A stretch of DNA of 32,247 bases, taken from positions 1 to 32,247 of IMG/VR virus record IMGVR_UViG_3300025632_000046; one strand, given 5' to 3'. Position 1 is the first letter of the stretch. The number at the start of each line of letters is the position of its first letter. Origin of the DNA: a virus. Taxonomy: Duplodnaviria; Caudoviricetes. The translations under genes were made by a program, and so were the position numbers. Shown here in pieces: positions 1 to 32,247 of this stretch. The notes beneath the pieces were generated by a model that was given only the letters and a program-made list of their open reading frames with translations, ran no database searches and had not been told where the DNA came from.

Positions 1-466
1 GTAGGATACGATTTGAGCTGTAGGTTTTCACCCCCCCCTCCCCATGAGCGGAGGTGCGACGGCCTGCCAGTTGGTCGGTCCGAGTTTTGATCGAGTGGCA
101 TGAGTGGCACAATGATTGACAATTGTTCGAATCAAATTTCTCGCCACCATCCTCAATCGCTTTGATGTGATCGACGTCGGTGGCGGGTGCGGTGCATTTG
201 GTATCCGAGCAGATTGGAAACTGCCGGAGGAACCATTTGCGAAAACCTCGCCAACGCGCCGAGCTATAAAAATATTTATTGGCCCGGTGATATTCGGATC
301 GATCACGGGGGCATACTTTTGGAACATGTTCGGCACAGAATCGCACGCCATTCGATGGAATCAACTCCGCGCAACTCAGGGCAGCGCAACGCTTTAACGG
401 CTGAGAAGCGTGGGGTTTCCCCTGCGTTTTTCCTATTTGCCGACACTTATGACACTTATTTTTCAT
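1..466 (-). CDS. HNH endonuclease, HK97 gp74-like; 3' end runs off the window
   Basis: Not in the ORF track because there is no stop in the window. Manual translation from ATG 466: MKNKCHKC...KRCAALSCAELIPSNGVRFCAEH...YSSARWRGFRKWFLRQFPICSDTKCTAPATDVDHIKAIEDGGEKFDSNNCQSLCHSCHSIKT. This is the CxxxxC / VDHI..GG..N.QSLCxxCH motif of cos-adjacent HNH proteins. Confidence 0.92.
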   Translation of the reverse strand, partial: MKNKCHKCRQIGKTQGKPHASQPLKRCAALSCAELIPSNGVRFCAEHVPKVCPRDRSEYHRANKYFYSSARWRGFRKWFLRQFPICSDTKCTAPATDVDHIKAIEDGGEKFDSNNCQSLCHSCHSIKTRTDQLAGRRTSAHGEGGVKTYSSNRIL

Positions 467-537
467 TTAGTTAGATGTAATATTAAGTAAATATATAGTG
501 AGTAGAGTTATGTTTTGCCGTCATATCCGTAGCCTAG
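430..537. other. Candidate replication origin
   Basis: Tandem GACACTTAT x2 (442-459) and CCGTCATATCCGTA (518-531) flank an AT-rich spacer directly downstream of the primase-helicase operon. Confidence 0.4.
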
Positions 538-1437
538 CTATCCAATCACAGAATGCGCCTGGTGATTATGTCGCTCTGCAGGGAGCCCTGCGAGACGAGC
601 GGGAAAAGATCCGACGTGCGAGGTGCCGACCAGGAAAGTGATCGGCCGCTTTCCGTAATTCTCCTCATATTCGGTGGCGATTTGCTTGGCGGCCTTGGCG
701 AGTGCTCCGATGGCTCCGATATAGATCGGCTCCTCACGTCGCACTCCTCGCCCAGGCTGGGGCTTACTCATTGACCCCGCGTGCGACATTCCTGACCCCT
801 TCCCCGCCGGAGGGGGTCGGGGGGAGGTGAGAGCGGCGGGCATCGCGCCGCCGGTGGCGAGACATCCTACCGACTCGGGCGAGCGGTTGTAGGCTAGCTT
901 TGCCGACCTGAGCCCGGACACGATATCTCCGGAGCTGATCGGCGGCGTGCAGCCCGCCGCCCATTCGTTTAAAATTACCCGCGCATTAGCCTCGGGTATG
1001 TCGAAACCTATGATCAGCGCCTTAGCGGCCTGCGTAGCCCGTGCGGTCGAGTCCGTGAATTTGCGCACTTTGGCTTTACCGCAGGCGGATCTTATCGATC
1101 GATTTAGTTCATCGAGCACCGCACTGCACGACTCATGGAAACACCGCAGCGTCGGAGCACCGTCTGGCATGAACTCACAATCACGCCGCGCTGATTTACC
1201 GTTGCTATGCATTGTTTGTCCTGGGCACGGCAGATAATAGCGGCCCGCATTGTCCGACGCTAAAGAGACATCGATGACACCCGAGGCGATATCGAGCACC
1301 TCAGAGCGGTCGAGCGGTGGTGCATACTCCACCACTCCCGCCCCCATTGGCGCTTTGCTGATCGTTTGCAGGTAGCGTTTCGCGTTGGTGGTCTTGTCGA
1401 GACGTGTGCGCATGCTGGATGGTGTTCGGTTACTCAT
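538..1437 (-). CDS. Primase-associated protein: Zn-binding-like domain plus PriCT-like helical domain
   Basis: LPCPG..MH...C...CFHESC cluster; EANARVILNEWAAGCTPPISSGDIVSGLRSA resembles PriCT-1; its start overlaps the stop of the primase-helicase. Confidence 0.55.
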   Translation of the reverse strand: MSNRTPSSMRTRLDKTTNAKRYLQTISKAPMGAGVVEYAPPLDRSEVLDIASGVIDVSLASDNAGRYYLPCPGQTMHSNGKSARRDCEFMPDGAPTLRCFHESCSAVLDELNRSIRSACGKAKVRKFTDSTARATQAAKALIIGFDIPEANARVILNEWAAGCTPPISSGDIVSGLRSAKLAYNRSPESVGCLATGGAMPAALTSPRPPPAGKGSGMSHAGSMSKPQPGRGVRREEPIYIGAIGALAKAAKQIATEYEENYGKRPITFLVGTSHVGSFPARLAGLPAERHNHQAHSVIG

Positions 1438-3448
1438 CGACGTAATCCTCCTCTTTTAGAAGTTTTATATGATTATACCCGCGCTGATCTTTACCATCGC
1501 GGCTGATCGAATTGCTTTTGTTGGTGCGGTAAAGCTCTAGCATAAGATCTGGCAGGGCTCGCTCAATTGAGCGATTCGGCATGGCATCCCAGCCACGTGA
1601 GTTACAAAATTCAACATAGGCTTTAACCAATTCTTCGCTCGTAACGTCTGAGCCTTTTTGTAGTCGCACACAGCGCCCCATGAATGAGCGGATCGAGTCA
1701 GATTCTTCGAGTAGATCCTGCACCAGATCGGACTGTCGATCGGAGAGCTGCATGCGGTCGCCCTGAAGGACGCGGATCGCGCCTTCAATCAACCAATTTA
1801 AAATGCCGGCACCTTCGTTTTCAAATAGCCAGCGCGCAAACTCAGGAATCGGTTTTTCTGGTCGCTCGCATTGGTAGGGCACGATCAATAAACGGCGGCT
1901 CCAGGCTGCGGCATCGGCATTTAAATCGAGTTTTAACCGGGAATTGCAGGTGATACCGATATTAAACTCTCCACGCATCGAAACTTTTTCCCGCACGCCT
2001 TTGACCTCGCCGCGAATCAGATCGCCACCGGTCAGTGATTTGATCACATACGCACCTTTCTGCATCAGGAAATGCCCCGGCACATCCGAGCCAAACAACG
2101 CAGTCGAGCCGATGTAGCTACCGAGCTCGAAACGCTCCAGCAGTTGCTCGGTGCGCAGCTGCTCGCAATTCTCCTCTCCGATCATGCGCTGGAACACCTC
2201 CAGCACCGTCGATTTACCGGCACCAGCGGCACCCGTTAGAATCATAAATTTCTGCGTCACATTCTTTTGGAGCAACATTTGACCACCCCAGCGCTGCAGC
2301 AGATCGGCATCCTCAGCAGGGAGCGCCCGGAGCAATAGATCAGTCATAAATTTAGGGCACTTGGCGCCGCCCTGATAGCTGACGGGAATTTGATTACGCG
2401 AATAGTAATAAGGCGAAAAAGCTTTTAACTTTGGCACCGCCGCAGTCAGATCGAGCATGCCGTTAAGCAGATGCACCAGTCCGAGGCGGATTTTAAACAC
2501 GCCGCGCTTCGCGGTGTAACCTTTGAGCCAGGTGATCACCGCGCCCAGCTTCGCGGCGCTCCGGAACTTCGTGCCGCGCAGCACCGGCAGCGACATATCA
2601 CGCGACACCTCGAGCATCATAGCCGCCAATTTGACCGCAATTTCTTGTTCACTAATATGATCCCAGCTGCCCGACTCGTCGTTGTAAAAATAAAACCGCT
2701 CTTCGTCGGCCTCGTAAATCACATGATAATGATATATAAAACGCCCCGCCCAATACGGCTCGCACATGGCTTTAATCTCCAACAGCTCACCGCCGGGCCC
2801 GATGTTAGCCGTCCACGGATCGCCAAAAACGACTTTTAGACGTTCGAGCCAATTATCCACCCAGGGAGTCAGCAGGCCAGCAGGCCATTCGATCTCACGG
2901 AAATACACCTCACGCACCGGCGACTCGTTAAACATCGAGTAATTACAGCCGCTCGGATGGGTACCATAAACGATCGATTGACCGCCATCGGCACGCCACT
3001 CGCCAAAGCACACCGGCACCTTCTCACCCGTGCCCGTCGTCGATTCGGTGTAACGGTCGCCAAATTTGAGCGGATAAAGTTTAGGCCAGCTATCCATGCC
3101 GCGCAGCTCAGCCTCTGAGTCACGCAAACAACGCACCCACACCTGCACGCCACGCTCGCCACGCGTGATCAATGTATCACGGAGCCCGGCGTTGAGCGTA
3201 AAAAATTCCTCCATCAGATCATCGTGATCGATATCGATCGCGCACAGACCGCCCGACGCCTCACCGAGCAATACCCCGACATTACCCTGCGCCAGCTGCG
3301 CCTGGTAGTTTTCGGATTGCGTGGCCTCGAACGTTGTCGACTGCCAGCCTTTCGCGACTGGAAATTTGGTACCTTTTCGCGACTGCAGCAGCACTGTCTC
3401 CGCACCCAGCAGAGAATAAATATTTTGTATATGCGCCGCGTAAACCAT
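1430..3448 (-). CDS. Bifunctional primase-polymerase plus P4/D5-type SF3 helicase
   Basis: Prim-pol motifs KFPVAKGWQ, NVGVLLG, AIDID, TRGERGVQVW; D5_N-like HLLNGMLDL; Walker A GAAGAGKST. Start placed at ATG 3448, 2 nt after the upstream stop, rather than 3559. Confidence 0.92.
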   Translation of the reverse strand: MVYAAHIQNIYSLLGAETVLLQSRKGTKFPVAKGWQSTTFEATQSENYQAQLAQGNVGVLLGEASGGLCAIDIDHDDLMEEFFTLNAGLRDTLITRGERGVQVWVRCLRDSEAELRGMDSWPKLYPLKFGDRYTESTTGTGEKVPVCFGEWRADGGQSIVYGTHPSGCNYSMFNESPVREVYFREIEWPAGLLTPWVDNWLERLKVVFGDPWTANIGPGGELLEIKAMCEPYWAGRFIYHYHVIYEADEERFYFYNDESGSWDHISEQEIAVKLAAMMLEVSRDMSLPVLRGTKFRSAAKLGAVITWLKGYTAKRGVFKIRLGLVHLLNGMLDLTAAVPKLKAFSPYYYSRNQIPVSYQGGAKCPKFMTDLLLRALPAEDADLLQRWGGQMLLQKNVTQKFMILTGAAGAGKSTVLEVFQRMIGEENCEQLRTEQLLERFELGSYIGSTALFGSDVPGHFLMQKGAYVIKSLTGGDLIRGEVKGVREKVSMRGEFNIGITCNSRLKLDLNADAAAWSRRLLIVPYQCERPEKPIPEFARWLFENEGAGILNWLIEGAIRVLQGDRMQLSDRQSDLVQDLLEESDSIRSFMGRCVRLQKGSDVTSEELVKAYVEFCNSRGWDAMPNRSIERALPDLMLELYRTNKSNSISRDGKDQRGYNHIKLLKEEDYVDE

Positions 3449-3450
3449 GC

Positions 3451-4176
3451 TTATCTTTCTAACGTTTTGAAGTTTTGAAGATTGCCCATCGCCTGCTCCA
3501 TAAAGCCCGGCTGCGGCACACCGTTGTCGATCTCCGGCGCACTCACCGTGCTCACCCACTGCCTAGACATTTGTTCCATGCACTGTTCGAAATAGGGATC
3601 CTCGTCATGCTCTACCCCCTCGACCAACAAACGGCGAAAACCCTCCATCTCATGCTGCGCACCGCGCAACGCATTATGCGGCACCGGCTCTTTATTGATC
3701 CCCAGCTCGGCATAAATATCATCCGAGGTAAAACCATCGGCCGCCATATCCAGCCCCAGCTCGAGCGCGTAGCCATACGCCAACGAATGCAGATCGATGC
3801 ACCGGCGCGACAGCACCGCACCGATCTCCAATCCCAGCAAGCCCGCCGGCCAATATTCTTTCAGCCATGCGTAATCAAATTGTGGATTTTTGCCGCCCAT
3901 GATCCACCGCTTCGAACCACCAGACAGCCAGCCACACAAATCGCACAGCGCCTCTTCAAAAGGAATACCCTCAGCCAGATCCAACGGATCCACACCATTG
4001 ACCGCCAACGCGCTACCCTCAACCCAGCGATCACGCTCCAGGCGCACCCGACGGTAAAAACAACGCCCCGACGCATCCGCAGCACCGATTTCTAAAAGCC
4101 CGCCCCGCCGCTCGTCGAAATCAGTCGTCTCGACATCGATCACAACAAAATTCTCAGGTAAATTTTTACACTGCAT
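3451..4176 (-). CDS. DEDDh-family 3'-5' exonuclease (DnaQ-like)
   Basis: ExoI VVIDVETT, ExoII GKNPQFD, ExoIII HNALRGA. Confidence 0.85.
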   Translation of the reverse strand: MQCKNLPENFVVIDVETTDFDERRGGLLEIGAADASGRCFYRRVRLERDRWVEGSALAVNGVDPLDLAEGIPFEEALCDLCGWLSGGSKRWIMGGKNPQFDYAWLKEYWPAGLLGLEIGAVLSRRCIDLHSLAYGYALELGLDMAADGFTSDDIYAELGINKEPVPHNALRGAQHEMEGFRRLLVEGVEHDEDPYFEQCMEQMSRQWVSTVSAPEIDNGVPQPGFMEQAMGNLQNFKTLER

Positions 4177-4177
4177 A

Positions 4178-4594
4178 TTAAGCGCCCTGCCTTTCTATTT
4201 GCTGGAACAACGGCGACGCATCCGCCGGCTCCTTTTTCAACAACGCAGCCTTGAGCAGGGCACGCAGCACCATACAGCTCGGCGCATCCTGGCTAAGTTG
4301 CGCCGCAGCCTTAAAAGAGAGATAAACAAATCCCGCATTGAGCATCGACTCGATCGAGCCGTTTCGGCGATACATCGCATCCGCATCCTTAGCCAGCAGA
4401 CGCTCGAGCAAATTATCGACCGCAGGCGTCCAATGATTCGCGGCGACCCCCAGCAGTGCGTTCGCATTCGCATCTACGAGGATAGCGACAGGCTCATCGC
4501 CGACCCATACTTTCATCACACGTGGCACAGGTGCCAACGGGCGGCTACGACTCCCCACATTCGGGGATGCATAATATTGATTTAATCCGAGCAT
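4178..4594 (-). CDS. Hypothetical protein
   Basis: 138 aa ORF packed 1 nt from the exonuclease start in the early operon. Confidence 0.7.
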   Translation of the reverse strand: MLGLNQYYASPNVGSRSRPLAPVPRVMKVWVGDEPVAILVDANANALLGVAANHWTPAVDNLLERLLAKDADAMYRRNGSIESMLNAGFVYLSFKAAAQLSQDAPSCMVLRALLKAALLKKEPADASPLFQQIERQGA

Positions 4595-4637
4595 TTGATA
4601 TTCCTTTTTTTGTTAGTTAGCGTTTCTTTAAAAAAAT

Positions 4638-4889
4638 TTAATATAGATCTTTACGCAGCGCCTTCATCTGCTGGAACCGCTCCTCATTGATTTGCGCGGC
4701 AGTCTTTCCGGGCGGTTTTCTGCGCCGACTAAATTGACCCAAAAGACTCAGCCCCTGTCGATACGAGCACGGCTCACCCAAACACGCCGCAATTTTACGC
4801 GCCTTTAACCGGATCCCGACCCCCTCGCCCAGCGGCTCTAAAATCTCCACGATCCTGGCACGCCGCCCTGCAGTTAGCTTCTTCTTCAT
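4638..4889 (-). CDS. Small basic hypothetical protein
   Basis: Start moved to ATG 4889 (MKKKLTAGRR), which forms an ATGA overlap with the upstream gene. Confidence 0.65.
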   Translation of the reverse strand: MKKKLTAGRRARIVEILEPLGEGVGIRLKARKIAACLGEPCSYRQGLSLLGQFSRRRKPPGKTAAQINEERFQQMKALRKDLY

Positions 4890-5140
4890 AGTCCAATCGC
4901 CTCCCGTTTGCGTTTCAATTCTAGGATATCCGCGCGCCAAAAGCGCTTTGTTCCCGGAATGTAAAATAAATCCCCCTCATCAATATGCCGTGTTTTAAAC
5001 GTTGGATAACAGATCCCTAACAGTTTAGCCGCATCCTGACCACTCACCCGAGGGTGCAGTTGCGCGTCTAATGCCGCCAAAACTTGTTGCGTCACCAGAT
5101 CCGCCATCGCATAATCACGCTCTGTTAGTACCACTCTCAT
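4886..5140 (-). CDS. Excisionase-like winged-HTH protein
   Basis: VSGQDAAKLLGICYPTFKTRHIDEG...KRFWRADI fits the Xis/HTH_17 pattern; ATGA overlaps on both sides. Confidence 0.7.
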   Translation of the reverse strand: MRVVLTERDYAMADLVTQQVLAALDAQLHPRVSGQDAAKLLGICYPTFKTRHIDEGDLFYIPGTKRFWRADILELKRKREAIGL

Positions 5141-5343
5141 CCCCTCACCTCCCCCTCATTTAAAACACCCGACTGGCGCATTTTAATATATAATTGCCGA
5201 CGCTCACGCCGATCGGCGCGGTATCCGCTCGCCCTTAACCACAAGGCCAAGCGCCCGCAAATCGTTTTGATTTTTGCCTCATCAAGCACCCACATTAGAA
5301 CAAAAAATTCTAAAATTAGTAAAACTGAGATTGTCCAGATCAT
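5137..5343 (-). CDS. Small membrane protein
   Basis: Start at ATG 5343; N-terminal hydrophobic helix MIWTISVLLILEFFVLMWVL followed by a basic tail. Confidence 0.6.
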   Translation of the reverse strand: MIWTISVLLILEFFVLMWVLDEAKIKTICGRLALWLRASGYRADRRERRQLYIKMRQSGVLNEGEVRG

Positions 5344-5383
5344 AACCCACCCCCGTCCAATCGCAACAGCGCGCGCCCTTGGC

Positions 5384-5707
5384 TCATAGTTGACCCTCCC
5401 GGCGGGCACCACGCATAGCCGAGCGGATTGATTGAGCCGGCCGACCCTGCGCCCGACGCAGATCATTTGACTCACCACACACGCCAGCACCACACACCAG
5501 CGACGCCGCCCCCCACAGGAAAAAAGCCAAACACACCGCGCCAGTGTCCTTTAATAATTGCAAAATTGCATGACGTATAAACTCACTCTTACTTTTAAAC
5601 CCCCGCATCGTCGCCTCCCGCCCGAGTTGCCTGTGCAACGCTTGCGGCATGTTTACCGACACATTATTCGTTCCTCGACCAATTGGATTTGTAGTTTTGT
5701 TGTTCAT
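5384..5707 (-). CDS. Ribbon-helix-helix (CopG/Arc-like) protein with hydrophobic C-terminal segment
   Basis: NVSVNMPQALHRQLGREATMRGFKSKSEFIRHAI is an RHH pattern, followed by AVCLAFFLWGAASLVCG. Confidence 0.8.
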   Translation of the reverse strand: MNNKTTNPIGRGTNNVSVNMPQALHRQLGREATMRGFKSKSEFIRHAILQLLKDTGAVCLAFFLWGAASLVCGAGVCGESNDLRRAQGRPAQSIRSAMRGARREGQL

Positions 5708-5871
5708 GGCTTTTTATCAGTTATTAAGAACTTATTAAGATCTTTACGAAGAATTGATCGGATCACAGTGCTAACAGTTTCGCCCTGCGCCTTGGCGACC
5801 CGCTGGAGATCGCGCTTCATCGCATTCGGTAGCTCTAAATTAATCCTGGCAATTGCGTTTTCTCTACTCAT
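5704..5871 (-). CDS. 55-aa ribbon-helix-helix protein in the Cro position
   Basis: Below the ORF-track cutoff. MSRENAIARINLELPNAMKRDLQRVAKAQGETVSTVIRSILRKDLNKFLITDKKP*; ATGA overlap with the next gene at 5704-5707. Confidence 0.85.
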   Translation of the reverse strand: MSRENAIARINLELPNAMKRDLQRVAKAQGETVSTVIRSILRKDLNKFLITDKKP

Positions 5872-5880
5872 TAGATGTGC

Positions 5881-5909
5881 AATATCTTAATAAGATAGCC
5901 CATTGTCAA
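5881..5909 (-). promoter_or_regulatory. Leftward (early) sigma70-type promoter overlapped by a palindromic operator
   Basis: Minus strand TTGACA (5909-5904), 17 nt spacer, GATATT (5886-5881), 9 nt before ATG 5871. Perfect inverted repeat TATCTTA-A-TAAGATA at 5883-5897. Confidence 0.7.
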
Positions 5910-5969
5910 GGAAATGTGTTTAAATTGTGTATTTTTTGCGTATAGTGTTAACCGAACCAATTAAAAACC

Positions 5970-6245
5970 ATGGCGACTAACGCAACAGGACAAGGCAAAT
6001 CAAGAATTTCACTAGTAGTCGATGATTCCCTAAAATCACGCATCGGCCGCAAAGCGCAGGCTAACGGGGTCTCGATGAATGCATACATCGAGCTCGCCAT
6101 CTCCGAAGCGCTTCGGCAGGGCATGAACACCGAGACCCGAGCAATTTATAAGCCTGATATCCAATCAGCCGAGCATACTGAATATGACACAAGACTTCTC
6201 AATGATTTAGAAACCAAACGAAAAACCGACAAAAAACAGGCATAA
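5970..6245 (+). CDS. Ribbon-helix-helix (Arc-like) protein in the repressor position
   Basis: SRISLVVDDSLKSRIGRKAQANGVSMNAYIELAISEAL; divergent from the early operon; TATAGT at 5941-5946 upstream. Confidence 0.82.
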   Translation: MATNATGQGKSRISLVVDDSLKSRIGRKAQANGVSMNAYIELAISEALRQGMNTETRAIYKPDIQSAEHTEYDTRLLNDLETKRKTDKKQA

Positions 6246-6270
6246 CGCCCACCACTCATTAGAAATAGGC

Positions 6271-6534
6271 CTAGTCTACTACTGCCACGGGATCTTCGCA
6301 AATACATAGACTCAGTTGCGCATCATTGGCGCGAATTAATTTAGCGCGCTGTAGACGTAACGCTTCCAATTCTAGTTCTAGTTGTTGATTCTCAGCCTCT
6401 GCTTGGTCGACATAATCAAGAATGCACGTAATTAAATGGCAGGTCCCCGTATCAGATTTACAAGACATATCGCAGCCATCAGAACGTTTGTTCAATCGGG
6501 CCGCCGCCGCTAACATTTTTAGGCCATCTGACAT
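6271..6534 (-). CDS. Hypothetical protein, Cys-rich with coiled coil
   Basis: 87 aa ORF filling the gap in the lysogeny region. Confidence 0.55.
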   Translation of the reverse strand: MSDGLKMLAAAARLNKRSDGCDMSCKSDTGTCHLITCILDYVDQAEAENQQLELELEALRLQRAKLIRANDAQLSLCICEDPVAVVD

Positions 6535-6599
6535 TAATCACCACCCAAACGTATAACATTTAAACGGCCAAGCAAAAAAGTATTCAAAAAAAAGTAAAA

Positions 6600-7085
6600 A
6601 TGAATAATCAAACAGTATCAAATAATAAACAAGTAATGATTCTTGCTTTCTCGTTTGGTTTAATTTGCCTAATCCTAACGCTTTTTAACCGTAGCGAAAA
6701 GGCCCCTTTAGCAGAGGGGGCCGAACAAACCTTACGGCAAAAAATCCGCAACATCACACTGTATGAGTCTGGCCAAATCGCCACCGGCGAAACCGTGTTA
6801 AATTTAACAATAGAGCACCGCCTCCTAGGTTTATTTTCCCCAGACCACGAAATTTACTGTAACGCCAGCCAAGTTTTTCGCACAGCCTACCCGCTGTTAC
6901 CAGACACCGACAGCATCGAGATCCAGTATGATCTCGAGTACAGCAACCCATACGGCGCAATCAGCCACCAGCCGCACTTAAGAATCGAGCTATCACGGCG
7001 CGACTACGCCCGCATCCAGTGGCAAACATTCAAAAGCAAAAACCTCCCTAAAATCGCAAACGTCACTCCACTCGCAAACCTCTAG
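6600..7085 (+). CDS. Membrane-anchored hypothetical protein (possible lysogen-expressed exclusion factor)
   Basis: TM helix VMILAFSFGLICLILTLF; position between switch and attP. Function inferred from position only. Confidence 0.65.
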   Translation: MNNQTVSNNKQVMILAFSFGLICLILTLFNRSEKAPLAEGAEQTLRQKIRNITLYESGQIATGETVLNLTIEHRLLGLFSPDHEIYCNASQVFRTAYPLLPDTDSIEIQYDLEYSNPYGAISHQPHLRIELSRRDYARIQWQTFKSKNLPKIANVTPLANL

Positions 7086-7147
7086 GCCGCATAAACGGTA
7101 CCAAATGATACCAAAAAACAGCCTACACCGCATAAATAAAAGGTTTT

Positions 7148-7200
<53 letters not shown>

Positions 7201-7206
7201 TTCTTT

Positions 7207-7240
7207 AGCCCGCGTTATCACTGATAGAGCGGGCTTCTTT
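7207..7240 (+). terminator. Intrinsic terminator restoring tRNA termination after integration
   Basis: AGCCCGC...GCGGGCT stem with inner TATCA/TGATA, followed by TCTTT. Confidence 0.75.
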
Positions 7241-7332
7241 GATTTTAAGCGACTGATTCAAATCTTCTCTTTTTTAAAAATATTTGGTTATTTATTTGAT
7301 TTTACATGCGTAAACGGTTCGTATGATACCAG

Positions 7333-8490
7333 ATGTCACGCCCTAGAAAAACTCGCATTCTTAAAATCGATGGTCGAAAAAAACCGCATCGGGTGATTTA
7401 CTGGGAGGGCGACGCTCGCAAAACGTTACATTTTGAAAAAAAAATTGATGCTCAGCTCTTTGCTCGTCAACACGGCTGGGAAACGTTTGACCCGGCGCTG
7501 GCGGTTTCGGCTGAGGAAAGGATCTTAATCGGCAAGGCGCGGGGCGCGGCCGCTGCTCTCGGAGTGGATGCAAATGCCATTTTCGAGGCCGGACTGAGGG
7601 CGATGCGGTCGACCGCCCGACAGGCTCCCCCGCTGGGAACCGCGATCAGAGCCTATATCGAGGCGGCCGAGCTGGCTGGCGGCCGACCTACGTCGCTGGC
7701 GAATTTGCAACGGTTTTTAGGATTTTTTGAGACAGTTGCAGGTTCTTCGGCACGGGTTGAGGATATCTCGGCCGTGATGGTCTCCAGGGCGGCACAGGCT
7801 CGGTACTCGAACGCGGAGAGCGTGCGCTCGTACATGGCCGTGACGATCGCGTTTTTTAGGTGGTGCGCGGACGCAGAGCGGCAATGGGCTGGCCCTGAGT
7901 GGTTTCTGCGCATCAAGTTGCGGACAGATAGAACCGATAAAGAGCGCGTCACGATCGCGGAGCCGGCACAGGTCGCTGAATTTATGGCTCACTGCCCGGC
8001 GCGGTATCAGCCGGGCTTTGCGATCCAATGGTTTGCGGGGGTGCGTCCTGAGGAAATGGTGCCGTCATATCGCCAGAAGGCGAGGCTAATGTGGAGCGAC
8101 ATCGATCTGGACGCTCGCACGATCCAGATCCGGGCGGCGGTCTCGAAAATCCGGCATCCGCGCTTGATCCATGACTGTTTTAATAATTTGTGGAGCTGGT
8201 TGGCAGCGGTTCCGGAGGCTGAGCGCACTGGCCAGGTGATGCCGATCAACCGTAACAATTTTAAAAAAATGCGCCGCGCGATTGCGGATAAATCGGGCTT
8301 GCCGACACCTTGGCCGCGCGATTTGCCGCGGCATTCATTCGGGACGTACTCGTTTCATCTTTTTGGATTGGAAACGACGATCAATAACACTGGCCACATG
8401 AGTGAGCCGAAAACGTTTTTTTCGCACTATAAAGGATCGACCATAAAAGCCGAGGCGATTGCTTATTCTAATATAGAGTGTCTCATCTAG
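7333..8490 (+). CDS. int: Tyrosine recombinase / phage integrase
   Basis: Box I FAGVRPEE, catalytic K in SKIR, box II DLPRHSFGTY, GH, catalytic Y in FSHY; adjacent to attP. Confidence 0.93.
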   Translation: MSRPRKTRILKIDGRKKPHRVIYWEGDARKTLHFEKKIDAQLFARQHGWETFDPALAVSAEERILIGKARGAAAALGVDANAIFEAGLRAMRSTARQAPPLGTAIRAYIEAAELAGGRPTSLANLQRFLGFFETVAGSSARVEDISAVMVSRAAQARYSNAESVRSYMAVTIAFFRWCADAERQWAGPEWFLRIKLRTDRTDKERVTIAEPAQVAEFMAHCPARYQPGFAIQWFAGVRPEEMVPSYRQKARLMWSDIDLDARTIQIRAAVSKIRHPRLIHDCFNNLWSWLAAVPEAERTGQVMPINRNNFKKMRRAIADKSGLPTPWPRDLPRHSFGTYSFHLFGLETTINNTGHMSEPKTFFSHYKGSTIKAEAIAYSNIECLI

Positions 8491-8542
8491 TTATTTTTGC
8501 AGTGTATTTGTAATCTTTCCCGCGTTTACTATTTAGATAAAT

Positions 8543-8609
8543 AAAAGCCCGCTCCATCTGGGTCATCCAAGCGACGTCATGCGTTGCCCGTAACCGTCAA
8601 GAGCGGACT
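8543..8609 (-). terminator. Long hairpin ending the tail operon
   Basis: Minus strand AGTCCGCTC...GAGCGGGCT followed by TTT, between the convergent int and tail-tip genes. Confidence 0.5.
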
Positions 8610-8650
8610 CCTGAAGTGATTCAATATCCCCATTTAGGGGCCAGAGCTAG

Positions 8651-11428
8651 TTACGTTTCCGTGCCGGCGATGCTGGTGACGTCGGACACATCGCCATAGC
8701 TGTCGCCTCTCACTCTGACCTCATATTGCCAGATGGTGCCGCTGGTATTGAGCGGGAACCCGGTGCTCAGGCCTGACGCGGAGAGAAAATCAACCTCGCC
8801 ATCGTATAGATCATGCCCGGCCTGCTCGTGGCCATCGACTGGGAAAGCGCTTTTGTGCATAAAGTTGCAATCCGCCCAACTCGACCAGGCGCCATAAACT
8901 GAGCCCAATGAATCATTCCTGGAGCGGCGGCGGTATTCCATATCGTCGCCATTGCCTGAGTCTACCCAGCTACCGCAAACGATCATGCCGTCGTGAGGCC
9001 CCCCCGTGTGCTGAAATAACAGCGGCGGCGCATAGTTTTTGGGCCCCTCGTTTTGAGTATTTGTGACATAGCCCGTTGCGAGGGTCCGGGCATCATAGTC
9101 TTTGTACTCTTCGAAAATCCAAATACCGCCTAACTCTCGAACTGAGATATCCCAGGTGGTGCGGCTATCCCAGTCGCGCTCGGCGGATGATCCGGTCTCA
9201 TCGCGTGTCTCTAACGTGACGGGTGTGCCGTCGTCGGTGGTGGCGGGGGCGCTCCAAATTAGATTGAAATATTGGCTTGAAACTGTGCCGTCGCCATTAT
9301 ATGAGCCCCCCGACACATAGACGCCGCTGGCTGCGGGGGCGGTCAGGATCGCGGTGTAATTATAGGTTACCACGTCTGACTCTAAGTCGCCGGCGGTCTC
9401 AAAGTTTTTGAGTTTTAGCACGACGTCGTCATTGTTATGCACGATGGCGATGGTGCCGCCATTGGCGACACTGGGGTCTGACTCGTTAGGTTCGGAGCCG
9501 TCGAGGGTGTAGCGACAGGTGACGCCGGTCTGATTATGTGTGACGGTGACGCTAAAGTTGCTGATAAATGATTGGCTGGTGGGCGAGCCGCTGGGGGGCG
9601 AGAGTTTGGCGTTGACCCAGTTTTCGAGCACGTCGAGGGGCGCGGTAAAGGTGTCGAGCTGGATCTCTTCGGTGCTGGCATCCCAGTCGTAGTGGGTGGC
9701 GGCGATTTCACGTAGATCGAGGGCGACGCCGAGGCGCAGGCCGTCGGCCTGTAGGCGTAGGGATTCGACGCGATAGAGGGCGTCGACATAGCCGAGGCGG
9801 GGCAGGGTGAGTTTGACTACATCGCCACAGAGTAGCTCGTAGGCGTGGAGCCGACAGAGCAATGATAGGCCGCGGCTGCGGCGGGTATCATTGACGGCGA
9901 CTTTAGCAATGCGCTGCGCGGCGGCGGCGCTGGTGGTGAGTGGCAAATCGTAAATGAGGTTGCGCGGTTCGCCGTCGGTTACGACGTGGGCGGCGTTGGT
10001 GTAGTTGGGGTAATTTTCCTCGCTCCAATTATTACCGGCGGATATATAGACGCCTTTGGCGCCATTGCTCCAGGTGCGTCGATTTAAGTTTGATACAACC
10101 TCTCCACCGAGCAAATCGGCTTCGGTGAGGGTGCTGGCTGGGGCGACATACTGGCCAGCGAGCAACACGAATCGGCCGCCGGCATAAGTCAGCACTCCGG
10201 CGCAGGCTTGCACTAGGGCGCGCAGATTATCGCCGATGGTGCGGCTGGTATCGATCACGCCGGAGGCACTGTAACGCGGCTCGCTAGTCGCATCGGCTTT
10301 GCTGACTGACTGATCACAGATATCGGCGGCAGTTGCGAAGGCGGCGTCGTCTAGCTCAGCGATCGAGGCGCCAAAGCCTGACTCAGCGAGTAAATAATCG
10401 CGCAGGGCGAGGGCGGCATTGGTGGAGTAGACGGTGCTGCTGGTGCGTGGATCGTAGATGAGTTTGCCTTTAACCTCGACCTCGATGGTGGGGAGGGTTG
10501 TGCCGAACACAGATTCGCTCGACAGGAGGCGCAGATATATGTAGGCCACGCCACGCAGGCGGCTGTCACTATCCCAAATCGATGTGCCAACCTCGGTTTC
10601 TAGCGCGGCGAGATACGTTTGATCAGCCGCGCCCAGTTTGGCATGGTAATCCACATAGCCGACAAACTCACCGGCGACGACGCCGCCGCTGAGCAGGGCG
10701 CGTTCGTCGATGTAGACTTGCTCGATGCTTTGGCATTGATGATCGGCGATCTCGATTACTAAATTTAGGTACTTGGAAGCGCTGCCGGAGGTGCCGGCAA
10801 ATAGGATGTTGCCAGGGACGCGCCGCTGACCATAGATGATGCGGCGGCTGGCGGGGCCGGGGATGTCTTGGTCGCGAAATAGTGCGACGGCAGTGCGGGC
10901 TCGAGATTCGTGGGCGTAGCCGATATCGGCGGGGTAGCGTGAGCGTTGCTCTTCGTGGGTGGAGAGTGCGGATTTTACGCGGTTGAGATCGACGAGGCGT
11001 GATTCGGCGTTCACGGTCCATGCTTCTGAGGCGGCATCGGAGTCGAATTGTACTTGCGACATGGTGCCGGAAAAAATCTTATAGATATTAGTGGCGGGCA
11101 ATGCTCCATCGGCGGCGTAAAATCCGACATAGACCTCAACGGGTCGGCCTTGATAATTTGCGGGATCCGACAGATCGACGGCCGTGGCAGGGTGGCCAGT
11201 CAAGTCAAGGCTAAGCGACTCGGCATAGAGGCTGGCGGCCTCTGAGACTGTAGGCAGGGTTTGCAGGTGGCCGTGGCCGAGCCATGTTTCGGAATCATAC
11301 GACAGATCGCCTTCGCCGGTCCAGGTGCGCAGGCTGTAGCCGACAAAGTCGAAGTGCGCCAGGTAAACAGGGCGCACGGTGCCCGCCGCGATGGCGGTTT
11401 TAATTTCGGTTGAAAGTCCGCGTGGCAT
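8651..11428 (-). CDS. Tail tip / host-specificity protein (minor-tail domain fused to J-like domain plus Fn3/chitobiase-like domain)
   Basis: Start moved to ATG 11428 (MPRGLSTEIK). RRIIYGQRRV, LRGVAYIYLRL, VKGKLIYDPR, YSTNAALALRDYL are J-like; RYTLDGSEP is an Fn3_assoc/CHB_HEX_C-type motif. Confidence 0.85.
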   Translation of the reverse strand: MPRGLSTEIKTAIAAGTVRPVYLAHFDFVGYSLRTWTGEGDLSYDSETWLGHGHLQTLPTVSEAASLYAESLSLDLTGHPATAVDLSDPANYQGRPVEVYVGFYAADGALPATNIYKIFSGTMSQVQFDSDAASEAWTVNAESRLVDLNRVKSALSTHEEQRSRYPADIGYAHESRARTAVALFRDQDIPGPASRRIIYGQRRVPGNILFAGTSGSASKYLNLVIEIADHQCQSIEQVYIDERALLSGGVVAGEFVGYVDYHAKLGAADQTYLAALETEVGTSIWDSDSRLRGVAYIYLRLLSSESVFGTTLPTIEVEVKGKLIYDPRTSSTVYSTNAALALRDYLLAESGFGASIAELDDAAFATAADICDQSVSKADATSEPRYSASGVIDTSRTIGDNLRALVQACAGVLTYAGGRFVLLAGQYVAPASTLTEADLLGGEVVSNLNRRTWSNGAKGVYISAGNNWSEENYPNYTNAAHVVTDGEPRNLIYDLPLTTSAAAAQRIAKVAVNDTRRSRGLSLLCRLHAYELLCGDVVKLTLPRLGYVDALYRVESLRLQADGLRLGVALDLREIAATHYDWDASTEEIQLDTFTAPLDVLENWVNAKLSPPSGSPTSQSFISNFSVTVTHNQTGVTCRYTLDGSEPNESDPSVANGGTIAIVHNNDDVVLKLKNFETAGDLESDVVTYNYTAILTAPAASGVYVSGGSYNGDGTVSSQYFNLIWSAPATTDDGTPVTLETRDETGSSAERDWDSRTTWDISVRELGGIWIFEEYKDYDARTLATGYVTNTQNEGPKNYAPPLLFQHTGGPHDGMIVCGSWVDSGNGDDMEYRRRSRNDSLGSVYGAWSSWADCNFMHKSAFPVDGHEQAGHDLYDGEVDFLSASGLSTGFPLNTSGTIWQYEVRVRGDSYGDVSDVTSIAGTET

Positions 11429-11429
11429 T

Positions 11430-12011
11430 TTAGACTGCCTCCTTTGCGCCGAGGGTGAAGCCGTAGGTTTTGGCGACATCCATCTCCCATTCGATCGAGT
11501 CGAACAAGCGAAAGACGCCTACGGGGGCGGTGTATTCGACGGTGCTCGAGGCGGCCACGATCTCACTGCGCGGTTTAGGCCAGACTTCGATCGTGGCAGC
11601 ACCGGCGACGGCAGTGTCGCCGGTGGTGATTCGATACAGGCCTGTTTCGATCTGGATCCAATCGCCAGCGGTGAAGGTGCCGGTCATGCCAGACAGATCG
11701 AGATAATTCTCAGAGATCGCATCGACCACCACGGTGCCCGAGACATTGGCCTGCGGCGTGGCATCGGTCGGCGCGAATTTAAAGGTGCCTTCGCGGCCGT
11801 TGAGCCTGAGCAGTACGGCTGCCCACTCGGCTGCGGCGGCGCCATGCAGCGGCGGCAGCTCCGCATTGATCTCCCACCATTGGCCGGGGTGCGCGTAGAC
11901 TTGGCTCTGCCCGGTGAAGGGCGAGCTTGATACGGCAACGCGGCTGGCTTGATGCCAGGTGAGGCGGCGGGGGCGCGGATCGCTGGGCAGGGTGATCGGG
12001 TAAGTGGGCAT
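11430..12011 (-). CDS. Distal tail (Dit-like) protein
   Basis: Follows the TMP; SSPFTGQSQVY..PGQWWE motif common in siphovirus post-TMP proteins. Confidence 0.75.
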   Translation of the reverse strand: MPTYPITLPSDPRPRRLTWHQASRVAVSSSPFTGQSQVYAHPGQWWEINAELPPLHGAAAAEWAAVLLRLNGREGTFKFAPTDATPQANVSGTVVVDAISENYLDLSGMTGTFTAGDWIQIETGLYRITTGDTAVAGAATIEVWPKPRSEIVAASSTVEYTAPVGVFRLFDSIEWEMDVAKTYGFTLGAKEAV

Positions 12012-12035
12012 GGTTTTGAAAAAAAAAATGTTTAT

Positions 12036-13484
12036 TTAAACGGTTCTCAGATTGTTTTCTTGCACAGCTTGCACGGCGATCTCACCGAGCGCGCTTCGAT
12101 TGTTTTTGATAAAACTCTGGATCTCCATGCCAACGCCGTTGAATGTCATGTTGATCGTCTGGCCGCCGCCCTCGCCACCGAGTGCGTGATTAGGCACGAT
12201 GCTGCCGCTATATTTGGGCACGAATAGCTCGGGGCCTTGCTCGCCAACGATGTAGGGCGAGCCACTCGAGACGGGGCCGCCAGCGGCGCGAAAGGCAATC
12301 GAAGATATTAGGTTGCCCAGGCCCTCGCCGGCACCGGTGGCGCCTGAGTATTTGCCAAACAGCTCCCACATACGGCCCAGCTTCCCGAGCACGGCGTCAA
12401 TCGCTCTGCCGATGGCGGCAAAGACTTTGATCACATCGGCCCGCACCTTCTTGGCGGAGAATTGGATACCAGTGAAGGTTTCGATCACCTCGCCCAGCAT
12501 GCCGAGGAAGCTGCCGAGCGCGGCGGTGAGGCTGCTATTAATAAAAATATCAATGAACAACTGCCCGAGCGCTTCGCCGATTTCTTTTAAAAATCCCATC
12601 TTATCGAGCAACAGGCCGAGGCCGACACCCGCGGCGATGATCCACGCCCAGACGCTTGACAGCACCACGGCTAATTTACCGAGGATTAATAACAGTGGCC
12701 CCGCCACGGCGACCACCGCAGCGATCTGCACGCCGAGCTTCATGAGCGCTGGATCGGCCTCTTGTAACTTGGTGACCAGCGCGCGCAGCTTATCAATCAG
12801 CGGCGTCAGGTATTCCGCGAGGATTTCGCCGACCTGCTCCTGCAGATCGCCAAACGCGTTTTTTAGTTGGATCAACTGCCCCCCTGTTGCATTAGCCTCG
12901 GCGGTGGCCACGGTAAAGCCCTCGCCCATTTTTAGGTGCACCAGGGCGACACGCTCGGCAGGATCTTCGATATCTTTAAGCTCGGGTATATAGCGCGTGA
13001 GCATTTCGGTCTGCCCCAGTAGCGCCGCTGAGCTGGCCCGCATCGCCATTTTTAGATCTAGATTAAACGCTTTGCTCAATCCGATCGCCCCGCGGGTCGC
13101 TTCGTCGAGTTGATCGGCTTGCACGCCCATGCTCACGGCTTGCTGCATCATCGCCAGGCTCATCTCGTCGCCGACGGTGGTGACTTTTTGAATCTCCGAT
13201 GCCATGCGTTTGAGCTTTTGCATGTTGGCGTCGACTTCTTGGCCGGAGGCTTGCAACGATGCCCGCAGCGTGCTTTCGGCTTTTTCTTGCTCGGCGAATG
13301 CTTTGACACTGAGCGCACCGAATGCAGCGAGCGGCGCGGTCAGACCCATCGTCATCGATTTACCCAGCGATTGCATATTCTTACCCATCTTTTTGAGCTT
13401 TTTGCCGACTCCGGCAATGTCCTTGTCGAGTTGGGAGGTGCGCAGCGAAACGTCGCCAAAGAGTGATCCGATTTTAGTGGCCAT
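12036..13484 (-). CDS. Tape measure protein
   Basis: Ala/Gly-rich helical protein; IGSLFGDVSL N-terminus; hydrophobic middle; C-terminal RAAGGPV..GSPYIVGEQGPELFVP. Confidence 0.93.
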   Translation of the reverse strand: MATKIGSLFGDVSLRTSQLDKDIAGVGKKLKKMGKNMQSLGKSMTMGLTAPLAAFGALSVKAFAEQEKAESTLRASLQASGQEVDANMQKLKRMASEIQKVTTVGDEMSLAMMQQAVSMGVQADQLDEATRGAIGLSKAFNLDLKMAMRASSAALLGQTEMLTRYIPELKDIEDPAERVALVHLKMGEGFTVATAEANATGGQLIQLKNAFGDLQEQVGEILAEYLTPLIDKLRALVTKLQEADPALMKLGVQIAAVVAVAGPLLLILGKLAVVLSSVWAWIIAAGVGLGLLLDKMGFLKEIGEALGQLFIDIFINSSLTAALGSFLGMLGEVIETFTGIQFSAKKVRADVIKVFAAIGRAIDAVLGKLGRMWELFGKYSGATGAGEGLGNLISSIAFRAAGGPVSSGSPYIVGEQGPELFVPKYSGSIVPNHALGGEGGGQTINMTFNGVGMEIQSFIKNNRSALGEIAVQAVQENNLRTV

Positions 13485-13494
13485 GGTTTTTTTT

Positions 13495-13827
13495 TTAAGA
13501 GCTGAGATTTGAGGGCTGAGAATTAATCGGCTTTAATGAGCCACTGAAGGCGCGCAGCCTGGCGACCAACTCGTCGCGCGTCTGCGGAGCCTTGCGTGGC
13601 ATGAAGTCCTCGACCGAGTACGGTTTACGCCGCCGTTTTGGGTCGCGGTGGCAATTGGCGAACACTGCACAAACCAAAGCAAAGCGCGCATCGATGCGCG
13701 ATTGCTCCACCTCATAGGCAGCTTGCAAATCGCGCAGGTCTGCGGCTGTGCTTTGGTCGAATGCGTCACGATTTAATCCATAGCAGATTTGAGCGTGTGC
13801 TGCGGAGCGTCGCCAACGGGCTCCCCC
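13495..13827 (-). CDS. Tail assembly chaperone T segment (reached by -1 frameshift)
   Basis: The -1 frame is open from the slippery G GGG GAG (13827-13821) to TAA 13495: GARWRRSAAHAQICYGLNRDAFDQST...ANCHRDPKRRRKPYSVEDFMP. Confidence 0.8.
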   Translation of the reverse strand, partial: GGARWRRSAAHAQICYGLNRDAFDQSTAADLRDLQAAYEVEQSRIDARFALVCAVFANCHRDPKRRRKPYSVEDFMPRKAPQTRDELVARLRAFSGSLKPINSQPSNLSS

Positions 13828-14087
13828 GGCAAACCTTGGCCATAGATCTCAATTGCTTTTTTGATCATATCGGCAAACTGCGCCACGGGCGGGAAATCGT
13901 CGGCATGGTCGATCGGATCGCCGGGCAAATCGAGCGCCGCACACGCGAGCGTGATGGCCTGCTCGACTGGCTCGGATTCCAGCGCGGCGAGATCGCCACC
14001 CAGACGGCTAAACCGCATCATCGCGGCATTACCGATTCGCAACTTATGCAGGGTCCCTTTATATGTAATGGTCGGCTCCTGGCTCAT
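13773..14087 (-). CDS. Tail assembly chaperone G
   Basis: Lies between the major tail and TMP genes and contains the slippery site near its end. Confidence 0.82.
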   Translation of the reverse strand: MSQEPTITYKGTLHKLRIGNAAMMRFSRLGGDLAALESEPVEQAITLACAALDLPGDPIDHADDFPPVAQFADMIKKAIEIYGQGLPGEPVGDAPQHTLKSAMD

Positions 14088-14090
14088 CGC

Positions 14091-14510
14091 TTATGCTTGG
14101 GTTGCGCCTCCCGATGCTTTAAATGTGATGGTCGCCGATAGCTTATCGTCGATCGGTGCCGCTGGTTCGAAGCCCGTGCAGATCGCGGTGAATGTTTCTA
14201 CCGTTGCACCCGTGTCGCCGTAGGTGAATTGATACTGCTGCGCGGATTCGTGAGCCGTCGCTGCGCGGGTGCGCATGAGTGCATGGCCGACATCGGTCGG
14301 ATCGTAGTTGACCACCAGGGTGGCTTCGCCGAAATCGACCAGCCCGCCCTTGAACGTTTTATGCCCATTGTCCGATAGGTGGTGCGTGGTCTCGTAGGTG
14401 TCTTTAGTGATCGACAGCGGTGTGCCGTCGGCCACTTCGCCGACCTCGACCCATGTGGAACCGCCGTCAGTGGTGTATTCAAGTTTAATGCCGAAGCCTT
14501 TTTCGCTCAT
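14091..14510 (-). CDS. Major tail tube protein
   Basis: YETTHH....KTFKGGLVDFGE and KLSATITFKASG resemble lambda gpV-type tube proteins. Confidence 0.88.
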   Translation of the reverse strand: MSEKGFGIKLEYTTDGGSTWVEVGEVADGTPLSITKDTYETTHHLSDNGHKTFKGGLVDFGEATLVVNYDPTDVGHALMRTRAATAHESAQQYQFTYGDTGATVETFTAICTGFEPAAPIDDKLSATITFKASGGATQA

Positions 14511-14620
14511 AATATATGTCCTTTTCTATTTGTGGTTATTGGTTTGATGTTTTGGTGTTATTTTTAGTTATTTTTTAAAAAAACTTGCTTTTCCGCCGCG
14601 GTAGCATTGTTTGAGCTGAA

Positions 14621-14845
14621 ATGAGCTTGAGCACATCGTCTGCGATTATTTACAGCTGCACCGCGCTTTGCTGCGTGCTGCTCTACCTTGCCAGCGCGTG
14701 CCGAGCGGCTCGCTACCAGATCGCACCCAGCGCGGCGGGGTACTGCATCAAGTTGGACGTGCGTTCTGGAGAGATCTGGTCGATAGTACATGATCGCGGT
14801 GAAATTATTGAGAGTCAGGGATTTGTTGCCCATAACGAGCATTAA
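14621..14845 (+). CDS. Antisense-oriented small membrane protein (moron-like)
   Basis: Hydrophobic N-terminus followed by RYQI...IKLDVRSGEIW beta-strand pattern; AT-rich upstream region. Confidence 0.5.
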   Translation: MSLSTSSAIIYSCTALCCVLLYLASACRAARYQIAPSAAGYCIKLDVRSGEIWSIVHDRGEIIESQGFVAHNEH

Positions 14846-15191
14846 TAATGCTCGTTTGTTTGGCCGCCTCGATGCGAACTTTTGTAAGTTCGCGCTCGAT
14901 TTTAGACAGCGTGGCACGGTGCAGGCTTTGCGATTTAGCATATTCAGCCAGTCGCCAGCCATGCTCGTTGCTGGCATTAAATAGCTGCGCACGCTCGACA
15001 TTTGCCAGCGCGATGTCCCGCGAATTGTTGCTAATATCTAACTCGATCTTTTTTTGCCAGGGCGGCAGCTCGATCAATGTCGTATCGCTGGCTTGCCCCA
15101 CGTCGCGAAACGTTGACTGCAGCACGGGCACCGCAAACCAGCCGAAAACGAGCGTGATCAAACTAATAAAAATAGGGTTGTTAAGTTTCAT
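14805..15191 (-). CDS. Membrane-anchored coiled-coil protein
   Basis: Start moved to ATG 15191; TM IFISLITLVFGWFAVPVL then heptad-rich helix. Confidence 0.7.
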   Translation of the reverse strand: MKLNNPIFISLITLVFGWFAVPVLQSTFRDVGQASDTTLIELPPWQKKIELDISNNSRDIALANVERAQLFNASNEHGWRLAEYAKSQSLHRATLSKIERELTKVRIEAAKQTSIINARYGQQIPDSQ

Positions 15192-15245
15192 TTTTTTCGA
15201 GGCGATTGGTAGTGGTGGTGGTGGCGGCGGCAAGGCGGCTCTATA

Positions 15246-15548
15246 TTAGTTATTTTTACCCTTTTCCAGCGCTCGGATGCGCATCTCATGATCAGACAGC
15301 CGGCTGGCCTGCATCTGTATTTGTCCGAGCGTGGCGCGCTCTTTGTCGAGGTAATCTTTTTCTGTGAAACGCGGCCCTTGAATTAGGAATGATTCGACAA
15401 ACGATTCGGTTTTAGTTTGGCTGATTTGCAATTTACTCAGATCATCAGAGACTTTAAACATCACGGGCACTAGTATGCCATTCACGATGGCGATAAAAAG
15501 CGTCGCGATTAGGTTCCAGTTTATTTTAGAATTTTCGGTGTTTTCCAT
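15246..15548 (-). CDS. Membrane-anchored coiled-coil protein (holin/XhlA-like architecture)
   Basis: TM LIATLFIAIVNGILVPVMF; C-terminal RLSDHEMRIRALEK. Confidence 0.7.
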   Translation of the reverse strand: MENTENSKINWNLIATLFIAIVNGILVPVMFKVSDDLSKLQISQTKTESFVESFLIQGPRFTEKDYLDKERATLGQIQMQASRLSDHEMRIRALEKGKNN

Positions 15549-15553
15549 CGGGC

Positions 15554-15952
15554 TTAGATTGAATATTCGAACAGTAAATCGATCGACCTGCGATAAATGC
15601 GCTCGCCTGAGTCATATTCGTCATATTCGGACTCGACTGCGCACCAGCAGCTCTGCGTGCCGGTGGCGAGGGTGACGCTCCGACCCTCAAACTCGGCACG
15701 CAGGGCACGCGCCGCATCGACCACTTCGTGGAAGGTGGCGGCGTAAAATTCGTAATTTACCCGCATACTTCCCCAGCCGGATTTGCCACCGTGGGTGACA
15801 TGCTCGGCGGCGCTAATCTGCGTAAACACGCCAAACGGCAATGCCACATCTTGCGGCGCCTCGACTGGGTAGAGACGCTCACCAATAATGGCGGCGAGCG
15901 CGGGGAGATTGCCGATTTGGTAGCCTGCGAGGGTTTCTAAAAATGAGCTCAT
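15554..15952 (-). CDS. Tail terminator / completion protein (DUF3168-like)
   Basis: IIGERLYPVEAPQDVALPFGVFTQIS...YRRSIDL; position before the major tail gene. Confidence 0.85.
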   Translation of the reverse strand: MSSFLETLAGYQIGNLPALAAIIGERLYPVEAPQDVALPFGVFTQISAAEHVTHGGKSGWGSMRVNYEFYAATFHEVVDAARALRAEFEGRSVTLATGTQSCWCAVESEYDEYDSGERIYRRSIDLLFEYSI

Positions 15953-16452
15953 TTCACACTAAGGGCTTTGGATTCTTTGTCGAAGACTTGCGTCATCTTA
16001 TCGATCACGGCGCTACGCGCACGGGGTGCGGCAGAGTCCCACGCGGGGCGCATAAATGGCTGCGCCCGGTGCCCCGGGTGCTGCCCGGTGCCGCGCCGGT
16101 AAAAGGATTTCTTTTTGCCCGTGGCGTGCGGTTTGACGCCGAACTCGACTAGGTGCGCATAATAGGCCGGGTTGCGTTTACCCTGGGCGGTGGCATAGCT
16201 TTTTGAGCGTGCGCCAATGATCGAGGCCACTGTGCCGCTGCGTTTGTAATTTTTAACCTTCTGCCCGATTGACTTTTTTAGGCTGCCGGTCGCCCTGGGC
16301 GCACGCATGCGCATCTCGCGGATGATAACCGCGCCAGCTGCACGCACCGCAGTCGATGGCCCGCGCGCGGCGACGCGGGTGCCCAGCTGCGCGAGATTCT
16401 TGGTCATCGCGTCGATGCCTTGCAATTGCATTTTTAATTCGTCGCCAGCCAT
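15949..16452 (-). CDS. HK97 gp10-like neck/tail protein
   Basis: APRATGSLKKSI, YYAHLVEFG, AQPFMRPA. Confidence 0.92.
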   Translation of the reverse strand: MAGDELKMQLQGIDAMTKNLAQLGTRVAARGPSTAVRAAGAVIIREMRMRAPRATGSLKKSIGQKVKNYKRSGTVASIIGARSKSYATAQGKRNPAYYAHLVEFGVKPHATGKKKSFYRRGTGQHPGHRAQPFMRPAWDSAAPRARSAVIDKMTQVFDKESKALSVK

Positions 16453-16856
16453 CAGGAAACAGGTTGCGTATTAGAGTGGAGCGTGCAGGTAATATCCTGC
16501 AGCTTGCGGCGTTCGATCTCGTTGACGTCGTCAATGTCGTAGGCGTGGCCATCGTAAACGATCCGATCGAGTATCGACAGAGTCGAGCGGTAGCGGATCC
16601 GAAACACCACAGTCTGCTGCCCTACTTCGCGGCCGTTGGCGGTGCGCTCGTTACCACGCGCCGACATCTTGCGCGCCCACGCTTGAGCGAGTAGCCCCCA
16701 CGCATCGAGCTCCGCGCCGAATCGACCCTTGCGCGAACTCGTCGTCAGCACGGTGCCGTCGCTGGTCGTCAGATACGTGCCATCAGCGGTGACCATCGGC
16801 AGGCCGGCCGCTTGCCGATGGATCTGAATGAGTCGATCTAGTGTTCCGCAATTCAT
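16452..16856 (-). CDS. Head-closure / stopper protein (SPP1 gp16-like) with internal insertion
   Basis: GTLDRLIQI...WA...FRIRYR...RIVYDG..YDI. Confidence 0.88.
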   Translation of the reverse strand: MNCGTLDRLIQIHRQAAGLPMVTADGTYLTTSDGTVLTTSSRKGRFGAELDAWGLLAQAWARKMSARGNERTANGREVGQQTVVFRIRYRSTLSILDRIVYDGHAYDIDDVNEIERRKLQDITCTLHSNTQPVS

Positions 16857-16883
16857 AGTTTAACAGGATTGAGAGTTTTTTAA

Positions 16884-16925
16884 GAGGCTTGAGGCTTGAG
16901 GTTTCAAACCTCAGCTCTCAGCTCT
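16884..16925. repeat. Heptamer tandem repeats forming a hairpin
   Basis: GAGGCTT GAGGCTT GAGGTTT CAAACCT CAGCTCT CAGCTCT. Confidence 0.7.
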
Positions 16926-16928
16926 CTT

Positions 16929-17519
16929 TTATATGTTATAAATTTTGTAAGGATTGCTGAGCGCCTCCACCGTGAAGGGCATTTTGTTCAGATTGACATT
17001 CACGCCGACGGGCGCGCGGTTGTCGTAGAGGTGAGTAATCATGTAGAGCACGGCCTGCGTGAGCGGCTGCGGCACGGCGTTGGCGGCGGCTCCATAGCCG
17101 GCGGTAAACTCGATCCGGATCCGACCCGCGCCGGCTTGAGCGTAGAGATCAGGCTCGGTGAATGTGTCGCGCAGATAGAGCGCCGCGCAGCCATCGGCGA
17201 ACGCGACCAGCTCATACTCGCCGGAATCGACGGTCTGCTCGACTGCGGCCACGTCATCGTATTTCAGTGAATCGATCATGCGGGCATTGCCGCGCAACAG
17301 CCCAGTTGCCAGTTGCCAGGTGGTGGCGGTTTGGGTAAATGTGGTATCGATCAACGCGCGCCCGATCATATCCTCGACCGCGCGCCGTGCGACCGAGATT
17401 AGCGTGGTGATATAGACATCATCCTCGGTAAAATCGATCAGCCGCAGGTGCGCTTTTGCTTCGTCGAGAGTGACGGGTTCGACGGTCGGCTCAATAGTGC
17501 GGGTTACGTTGGCGATCAT
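16929..17519 (-). CDS. Head-tail connector (gp6 / phiE125 gp8-like)
   Basis: EPVTLDEAKAHLR, ARRAVEDMIGRALI, FTAGYG...VPQPLTQAVL...HLYDNR. Confidence 0.93.
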   Translation of the reverse strand: MIANVTRTIEPTVEPVTLDEAKAHLRLIDFTEDDVYITTLISVARRAVEDMIGRALIDTTFTQTATTWQLATGLLRGNARMIDSLKYDDVAAVEQTVDSGEYELVAFADGCAALYLRDTFTEPDLYAQAGAGRIRIEFTAGYGAAANAVPQPLTQAVLYMITHLYDNRAPVGVNVNLNKMPFTVEALSNPYKIYNI

Positions 17520-18124
17520 GGCAATTTAGTAAAATGAGGGCAGAGCTGTTGCTCGATGTGAGCGCGGCAGATAGTGAGGCACTCGGGGGTCTTAAACACG
17601 CCCGAGTGCCCGAGATTCTCAAAACCAAGACTTTCATAGCTAATATTTGTATACCGTGGATCATGCCACGACTCATCGGCGGCGCGGTAGCCAGTGCGCC
17701 CCATCGCGCCCCACGGATGAAAGCGGAGGAACTTCGCCACCCGCACCACATTATCACTCGGCGTGTGAAACACCAGGCAGCGGCTCACGATGGCGGCGAG
17801 CGCGGTGTCTTTATCCAGGGCCGGATTAAAATACACACAGTTGACGCGGCCCGCATCGAGCGAGGCCAACTCATGCAGCGCCTGGTCAATTAAATTATTA
17901 CCATCAGAGTGCCCGATCAACCAGTCACCAGGGTGGACCATCGCGGCGAGTTGCTGCGCTCGGCGCTTATTACCAAAGCGCACACCGAGCAGGCCGCGCC
18001 AGCCGGTAGAGAACTCCGACACATCGTAACCCATACGACGCATCATCTCAGCGAGACGACCCGTGGTGTCGCGACCCTGGTCCCGGACGTTAAACCCGTG
18101 CACGATGATGACTCTTTGTTTCAT
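17516..18124 (-). CDS. Alpha/beta hydrolase (lipase/esterase-like)
   Basis: IVHGF oxyanion motif, GHSDG nucleophile elbow, SDNVV Asp, GHSGVF His. Confidence 0.85.
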   Translation of the reverse strand: MKQRVIIVHGFNVRDQGRDTTGRLAEMMRRMGYDVSEFSTGWRGLLGVRFGNKRRAQQLAAMVHPGDWLIGHSDGNNLIDQALHELASLDAGRVNCVYFNPALDKDTALAAIVSRCLVFHTPSDNVVRVAKFLRFHPWGAMGRTGYRAADESWHDPRYTNISYESLGFENLGHSGVFKTPECLTICRAHIEQQLCPHFTKLP

Positions 18125-18312
18125 TTAAGGCCGAGGTTTGCGTCGGTTGCTGGTGAGGTGGTGGCTTCGACGGCATTATTCATGCCCGCGTTCGACTTCC
18201 ATGCGCCCTGGTAAATAGTGACTGCCGCACCGGATGGCTGCGAATCGACGCGCACGATGTTGCACGCGGCGAGCAGTAGTGATGCGGCGAGGAAAAAGAT
18301 TAGGGCTTTCAT
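18121..18312 (-). CDS. Small lipoprotein
   Basis: MKALIFFLAASLLLAA-C lipobox; ATGA overlap with the upstream gene and a 4-nt overlap with the downstream gene. Confidence 0.75.
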   Translation of the reverse strand: MKALIFFLAASLLLAACNIVRVDSQPSGAAVTIYQGAWKSNAGMNNAVEATTSPATDANLGLK

Positions 18313-18641
18313 CGGTGGGTGCCCTTCTCGTTGATATAGCCCGCCAATACGGCCAGCGACTTGTCCAGGCTGTGCAGCAGCTCGTCGTGCTTCACATCCT
18401 TTTGATTGAGCCGCAGATCGCCCTGCTCTAGCCGAGCGACATCGCGGCGGATCTGAGACTCGGTCGATGAATTTTGCACGATATGGCTCTCCACTTTGCG
18501 ATCCACAGCGACCACTTTACGATCCACCTCAGTGACCATAATATAAGCGGTGCCGCTGCCAGTGATCATGCCAGCGACGATGCCGACGACGACGCCGACG
18601 ACGATCTGCGCGATGATTCCTTTTTTGTCTGATTCGCTCAT
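18309..18641 (-). CDS. Membrane-anchored coiled-coil protein
   Basis: TM IIAQIVVGVVVGIVAGMI, then VDRKV repeats and heptads. Confidence 0.75.
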   Translation of the reverse strand: MSESDKKGIIAQIVVGVVVGIVAGMITGSGTAYIMVTEVDRKVVAVDRKVESHIVQNSSTESQIRRDVARLEQGDLRLNQKDVKHDELLHSLDKSLAVLAGYINEKGTHR

Positions 18642-18699
18642 GCGTTTTTTTGTATGTGTGCGGTCGATACGGATGTTTAAGCTCTACGTTTGCCCCCTT

Positions 18700-21147
18700 T
18701 TACTGGCTCAGCCGAGCGTGCCAGGTGAACGTCTGACCGGCGGTCGTCGGATCAGCATCGGCGTTGATCGTAAATTGTGTATCAGTGATGCTAGTCACCC
18801 AGAATTTCACAGAGTCCGTGCTATTGGTCGGCGCGATCGACACCTCAGTGGGGGCTTTGCGGACGCCATGAGCCACAACGATACTAGTCGTTCCGGTGGC
18901 GATAGTGGCAGTGCCTGAGTTAGTCACCTTGTAGCCGGTGCCGTTGACATAATAGTTATTAGCAATTACCCCCGTAGTGGGAGCTGACGCGGAAATGTTT
19001 AAATCTTTATTAGAACCATCCAAACGGTTACCAGTAATCACATAATCAGTGGTCGTGCCCGCTAGATAAATCCCCCAATAATGCTCCACCCAATTCCCCA
19101 TGACGACGGGGCTCGCTCCTGATAGCGAAATCCCCGAATGGAAAGACGCATTACCCGTCGCACGGATTACGTTACCTGAAATCACCCCGTAATTGGTTGA
19201 GGATGCTGCGCCAATGGCCGCGAAGTTTACGATGTCCTTTAAATTGTTATTTGAAATAACGTAGTTATCGCCGGTCGTAATTGAAATCCCCCCATAAGCT
19301 CCAATCAATTGCAGGAAATTTTCCGTAATGGTGAGATTGTCGCCACCGAGCCTAATCCCCGCATCGACGGTGGCCGAGATGGTATTACCCGATATTACGA
19401 CCCGATCCACAGTGCCATTATTAGTGATCCCCCGATCACCAGAATCGAGGATGCGATTTGCGTGAACCATCGCGTCGTGAGATGAGAGCTGGATGGAGTG
19501 GCTCCCGGTGCCAGAAATCACGTTACCACTAATATCGGCGTATGGTTGAGCTGTGGTCGTATAAATGCCCACACCGACCGCATCGGTGACTTCGCCATTT
19601 TTAAATGTGCAATGAGCGCCTGCGATGTAAACGCCTTGCGCACCGGCTCTCAGCGTGGTGTTGCCCGCACACGTAATCCCATCCTTGACCAGGTGGAAAC
19701 CAATCGTGCCCGAGTCTGCATCCAAGCAATCAGTTATTTTCGCATTTTCCGCGCTGATATAAAATCCCACGGCGGCGGCGTTTAGCGAGGTATTACCCGA
19801 TGCACGCAGCACACTGGCCCCGCTGCCACCCGTCGCAGCACCCAATATGAAACCATTGACTAACGAATCCTCAGACACATTACCGTCAATCGAGCACCCA
19901 TCCGCAAAGGTCACACTGATCCCAGTGTTCTGCGTGGCCTTGGTGTAGTTACCACTGACGACGTGAAAGTTACCCGCGACGCTTAACCCGAAACCACCAG
20001 TTGATGTCGAGGTGACACCCTCCACCGAATTGCCCATGATCTTAATGCCCCGAGCCACCGAGGTCACGCCAACAGCGGCAGCGCCAATGATGTCGGAAAA
20101 TTTATTGCCGATAACAGTGGTATGCTCTGGTCGGCACTCCTCTTGAGTCAGCGTGCCACCGTCGTCATCGTAAGTCATGTCGATGCCTTTAGGCTCGGAT
20201 GCCCCACCAACCGACCAACCAAATCCGGTGTTGGTAACTTCGTTAAAGCTTATATCACCATTACGCACGCCATACGTATGAATGCCGTTACCATTACAAT
20301 CGTAGATTCGATTGTGAGTGATCACCGCACCCGGGTTCACCCCATCAAGATCAATGCCGTCTTGACCTGCGCTGTGAATCCAGCAGTTGCGGATCGTCAG
20401 ATTTTCCGTATTGTCACCATTAATCACCTCATTCTCGCGATAGGGAGATTGCGCCGGATAGCTACCATCGAGCTGAAGACTATGGATCGTGACGTTCTTA
20501 AAATAGCGCGATCCGTTTTTGTTGATCTTCACGACACGCCAATCACTATCAGCCGTGGCGTTCAGCTTTAAACATGAGTCAAAACCCACCCCAAAAAGCG
20601 TTGTCCCTTCGACCGTAATATCAAGGTCACGCACCATGTATGTGCCAGGCGGAATAAACACAGCCCCACCAACATCGAGCGCCGCCTGGATCGCAGCAGT
20701 GTCATCAGTCACGCCATCGCCGATAGCACCATAGGGCGCATTTTTAACATTAATAATGGCAGTAGATTGATTAGTGGCCAGGGTGCCTTGCGCGGCAGTA
20801 GCAAACGCAGCATCCGCTGCAGTGACAGTGTAAGCATCCGCAATCCCATAGCCCGAGAGCGTGGTCGGCTTGCCGGTGACGTCGGCCCAGGCGGAGGTGA
20901 TGTTTAAATCCGCAGCCCACTCGGCTGCATCAAATGCGGAGTTGCTCGACGGGTCCGCCGCAAAGGGCGAGACGATCTGCTCCAGGGTGGCATCGACATC
21001 GGCAGGCGTGCCATCGACATCGACCATCCAGACCTTGTCGCTCGCGCTGATCGTGGTGGCATCGGGTAGCGCCTCGATGGTGCTGGTCGCGGCCTGCGCG
21101 AACAGTGAGAGTGACAGTGCGAGTGCGAGTGTGAAAATGTATTTCAT
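18700..21147 (-). CDS. Beta-helix fibre/spike (pectate-lyase-3-like depolymerase fold) with N-terminal signal peptide
   Basis: WADVTGKPTTLSGYGIADAY and ATAAQG fibre repeats; NVKNAPYGAIGDGVTDDTAAIQAAL...FIPPGTY; many I.GN repeats; C-terminal beta-sandwich. Confidence 0.88.
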   Translation of the reverse strand: MKYIFTLALALSLSLFAQAATSTIEALPDATTISASDKVWMVDVDGTPADVDATLEQIVSPFAADPSSNSAFDAAEWAADLNITSAWADVTGKPTTLSGYGIADAYTVTAADAAFATAAQGTLATNQSTAIINVKNAPYGAIGDGVTDDTAAIQAALDVGGAVFIPPGTYMVRDLDITVEGTTLFGVGFDSCLKLNATADSDWRVVKINKNGSRYFKNVTIHSLQLDGSYPAQSPYRENEVINGDNTENLTIRNCWIHSAGQDGIDLDGVNPGAVITHNRIYDCNGNGIHTYGVRNGDISFNEVTNTGFGWSVGGASEPKGIDMTYDDDGGTLTQEECRPEHTTVIGNKFSDIIGAAAVGVTSVARGIKIMGNSVEGVTSTSTGGFGLSVAGNFHVVSGNYTKATQNTGISVTFADGCSIDGNVSEDSLVNGFILGAATGGSGASVLRASGNTSLNAAAVGFYISAENAKITDCLDADSGTIGFHLVKDGITCAGNTTLRAGAQGVYIAGAHCTFKNGEVTDAVGVGIYTTTAQPYADISGNVISGTGSHSIQLSSHDAMVHANRILDSGDRGITNNGTVDRVVISGNTISATVDAGIRLGGDNLTITENFLQLIGAYGGISITTGDNYVISNNNLKDIVNFAAIGAASSTNYGVISGNVIRATGNASFHSGISLSGASPVVMGNWVEHYWGIYLAGTTTDYVITGNRLDGSNKDLNISASAPTTGVIANNYYVNGTGYKVTNSGTATIATGTTSIVVAHGVRKAPTEVSIAPTNSTDSVKFWVTSITDTQFTINADADPTTAGQTFTWHARLSQ

Positions 21148-21166
21148 GCTGGATTTTAATTTCTAA

Positions 21167-21208
21167 GTTCTGGCCGCTGCCTTCTGCCTTCTGTCTTCTG
21201 TCTTCTGA
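21167..21208. repeat. Heptamer tandem repeat
   Basis: GTTCTGG CCGCTGC CTTCTGC CTTCTGT CTTCTGT CTTCTGA. Confidence 0.75.
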
Positions 21209-21268
21209 AAAAATAGGTGCCAGCGGCGCGGCAGGAATATCAAACGCACCCCGCCGCTGGACTTTTTT
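21208..21268. terminator. Possibly bidirectional terminator
   Basis: CCAGCGGCG (21220-21228) / CGCCGCTGG (21252-21260) with an A-run on the left and a T-run on the right. Confidence 0.6.
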
Positions 21269-21315
21269 GTGACTAACAATAACAAGCTTGTGATCGTTGA
21301 AAAAGTACGCCGCGC

Positions 21316-21546
21316 TTACTTGTCGCCGTCGCCCTTCGGTGCGGCTTTCTCTTCGGCTTTCTCTTCGGCTTTCTCTTCGGCTTTCTTGGTTTTGGCTTTG
21401 ATCGGCTTGCCATAGACGCCACGGCCCGCAGACACGACGAGTTTTGCATCTGCCGCGGGCAGAGTATACACTTTGCCGCGCGTTAATGACTTACCCGCTG
21501 CACGGCAGCCGGTGGTGATCGTTACTATTTGTTTATCATCTGACAT
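21316..21546 (-). CDS. Small post-capsid protein
   Basis: GKVYTLPAADAKLVVSAGRG plus AEEK x3 tail; usual position after the MCP. Confidence 0.75.
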   Translation of the reverse strand: MSDDKQIVTITTGCRAAGKSLTRGKVYTLPAADAKLVVSAGRGVYGKPIKAKTKKAEEKAEEKAEEKAAPKGDGDK

Positions 21547-21579
21547 AACTTTTTTAATAATTTGATTTTACGATTAAGG

Positions 21580-21617
21580 AAAAAGCCCGGCAGTGGTAGT
21601 GCTACGCACCACCGGGC
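21580..21617 (-). terminator. Intrinsic terminator after the capsid gene
   Basis: Minus strand GCCCGG...CCGGGC followed by TTTTT. Confidence 0.7.
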
Positions 21618-21655
21618 CCCCTGTTATTTTGCTTATACCCCTCTATAAGAGTTGA

Positions 21656-23107
21656 TTACGCAGTGAGCACGTCTTGTGTGGCGGCGAACTTGCCGGAATC
21701 ATTTACGACGCTGTCGTGATAGACGGCGCAGTGGATGCGATTCATGCCCTCGGTGGCCTGCGTGAGGTTATCCACCAGAAACTCGATGCCACCCCACTGT
21801 GCAGTCGACAATCCAGACCAGTCGCCCACTAGCGCAGCGGAGCAGACTGCCCCCGATGCGCCCTTGACCAAATTGCTCGGCACCACGTTAGACAGTTCGA
21901 AGCCACGGCCGGCGAGGCGCGTCGCTTCGGCTGGCAAGATCTTGCCGTCACCGACTGGCTCGCCACCGCTATCCAGCGTCAATGCGGTGCGCATCAAGGC
22001 AGTCTCGACCGAGGTGTTGAGCAGATACTTGATCGCATCCGGATCCACGTTTGCCGCGGTGAGCTGGCCGGCTAGGTTGACGATGTCCTCATAGGTGAGG
22101 GCCCCACCATCGGTGCCAAGCGCGATATCGCCGATACCGGATGTCGCGAGGATGTCGAGGATATAGCTCTTCTCCATCGCGATACGAGTTTCGCTGAGCA
22201 CGTGATTCGTGATGCGGCGCTCCAGGTTGCGCTCGCCGGACTGCATAAACAGCTGCTTGCTGATATCAACAAACGACGGCGTGCGACGCGGATTGAGCGG
22301 CGCATTCTCGAACGTTACACCGATCTCAGTCGCGGCGGCGTTTTCACCCTTATCGGACGGAGCCGTGCCACGCACGATGCGATTGACCGAGAAATTACCA
22401 ACCAGCCCATCATTCACATCTGCACCGAGGCGGGAGATGACTAACTTCTCCATCAGTGCATCCAACAGCGAGCCGACCGAAGACTGCACCAAATTACCGC
22501 CCAGATTGGCTGTGCCGGTCGCGGTCTGATCACGGCGCTCACCAGAGCTGAGGGCGATCGAGCCGACCATGATGCTGCCAGCTTGGATCGAAAAGCCCGC
22601 AGCGCGCGCTTCGGCCTCGCCTTCCTGGACCATTTCCGCCTCGATACCATCGTAGCCGCGCCCCTCCGAGGCCAAACGGATCACGCGGCCCAGGCTAAAC
22701 TGTGCGAGATCGCGACTTTCGCCACGGCTGCGCCCGTGATGGATGCCTGGCACGAAATGCCCAGTATCAGTTTGGCTTGCGCGTGCTTCAAGCTGCGCTT
22801 GCTGATTGTCACGATCGACGCGCTCTTGACCCGCAGCGATCTGCGCATCGAGCGTGCGTAGCTCCGCATTAATTTCATCGTGGCGCGCTTGCTGCGCTGC
22901 GGATAGTTCGCCGTTGGGCTGATCCTCGCTGCGCCCTTCCGGTGCGTCGAGGATGCCATTCAGCTCAGCCACCAGCACACCCCGCGCTTCGACTCGTTGA
23001 GTAAGAGTTTGAGAGCCGCCACCAGGTGCGACAATGCCCAGCCCTAAACAGCTGCGCATGATATATGCGCCGAAAAATACGGCGAGGATTTGGATCAATG
23101 TTTTCAT
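21656..23107 (-). CDS. Major capsid protein, HK97 family
   Basis: Coiled-coil delta domain, GGNLV, LNPRR....DISKQL, LAGRGFELSNVVP, VGDWS; follows the protease. Confidence 0.92.
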   Translation of the reverse strand: MKTLIQILAVFFGAYIMRSCLGLGIVAPGGGSQTLTQRVEARGVLVAELNGILDAPEGRSEDQPNGELSAAQQARHDEINAELRTLDAQIAAGQERVDRDNQQAQLEARASQTDTGHFVPGIHHGRSRGESRDLAQFSLGRVIRLASEGRGYDGIEAEMVQEGEAEARAAGFSIQAGSIMVGSIALSSGERRDQTATGTANLGGNLVQSSVGSLLDALMEKLVISRLGADVNDGLVGNFSVNRIVRGTAPSDKGENAAATEIGVTFENAPLNPRRTPSFVDISKQLFMQSGERNLERRITNHVLSETRIAMEKSYILDILATSGIGDIALGTDGGALTYEDIVNLAGQLTAANVDPDAIKYLLNTSVETALMRTALTLDSGGEPVGDGKILPAEATRLAGRGFELSNVVPSNLVKGASGAVCSAALVGDWSGLSTAQWGGIEFLVDNLTQATEGMNRIHCAVYHDSVVNDSGKFAATQDVLTA

Positions 23108-23129
23108 AATATCTACGGTTTTTTTTTGA

Positions 23130-23765
23130 TTATTGAAGCCGGGCTGCTCGCAAGCGTAGCACCTGCAAACTCGGCGTAGTTGGTTTTTCGTTGCGCTCTT
23201 CCGAGGCAGATTGCCCGGCGGGAGATTTGGTGCGGCTCAGTTCGAGGCTACGCTTGGCGATGCTCGTATCTGGATACGCGGGAAAAGTAACAGCAGAGAC
23301 CTCGATCAGCTCGACATCGATCAAACGGCGCAGCTCGGGCTCATCCTCGCGCTCGATCCATTCTTGCTCGCGGGCACGGAAGCCAAAACTCATGCCGTCG
23401 ATATTGCCGGCGTTGATGTTGGCGATCAGATCGCGGGCCGCAGTGGTATCGGGCAGATCGATCTCGATCCGCAGCCCGGTCGCGTCCTCCTCTAGGCGCA
23501 GGGTTTTTGCATCGCGGCGCCCAATCACCTGCGCGCTGTCGTGATTATACAGCGCTCGCACATCGTCGCCATCGGTCAACGATCGCGTAAAGGCACCCAC
23601 CACCACCTCCTCCTCGAACCAGCCCAGATCGGTGCGCGAATCAAACACCGCAGCATAGCCCACCAGCGTCGGCATCGTGCCATCAGCGCCAGCACGTAGC
23701 TCGACGCGGCTAGTAGTCACGGCGCTGCGGATTTCGGTCTGCAAAGGAGATGGTTTTTTAATCAT
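23130..23765 (-). CDS. Prohead protease, HK97 family
   Basis: GYAAVFD, ALYNHD, GMSFGF, EVSAVTFPAYPDT. Confidence 0.96.
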   Translation of the reverse strand: MIKKPSPLQTEIRSAVTTSRVELRAGADGTMPTLVGYAAVFDSRTDLGWFEEEVVVGAFTRSLTDGDDVRALYNHDSAQVIGRRDAKTLRLEEDATGLRIEIDLPDTTAARDLIANINAGNIDGMSFGFRAREQEWIEREDEPELRRLIDVELIEVSAVTFPAYPDTSIAKRSLELSRTKSPAGQSASEERNEKPTTPSLQVLRLRAARLQ

Positions 23766-25003
23766 TTGGTGTCGGGTTTATTATTGGCAGCATCGGCCAT
23801 GTTAAGCGGTTGCAGATAGACGTCGCCCTGCGCGCCGATATTACTCAAATCTTCCAGAGCGCGGATCTCGTTGACGTTCATCCACCCCCCATTACGCGCG
23901 ATGCTATACGCCTCAAAGCGCGTTTTCAGATCACCACGGAGCAACCCCGCGATATTAAATTTGATAAAATGCGTTTTCCGCTCCTCGGCGCTCAGCAGCT
24001 TTTGATCCAGCGCCTGCTCCCAGGTCACCAAGATCGGGCGAATCGTATCAGTGACGAACGATATATTCTCCTGCTCCACATTGGCACGCGGCTGGTTGCC
24101 GATGATCCCTACTTTGTGCCCAGGCACCGAAAAGAAACGCGCAATATCCTTCGCCTGACGATCGCGAGATTCATCAAACTGGCTCTCGTTATTCTTCGAT
24201 CTGCCTTCGCGAAACTTTAAATCCTCTTCCAGAACTTTCACTTTGCTGGCATTTTCGCCACCGGTCGCCGTCTGGAAAGCCACCTCCAAACGTTTGAGCG
24301 CCTCGGGGCTCAACTGGTTCGGAGTTTCAAGGAAGCCACCGGGGAAAGAGCCATTCTTGAAAAAATAGCCCGCGTTTTTATCCAGCGCCGCAGCCAAGCC
24401 GATACTATCGCGTGCGGTATCAGTCAGGCTTGCAGGCAGGATGCCATTAAACGACGTGCCACGCAGGTGGATCACCTGGCTGCCATCCAACGTGCTACCA
24501 TCCACAATATATTTTAACTCACCAGCGATACGTTTCGGCTGCACGTCCTTCGCCTGCCGAGCGATCAACCCAGTAATATCGCCAAACCCATTGCGCACGA
24601 TGATCGCGTACCCGTTTTGATGCAGCGATAGATTCGCCTGCACCGCGCGCCGAAAATCCACCGATGTCATATCCTCATGCGGCGCACTGTGCAAAATCGA
24701 CTGCAAATGATGATCTAAATCCACGGTACTCGCCCGCTCGCCCGGTACTCGCCGGTGAACATTTAGCGGCAGCGTCGCCACCGTGTTGGCCAACAGATTA
24801 ACCGCCGCATACGCCGTCGAAACGCCCATCGCCACCTGCTCATTAACATTAATGCCAGCGCTCGAGGCCGCGCCCAACAGCGAGTTAATCCACAGCGTCT
24901 CTACCGATGGGGCCGCAGGGGCCGCAACCGCCCCCGCCTTAAACGATGCACGCGCCTCCGTCCCCGGAATAAATTTTGCGATAGATGAAAATAGCTGCGG
25001 CAT
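23762..25003 (-). CDS. Portal protein, HK97 family
   Basis: LANTVATLPL, GYFFKNG, IARFFSVP, LLRGDLKTR, GWMNVNEIRALEDL. Confidence 0.96.
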   Translation of the reverse strand: MPQLFSSIAKFIPGTEARASFKAGAVAAPAAPSVETLWINSLLGAASSAGINVNEQVAMGVSTAYAAVNLLANTVATLPLNVHRRVPGERASTVDLDHHLQSILHSAPHEDMTSVDFRRAVQANLSLHQNGYAIIVRNGFGDITGLIARQAKDVQPKRIAGELKYIVDGSTLDGSQVIHLRGTSFNGILPASLTDTARDSIGLAAALDKNAGYFFKNGSFPGGFLETPNQLSPEALKRLEVAFQTATGGENASKVKVLEEDLKFREGRSKNNESQFDESRDRQAKDIARFFSVPGHKVGIIGNQPRANVEQENISFVTDTIRPILVTWEQALDQKLLSAEERKTHFIKFNIAGLLRGDLKTRFEAYSIARNGGWMNVNEIRALEDLSNIGAQGDVYLQPLNMADAANNKPDTK

Positions 25004-25094
25004 GCATACAGAGTGGCCGAGCCCGAACGACTAAACAATTCACGGATTGTTTTACCTCGTTTAACTGAGTTTTACTGAGTCTAGTTCCAGTGGG

Positions 25095-25140
25095 GCAGAA
25101 CAGTCATGCGACTCAATGCTGAGTCTCTTTTACGTTCTCT
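25095..25140 (+). repeat. attC-like site 1 (short, possibly degenerate)
   Basis: GCAGAAC...GACTCA-ATGC-TGAGTC...GTTCTCT. Confidence 0.6.
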
Positions 25141-25304
25141 AATTGAATTTCAGCATCCATCTTGTCGAATAACTTCAGCTCCTTCTCCCATCGATCCATT
25201 AGTCGTCTGAACTCTTTGCGGTTTTCAGCATCAAGAAACGCATCACCACTAAAAACTGACGCATCAATGGCATCTAGTTGATCTTCTAAGTATTTTCGCA
25301 TCAT
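25113..25304 (-). CDS. Cassette 1 hypothetical protein
   Basis: 63 aa; the C-terminus ENVKETQH* is encoded inside site 1. Confidence 0.75.
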   Translation of the reverse strand: MMRKYLEDQLDAIDASVFSGDAFLDAENRKEFRRLMDRWEKELKLFDKMDAEIQLENVKETQH

Positions 25305-25334
25305 AGTATTTATCGTGTTTGTGTTACGTCTGGC

Positions 25335-25382
25335 CGAGAACCAGACAGTCGAGGGAACAAGTCCCTCACTTATTCGTTATAC
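25335..25382 (+). repeat. attC-like site 2 (48 bp)
   Basis: CGAGAAC-CAGAC-AGT(C)GAGGGA-ACAAG-TCCCTCACT-TATTC-GTTATAC. Confidence 0.88.
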
Positions 25383-25655
25383 TTAAAAGTCGTAGGCGAT
25401 TTCCTGCCGCTTCGCCAGCTCTAGGACGGCGGTCTCTTCTGTTGCATCCCACACAATATCGGGATGATCGCACGGGTAACATGTGCCGCAAGTCATGGCA
25501 TCCAACATCGCCGATTCATAGTCACCAACCCATGCTTCCCACTTGCCCTCGTCTTCGTTAATATCTTCACGGCGCTTTGTCTGTATGCCGTGTTTTTCAC
25601 GCCATAGAATATACGGCGATTTGCTCGCCACTTCGTTTTCTTTGAATAGTTCCAT
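25383..25655 (-). CDS. Cassette 2 hypothetical protein
   Basis: 90 aa ORF; its stop abuts the R' box of site 2. Confidence 0.78.
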   Translation of the reverse strand: MELFKENEVASKSPYILWREKHGIQTKRREDINEDEGKWEAWVGDYESAMLDAMTCGTCYPCDHPDIVWDATEETAVLELAKRQEIAYDF

Positions 25656-25680
25656 ATTGTTCCAGTCGTTACGTTAAAAA

Positions 25681-25743
25681 GTATAACAAATCAGCGCTCA
25701 CAATTCCTTCGTGCCTCAGTCATGAGACACTTCATTGTTTGTA
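25681..25743 (+). repeat. attC-like site 3
   Basis: GTATAAC-AAATC-AGCGCTCA...TGAGACACT-TCATT-GTTTGTA. Confidence 0.78.
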
Positions 25744-25775
25744 AAATTTTGGGAGGTATAACCAGATCGCTTGAT

Positions 25776-25970
25776 TCAATCGTATTGATCCACGGTTGTA
25801 TTAATAGCATCAGTGATCATTTCAGCCTCGCTAGCTCTGAAACAAAAGTGGTCTTGTCCTTCACCCTCCAACCCAATGCAAAACTCATCATCGGTATTTT
25901 CTATTTTGTAGATGCGAAGTCTTTGCCCTTCATCATTCGTTAGTATTACTGTTTCATATTCTTTTTTCAT
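25776..25970 (-). CDS. Cassette 3 hypothetical protein
   Basis: 64 aa; the ATG lies inside the R'' box (TCATAAC) of site 4. Confidence 0.72.
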   Translation of the reverse strand: MKKEYETVILTNDEGQRLRIYKIENTDDEFCIGLEGEGQDHFCFRASEAEMITDAINTTVDQYD

Positions 25971-26054
25971 AACCAGTCAGTGCGGTGAATGCGAGATCAC
26001 GCGCCAGTGTTGTTTAAATCAGTTGGCTCGCATCCACCAACTTCGTTGTTCTGC
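25967..26054 (+). repeat. attC-like site 4
   Basis: TCATAAC-CAGTC-AGTGCGGTGAATGCGAG...CTCGCATCCACCAACT-TCGTT-GTTCTGC. Confidence 0.86.
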
Positions 26055-26060
26055 TTCAGA

Positions 26061-26378
26061 TTATCCACCACCCCACCAAGCGAAGCCTTCGGGAGTTGTC
26101 ACCTTTCTCGGGCGAGGAACATCTTTCGGCAATTCGTATGGTTGGCGTGGATCGTCTCGGTCTTCAGAGTGTCCGCGAATATTCCACCATGCTGTGTGGT
26201 CAGCCTCTTTGAGAGCATCCCACGCTCCGGCCTCATCAGCGGCGAAGGCGAACGCCATGCCGTCTGTGTAATCGGTCAATACGCATTCCCAAACCCAGCA
26301 GAACAAGGCAGTGCTACCAACCTGCTCCCCGCTGGGAGTTGTCGGCGTTAATTCTGATTCGGTAGTTTCTGGTGTCAT
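26061..26378 (-). CDS. Cassette 4 hypothetical protein
   Basis: Start moved to ATG 26378 (MTPETTES) inside the loop of site 5; LFCWVWECVLTDYTDGMAFAFA...AWWGGG. Confidence 0.75.
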   Translation of the reverse strand: MTPETTESELTPTTPSGEQVGSTALFCWVWECVLTDYTDGMAFAFAADEAGAWDALKEADHTAWWNIRGHSEDRDDPRQPYELPKDVPRPRKVTTPEGFAWWGGG

Positions 26379-26426
26379 TGGTCGTTTTTGGTTGTGTCCG
26401 CAGGTGGCAGACTTTGGTCGTTCTAC
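26298..26426 (+). repeat. attC-like site 5
   Basis: GCAGAAC-AAGGC-AGT(G)CTACCAACCTGC...GCAGGTGGCAGACT-TTGGTC-GTTCTAC. Confidence 0.88.
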
Positions 26427-26857
26427 TAAAAATCCCCCTTCGCCACTTGGAAGCACGGCACGCATACGCTTCTCCAGTATTCCACCATCGAGTCTCGGTC
26501 CTCAAAAACCAAGTCAGGTCGGATGCCGATAAGTTGCAGCATCTCAGGCTTGACGATTGTATCGTGACGACGATCCCCATCAGGGCGCATCAGTAGATGT
26601 TTATACCCGATCACTCCATTCTTTCGCAGCCACTCTTCTGTTTGTGGCCTTACGGATTCCCTGCGACCAGTAAGCAAGACCATCTCTGGCCCCATCCCTG
26701 TAGCGTGCAGAGCTTGGTAAGTTTGGATCGCTGGATGATTCGGGAGGTCTTCTCCGCACCGCTCATAGAACTCATCCCAATTTCCGTCTGCTAAGCATTT
26801 CACGCGGTCGCCTACCAATGAGAGTGTTCCGTCTATATCGAATATTACTGTCTTCAT
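26426..26857 (-). CDS. Cassette 5: HAD phosphatase, T4 polynucleotide kinase 3'-phosphatase-like
   Basis: FDIDGTL, LLTGR, LLMRPDGDRR.D...K, VFEDR...W...CFQVAKGDF. Confidence 0.9.
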   Translation of the reverse strand: MKTVIFDIDGTLSLVGDRVKCLADGNWDEFYERCGEDLPNHPAIQTYQALHATGMGPEMVLLTGRRESVRPQTEEWLRKNGVIGYKHLLMRPDGDRRHDTIVKPEMLQLIGIRPDLVFEDRDSMVEYWRSVCVPCFQVAKGDF

Positions 26858-26894
26858 AGTTTGTTGTATTTTAGTGTTATTGTAGCGTTAAAAA

Positions 26895-26956
26895 GTAGAA
26901 CCAAACGGAGCTAGGAGCTGCGTCGTTCCTCCTTGTCCTAGTCCTTCTTGTTCGCA
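26895..26956 (+). repeat. attC-like site 6
   Basis: GTAGAAC-CAAAC-GGA(G)CTAGGA...TCCTAGTCC-TTCTT-GTTCGCA. Confidence 0.9.
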
Positions 26957-27273
26957 GAGAGAAGCGCCCAACTTGTATGACATTCGGGGCAGACAAAAAC
27001 TCTACCATTCTCTAGCGCGTCATCTTCACTCTGGCCGGGGTCTTCGATTAGATCGTCTTCCGGTCCACTCCATGTGCAGTGGTTGTGGCATTCAATCTCG
27101 ATTTCCGAACATAGCACTGCACCTAATGCCGAGCCGGCTTCCGTCTCTCCATTATCGAGATTCATTCTCAAAAAAAACTCATCAAGCCGTTTTAGCGCTT
27201 GGAGCGTCACAATAATCGTTATCTCGTTGGGAAGTTCGTATTCTGTCAATCGCTTTTCGTTATTTTTTATCAT
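26938..27273 (-). CDS. Cassette 6 gene b: Zn-ribbon-like protein
   Basis: CHNHC...CPEC; C-terminus SANKKD* inside site 6. Confidence 0.72.
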   Translation of the reverse strand: MIKNNEKRLTEYELPNEITIIVTLQALKRLDEFFLRMNLDNGETEAGSALGAVLCSEIEIECHNHCTWSGPEDDLIEDPGQSEDDALENGRVFVCPECHTSWALLSANKKD

Positions 27274-27282
27274 ATTTTTACC

Positions 27283-27507
27283 TTATGTTTCTGTATTCAT
27301 AGCTTTCTGGCGCTCATTCGCAGACAGCAAGCCGTAGCCCATCGCGAAAAATGCAACTAGCATTGCATCTACACCAGCGGCGCGACTGTTAGCTGTGAGA
27401 ATAAACGTCATCATGCCCACCCAGCACCACGTCGGCCCAAACCATCGAACCAAACGATTGAGACAACGCCATATAGCGCCGCCGTGTTTGTCTGTAGATT
27501 TATCCAT
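27283..27507 (-). CDS. Cassette 6 gene a: small membrane protein
   Basis: Start (MDKSTDK) in the loop of site 7; two hydrophobic stretches. Confidence 0.62.
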   Translation of the reverse strand: MDKSTDKHGGAIWRCLNRLVRWFGPTWCWVGMMTFILTANSRAAGVDAMLVAFFAMGYGLLSANERQKAMNTET

Positions 27508-27532
27508 GGCGTATCTCATCTAGGCGTTCTGC
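27444..27532 (+). repeat. attC-like site 7
   Basis: ATCGAAC-CAAAC-GAT(T)GAGACAACGCCAT...ATGGCGTATCTCATC-TAGGC-GTTCTGC. Confidence 0.88.
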
Positions 27533-27786
27533 TCATGTCGGAAGCTCCACGCGAAGAACGCCGCCTTCGATCCGCCGCGGCCTTTTGCGTTCATCTCGCC
27601 GCCTCGCAGTCGCTCAATCATCCATTCGAGTTCCGTGATTGCGTCGTCAGTGGTTTCCGCTGTGATCGCAACCGTAATGTGCACTGGCCGATGCAACCGA
27701 AACGGTGCGGATTCCCACTCACCAACGACATCGGGCAAAGCCGAACAAACAGGATGCAGACAACGCTCTATGGGCTTTTTTGTCAT
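27520..27786 (-). CDS. Cassette 7 hypothetical protein
   Basis: Starts in the site 8 loop and ends EQNA* in site 7. Confidence 0.72.
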   Translation of the reverse strand: MTKKPIERCLHPVCSALPDVVGEWESAPFRLHRPVHITVAITAETTDDAITELEWMIERLRGGEMNAKGRGGSKAAFFAWSFRHEQNA

Positions 27787-27828
27787 ATTGATGTCTTGGG
27801 TTCGCGTGTCTGATCCTGAGCGTTCTGC
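27740..27828 (+). repeat. attC-like site 8
   Basis: GCCGAAC-AAACA-GGAT(G)CAGAC(A)ACGC...GCGTGTCTGATCC-TGAGC-GTTCTGC. Confidence 0.9.
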
Positions 27829-28115
27829 TTAGAATTTTGCTCGCGTATCTTTGCAGCACGTTCGAGGGCGCGTTCTGCCGCTGACTCATACTGCTCGGCG
27901 GTCGGCCATCCCGCAACCAGGCCGATTCCAACGTCATCATGCGCCTCGATTTCGTCCATGATTTTTCCGTCAGAGCGGACAAGCCTTAAATGCAGGCGAG
28001 GCCGTTGTCCACGCATCGCCTGCATGTAGCCGTCGCAGTATCCCCGCGATCGCCCCTTGATGAACGGGTTCCATTTGTCCAAACACGGACATTCGATGTG
28101 ATATGTGTAAGCCAT
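27783..28115 (-). CDS. Cassette 8 gene b hypothetical protein
   Basis: Start at 28115 (MAYTY) or 28133; ends in site 8 with an ATGA overlap to the next gene. Confidence 0.72.
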   Translation of the reverse strand: MAYTYHIECPCLDKWNPFIKGRSRGYCDGYMQAMRGQRPRLHLRLVRSDGKIMDEIEAHDDVGIGLVAGWPTAEQYESAAERALERAAKIREQNSKQNAQDQTREPKTSI

Positions 28116-28119
28116 AGTT

Positions 28120-28356
28120 TTAATTAGGGTCATCGTAGCATCTCAAGCAATCTCCGCACAAAGCGTGAGTGTATCCATGAGCGTTATCTTTAAGAATCCA
28201 CCTGTCGCGCTCTACGAATTGGCCGCAATCTCCGCATCGCATGTAGAACAAGTCGGAGTGAGACAATGCCTGTTTGGGCGTTGTCGTGCATTCGCCTCGA
28301 TGGGAGACTTGGCACTTAAGGCAGACTGGAGCGGCATTGTATATTTGATCACTCAT
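28120..28356 (-). CDS. Cassette 8 gene a: Cys-rich Zn-finger-like protein
   Basis: CLKC, CGDC, CGDC; starts inside site 9. Confidence 0.7.
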   Translation of the reverse strand: MSDQIYNAAPVCLKCQVSHRGECTTTPKQALSHSDLFYMRCGDCGQFVERDRWILKDNAHGYTHALCGDCLRCYDDPN

Positions 28357-28387
28357 GATTCAGGCATGTTCATCCTTTGCGTTATGA
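28243..28387 (+). repeat. attC-like site 9
   Basis: GTAGAAC-AAGTC-GGA(G)TGAGACAATGCCTG...CAGGCATGTTCATCC-TTTGC-GTTATGA. Confidence 0.86.
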
Positions 28388-28644
28388 AGATAAAGCGCAT
28401 CAGATCCGTATCGCGTGATGCTGTAATATTTATCAGGACACCATGACACCGTTCCGCGATATTCCATCAGCCCCATATCGACGAGCTTGTCCATCGCTTC
28501 CGAGCCTCCACAATATAGACCTCTAGTTGCGCGGTGTTGGGTATGGTCGAGGATGTCTAGCATCTCCTTCGTCAGTTCATAACCAGACGGCGTAGTCAAT
28601 GCCTGAGCCGTCGCTGTGTTTGTTGTATCAGTTGGTTTTCCCAT
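28360..28644 (-). CDS. Cassette 9: winged-helix-like hypothetical protein
   Basis: MDKLVDMGLMEY...YYSITRYG; starts in site 10 and ends HNAKDEHA* in site 9. Confidence 0.72.
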   Translation of the reverse strand: MGKPTDTTNTATAQALTTPSGYELTKEMLDILDHTQHRATRGLYCGGSEAMDKLVDMGLMEYRGTVSWCPDKYYSITRYGSDALYLHNAKDEHA

Positions 28645-28710
28645 AGTCTTAATCCTTATCTATTGTCGTTGGTTTTGTGGCTCAGTCATCGACTAGCCTA
28701 TTTGTTGTCG
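28577..28710 (+). repeat. attC-like site 10
   Basis: TCATAAC-CAGAC-GGC(G)TAGTCAATGCCTGAGCC...GGCTCAGTCATCGACTAGCC-TATTT-GTTGTCG. Confidence 0.9.
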
Positions 28711-28734
28711 TTTTCATAATATTTTTATTAGTCG

Positions 28735-28977
28735 TTATTTTGAAAAATCAACATGCAGAGTGGCCACTGGTACCGCGCCAGCATCTCCTGAAGTTTTTTT
28801 TAAATAGTTGGTCGTCGAAAAATTCGGATGCGCCCGCAGCCACTCCCGCGCCTCGGCCACTGTCGCAGTACCGCCTGGCATCGCAAAACCCGATTTTTTC
28901 ATCGCGTAAATATAACACCGCGAGCGGCGCAGCGCATCAGCCAATTCGTCGGCAAATAATAAATTGTTGTCACTCAT
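28735..28977 (-). CDS. Small HTH-like DNA-binding protein
   Basis: DELADALRRSRCYIYAMKKSG...VAEAREWL; ATGA overlap with terL. Confidence 0.65.
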   Translation of the reverse strand: MSDNNLLFADELADALRRSRCYIYAMKKSGFAMPGGTATVAEAREWLRAHPNFSTTNYLKKTSGDAGAVPVATLHVDFSK

Positions 28978-30641
28978 AGTTCAATGATTCCGCGGTCCTC
29001 ATACACGCTGCGCTCAGCCTTGTTTTTCAGGATTGCGCCGCCCACCGCATTTGATTTTGCCGACAGGCCGTCGATTCGTTTTCGCGCCGAGCGCTTGTTT
29101 AATTTAATATTCAGCGCCGGATCTCGAATCGTCTCTGCATTTGCCGCATTCCAGCTCAGCACTGGGTTCGGCGCATTGCGCAGCGTGCCATTCAGCAGCC
29201 GCCGCTCGATCTCCTTGAGCGCCGGGCTTTGCGACTGGTACCCCTGACCAAACGGCACGCACGTCACCACCTCCTCGCGCATCAGATTCTGCACGATGCT
29301 CGACGATTTCCAGCGGTCATATAATAATTCTTGCACATCGAAACGCTCGACCAGCTCACGAATTTCTACCTCGATAAAATCAAAATCAGTCGCACTGCCA
29401 GGCGTCGACCGCAAGTGCCCGGCTTTTGCCCATTGCGCATAAGGCACCCGGTCCGCCCTCGAGCGTTCCAATATATCTTCCGCGGGACACCAGAAAATCG
29501 AGAAACTGCGCCAGATCCCATCATCCCCAGGGAACAAGATATCGAGCGCCGACATATCATTGACCTCGGCCAAATCTAGCCCCAGGTAGCACGGCTGCCC
29601 CGCGAAATCTTCCAGGCGCAGCGCGGCATCCTCGGCAGCTTTCCACCGCGCCAGATCCAACCAGCGCTCGGCGGCATGGCTCCAAATATTCAAATGCTTT
29701 ACTTGAAAATCCACCATGCGACTCGGCAGCTGAATGGCCTTGCGACATTGATCTTCCATATATTCCAACCCCTTCGATACGCCCAGGTTAGGATTCGCCA
29801 TAGCCCACTGCAGCGGATCGTCAAACGCGTCCTTATCCGTCACCGTCGCGATATAAACGAACAGCGTATCGTCATAATATTCTTCCATTGCCGGATCCAG
29901 CACGTTGATCGCGTGCTCATGTTTCTCATAGCAGAGCGACTCAGGATTGACCCCCGCCGTGGTGATCACATAGATCAACGGCTGCGCACGCGCGCCCATC
30001 GAATCCTCCACCTGCGACCACAGCAGCCGATCCTCCCAGGCATGCAGCTCGTCAACCAGACCCATGTGCGTATTCAAACCATCGATCGTTTTAGAATCAC
30101 GCCCGAGCGGCTCGAACTTTGAAGCCATCGAAGGCATCGATATATTAGACACGTAGCAGTTTATCCGCTTCGCCAGCGCAGGCGATTTGCTGATCATCAT
30201 TTTCGCATCCGTCCACAGGATTTTAGCCTGATCGCGTTTCGTCGCTACCGCGTAAATTTCAGCCCCCTGCTCTCCATCCAGCGCCAGCCCATAAATGCCA
30301 GTGCCCCCGCCAATCGTCGTTTTTCCATTTTTACGCGGTATCTCCACATAGCTCTCTCGAAAACGCCGCAGCCCGTCGAGCCGACGCTTCCAGCCAAAGA
30401 TCGAGCCCTGAATAAACATTTGCCACATTTCCAACTCGATCGCCGTGCCGGACCATTTGCCTTTCCAGTGTTTCAACAATTTGAAAAAATCCAGATGCAC
30501 CGCCACCTCTTCCAGATCAAGATAGATATCATCACGCTGCAGATCCGCAAAATGGCGCTCACACGCCCAGATCACATACGGCCCCGCCGCGATCTCACCC
30601 GCCAGCACCCGCTCAGCGTATAGAGTCACCGGATCATTCAC
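28974..30641 (-). CDS. terL: Terminase large subunit
   Basis: Walker A PRKNGKT, Walker B LVDELH, ITTAG, LGLDLA, RIDG. Confidence 0.97.
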   Translation of the reverse strand: MNDPVTLYAERVLAGEIAAGPYVIWACERHFADLQRDDIYLDLEEVAVHLDFFKLLKHWKGKWSGTAIELEMWQMFIQGSIFGWKRRLDGLRRFRESYVEIPRKNGKTTIGGGTGIYGLALDGEQGAEIYAVATKRDQAKILWTDAKMMISKSPALAKRINCYVSNISMPSMASKFEPLGRDSKTIDGLNTHMGLVDELHAWEDRLLWSQVEDSMGARAQPLIYVITTAGVNPESLCYEKHEHAINVLDPAMEEYYDDTLFVYIATVTDKDAFDDPLQWAMANPNLGVSKGLEYMEDQCRKAIQLPSRMVDFQVKHLNIWSHAAERWLDLARWKAAEDAALRLEDFAGQPCYLGLDLAEVNDMSALDILFPGDDGIWRSFSIFWCPAEDILERSRADRVPYAQWAKAGHLRSTPGSATDFDFIEVEIRELVERFDVQELLYDRWKSSSIVQNLMREEVVTCVPFGQGYQSQSPALKEIERRLLNGTLRNAPNPVLSWNAANAETIRDPALNIKLNKRSARKRIDGLSAKSNAVGGAILKNKAERSVYEDRGIIEL

Positions 30642-31129
30642 GACGCAGCCCCCCCATTCTTACGATTCACTAGTTTCATAAACGGATCCTCCTCGGCATC
30701 GTCGCCCTCGCCATTGACCCGCGCCCGAGCCGCAGGCGTCATCCCGAACTCTTTAAGCCAGGCCATCATTTCGGCCTGCGCGTCTTTTTGAATCTTCACA
30801 TAAGGCGACGGCATTGCGTAATTATTCGGCGAGCGCACCAGCATGCCCGTCTCTTTGATTTTTTTAATTGCATCTAGCCAAGTCGAGTAGGCATTGCAAT
30901 AAGCTGCCAGCGCCATCACATCGAGATCCGAGATCAGCCCCAGGCGAGCGAGCTGCATGACTACGCGCTTCCATTCGCGCTTTGCAGCCGCAGGCAAAAA
31001 GCTCGGCGGCTTTAAATCCACCAACGGCGCAGGCTTCGGCTCTGAAGTATTCCCGCCCCGCTTGCCCGGGTTGCCCTCCAGCGCACGAATCGCCGCGGTC
31101 TTCTTGCTGATAGGTCCACGATCACCCAT
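30638..31129 (-). CDS. terS: Terminase small subunit, P27 family
   Basis: LEGNPGKR, AKREWKRV, LAAYC, FGMTPAARAR. Confidence 0.95.
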   Translation of the reverse strand: MGDRGPISKKTAAIRALEGNPGKRGGNTSEPKPAPLVDLKPPSFLPAAAKREWKRVVMQLARLGLISDLDVMALAAYCNAYSTWLDAIKKIKETGMLVRSPNNYAMPSPYVKIQKDAQAEMMAWLKEFGMTPAARARVNGEGDDAEEDPFMKLVNRKNGGAAS

Positions 31130-31487
31130 TTTCTAGCCTTTCAAGTTTTGCCGGTTTCAGCAGTGGGCTCTCTGACAGTCGAGGTGCCTTTTTCAAATTT
31201 AGCAGGTCGTTTAATTCTTTGCGCACTGTCAAAGCGGTTTTGAAATCTTGGATTCGCACCGCAGCCAGAAAAAGCATGTCGAGCTGCGCGATGGCTTTGC
31301 CCCGCTCTAAGTCTTTATCGATCACACCGCGACGACGCCAGAGCTCCTCGACAGATTTATAGATCGCTAAGACATCGCGCTCGTCGATGCCTGTTTGTTT
31401 TACCAGATCTTTTGTGATTTGCTCGCAGGTTGCCCCAGCAGTAGAGAGTTTTTTAACTTCGTCTTCGATTACAATTTCTTTTTTCAT
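31122..31487 (-). CDS. Helical protein resembling a second small-terminase-type fold
   Basis: Start at ATG 31487 (ATGA overlap); HTH-like GATCEQI; AIAQLDMLFLAA...DFKTAL...LNDLLNL. Confidence 0.55.
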   Translation of the reverse strand: MKKEIVIEDEVKKLSTAGATCEQITKDLVKQTGIDERDVLAIYKSVEELWRRRGVIDKDLERGKAIAQLDMLFLAAVRIQDFKTALTVRKELNDLLNLKKAPRLSESPLLKPAKLERLENG

Positions 31488-32092
31488 TTGCTCAAGACCT
31501 CCTCGATCCATTCAGCATGAAAATCAAACAATTCCCTTGAATTGTAGATTGTGTTTTGTTCGATGCGTGGATTTGCGGTAAAATTTGCCGAGCCCTCCAT
31601 CACTATATAATTCTTTCCGCACTCAAGCAGTACGAGCTTGCTGTGGTTTTCGAGCGCTTTAAACTTTTGCCCCCTCGCCTGCAGCCCCGAAACAAGTTGC
31701 GCATAAATTGCAGACTCTCGGCTTTTAAAATATATCCCAGTGAGAAAGCCACACTGCTTAATTCGTCTATCGTCGAGCATCTCAAACAATTCTTTGCAAC
31801 ACTGCCGGTTAAGAGTCCACGTCGAGAAATAGGCGCGAGTCACCGGCGCACCTAAATGCTCAATCATAAGCGGCACAAATCCCCAATAGTCGAATGAACC
31901 ATTTGAGACTATATGCACCGACTCACCGACTGCCGGGACGCCGTCGATAATTTCCGCCGCTTTTTCTTTTCGCATGGCACTTTTTAGATCGGCCTTTGAC
32001 CGCATCCGCATCACGCGGGGATCAATCCCCTCCGAACTCTGAAAGTCATCGCCGCTAAAATCTAACGAGAACACTGCATCTAAATTATTCAT
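31484..32092 (-). CDS. Phospholipase D-fold (Nuc-like) protein
   Basis: Single NHSKLVLL...EGSANFT...E motif; start probably ATG 32092. Confidence 0.82.
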   Translation of the reverse strand: MNNLDAVFSLDFSGDDFQSSEGIDPRVMRMRSKADLKSAMRKEKAAEIIDGVPAVGESVHIVSNGSFDYWGFVPLMIEHLGAPVTRAYFSTWTLNRQCCKELFEMLDDRRIKQCGFLTGIYFKSRESAIYAQLVSGLQARGQKFKALENHSKLVLLECGKNYIVMEGSANFTANPRIEQNTIYNSRELFDFHAEWIEEVLSK

Positions 32093-32199
32093 AAGATTAA
32101 ATTCCCCCCCGCTCCCCCCGGCCCACGTTACCACCTGTCATTTCCGTCGCTTTTTGAGCGTTTTGGATAGGATCCGCCCCCCCTGGTGCAATATGCGCG

Positions 32200-32247
32200 G
32201 TTTTCGAAACCCCCTTTGCCCAAAACCTGCGCACACATTTTTTTAAC
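32200..32247 (-). other. cos-proximal genome end
   Basis: Non-coding end upstream of the packaging genes; the other window end lies in the G-rich tail of the HNH gene, the usual HNH-cos-terS arrangement. Confidence 0.65.

Follow-up and report, generated by a model that had tools for sequence, protein, structure and literature searches.

The array in the packaging region

The window considered here, that is, the whole stretch of 32,247 nt that was analysed, is IMGVR_UViG_3300025632_000046, the complete, cos-ended genome of a marine temperate phage. The CheckV completeness of 43% was set aside because both genome ends are collinear with the contiguous cos region of a relative. Positions 25095-28710 hold an attC-type array, in which ten sites in 3.6 kb bound nine cassettes. 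The array is flanked upstream by the terminase large subunit gene terL (28974..30641, minus strand; Pfam TerL_ATPase and TerL_nuclease) and downstream by the portal protein gene (23762..25003, minus strand; Pfam Phage_portal, E=3e-85). This is the interval given in the original prediction, except that a small conserved gene of 80 aa following terL (orf80, 28735..28977, minus strand) separates terL from the array. Related phages carry orf80 as well (54-66% by tblastn in L015, L017, L018, L019, L024, L029 and L030), and its 3' end adjoins the array in relatives. The terL transcript likely reads into the array. The only tyrosine recombinase of the phage is a lysogeny-type integrase of 385 aa, not an IntI (7333..8490, plus strand; PHROG 1, E=5e-10). 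The phage host is likely Coraliomargarita-like. A search for the host by attC pattern in genome contigs gave four matches, none informative in this respect; one, in Desulfosarcina, follows a gene in canonical polarity, and the other three have no scanner-called site at the match. The GC skew of the phage would fit a bottom strand that is the lagging-strand template, a position described as favouring recombination in the available part of PMC5371416; it was not used as evidence because it is confounded with coding bias.

All ten attC-like hairpins that had been claimed in the array are present, and the core boxes R'' (..AAC) and R' (GTT..) flank the site in 10/10. In eight of the ten, L'' and L' also form an inverted repeat whose L'' arm carries one additional base (plus strand), and the spacers are 5-6 nt, as had been described, while sites 1 and 3 are degenerate. 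On the bottom strand, the extrahelical base is C or A in most sites and G in site 2 only. The R' box of each site matches the R'' box of its successive neighbour at 6, 7, 4, 7, 7, 5, 6, 6 and 7 of 7 positions; these are the counts of the original prediction apart from the third pair, which had been given as 3/7. Counting only the four variable positions, 28/36 agree in the offset comparison and 15/40 within sites (permutation p = 5.5e-5), which bears out the view that pairing within a site is worse than pairing between neighbours. Of the 10 sites, a strict attC-geometry scanner called 7, which share one strand, compared with a mean of 0.04 and a maximum of 1 in 300 dinucleotide shuffles. Folding of the bottom strands, which had been suggested as a check, gave a mixed picture: the minimum-energy fold pairs the L arms of sites 2, 4, 5, 8 and 10 and the centroid those of sites 6 and 7, but the arms are unpaired in sites 3 and 9, and the z-scores are modest (-3.0 to +0.75), with several sites no better than shuffles. 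An Rfam search of the window gave no matches. With attC sites on the same strand less than 4 kb apart and no intI nearby, the array is a CALIN in the sense described by Cury et al. 2016 (PMC4889954).

Cassettes with genes on the attC bottom strand

The genes of the array lie on the attC sites' bottom strand, i.e. backwards relative to bacterial cassettes, a feature that the original account left out. The classical layout of a top-strand ORF followed by its attC was not encountered in the window; family matches and homologs occur on the bottom strand only, and none of 12 top-strand ORFs has a Pfam match. The family matches of cassette 5 fix the coding strand as minus; family matches were used for polarity because the longest-ORF rule is noisy alone, with ties in the window. 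A promoter scan found no sigma-70-like sites on the plus strand and four on the minus strand, compared with 5.0 expected by chance. In 6/9 cassettes an ORF starts inside the cassette's own attC, and in 5/9 the last codons come from the neighbour's site.

The portal-side end of the array is fixed by site 1 (25095-25140, plus strand, 46 nt, degenerate L boxes; crossover G at 25134). Cassette 1 (25135..25376, minus strand, 242 bp) has an ORF at 25113-25304 (63 aa) that takes its last codons from site 1, and its attC is site 2 (25335-25382, top strand plus). Cassette 2 (25377..25737, minus strand, 361 bp) has a 90-aa ORF of no family (25383-25655) and, as its attC, site 3 (25681-25743, degenerate L boxes). 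In cassette 3 (25738..26048, minus strand, 311 bp; attC, site 4 at 25967-26054) the R'' box of site 4 supplies the ATG of a 64-aa ORF (25776-25970), and in cassette 4 (26049..26420, minus strand, 372 bp) the loop of site 5 (26298-26426) holds the likely start codon, an ATG at 26378, of an ORF ending at 26061. Cassette 5 (26421..26950, minus strand, 530 bp; attC, site 6 at 26895-26956) carries a gene at 26426-26857 with a HAD-family polynucleotide kinase-phosphatase domain (Pfam HAD_PNKP, E=6e-28; PHROG 415, E=8e-37). The scanner called no site up to 900 bp away from the match in any of six distant homologs of this domain.

Cassette 6 (26951..27526, minus strand, 576 bp) contains an ORF starting inside site 7 (ORF 27283-27519; site 27444-27532) and a second one (26938-27273) that crosses the crossover into site 6. 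The ORF of cassette 7 (27527..27822, minus strand, 296 bp), at 27520-27786, starts in the loop of site 8 (27740-27828) and overlaps the stop of the upstream ORF (ATGA). Cassette 8 (27823..28381, minus strand, 559 bp) has a 78-aa ORF starting inside site 9 (ORF 28120-28356; site 28243-28387), with a 38% homolog in L199 that starts in a reversed attC, and a 116-aa ORF with 32 homologs (27783-28133) that ends inside site 8. In cassette 9 (28382..28704, minus strand, 323 bp) the ORF at 28360-28644 starts in the loop of site 10 (28577-28710), whose crossover G at 28704 bounds the array on the terL side.

A tblastn comparison of the 11 window cassette ORFs with all other loci compared gave a single match. 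When viral contigs were scanned with the cassette 9 gene, the only records returned were two of this same phage, so that unrelated phages yielded no near-identical copy of a window cassette. No relative turned up when viral contigs were scanned with single proteins, namely the IntI of a sister phage (see below) and the HNH gene.

Whole-cassette variation among near-identical phages

Among phages ~99% identical or closer, the array varies by whole cassettes at the recombination point. Deletion, replacement, new cassettes and reordering were all seen, the breakpoints lying at G^TT or no more than 4 nt from it. The related-phage comparison proposed with the original prediction thus came out in its favour, and the opposite pattern, a fixed gene order with breakpoints not at GTT, did not occur in the near-identical phages. 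In L008, positions 26049-26950 are replaced by a different 304-bp cassette, and identity with the window extends beyond the crossovers by 4 nt at one end and 2 nt at the other. In X6 and X7, from two studies, a clean 902-bp deletion of two cassettes joins crossover 26048 to 26950, the shorter side of the junction measuring 255 and 212 nt; cassettes 4 and 5 are accordingly missing from X6, X7 and L008. Site 1 is kept in the window, L001-L004 and X5-X7, and the cassette next to it differs in L004, X6 and X8, being a new one in L004 and X8. The cassette after site 1 in L004, though different from cassette 1, encodes the same six terminal residues. The cassette order is changed in X6, where cassette 1 is at another position, and site 10 is joined to cassette 3 in X7. 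In X6, X7 and X8, both cassette 3 (start at 25739) and cassette 9 have different neighbours.

The crossover at G^TT is supported by both ends of the L008 replacement, the deletion in X6 and X7, and the junctions in L004 and X8, X5 and X6. The variants from sequencing runs (X5-X8) were read from assembled contigs. Among 21 of 39 loose ends, those listed, 9 lie no more than 4 nt from a crossover and 18 fall inside a site, in a mapping at 90% likeness in which some loose ends come from other organisms. Homologous recombination between sites was rejected as the shuffling route, as the identical stretch common to any two sites is at most 10 nt.

Integron integrases and the origin of the array

The statement that the phage lacks IntI held for the complete genome: the TIGR02249 model did not match its tyrosine recombinase at E<=0.1, and an IntI query against the whole phage record found nothing. 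In this interval a sister phage, L015 (terL 92%), has an intI gene together with a candidate attI and a single reversed cassette. Its IntI (P0177, 326 aa) scores 256 bits with TIGR02249, by far its best family (E=5e-76), although 9 bits below the cut-off of 265, and it aligns over its full length (residues 16-319) with VchIntIA (2A3V), including the IntI-specific insertion (E=2.5e-43). The catalytic R, K, H-x-x-R, H and Y of P0177 are invariant in 18 relatives. A Verrucomicrobium available in culture, Thalassobacterium maritimum SDUM461003 (proteins MDQ8206221.1 and MDQ8206238.1), probably harbours a related prophage that includes intI.

At least two attC sites upstream, in canonical geometry to intI, were found in 30 of 70 viral IntI loci (sites by strand, 139 vs 6), and fewer than two upstream sites in the other 40 as judged by our own scanner. 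The cassette genes of the array-bearing loci are on the bottom strand: in 29 loci, PHROGs matches were obtained for 23/93 bottom-strand and 0/78 top-strand ORFs. The top-strand ORF was the longer one in 13 of 97 viral cassettes, with ties in 20. An attI-like motif precedes the first cassette in 20 of 38 IntI loci, L015 included. In a quick IntI tree one clade holds 22 of 28 array-bearing viral IntIs; this does not establish a single origin, as proteins of unknown context fall inside the clade and the label needs four changes. Small phage genes in related arrays include methyltransferases and Lar-like and Mom-like genes.

We conclude, with a probability of roughly 80%, that this is a phage-adapted integron array with bottom-strand genes, that its intI and attI, to judge from the sister phage, have been lost, and that a trans-acting integron integrase likely carries out cassette exchange at G^TT. 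An alternative, which we regard as improbable but the most serious of those considered, is a frozen relic, where shuffling occurs only in intI-bearing relatives and intI-less phages acquire new arrangements by homologous recombination across shared flanks. It would account for intI in cis in the sister lineage, for the degenerate sites 1 and 3, and for the attI-like motif having no exact match in the window and one-mismatch matches (6) only at chance level. However, the deletion, replacement and reordering involve cassettes and flanks 99-100% identical to the window, none of the seven other records covering the portal-to-site-1 stretch (L001-L004, X5-X7) has intI there, and L015, the only intI-bearing relative compared, has no cassette DNA in common with the window.

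Since host-derived integron segments in prophages have been described (Qi et al. 2023, PMC9892861) and Verrucomicrobia encode integrons (PMC4889954), a stretch of a chromosomal array could also have been picked up once, the bottom-strand ORFs being shadows or later arrivals. This is largely refuted: the family matches are only on the bottom strand and phage-type; Pfam matches were found for 0/12 window and 0/78 viral top-strand ORFs compared with 2/3 chromosomal control ORFs; and the same locus in other relatives (48-92% terL identity) holds reversed sites with wholly different genes. Nearly as implausible is that another enzyme (the lysogeny integrase, a host Xer-type or other ssDNA recombinase) recombines the hairpins, or that they are mainly RNA or translation elements, despite the phage having a tyrosine recombinase of its own and start and stop codons inside the sites. 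The sites keep an IntI-type asymmetry and G^TT crossovers, and the sister phage couples the same kind of site with IntI. The lysogeny integrase was rejected as the shuffling enzyme, having no IntI signature and no significant likeness to the IntI of the sister phage.

For a phage-adapted integron array, a trans-acting enzyme would be required, as the complete genome has no intI. The coding strand of the phage, when single-stranded, would fold into attC hairpins and IntI would cut the folded hairpin at AAC. A co-resident or co-infecting related phage is our first choice as the source of IntI, by a modest preference, and the host chromosome is a possible but less likely one. The original proposal of a shuffleable platform recombined in trans by a host IntI is supported by the whole-cassette variation at G^TT and the intI-less genome, but the IntI need not be the host's, as the sister phage encodes one at the same locus. 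The terS-terL-orf80 transcript may read through the array, each cassette contributing a start codon that lies within its attC or next to it, and the reversed layout could reflect transcription from the end opposite the bacterial Pc position.

Integrons are regarded as bacterial devices, in which strand selectivity places genes under Pc. Here the same chemistry appears to be used with the genes flipped, in the late region of a phage, and natural variants show whole-cassette turnover. This would offer small phage genes a way to become mosaic that is precise and needs no homology, and because ordinary phage genes occur with and without attC, the array bears on the origin of cassettes. These results lead us to speculate, at slightly better than even odds, that phages run an integron system of their own, with a phage-enriched IntI lineage, its own attI motif and a back-to-front cassette pool shuffled in intI-less phages with a borrowed enzyme. 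If so, since attC fixes polarity, neither host cassettes (including anti-phage defence) in a phage array nor phage cassettes in host integrons would be expressed, making two gene pools that are chemically compatible yet insulated in expression, and shuffling would also rewrite protein C-termini.

Comparison with known integron systems

The premise that integrons are generally described as chromosomal or plasmid rather than phage elements needs amending, as attC clusters without intI (CALINs) in phage genomes are already published (Qi et al. 2023, PMC9892861). IntI1 recombined 5 of 6 phage sites tested there, and the bottom strands of PH101 sites recombine with attI1 under IntI1. In our own scan of the published phages, TJE1 has canonical polarity and PH101 is reversed, so that a phage with reversed sites has already been assayed. 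The array resembles those CALINs in being a same-strand attC cluster in an intI-less phage with phage-type cargo, e.g. DNA methyltransferases there. It differs in having ten sites compared with 2-4 in the CALINs of their Table S1, and the available sections of that paper report no array variation among near-identical phages and do not mention gene polarity relative to attC; the complete integrons described in them (M16-3, Va p16) are captured bacterial ones with canonical cassettes. Our literature search found no description of reversed phage cassette polarity.

The R''/L''/L'/R' anatomy, the extrahelical base in the L'' arm, the G^TT crossover and the offset R'/R'' complementarity are shared with classical integrons, as in the part of Nivina et al. 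2016 (PMC5027507) available; in L015 and the viral loci, as in that system, intI points away from the attC top strand and attI lies beside the intI start. In contrast to classical integrons, the ORF here is on the bottom strand, so that attC precedes the gene and often holds its start codon. The phage cassette genes are also co-oriented with intI, end at attI and would be expressed from the array's far end rather than from Pc. Transcription of intI and cassette genes in the same direction is also described for inverted-integrase integrons, e.g. in Treponema (Cury et al. 2016, PMC4889954). As in the synthetic protein-coding attC sites of Nivina et al. 2020 (PMC7439510), judging from the available text, the attC also encodes peptide; the coding sites here are natural, and the neighbour's arm gives a variable C-terminal tail, as in the 111-aa gene of cassette 6, whose C-terminus is different and longer in L008 than in the window.

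Anatomy and rearrangement of the array

The ten attC-type sites originally predicted between terL and portal are present, with the crossover G of sites 1 to 10 at positions 25134, 25376, 25737, 26048, 26420, 26950, 27526, 27822, 28381 and 28704, and they bound nine cassettes of 242–576 bp. Complementarity between R' of one site and R'' of the next extends over 28 of 36 variable positions, compared with 15 of 40 within sites (p = 5.5e-5), and a scanner for attC geometry detected seven sites compared with 0.04 in shuffled sequences. In eight sites the L'' arm carries the extra base on the + strand, and sites 1 and 3 are degenerate. Half of the sites have unremarkable folding energies.

Several details accompany the sites. 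Cassette 3 starts at 25739 in three sequencing runs; the window thus carries an additional T here (25737–25739), which explains the poor offset match at this junction (4/7), and a gain of one base may likewise be present in a related locus, L022 (2457–2463). Inside cassette 3, 3' of the ORF stop, a second GTATAAC with a spacer-like stretch (25756–25775) is possibly the relic of a lost attC. An almost identical 15–16-nt stretch ending in the R'' box stands before the portal-side terminal attC both in the window (25087–25101) and in L017, a relative with 72% terL identity (about 5797–5813), though the sites themselves differ. Two or three direct repeats spaced by 10 bp, different in sequence in each phage, lie just upstream of portal in four phages (window 25065–25082; L015 4545–4580; L017 6456–6488; L029 3390–3422); a regulator, for example orf80 (the small conserved gene after terL), might bind them, which would give portal its own control.

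Cassette changes at G^TT, the IntI crossover point, were anticipated among related phages, and deletion, replacement, reordering and new cassettes were all found among near-identical ones. Among five near-identical viral contigs, L001–L003 match the window along the whole length of each contig and two differ: L008 has 26049–26950 exchanged for a different 304-bp cassette with its own attC and an ORF start in the loop, and L004 carries another cassette after site 1. Array junctions were further examined in four of 20 listed sequencing runs at 90% likeness, so that some of the loose ends come from other organisms. A 902-bp skip occurs in X6 (depth 76) and X7 (depth 6), which come from different studies; six ambiguous letters span both crossovers, and 902 is exactly 26950 minus 26048. 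An assembly misjoin would be an improbable source of this deletion, as six-letter microhomology appears too short; the sites have at most 10 identical nucleotides in common. In X6, cassette 1 is placed behind site 7 and 262 other letters; in X7, site 10 is joined to cassette 3; X8 contains both the L008 and the L004 junctions, and X5 a new cassette after site 7. Of the 21 loose ends listed among 39, nine have a crossover no more than 4 nt away and 18 fall in a site; sites make up 18% of the stretch. X6 contigs at depth above 1000 also match window 25335–25382 and 27423–27456 with other flanks, which points to similar sites in an abundant organism or in other phages of that sample.

Polarity of the cassette genes

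Judged by the position of the extra base, + is the attC top strand. The cassette genes lie on −, among them a PNKP phosphatase gene (Pfam match at 6e-28) and a 116-aa ORF (27783–28133) with 32 homologs; none of the 12 + strand ORFs in the window matched Pfam. The coding strand is therefore the bottom, recombinogenic strand, opposite to the ORF polarity reported for classical cassettes (PMC5027507). By the same scanner, TJE1, M16-3, Va p16 and two chromosomal loci of planctomycetes are canonical in polarity.

Genes and sites are interlocked. The first ORF begins within the cassette's own attC in six of nine cassettes, the last ORF crosses the crossover into the neighbour's site in five of nine, and one stop and one start codon overlap in the loop of site 8. 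After the crossover asparagine, the 111-aa gene of cassette 6 ends with three residues in the window and thirteen in L008, and unrelated genes adjoining site 1 in the window and L004 have the same six terminal residues; the C-terminal tail of a cassette protein is thus set by the neighbouring site. Homologs of the 27783–28133 product (P0326–P0357) have a conserved core and highly variable C-terminal tails, several starting at asparagine, a pattern such as neighbour-derived tails would be expected to give.

Relatives, phage integrases and the proposed source of recombination

Alignment of terL led to 75 metagenome and 45 viral loci. In the sister phage L015 (terL 92%, portal 86%), the interval before portal holds orf80, a single reversed attC with a single 106-aa cassette gene, a candidate attI and a 326-aa IntI. 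L017 and L029 span the whole interval with reversed attC sites and no intI, which leaves intI in one of three relatives with a complete interval; reversed sites also follow terL in L018, L030, L022 and L065. None of these seven loci has a cassette gene in common with the window, and reversed sites at the same locus without shared cassettes indicate from sequence comparison that the platform is old and its cargo turns over fully. In more distant terL loci, scanner matches are scattered on both strands.

An alignment of 18 IntI relatives yielded 70 viral loci, selected by likeness to one IntI and not a census. Upstream of intI, 139 sites are canonical in orientation to intI and 6 opposite; 30 of the 70 loci have at least two upstream sites. 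The longest ORF in 97 inter-site segments of 29 loci is on the bottom strand in 64, on the top in 13 and tied in 20. PHROGs matches were obtained for 23 of 93 bottom-strand ORFs (3 duplicates) compared with 0 of 78 top-strand ORFs, which likewise had no Pfam match (0/78). The matches include nine DNA methyltransferases, others being HNH, Mom-like and Lar-like; among the 20 distinct matched ORFs, the start falls inside a site in 10 and the stop in 14. In 20 of 38 loci examined, the motif K-AAT-S plus three bases precedes a GTT matching the first cassette's R'', near the intI start (L015 about 3330; L134–L193); it is a candidate phage attI and is absent from the window. Three more loci have the motif with a one-base longer spacer. 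L203 (Virus Rctr41k; 4680–5678 and 8415–8545) and L141 (2333–4042) have IntI-like genes with reversed attC sites downstream, not upstream.

The window, one entire record, is a tailed phage of HK97-like type. Its − strand encodes terS, terL, portal, protease, capsid, connectors and tail; the genome also has a primase region, and + carries a tyrosine integrase (7333–8490). Both ends are collinear with the contiguous HNH-to-terS region of L017, where the matching points are separated by exactly 10 nt (470–480), and we accordingly read the window as a complete cos-ended genome with only the cohesive end missing; contigs of two further relatives start matching from the same point. A CheckV completeness of 43% looks wrong given this collinearity and was set aside. 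An 815-aa beta-helix tailspike-like protein (18700–21147) occupies an unusual place between capsid and head-tail adaptor genes, where L015 has a 1243-aa ORF of unrelated length (8269–12000). Every run with at least half of the stretch is a marine metagenome (6 of 20 listed rows). The closest organism-named homologs of the lysogeny integrase (51%) and of the L015 IntI (55%) both belong to Coraliomargarita sp. SDUM461003 (Thalassobacterium maritimum, Verrucomicrobiota). In each case the contig measures 213,226 bp, and the two accessions differ by 17 numbers. This isolate may carry a related prophage with intI, and the window phage probably has a Coraliomargarita-like host.

These results lead us to propose that an ancestor had intI-attI on the portal side, that the window lineage lost both, and that attC × attC excision and insertion continue with IntI in trans. 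The original prediction envisaged a host IntI or another single-strand-hairpin recombinase: the array indeed has no IntI of its own, but a host origin is not required, as intI occupies this locus in the sister phage. The first candidate source would be a related prophage or a co-infecting phage, and the second the host's own IntI, since Verrucomicrobia are reported to encode integrons (PMC4889954). A late transcript from terS-terL-orf80 would read into the array on the side away from attI and would thereby select for bottom-strand genes. A canonical host cassette would then be antisense in the phage array, and a phage cassette in a host integron would point towards Pc; opposite orientation is reported to prevent expression (PMC5027507). 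Host integrons carry anti-phage cassettes (bioRxiv 10.1101/2024.07.02.601686, 10.1101/2024.07.02.601719), and if such silencing holds, the reversed polarity would insulate the phage from them.

Comparison with known phage integrons

The array is a real, variable CALIN by the definition of Cury et al. (2016); its ORF polarity differs from that of classical cassettes, so it is not a classical cassette array, and it probably functions like an integron array. In 10,705 phage genomes, Qi et al. (2023, PMC9892861) identified 17 CALINs, 3 complete integrons and 1 In0, and they demonstrated that IntI1 recombines five of six phage attC sites. Our literature search, with most subscription journals outside its coverage, found no paper that reports phage cassettes with their genes on the bottom strand. 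The accessible text of Qi et al. calls the arrays of TJE1 and Pseudoalteromonas phage PH101 typical, and the forward primers in its Table S3 correspond to the bottom strand. For PH101, both forward primers match the annotated-gene strand, and our scan calls four sites reversed (490–546, 1093–1169, 1892–1948 and 2501–2558 of L206), their bottom strand being the gene strand. PH101, an IntI1-tested CALIN, hence has reversed polarity, which that text does not flag; the adjoining genes are hypothetical and the call rests on their annotation. To these systems the window adds population-level evidence of exchange at G^TT and a sister phage whose intI occupies the same locus. It also contributes a candidate attI motif for phages, a possible lysogen in culture and the polarity call for PH101.

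Follow-up and report, generated by a model that had tools for sequence, protein, structure and literature searches.

An apparent integron cassette array with bottom-strand genes and a recurrent stop frame in the terminase–portal interval of a marine phage

The terminase–portal interval of a marine phage, contained in a window of 32 247 nt (the whole stretch of DNA that was analysed), holds ten attC-type sites, nine swappable integron-type cassettes and 11 ORFs. In integron theory, the choice of attC strand serves to align genes with the promoter Pc. All 11 ORFs of the window lie on the attC bottom strand, opposite to bacterial cassettes, and none has the canonical layout of an ORF on the top strand that ends at or before its own R''. 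The locus raises the question of what kind of array this is and of how genes end in it, since a stop in one shared frame, that in which the AAC of the crossover is read as Asn, is found in every site.

All features of the interval are on the minus strand. The array is flanked upstream by the gene for the terminase large subunit (28974..30641; PF20441, PF03354) and a small fixed non-cassette gene (28735..28977), conserved in a relative, L011, and downstream by the portal gene (23762..25003; PF04860, E = 3e-85). Site 1 (25095..25140) is a short terminal site that forms the constant array end; its stop at 25113 is used by a gene of 63 aa (25113..25304), which reads through the site as EN. Site 2 (25335..25382; extra base G) has a stop at codon 2 (25370), unused here, and adjoins a gene of 90 aa with its own stop (25383..25655). 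Site 3 (25681..25743), the weakest, also has an unused stop (25716), and next to it lies a gene of 64 aa with its own stop (25776..25970), the ATG of which overlaps the R'' box of site 4 (25967..26054; extra base C; stop 25997). The gene of ∼105 aa at 26061..26378 has its own stop, matches phrog_34232 weakly and probably starts in the loop of site 5 (26298..26426; extra base C), where the unused stop (26375) overlaps this ATG as ATGA. The next cassette gene, with its own stop, encodes 143 aa with a HAD-type polynucleotide kinase phosphatase domain (26426..26857; PF25109, E = 6e-28; phrog_415). The stop of site 6 (26895..26956; extra base C) at 26938 is used by a gene of 111 aa (26938..27273), which reads through as AN, and the first gene of this two-gene cassette (27283..27519; 78 aa) starts inside site 7 (27444..27532; extra base A). 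Site 7 has its stop at 27520, with an ATG directly after it, and this stop ends a gene of 88 aa (27520..27786) that starts in the loop of site 8 and reads through as QN. Site 8 (27740..27828; extra base C) is likewise read through as QN by a gene of 110 aa (27783..28115; 116 aa from an ATG at 28133), with the stop (27783) overlapping an ATG; the first gene of that two-gene cassette (28120..28356; 78 aa, Cys-rich, with a homologue in cassette L172) starts inside site 9 (28243..28387; extra base C). The stop of site 9 (28360), 3 nt before an ATG, ends a gene of 94 aa (28360..28644), which starts in the loop of site 10 and reads through as HN, and the stop of site 10 (28577..28710; extra base C) at 28698 is unused. 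Direct protein-level support was obtained for only two of the 11 ORFs, the HAD/PNKP domain and a family with 50 homologues (27783..28115); three further ORFs gave only weak PHROG matches. The recount was identical to the list of ten stops, 2–17 codons past the AAC, in a sequence-only reading of the locus, and confirmed its five Asn read-throughs, the ATGA overlaps at sites 5 and 8 and the 3 nt gap at site 9. Three of the five used stops abut the next ATG.

Sites were sought on both strands by a pattern of AAC, a 5–6 nt spacer, L', loop, L'' with one extra base, spacer and GTT. Minus-strand AAC starts were found in this way at 25378, 26050, 26422, 26952, 27528, 27824, 28383 and 28706; the AAC of site 1 (25136) was taken from a folding scan and that of site 3 (25739) from a plus-strand pattern match, together with a minus-strand score that was weak (6.4). 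Array sites account for eight of the ten highest minus-strand scores of the entire window; on the plus strand, the best score at any array site was 6.4. The R', L', L'' and R'' boxes and an extrahelical base opposite the AAC are clear in eight of the ten sites. Sites 1 and 3 are imperfect; the minimum-energy fold of site 3 has no clean extra base, and its junction has one A more than the same junction in another assembly, L009. Folding z-scores of the ten sites ranged only from −3.3 to +0.7, four being above −0.2, and unconstrained AAC–GTT folding was dropped for site calling as too noisy. A hairpin at 25026–25061 was rejected as an eleventh site because it lacks a proper extra base or spacer and is similar to a conserved pre-portal motif.

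On the minus strand, the extra base of the window sites is in the 3' arm, and the position of the extrahelical base is the criterion for the bottom strand (PMC5027507). Between R'' and the R' that closes the same cassette at its other end, 28 of 36 positions pair, whereas within sites 15 of 40 do so (p = 6e-5 by permutation); pairing at the level of the cassette implies circular intermediates cut at AA|C. When run on IntI loci of viruses and of bacteria, a purpose-built attC scanner, shaped on the window's own sites, assigned the bottom strand to the strand of intI and gave 45.9 and 28.6 sites per 100 kb, respectively, versus 1.8 in 80 terminase loci; the latter came from a terminase-alignment scan that yielded only distant phages (35–44%), taken as the null set. 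Of 112 viral cassettes, 100 had their longer ORF on the bottom strand; of 26 bacterial cassettes, six did (p = 5e-11). The orientation of the array is given by the extrahelical bases, the cassette-level R-box pairing and the IntI-like gene of L011 at the same locus; the bottom-strand position of all the genes, as first read from the letters, was confirmed with 11 ORFs and ten attC-type sites.

In other assemblies of the phage, the crossover is where cassettes have been exchanged for others or stand in a new order. In L008 two cassettes are replaced between sites 6 and 4, site 6 being a breakpoint; in L009 five other cassettes stand between sites 3 and 1, and a cassette switch at site 3 is also seen in run X7. 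Four of the six distinct joints in eight sequencing runs are at GTT cores; one of the two off-core joints misses by 9 nt, across undetermined letters, and the other is a loop deletion in site 5, the loop of which is 70 nt shorter in X14. Joints were found at site 2 (25375/28704, in X10), site 6 (26045/26948) and site 7 (27524/25133). The crossover of site 1 is the start or divergence point of L003, L004 and L009 and of runs X3, X8, X10 and X16, and site 10 has other upstream neighbours in X3, X8 and X10. L008, L009 and the joints show gain, loss or a changed order of cassettes at the G|TT point. Array parts without coverage in the sequencing runs were excluded from this evidence, and the RNA run X16 was set aside as evidence of expression because it contains array pieces only as contigs, from which neither strand nor expression can be read. 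A blastn search of the array against 50 697 GenBank phage records gave no match.

In the window, a stop within 17 codons is present in the AAC frame at all ten sites and in the other frames at seven and six; shuffles had a mean of 6.0 sites with a stop, and the probability of all ten was ∼0.005. The 17-codon limit was derived from the same ten sites, so that the window alone is weak evidence and the claim is carried by an independent set of 150 non-redundant attC sites beside viral IntI genes. An AAC-frame stop was found within 17 codons at 115 of these, versus 66 ± 6 in shuffles and 67 and 80 in the other frames; a control of 51 bacterial sites, small and not host-matched, gave 27, 24 and 24 by frame. 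Counted by locus, 31 were for the rule, ten against and four tied (p = 0.0015). The excess extends to sites at which no gene makes use of the stop (47 of 62 viral sites versus 27.9 in shuffles). The seven new attC sites in L008, L009 and L011 all obey the rule, and the seven new genes all end through the AAC frame; the sites of Rctr41k and MW202573 do not all follow it. At the 150 viral sites the upstream gene reads through as Asn in 88 cases, stops at TAA|C in 34, runs on in another frame in 13 and has no long frame at the crossover in 15. A gene ends at or ahead of the crossover, or reads it as Asn and continues into the next cassette, whatever that is, and each attC tends to carry an AAC-frame stop above chance. 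A shared stop frame had been proposed with equal stop density in other frames or in ordinary cassettes as the contrary outcome; neither the other two frames nor the bacterial sites had a comparable excess.

Read along the gene, a cassette comprises the C and the rest of the attC hairpin, then the gene and then xxxxAA, and with this layout the gene often starts inside its own attC (94 of 145 viral cases). Selection is likely to have kept the stop, by which any upstream neighbour would end within ∼20 codons; the stop is apparently often made by the cassette's own ATG in ATGA phase, which would permit re-initiation. Alternatively, the array and its shuffling are real and the stop frame is a by-product of cassette birth or of expression from the excised circle, in which a gene continues into the attC of its own cassette, together with L-box consensus letters and ATGA starts, without selection for neighbours. 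We regard this as unlikely. An AAC-frame stop is somewhat commoner in cassettes with a read-through gene of their own (53 of 61) than in the others (20 of 29; p = 0.08), so the cassette's own history may contribute; in addition, the NAA frame is enriched at sites with unused stops (39 of 62 versus 26.8), and start-codon phase explains much of the overlap signal. However, without read-through by the cassette's own gene the stop is still present in 20 of 29, against 11.6 expected, the read-through frame is AAC in 88 of 101 viral cases, and the stop of site 4 (25997), idle in the window, terminates a new gene in L008.

The first reading had any cassette ending in, and translationally coupled to, its neighbour. 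This was overstated: 88 of the 150 upstream genes in the viral set read through as Asn, and the next ATG is within 15 nt of the stop at only 83 of 145 viral sites. ATGA overlap was counted at 42 of the 145, with an excess largely from start-codon phase (29/43/73). The suggested relief of polarity on the portal and capsid genes was not supported, as 109 nt separate the portal ATG from the last stop. The portal gene probably has its own upstream signal, a 10-bp periodic motif (25040..25085; the window's only match to the pattern) that may be a promoter element; similar repeats precede the portal gene in L011 and in a second relative, L012. The array itself would probably be expressed from the phage transcript of the terminase gene in place of an integron Pc promoter. 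A terminator-like hairpin can be read after intI in L011, and a promoter/terminator scan gave counts at shuffle level (4 versus 5.0; 8 versus 3.9 ± 2.4).

Recombination inside the coding sequence in a fixed frame implies that natural shuffling changes protein C-termini. The expected swapping of tails was observed: the gene at 26938..27273 has one C-terminal tail in the window and another in L008, and three methyltransferase cassettes have a common KPN and then diverge. Eight of the 41 homologues of 27783..28115 that are long enough have Asn at the crossover position, all with different tails, which is only suggestive as these eight are without DNA context. Tails conserved beyond the Asn regardless of neighbour were not met with in these comparisons.

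No TIGR02249 match was found in the contig, which is classed by IMG/VR as linear and 43% complete and may be incomplete; the phage's own tyrosine recombinase (7333–8490), of phrog_1 type, was rejected as IntI. By eye, no attI was recognised in the window. The array has at least two attC sites and no neighbouring intI, as in a CALIN, and lacks the intI gene of a complete integron. In L011 the same locus holds one inverted cassette followed by a TIGR02249-like gene (256 bits, below the cut-off of 265), with an attI candidate between the last cassette and intI; a similar loose end is seen at site 8 in X14. In viral contigs, a single-protein scan for IntI gave no match, and the viral IntI loci were gathered by an alignment scan. 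In L011 and in these loci, intI sits past the array, on the bottom strand. An L011-like ancestor probably had intI and attI at the portal end, which would have been lost in this lineage.

The missing IntI match, the weak folding of several sites and the stops and starts within them would also fit hairpins that act as translation or transcription signals between small phage genes, with variation by homologous or microhomology recombination without IntI. This is very improbable: almost no sequence beyond the core is common to the sites, the joint 25375/28704 has only three letters in common, the R pairing speaks for circular intermediates, and matching sites adjoin intI in 50 of 80 viral loci. 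Still less probable is a captured host integron stretch, or ordinary cassettes inserted backwards by top-strand recombination and now largely inert, for although phage uptake of host integron segments (PMC9892861) and backward insertion (PMC5027507) are described in the parts of these papers drawn on here, backward insertion flips attC and gene together whereas here attC has its usual polarity to intI and only the ORF is reversed, the cargo is phage-type (Pfam hits were obtained for 24 of the 143 viral cassette proteins, and 12 of these hits are methyltransferase or Mom), the cassette 9 gene family is without an attC-like site nearby in 26 of 28 other viral loci, and the varying order among wild copies already largely refutes it. 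On the genomic evidence, we consider it likely that the interval is an integron cassette array of bottom-strand genes, without its own integrase, whose wild copies differ at AA|C and in which an IntI from the host or a related phage likely swaps the cassettes.

Phage CALINs, attC clusters lacking an integrase, have been published, and phage attC sites recombine with IntI1 (Qi et al., 2023; PMC9892861, of which part was available). The present array resembles them in lying in a phage genome without intI and in the methyltransferase cargo of related phages; bottom-strand genes, gene/attC overlap and a frame rule are not described in the available text. TJE1, the phage tested there, was forward by the scanner, unlike the window, and the MW202573 array appears inverted, without comment in that text, to judge from its sequence and from one site scoring 9.0, the only one that the scanner recovered. 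With canonical integrons (PMC5027507, PMC4889954; parts of both) it shares the extrahelical bases opposite AAC, the AA|C crossover and, in L011 and the viral loci, the bottom-strand intI beyond the array. Unlike these, with IntI, attI, Pc and top-strand ORFs, it has ORFs co-directional with intI that often end in a neighbour's attC, Pc would be dispensable if a phage transcript serves, and the window is without intI or a recognisable attI. ORF-11 and ORF-18 of attI1 and short attC ORFs (PMC8876359, in part) likewise cross the crossover, take their stop from the incoming cassette and are translationally coupled to the next gene; there a short leader peptide is encoded at attI1 on the top strand, and here the crossing ORF encodes a cargo protein, lies on the bottom strand, uses the AAC frame and may be at any junction. 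Treponema-type inverted-integrase integrons (PMC4889954) also have intI and cassette genes in the same direction, but there intI is flipped relative to attC, whereas here that relation is usual, with intI on the bottom strand beyond the array, and the ORF is reversed within the cassette. While phage attC arrays as such are known (PMC9892861), the inverted, frame-locked design was not found in the literature searched.

Here the chemistry of integrons appears to act for genes on the opposite strand, in the morphogenesis operon of a phage, and to do so in many phages that encode an IntI of their own. The stop is a signal that a cassette carries for the benefit of the cassettes next to it. The cargo of related phages (DNA methyltransferases, Mom, Lar) suggests a shuffled counter-defence reservoir; PADLOC gave no hits on 13 proteins, a set without the L008 and L009 cassette proteins. 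A broader reading, somewhat likelier to be right than wrong, is of a pool of cassettes that phages run themselves under a reversed grammar; the cassettes would derive from ordinary phage genes, and a frame-locked Asn junction within a phage operon would swap protein tails. Phage cassettes would be silent in host integrons, and host anti-phage cassettes silent in the phage array. To our knowledge, the creation of cassettes is still an open question. A cassette gene family that also exists as a plain phage gene provides pairs that give a handle on it and, if the pool is indeed phage-run, such non-cassette twins would make the origin of cassettes directly testable.

The window is the complete virus record of 32,247 bases, which is classed as linear and 43% complete. 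Its ends (1-60 and 32134-32247) are rich in G/C runs and are flanked by an HNH gene and by the genes preceding the terminase, which we take to be a cos-region-like pattern; the 43% estimate of completeness may therefore be too low. Profile matches identified genes for the terminase, the portal, tail proteins, a primase and a phrog_1 integrase, and an 815-aa beta-helix protein (18700-21147) is likely to be a tailspike or depolymerase. Eleven short ORFs, all on the minus strand, lie between a fixed small gene (28977-28735, after the terminase) and the portal gene (25003). The sequencing runs containing this stretch are mostly marine metagenomes.

The ten attC-type sites of the array, numbered from the portal end (site 1, 25095..25140) to the terminase end (site 10, 28577..28710), were examined by pattern scanning and folding. 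attC anatomy was found on the minus strand at all ten (eight clear; sites 1 and 3 imperfect), and the extra base lies on the 3' arm, opposite the AAC; in the accessible text of PMC5027507, an extra base on the arm opposite AAC is the criterion for the attC bottom strand. The outer four bases of R'' pair with R' at the far end of their own cassette at 28 of 36 positions (permutation p = 6e-5), compared with 15/40 within sites and 12/36 with the other neighbour, so that orientation is fixed independently of the genes. Pairing at the cassette level is the trace that would be expected from circular cassettes cut between AA and C. Folding of the ten sites is modest (z from -3.3 to +0.7). The site 3 junction (25737-25741) has one A more than the equivalent junction in contig L009 and run X7.

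The sequence-only reading had proposed that every site supplies a stop in one shared bottom-strand frame, that in which the crossover AAC is read as Asn (the AAC frame). Recounting placed the ten stops at 25113, 25370, 25716, 25997, 26375, 26938, 27520, 27783, 28360 and 28698, as it had listed them, and confirmed that five genes read through the AAC as Asn. Within 17 codons, a limit derived from these same ten sites (shuffle mean 6.0/10), stops occur at 10/10 sites in the AAC frame and at 7/10 and 6/10 in the other frames; the evidence from the window alone is modest. Three of the five used stops abut an ATG, the remaining distances being 80 nt at site 6 and 109 nt (to the portal ATG) at site 1.

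A search of the whole record found no integron integrase (IntI). The related phage L011, whose portal is 86% identical to that of the window, carries a complete phage integron at the equivalent terminase-portal locus (L011:3000-4340), made up of a single inverted cassette, a candidate attI whose AAC-frame stop falls at codon 3, an IntI-like gene and, after it, a terminator-like hairpin. The 326 aa integrase has TIGR02249 as its best family (E = 5e-76; 256 bits, cut-off 265), and the position of its gene, past the array and on the bottom strand, is that of intI in an ordinary integron. Backward insertion of the cassettes was rejected, as this normal relation of intI to attC means that only the ORF within the cassette is reversed. 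For the same reason the array was not matched to the inverted-integrase integrons, as far as these are described in the accessible text of PMC4889954. In the window lineage intI would have been lost and an integrase supplied in trans; recombination at the array would be catalysed by IntI. The host is probably a verrucomicrobium, an assignment based solely on the L011 integrase, whose nearest named relatives are from Coraliomargarita (55%).

Natural shuffling was followed in other assemblies. Among the contigs of this phage that include the portal gene, L001, L002 and L010 agree with the window, whereas the site 1 crossover is the start of L003 and the point of divergence of L004 and L009. Five different cassettes lie between sites 3 and 1 in L009, and in L008 a single new cassette replaces two between sites 6 and 4. 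Mapping of eight runs to the array gave six distinct joints: in three the offset equals the spacing of two GTT cores (902, 2392 and 3328), a fourth fuses the site 10 arm to the site 3 core, another misses by 9 nt, with unknown letters in the gap, and the last is a shortened site 5 loop. The 902 joint was seen in three runs, which come from two studies. The last cassette of the window is placed first in run X10, and order therefore varies as well as content. The site 1 core is GAC in L004:848 and L009:1668 and AAC in runs X8, X10 and X16; the GAC is a point change after insertion which keeps the frame and gives Asp for Asn. In run X14 the letters after cassette 9 (window 27823) resemble the L011 attI candidate, and cassette 9 may therefore be the first in an integrase-bearing array elsewhere. 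Depth in run X6 spikes at 25316-25469 and 27318-27471 (about 1400 and 4100 versus about 80), produced by short contigs that align close to sites 2 and 7.

The exchange of C-terminal tails by shuffling, predicted from the window, is seen in these assemblies: the gene at 26938..27273 (minus strand), which reads through site 6, has a tail of 13 residues in L008 and three in the window. The site 4 stop, idle in the window, terminates the new gene of L008. L008, L009 and L011 together add seven new attC sites, each with an AAC-frame stop no more than 17 codons on, and seven new genes, every one of which terminates via this frame (one crosses a GAC core variant). The proposed comparison of C-termini past the Asn gave three homologous methyltransferase cassettes that have KPN in common and diverge after it; a protein of the phage MW202573 (supplement of Qi et al.) has a fourth ending, KPN plus one residue. 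Among homologues of the cassette 9 gene (27783..28115, minus strand), Asn occupies the crossover position in 8 of the 41 of sufficient length, with tails all different; at 26 of 28 other viral loci the gene has no attC-like site near it, and the family thus occurs both as a cassette and as a plain phage gene.

The test was then repeated on independent loci, with 19 aligned integrases of this type as the query; the top 80 viral and top 80 bacterial loci among the matches listed were scanned with a custom attC scanner (threshold score 10), with 80 terminase loci as the null. Sites upstream of intI on the intI strand numbered 45.9 (viral) and 28.6 (bacterial) per 100 kb against 1.8 in terminase loci, and a site was present in 50/80 viral and 32/80 bacterial loci. 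In 113/132 viral versus 11/38 bacterial cassettes the longer ORF was that on the bottom strand; the counts were 100/112 versus 6/26 after filtering for at least 3/4 R pairs and excluding L180, a Luteolibacter contig that shows the viral pattern. The latter (L180:6239-7687) has five sites and four cassettes beside intI, inverted and of AAC-frame type with one cassette repeated, and is probably a prophage. In L255:8419-10097 (KX853513), four attC-like sites lie downstream of an IntI-like gene, with the bottom strand as gene strand and without the AAC-frame pattern.

Among the viral cassette proteins, 24/143 match Pfam, 12 of these being methyltransferases or Mom. Flanking genes, among the 81 proteins tested, include terminases and replication genes, so the arrays lie in several phage operon types. 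Phage CALINs (attC clusters without integrase) have been published (Qi et al., PMC9892861); the cassettes of its phage TJE1 are forward by our scanner, unlike those of the window, whereas the genes of MW202573 (L257:2073-3900) are apparently on the attC bottom strand, as here. Inverted, frame-locked phage cassettes were not described in the open literature searched (text without figures). The window array behaves like an integron array and qualifies as a CALIN, not as a canonical cassette array.

Sites near locus ends or more than 7 kb away from intI were excluded from the frame counts, as were L180 and near-duplicates. Of the 176 viral sites 150 remained (in 45 loci), and of the 61 bacterial sites 51 (in 26 loci); the 17-codon limit was unchanged. 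Viral stops numbered 115 in the AAC frame, 67 in ACN and 80 in NAA (shuffle means 66, 66 and 63; AAC-frame maximum across 200 shuffles, 82), bearing out the predicted excess, and the ordinary bacterial control showed none (27, 24 and 24, against about 25 by shuffle). Per locus, the AAC frame was ahead in 31, behind in 10 and tied in 4 viral loci (p = 0.0015), and ahead in 12, behind in 10 and tied in 4 bacterial loci.

At 94/145 viral sites the next ATG falls within the attC itself. It is no more than 15 nt from the stop in the AAC frame at 83/145 (26 and 34 for the other frames), and stop and start overlap as ATGA at 42/145. Start phases are uneven (29/43/73, p = 3e-5), the commonest being that which gives ATGA in the AAC frame. 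This geometry is consistent with re-initiation, and neighbouring cassettes may be translationally coupled; re-initiation and coupling at ORF-11 of attI1, and the action of attC hairpins as barriers to translation, are reviewed in the accessible text of PMC8876359. Relief of polarity on the portal, also proposed from the window, was dropped: the portal ATG comes 109 nt after the last stop, and a periodic motif before the portal, together with the hairpin after the L011 intI, leaves the argument unsupported. The motif consists of 10-bp-spaced repeats in three related phages (window 25040-25085, L011:4545-4590 and L012:945-990) and may be a promoter of late genes or an activator site.

At the 150 viral sites, the upstream gene reads through as Asn in 88 cases and stops at TAA/C in 34; in 13 it uses another frame, and in 15 there is no long frame. 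Stops are also kept where unused, as the sequence-only reading had noted for the window (47/62 viral sites versus 27.9 expected); the NAA frame is likewise raised at these sites (39/62 versus 26.8). The stop is kept in 53/61 cassettes with read-through of their own (28.0 expected) and in 20/29 without (11.6 expected; between-class difference p = 0.08). Among these phage integrons the frame rule is real and holds generally; retention in cassettes that do not themselves read through favours selection driven by the neighbour as its reason, and the cassette's own history may contribute.
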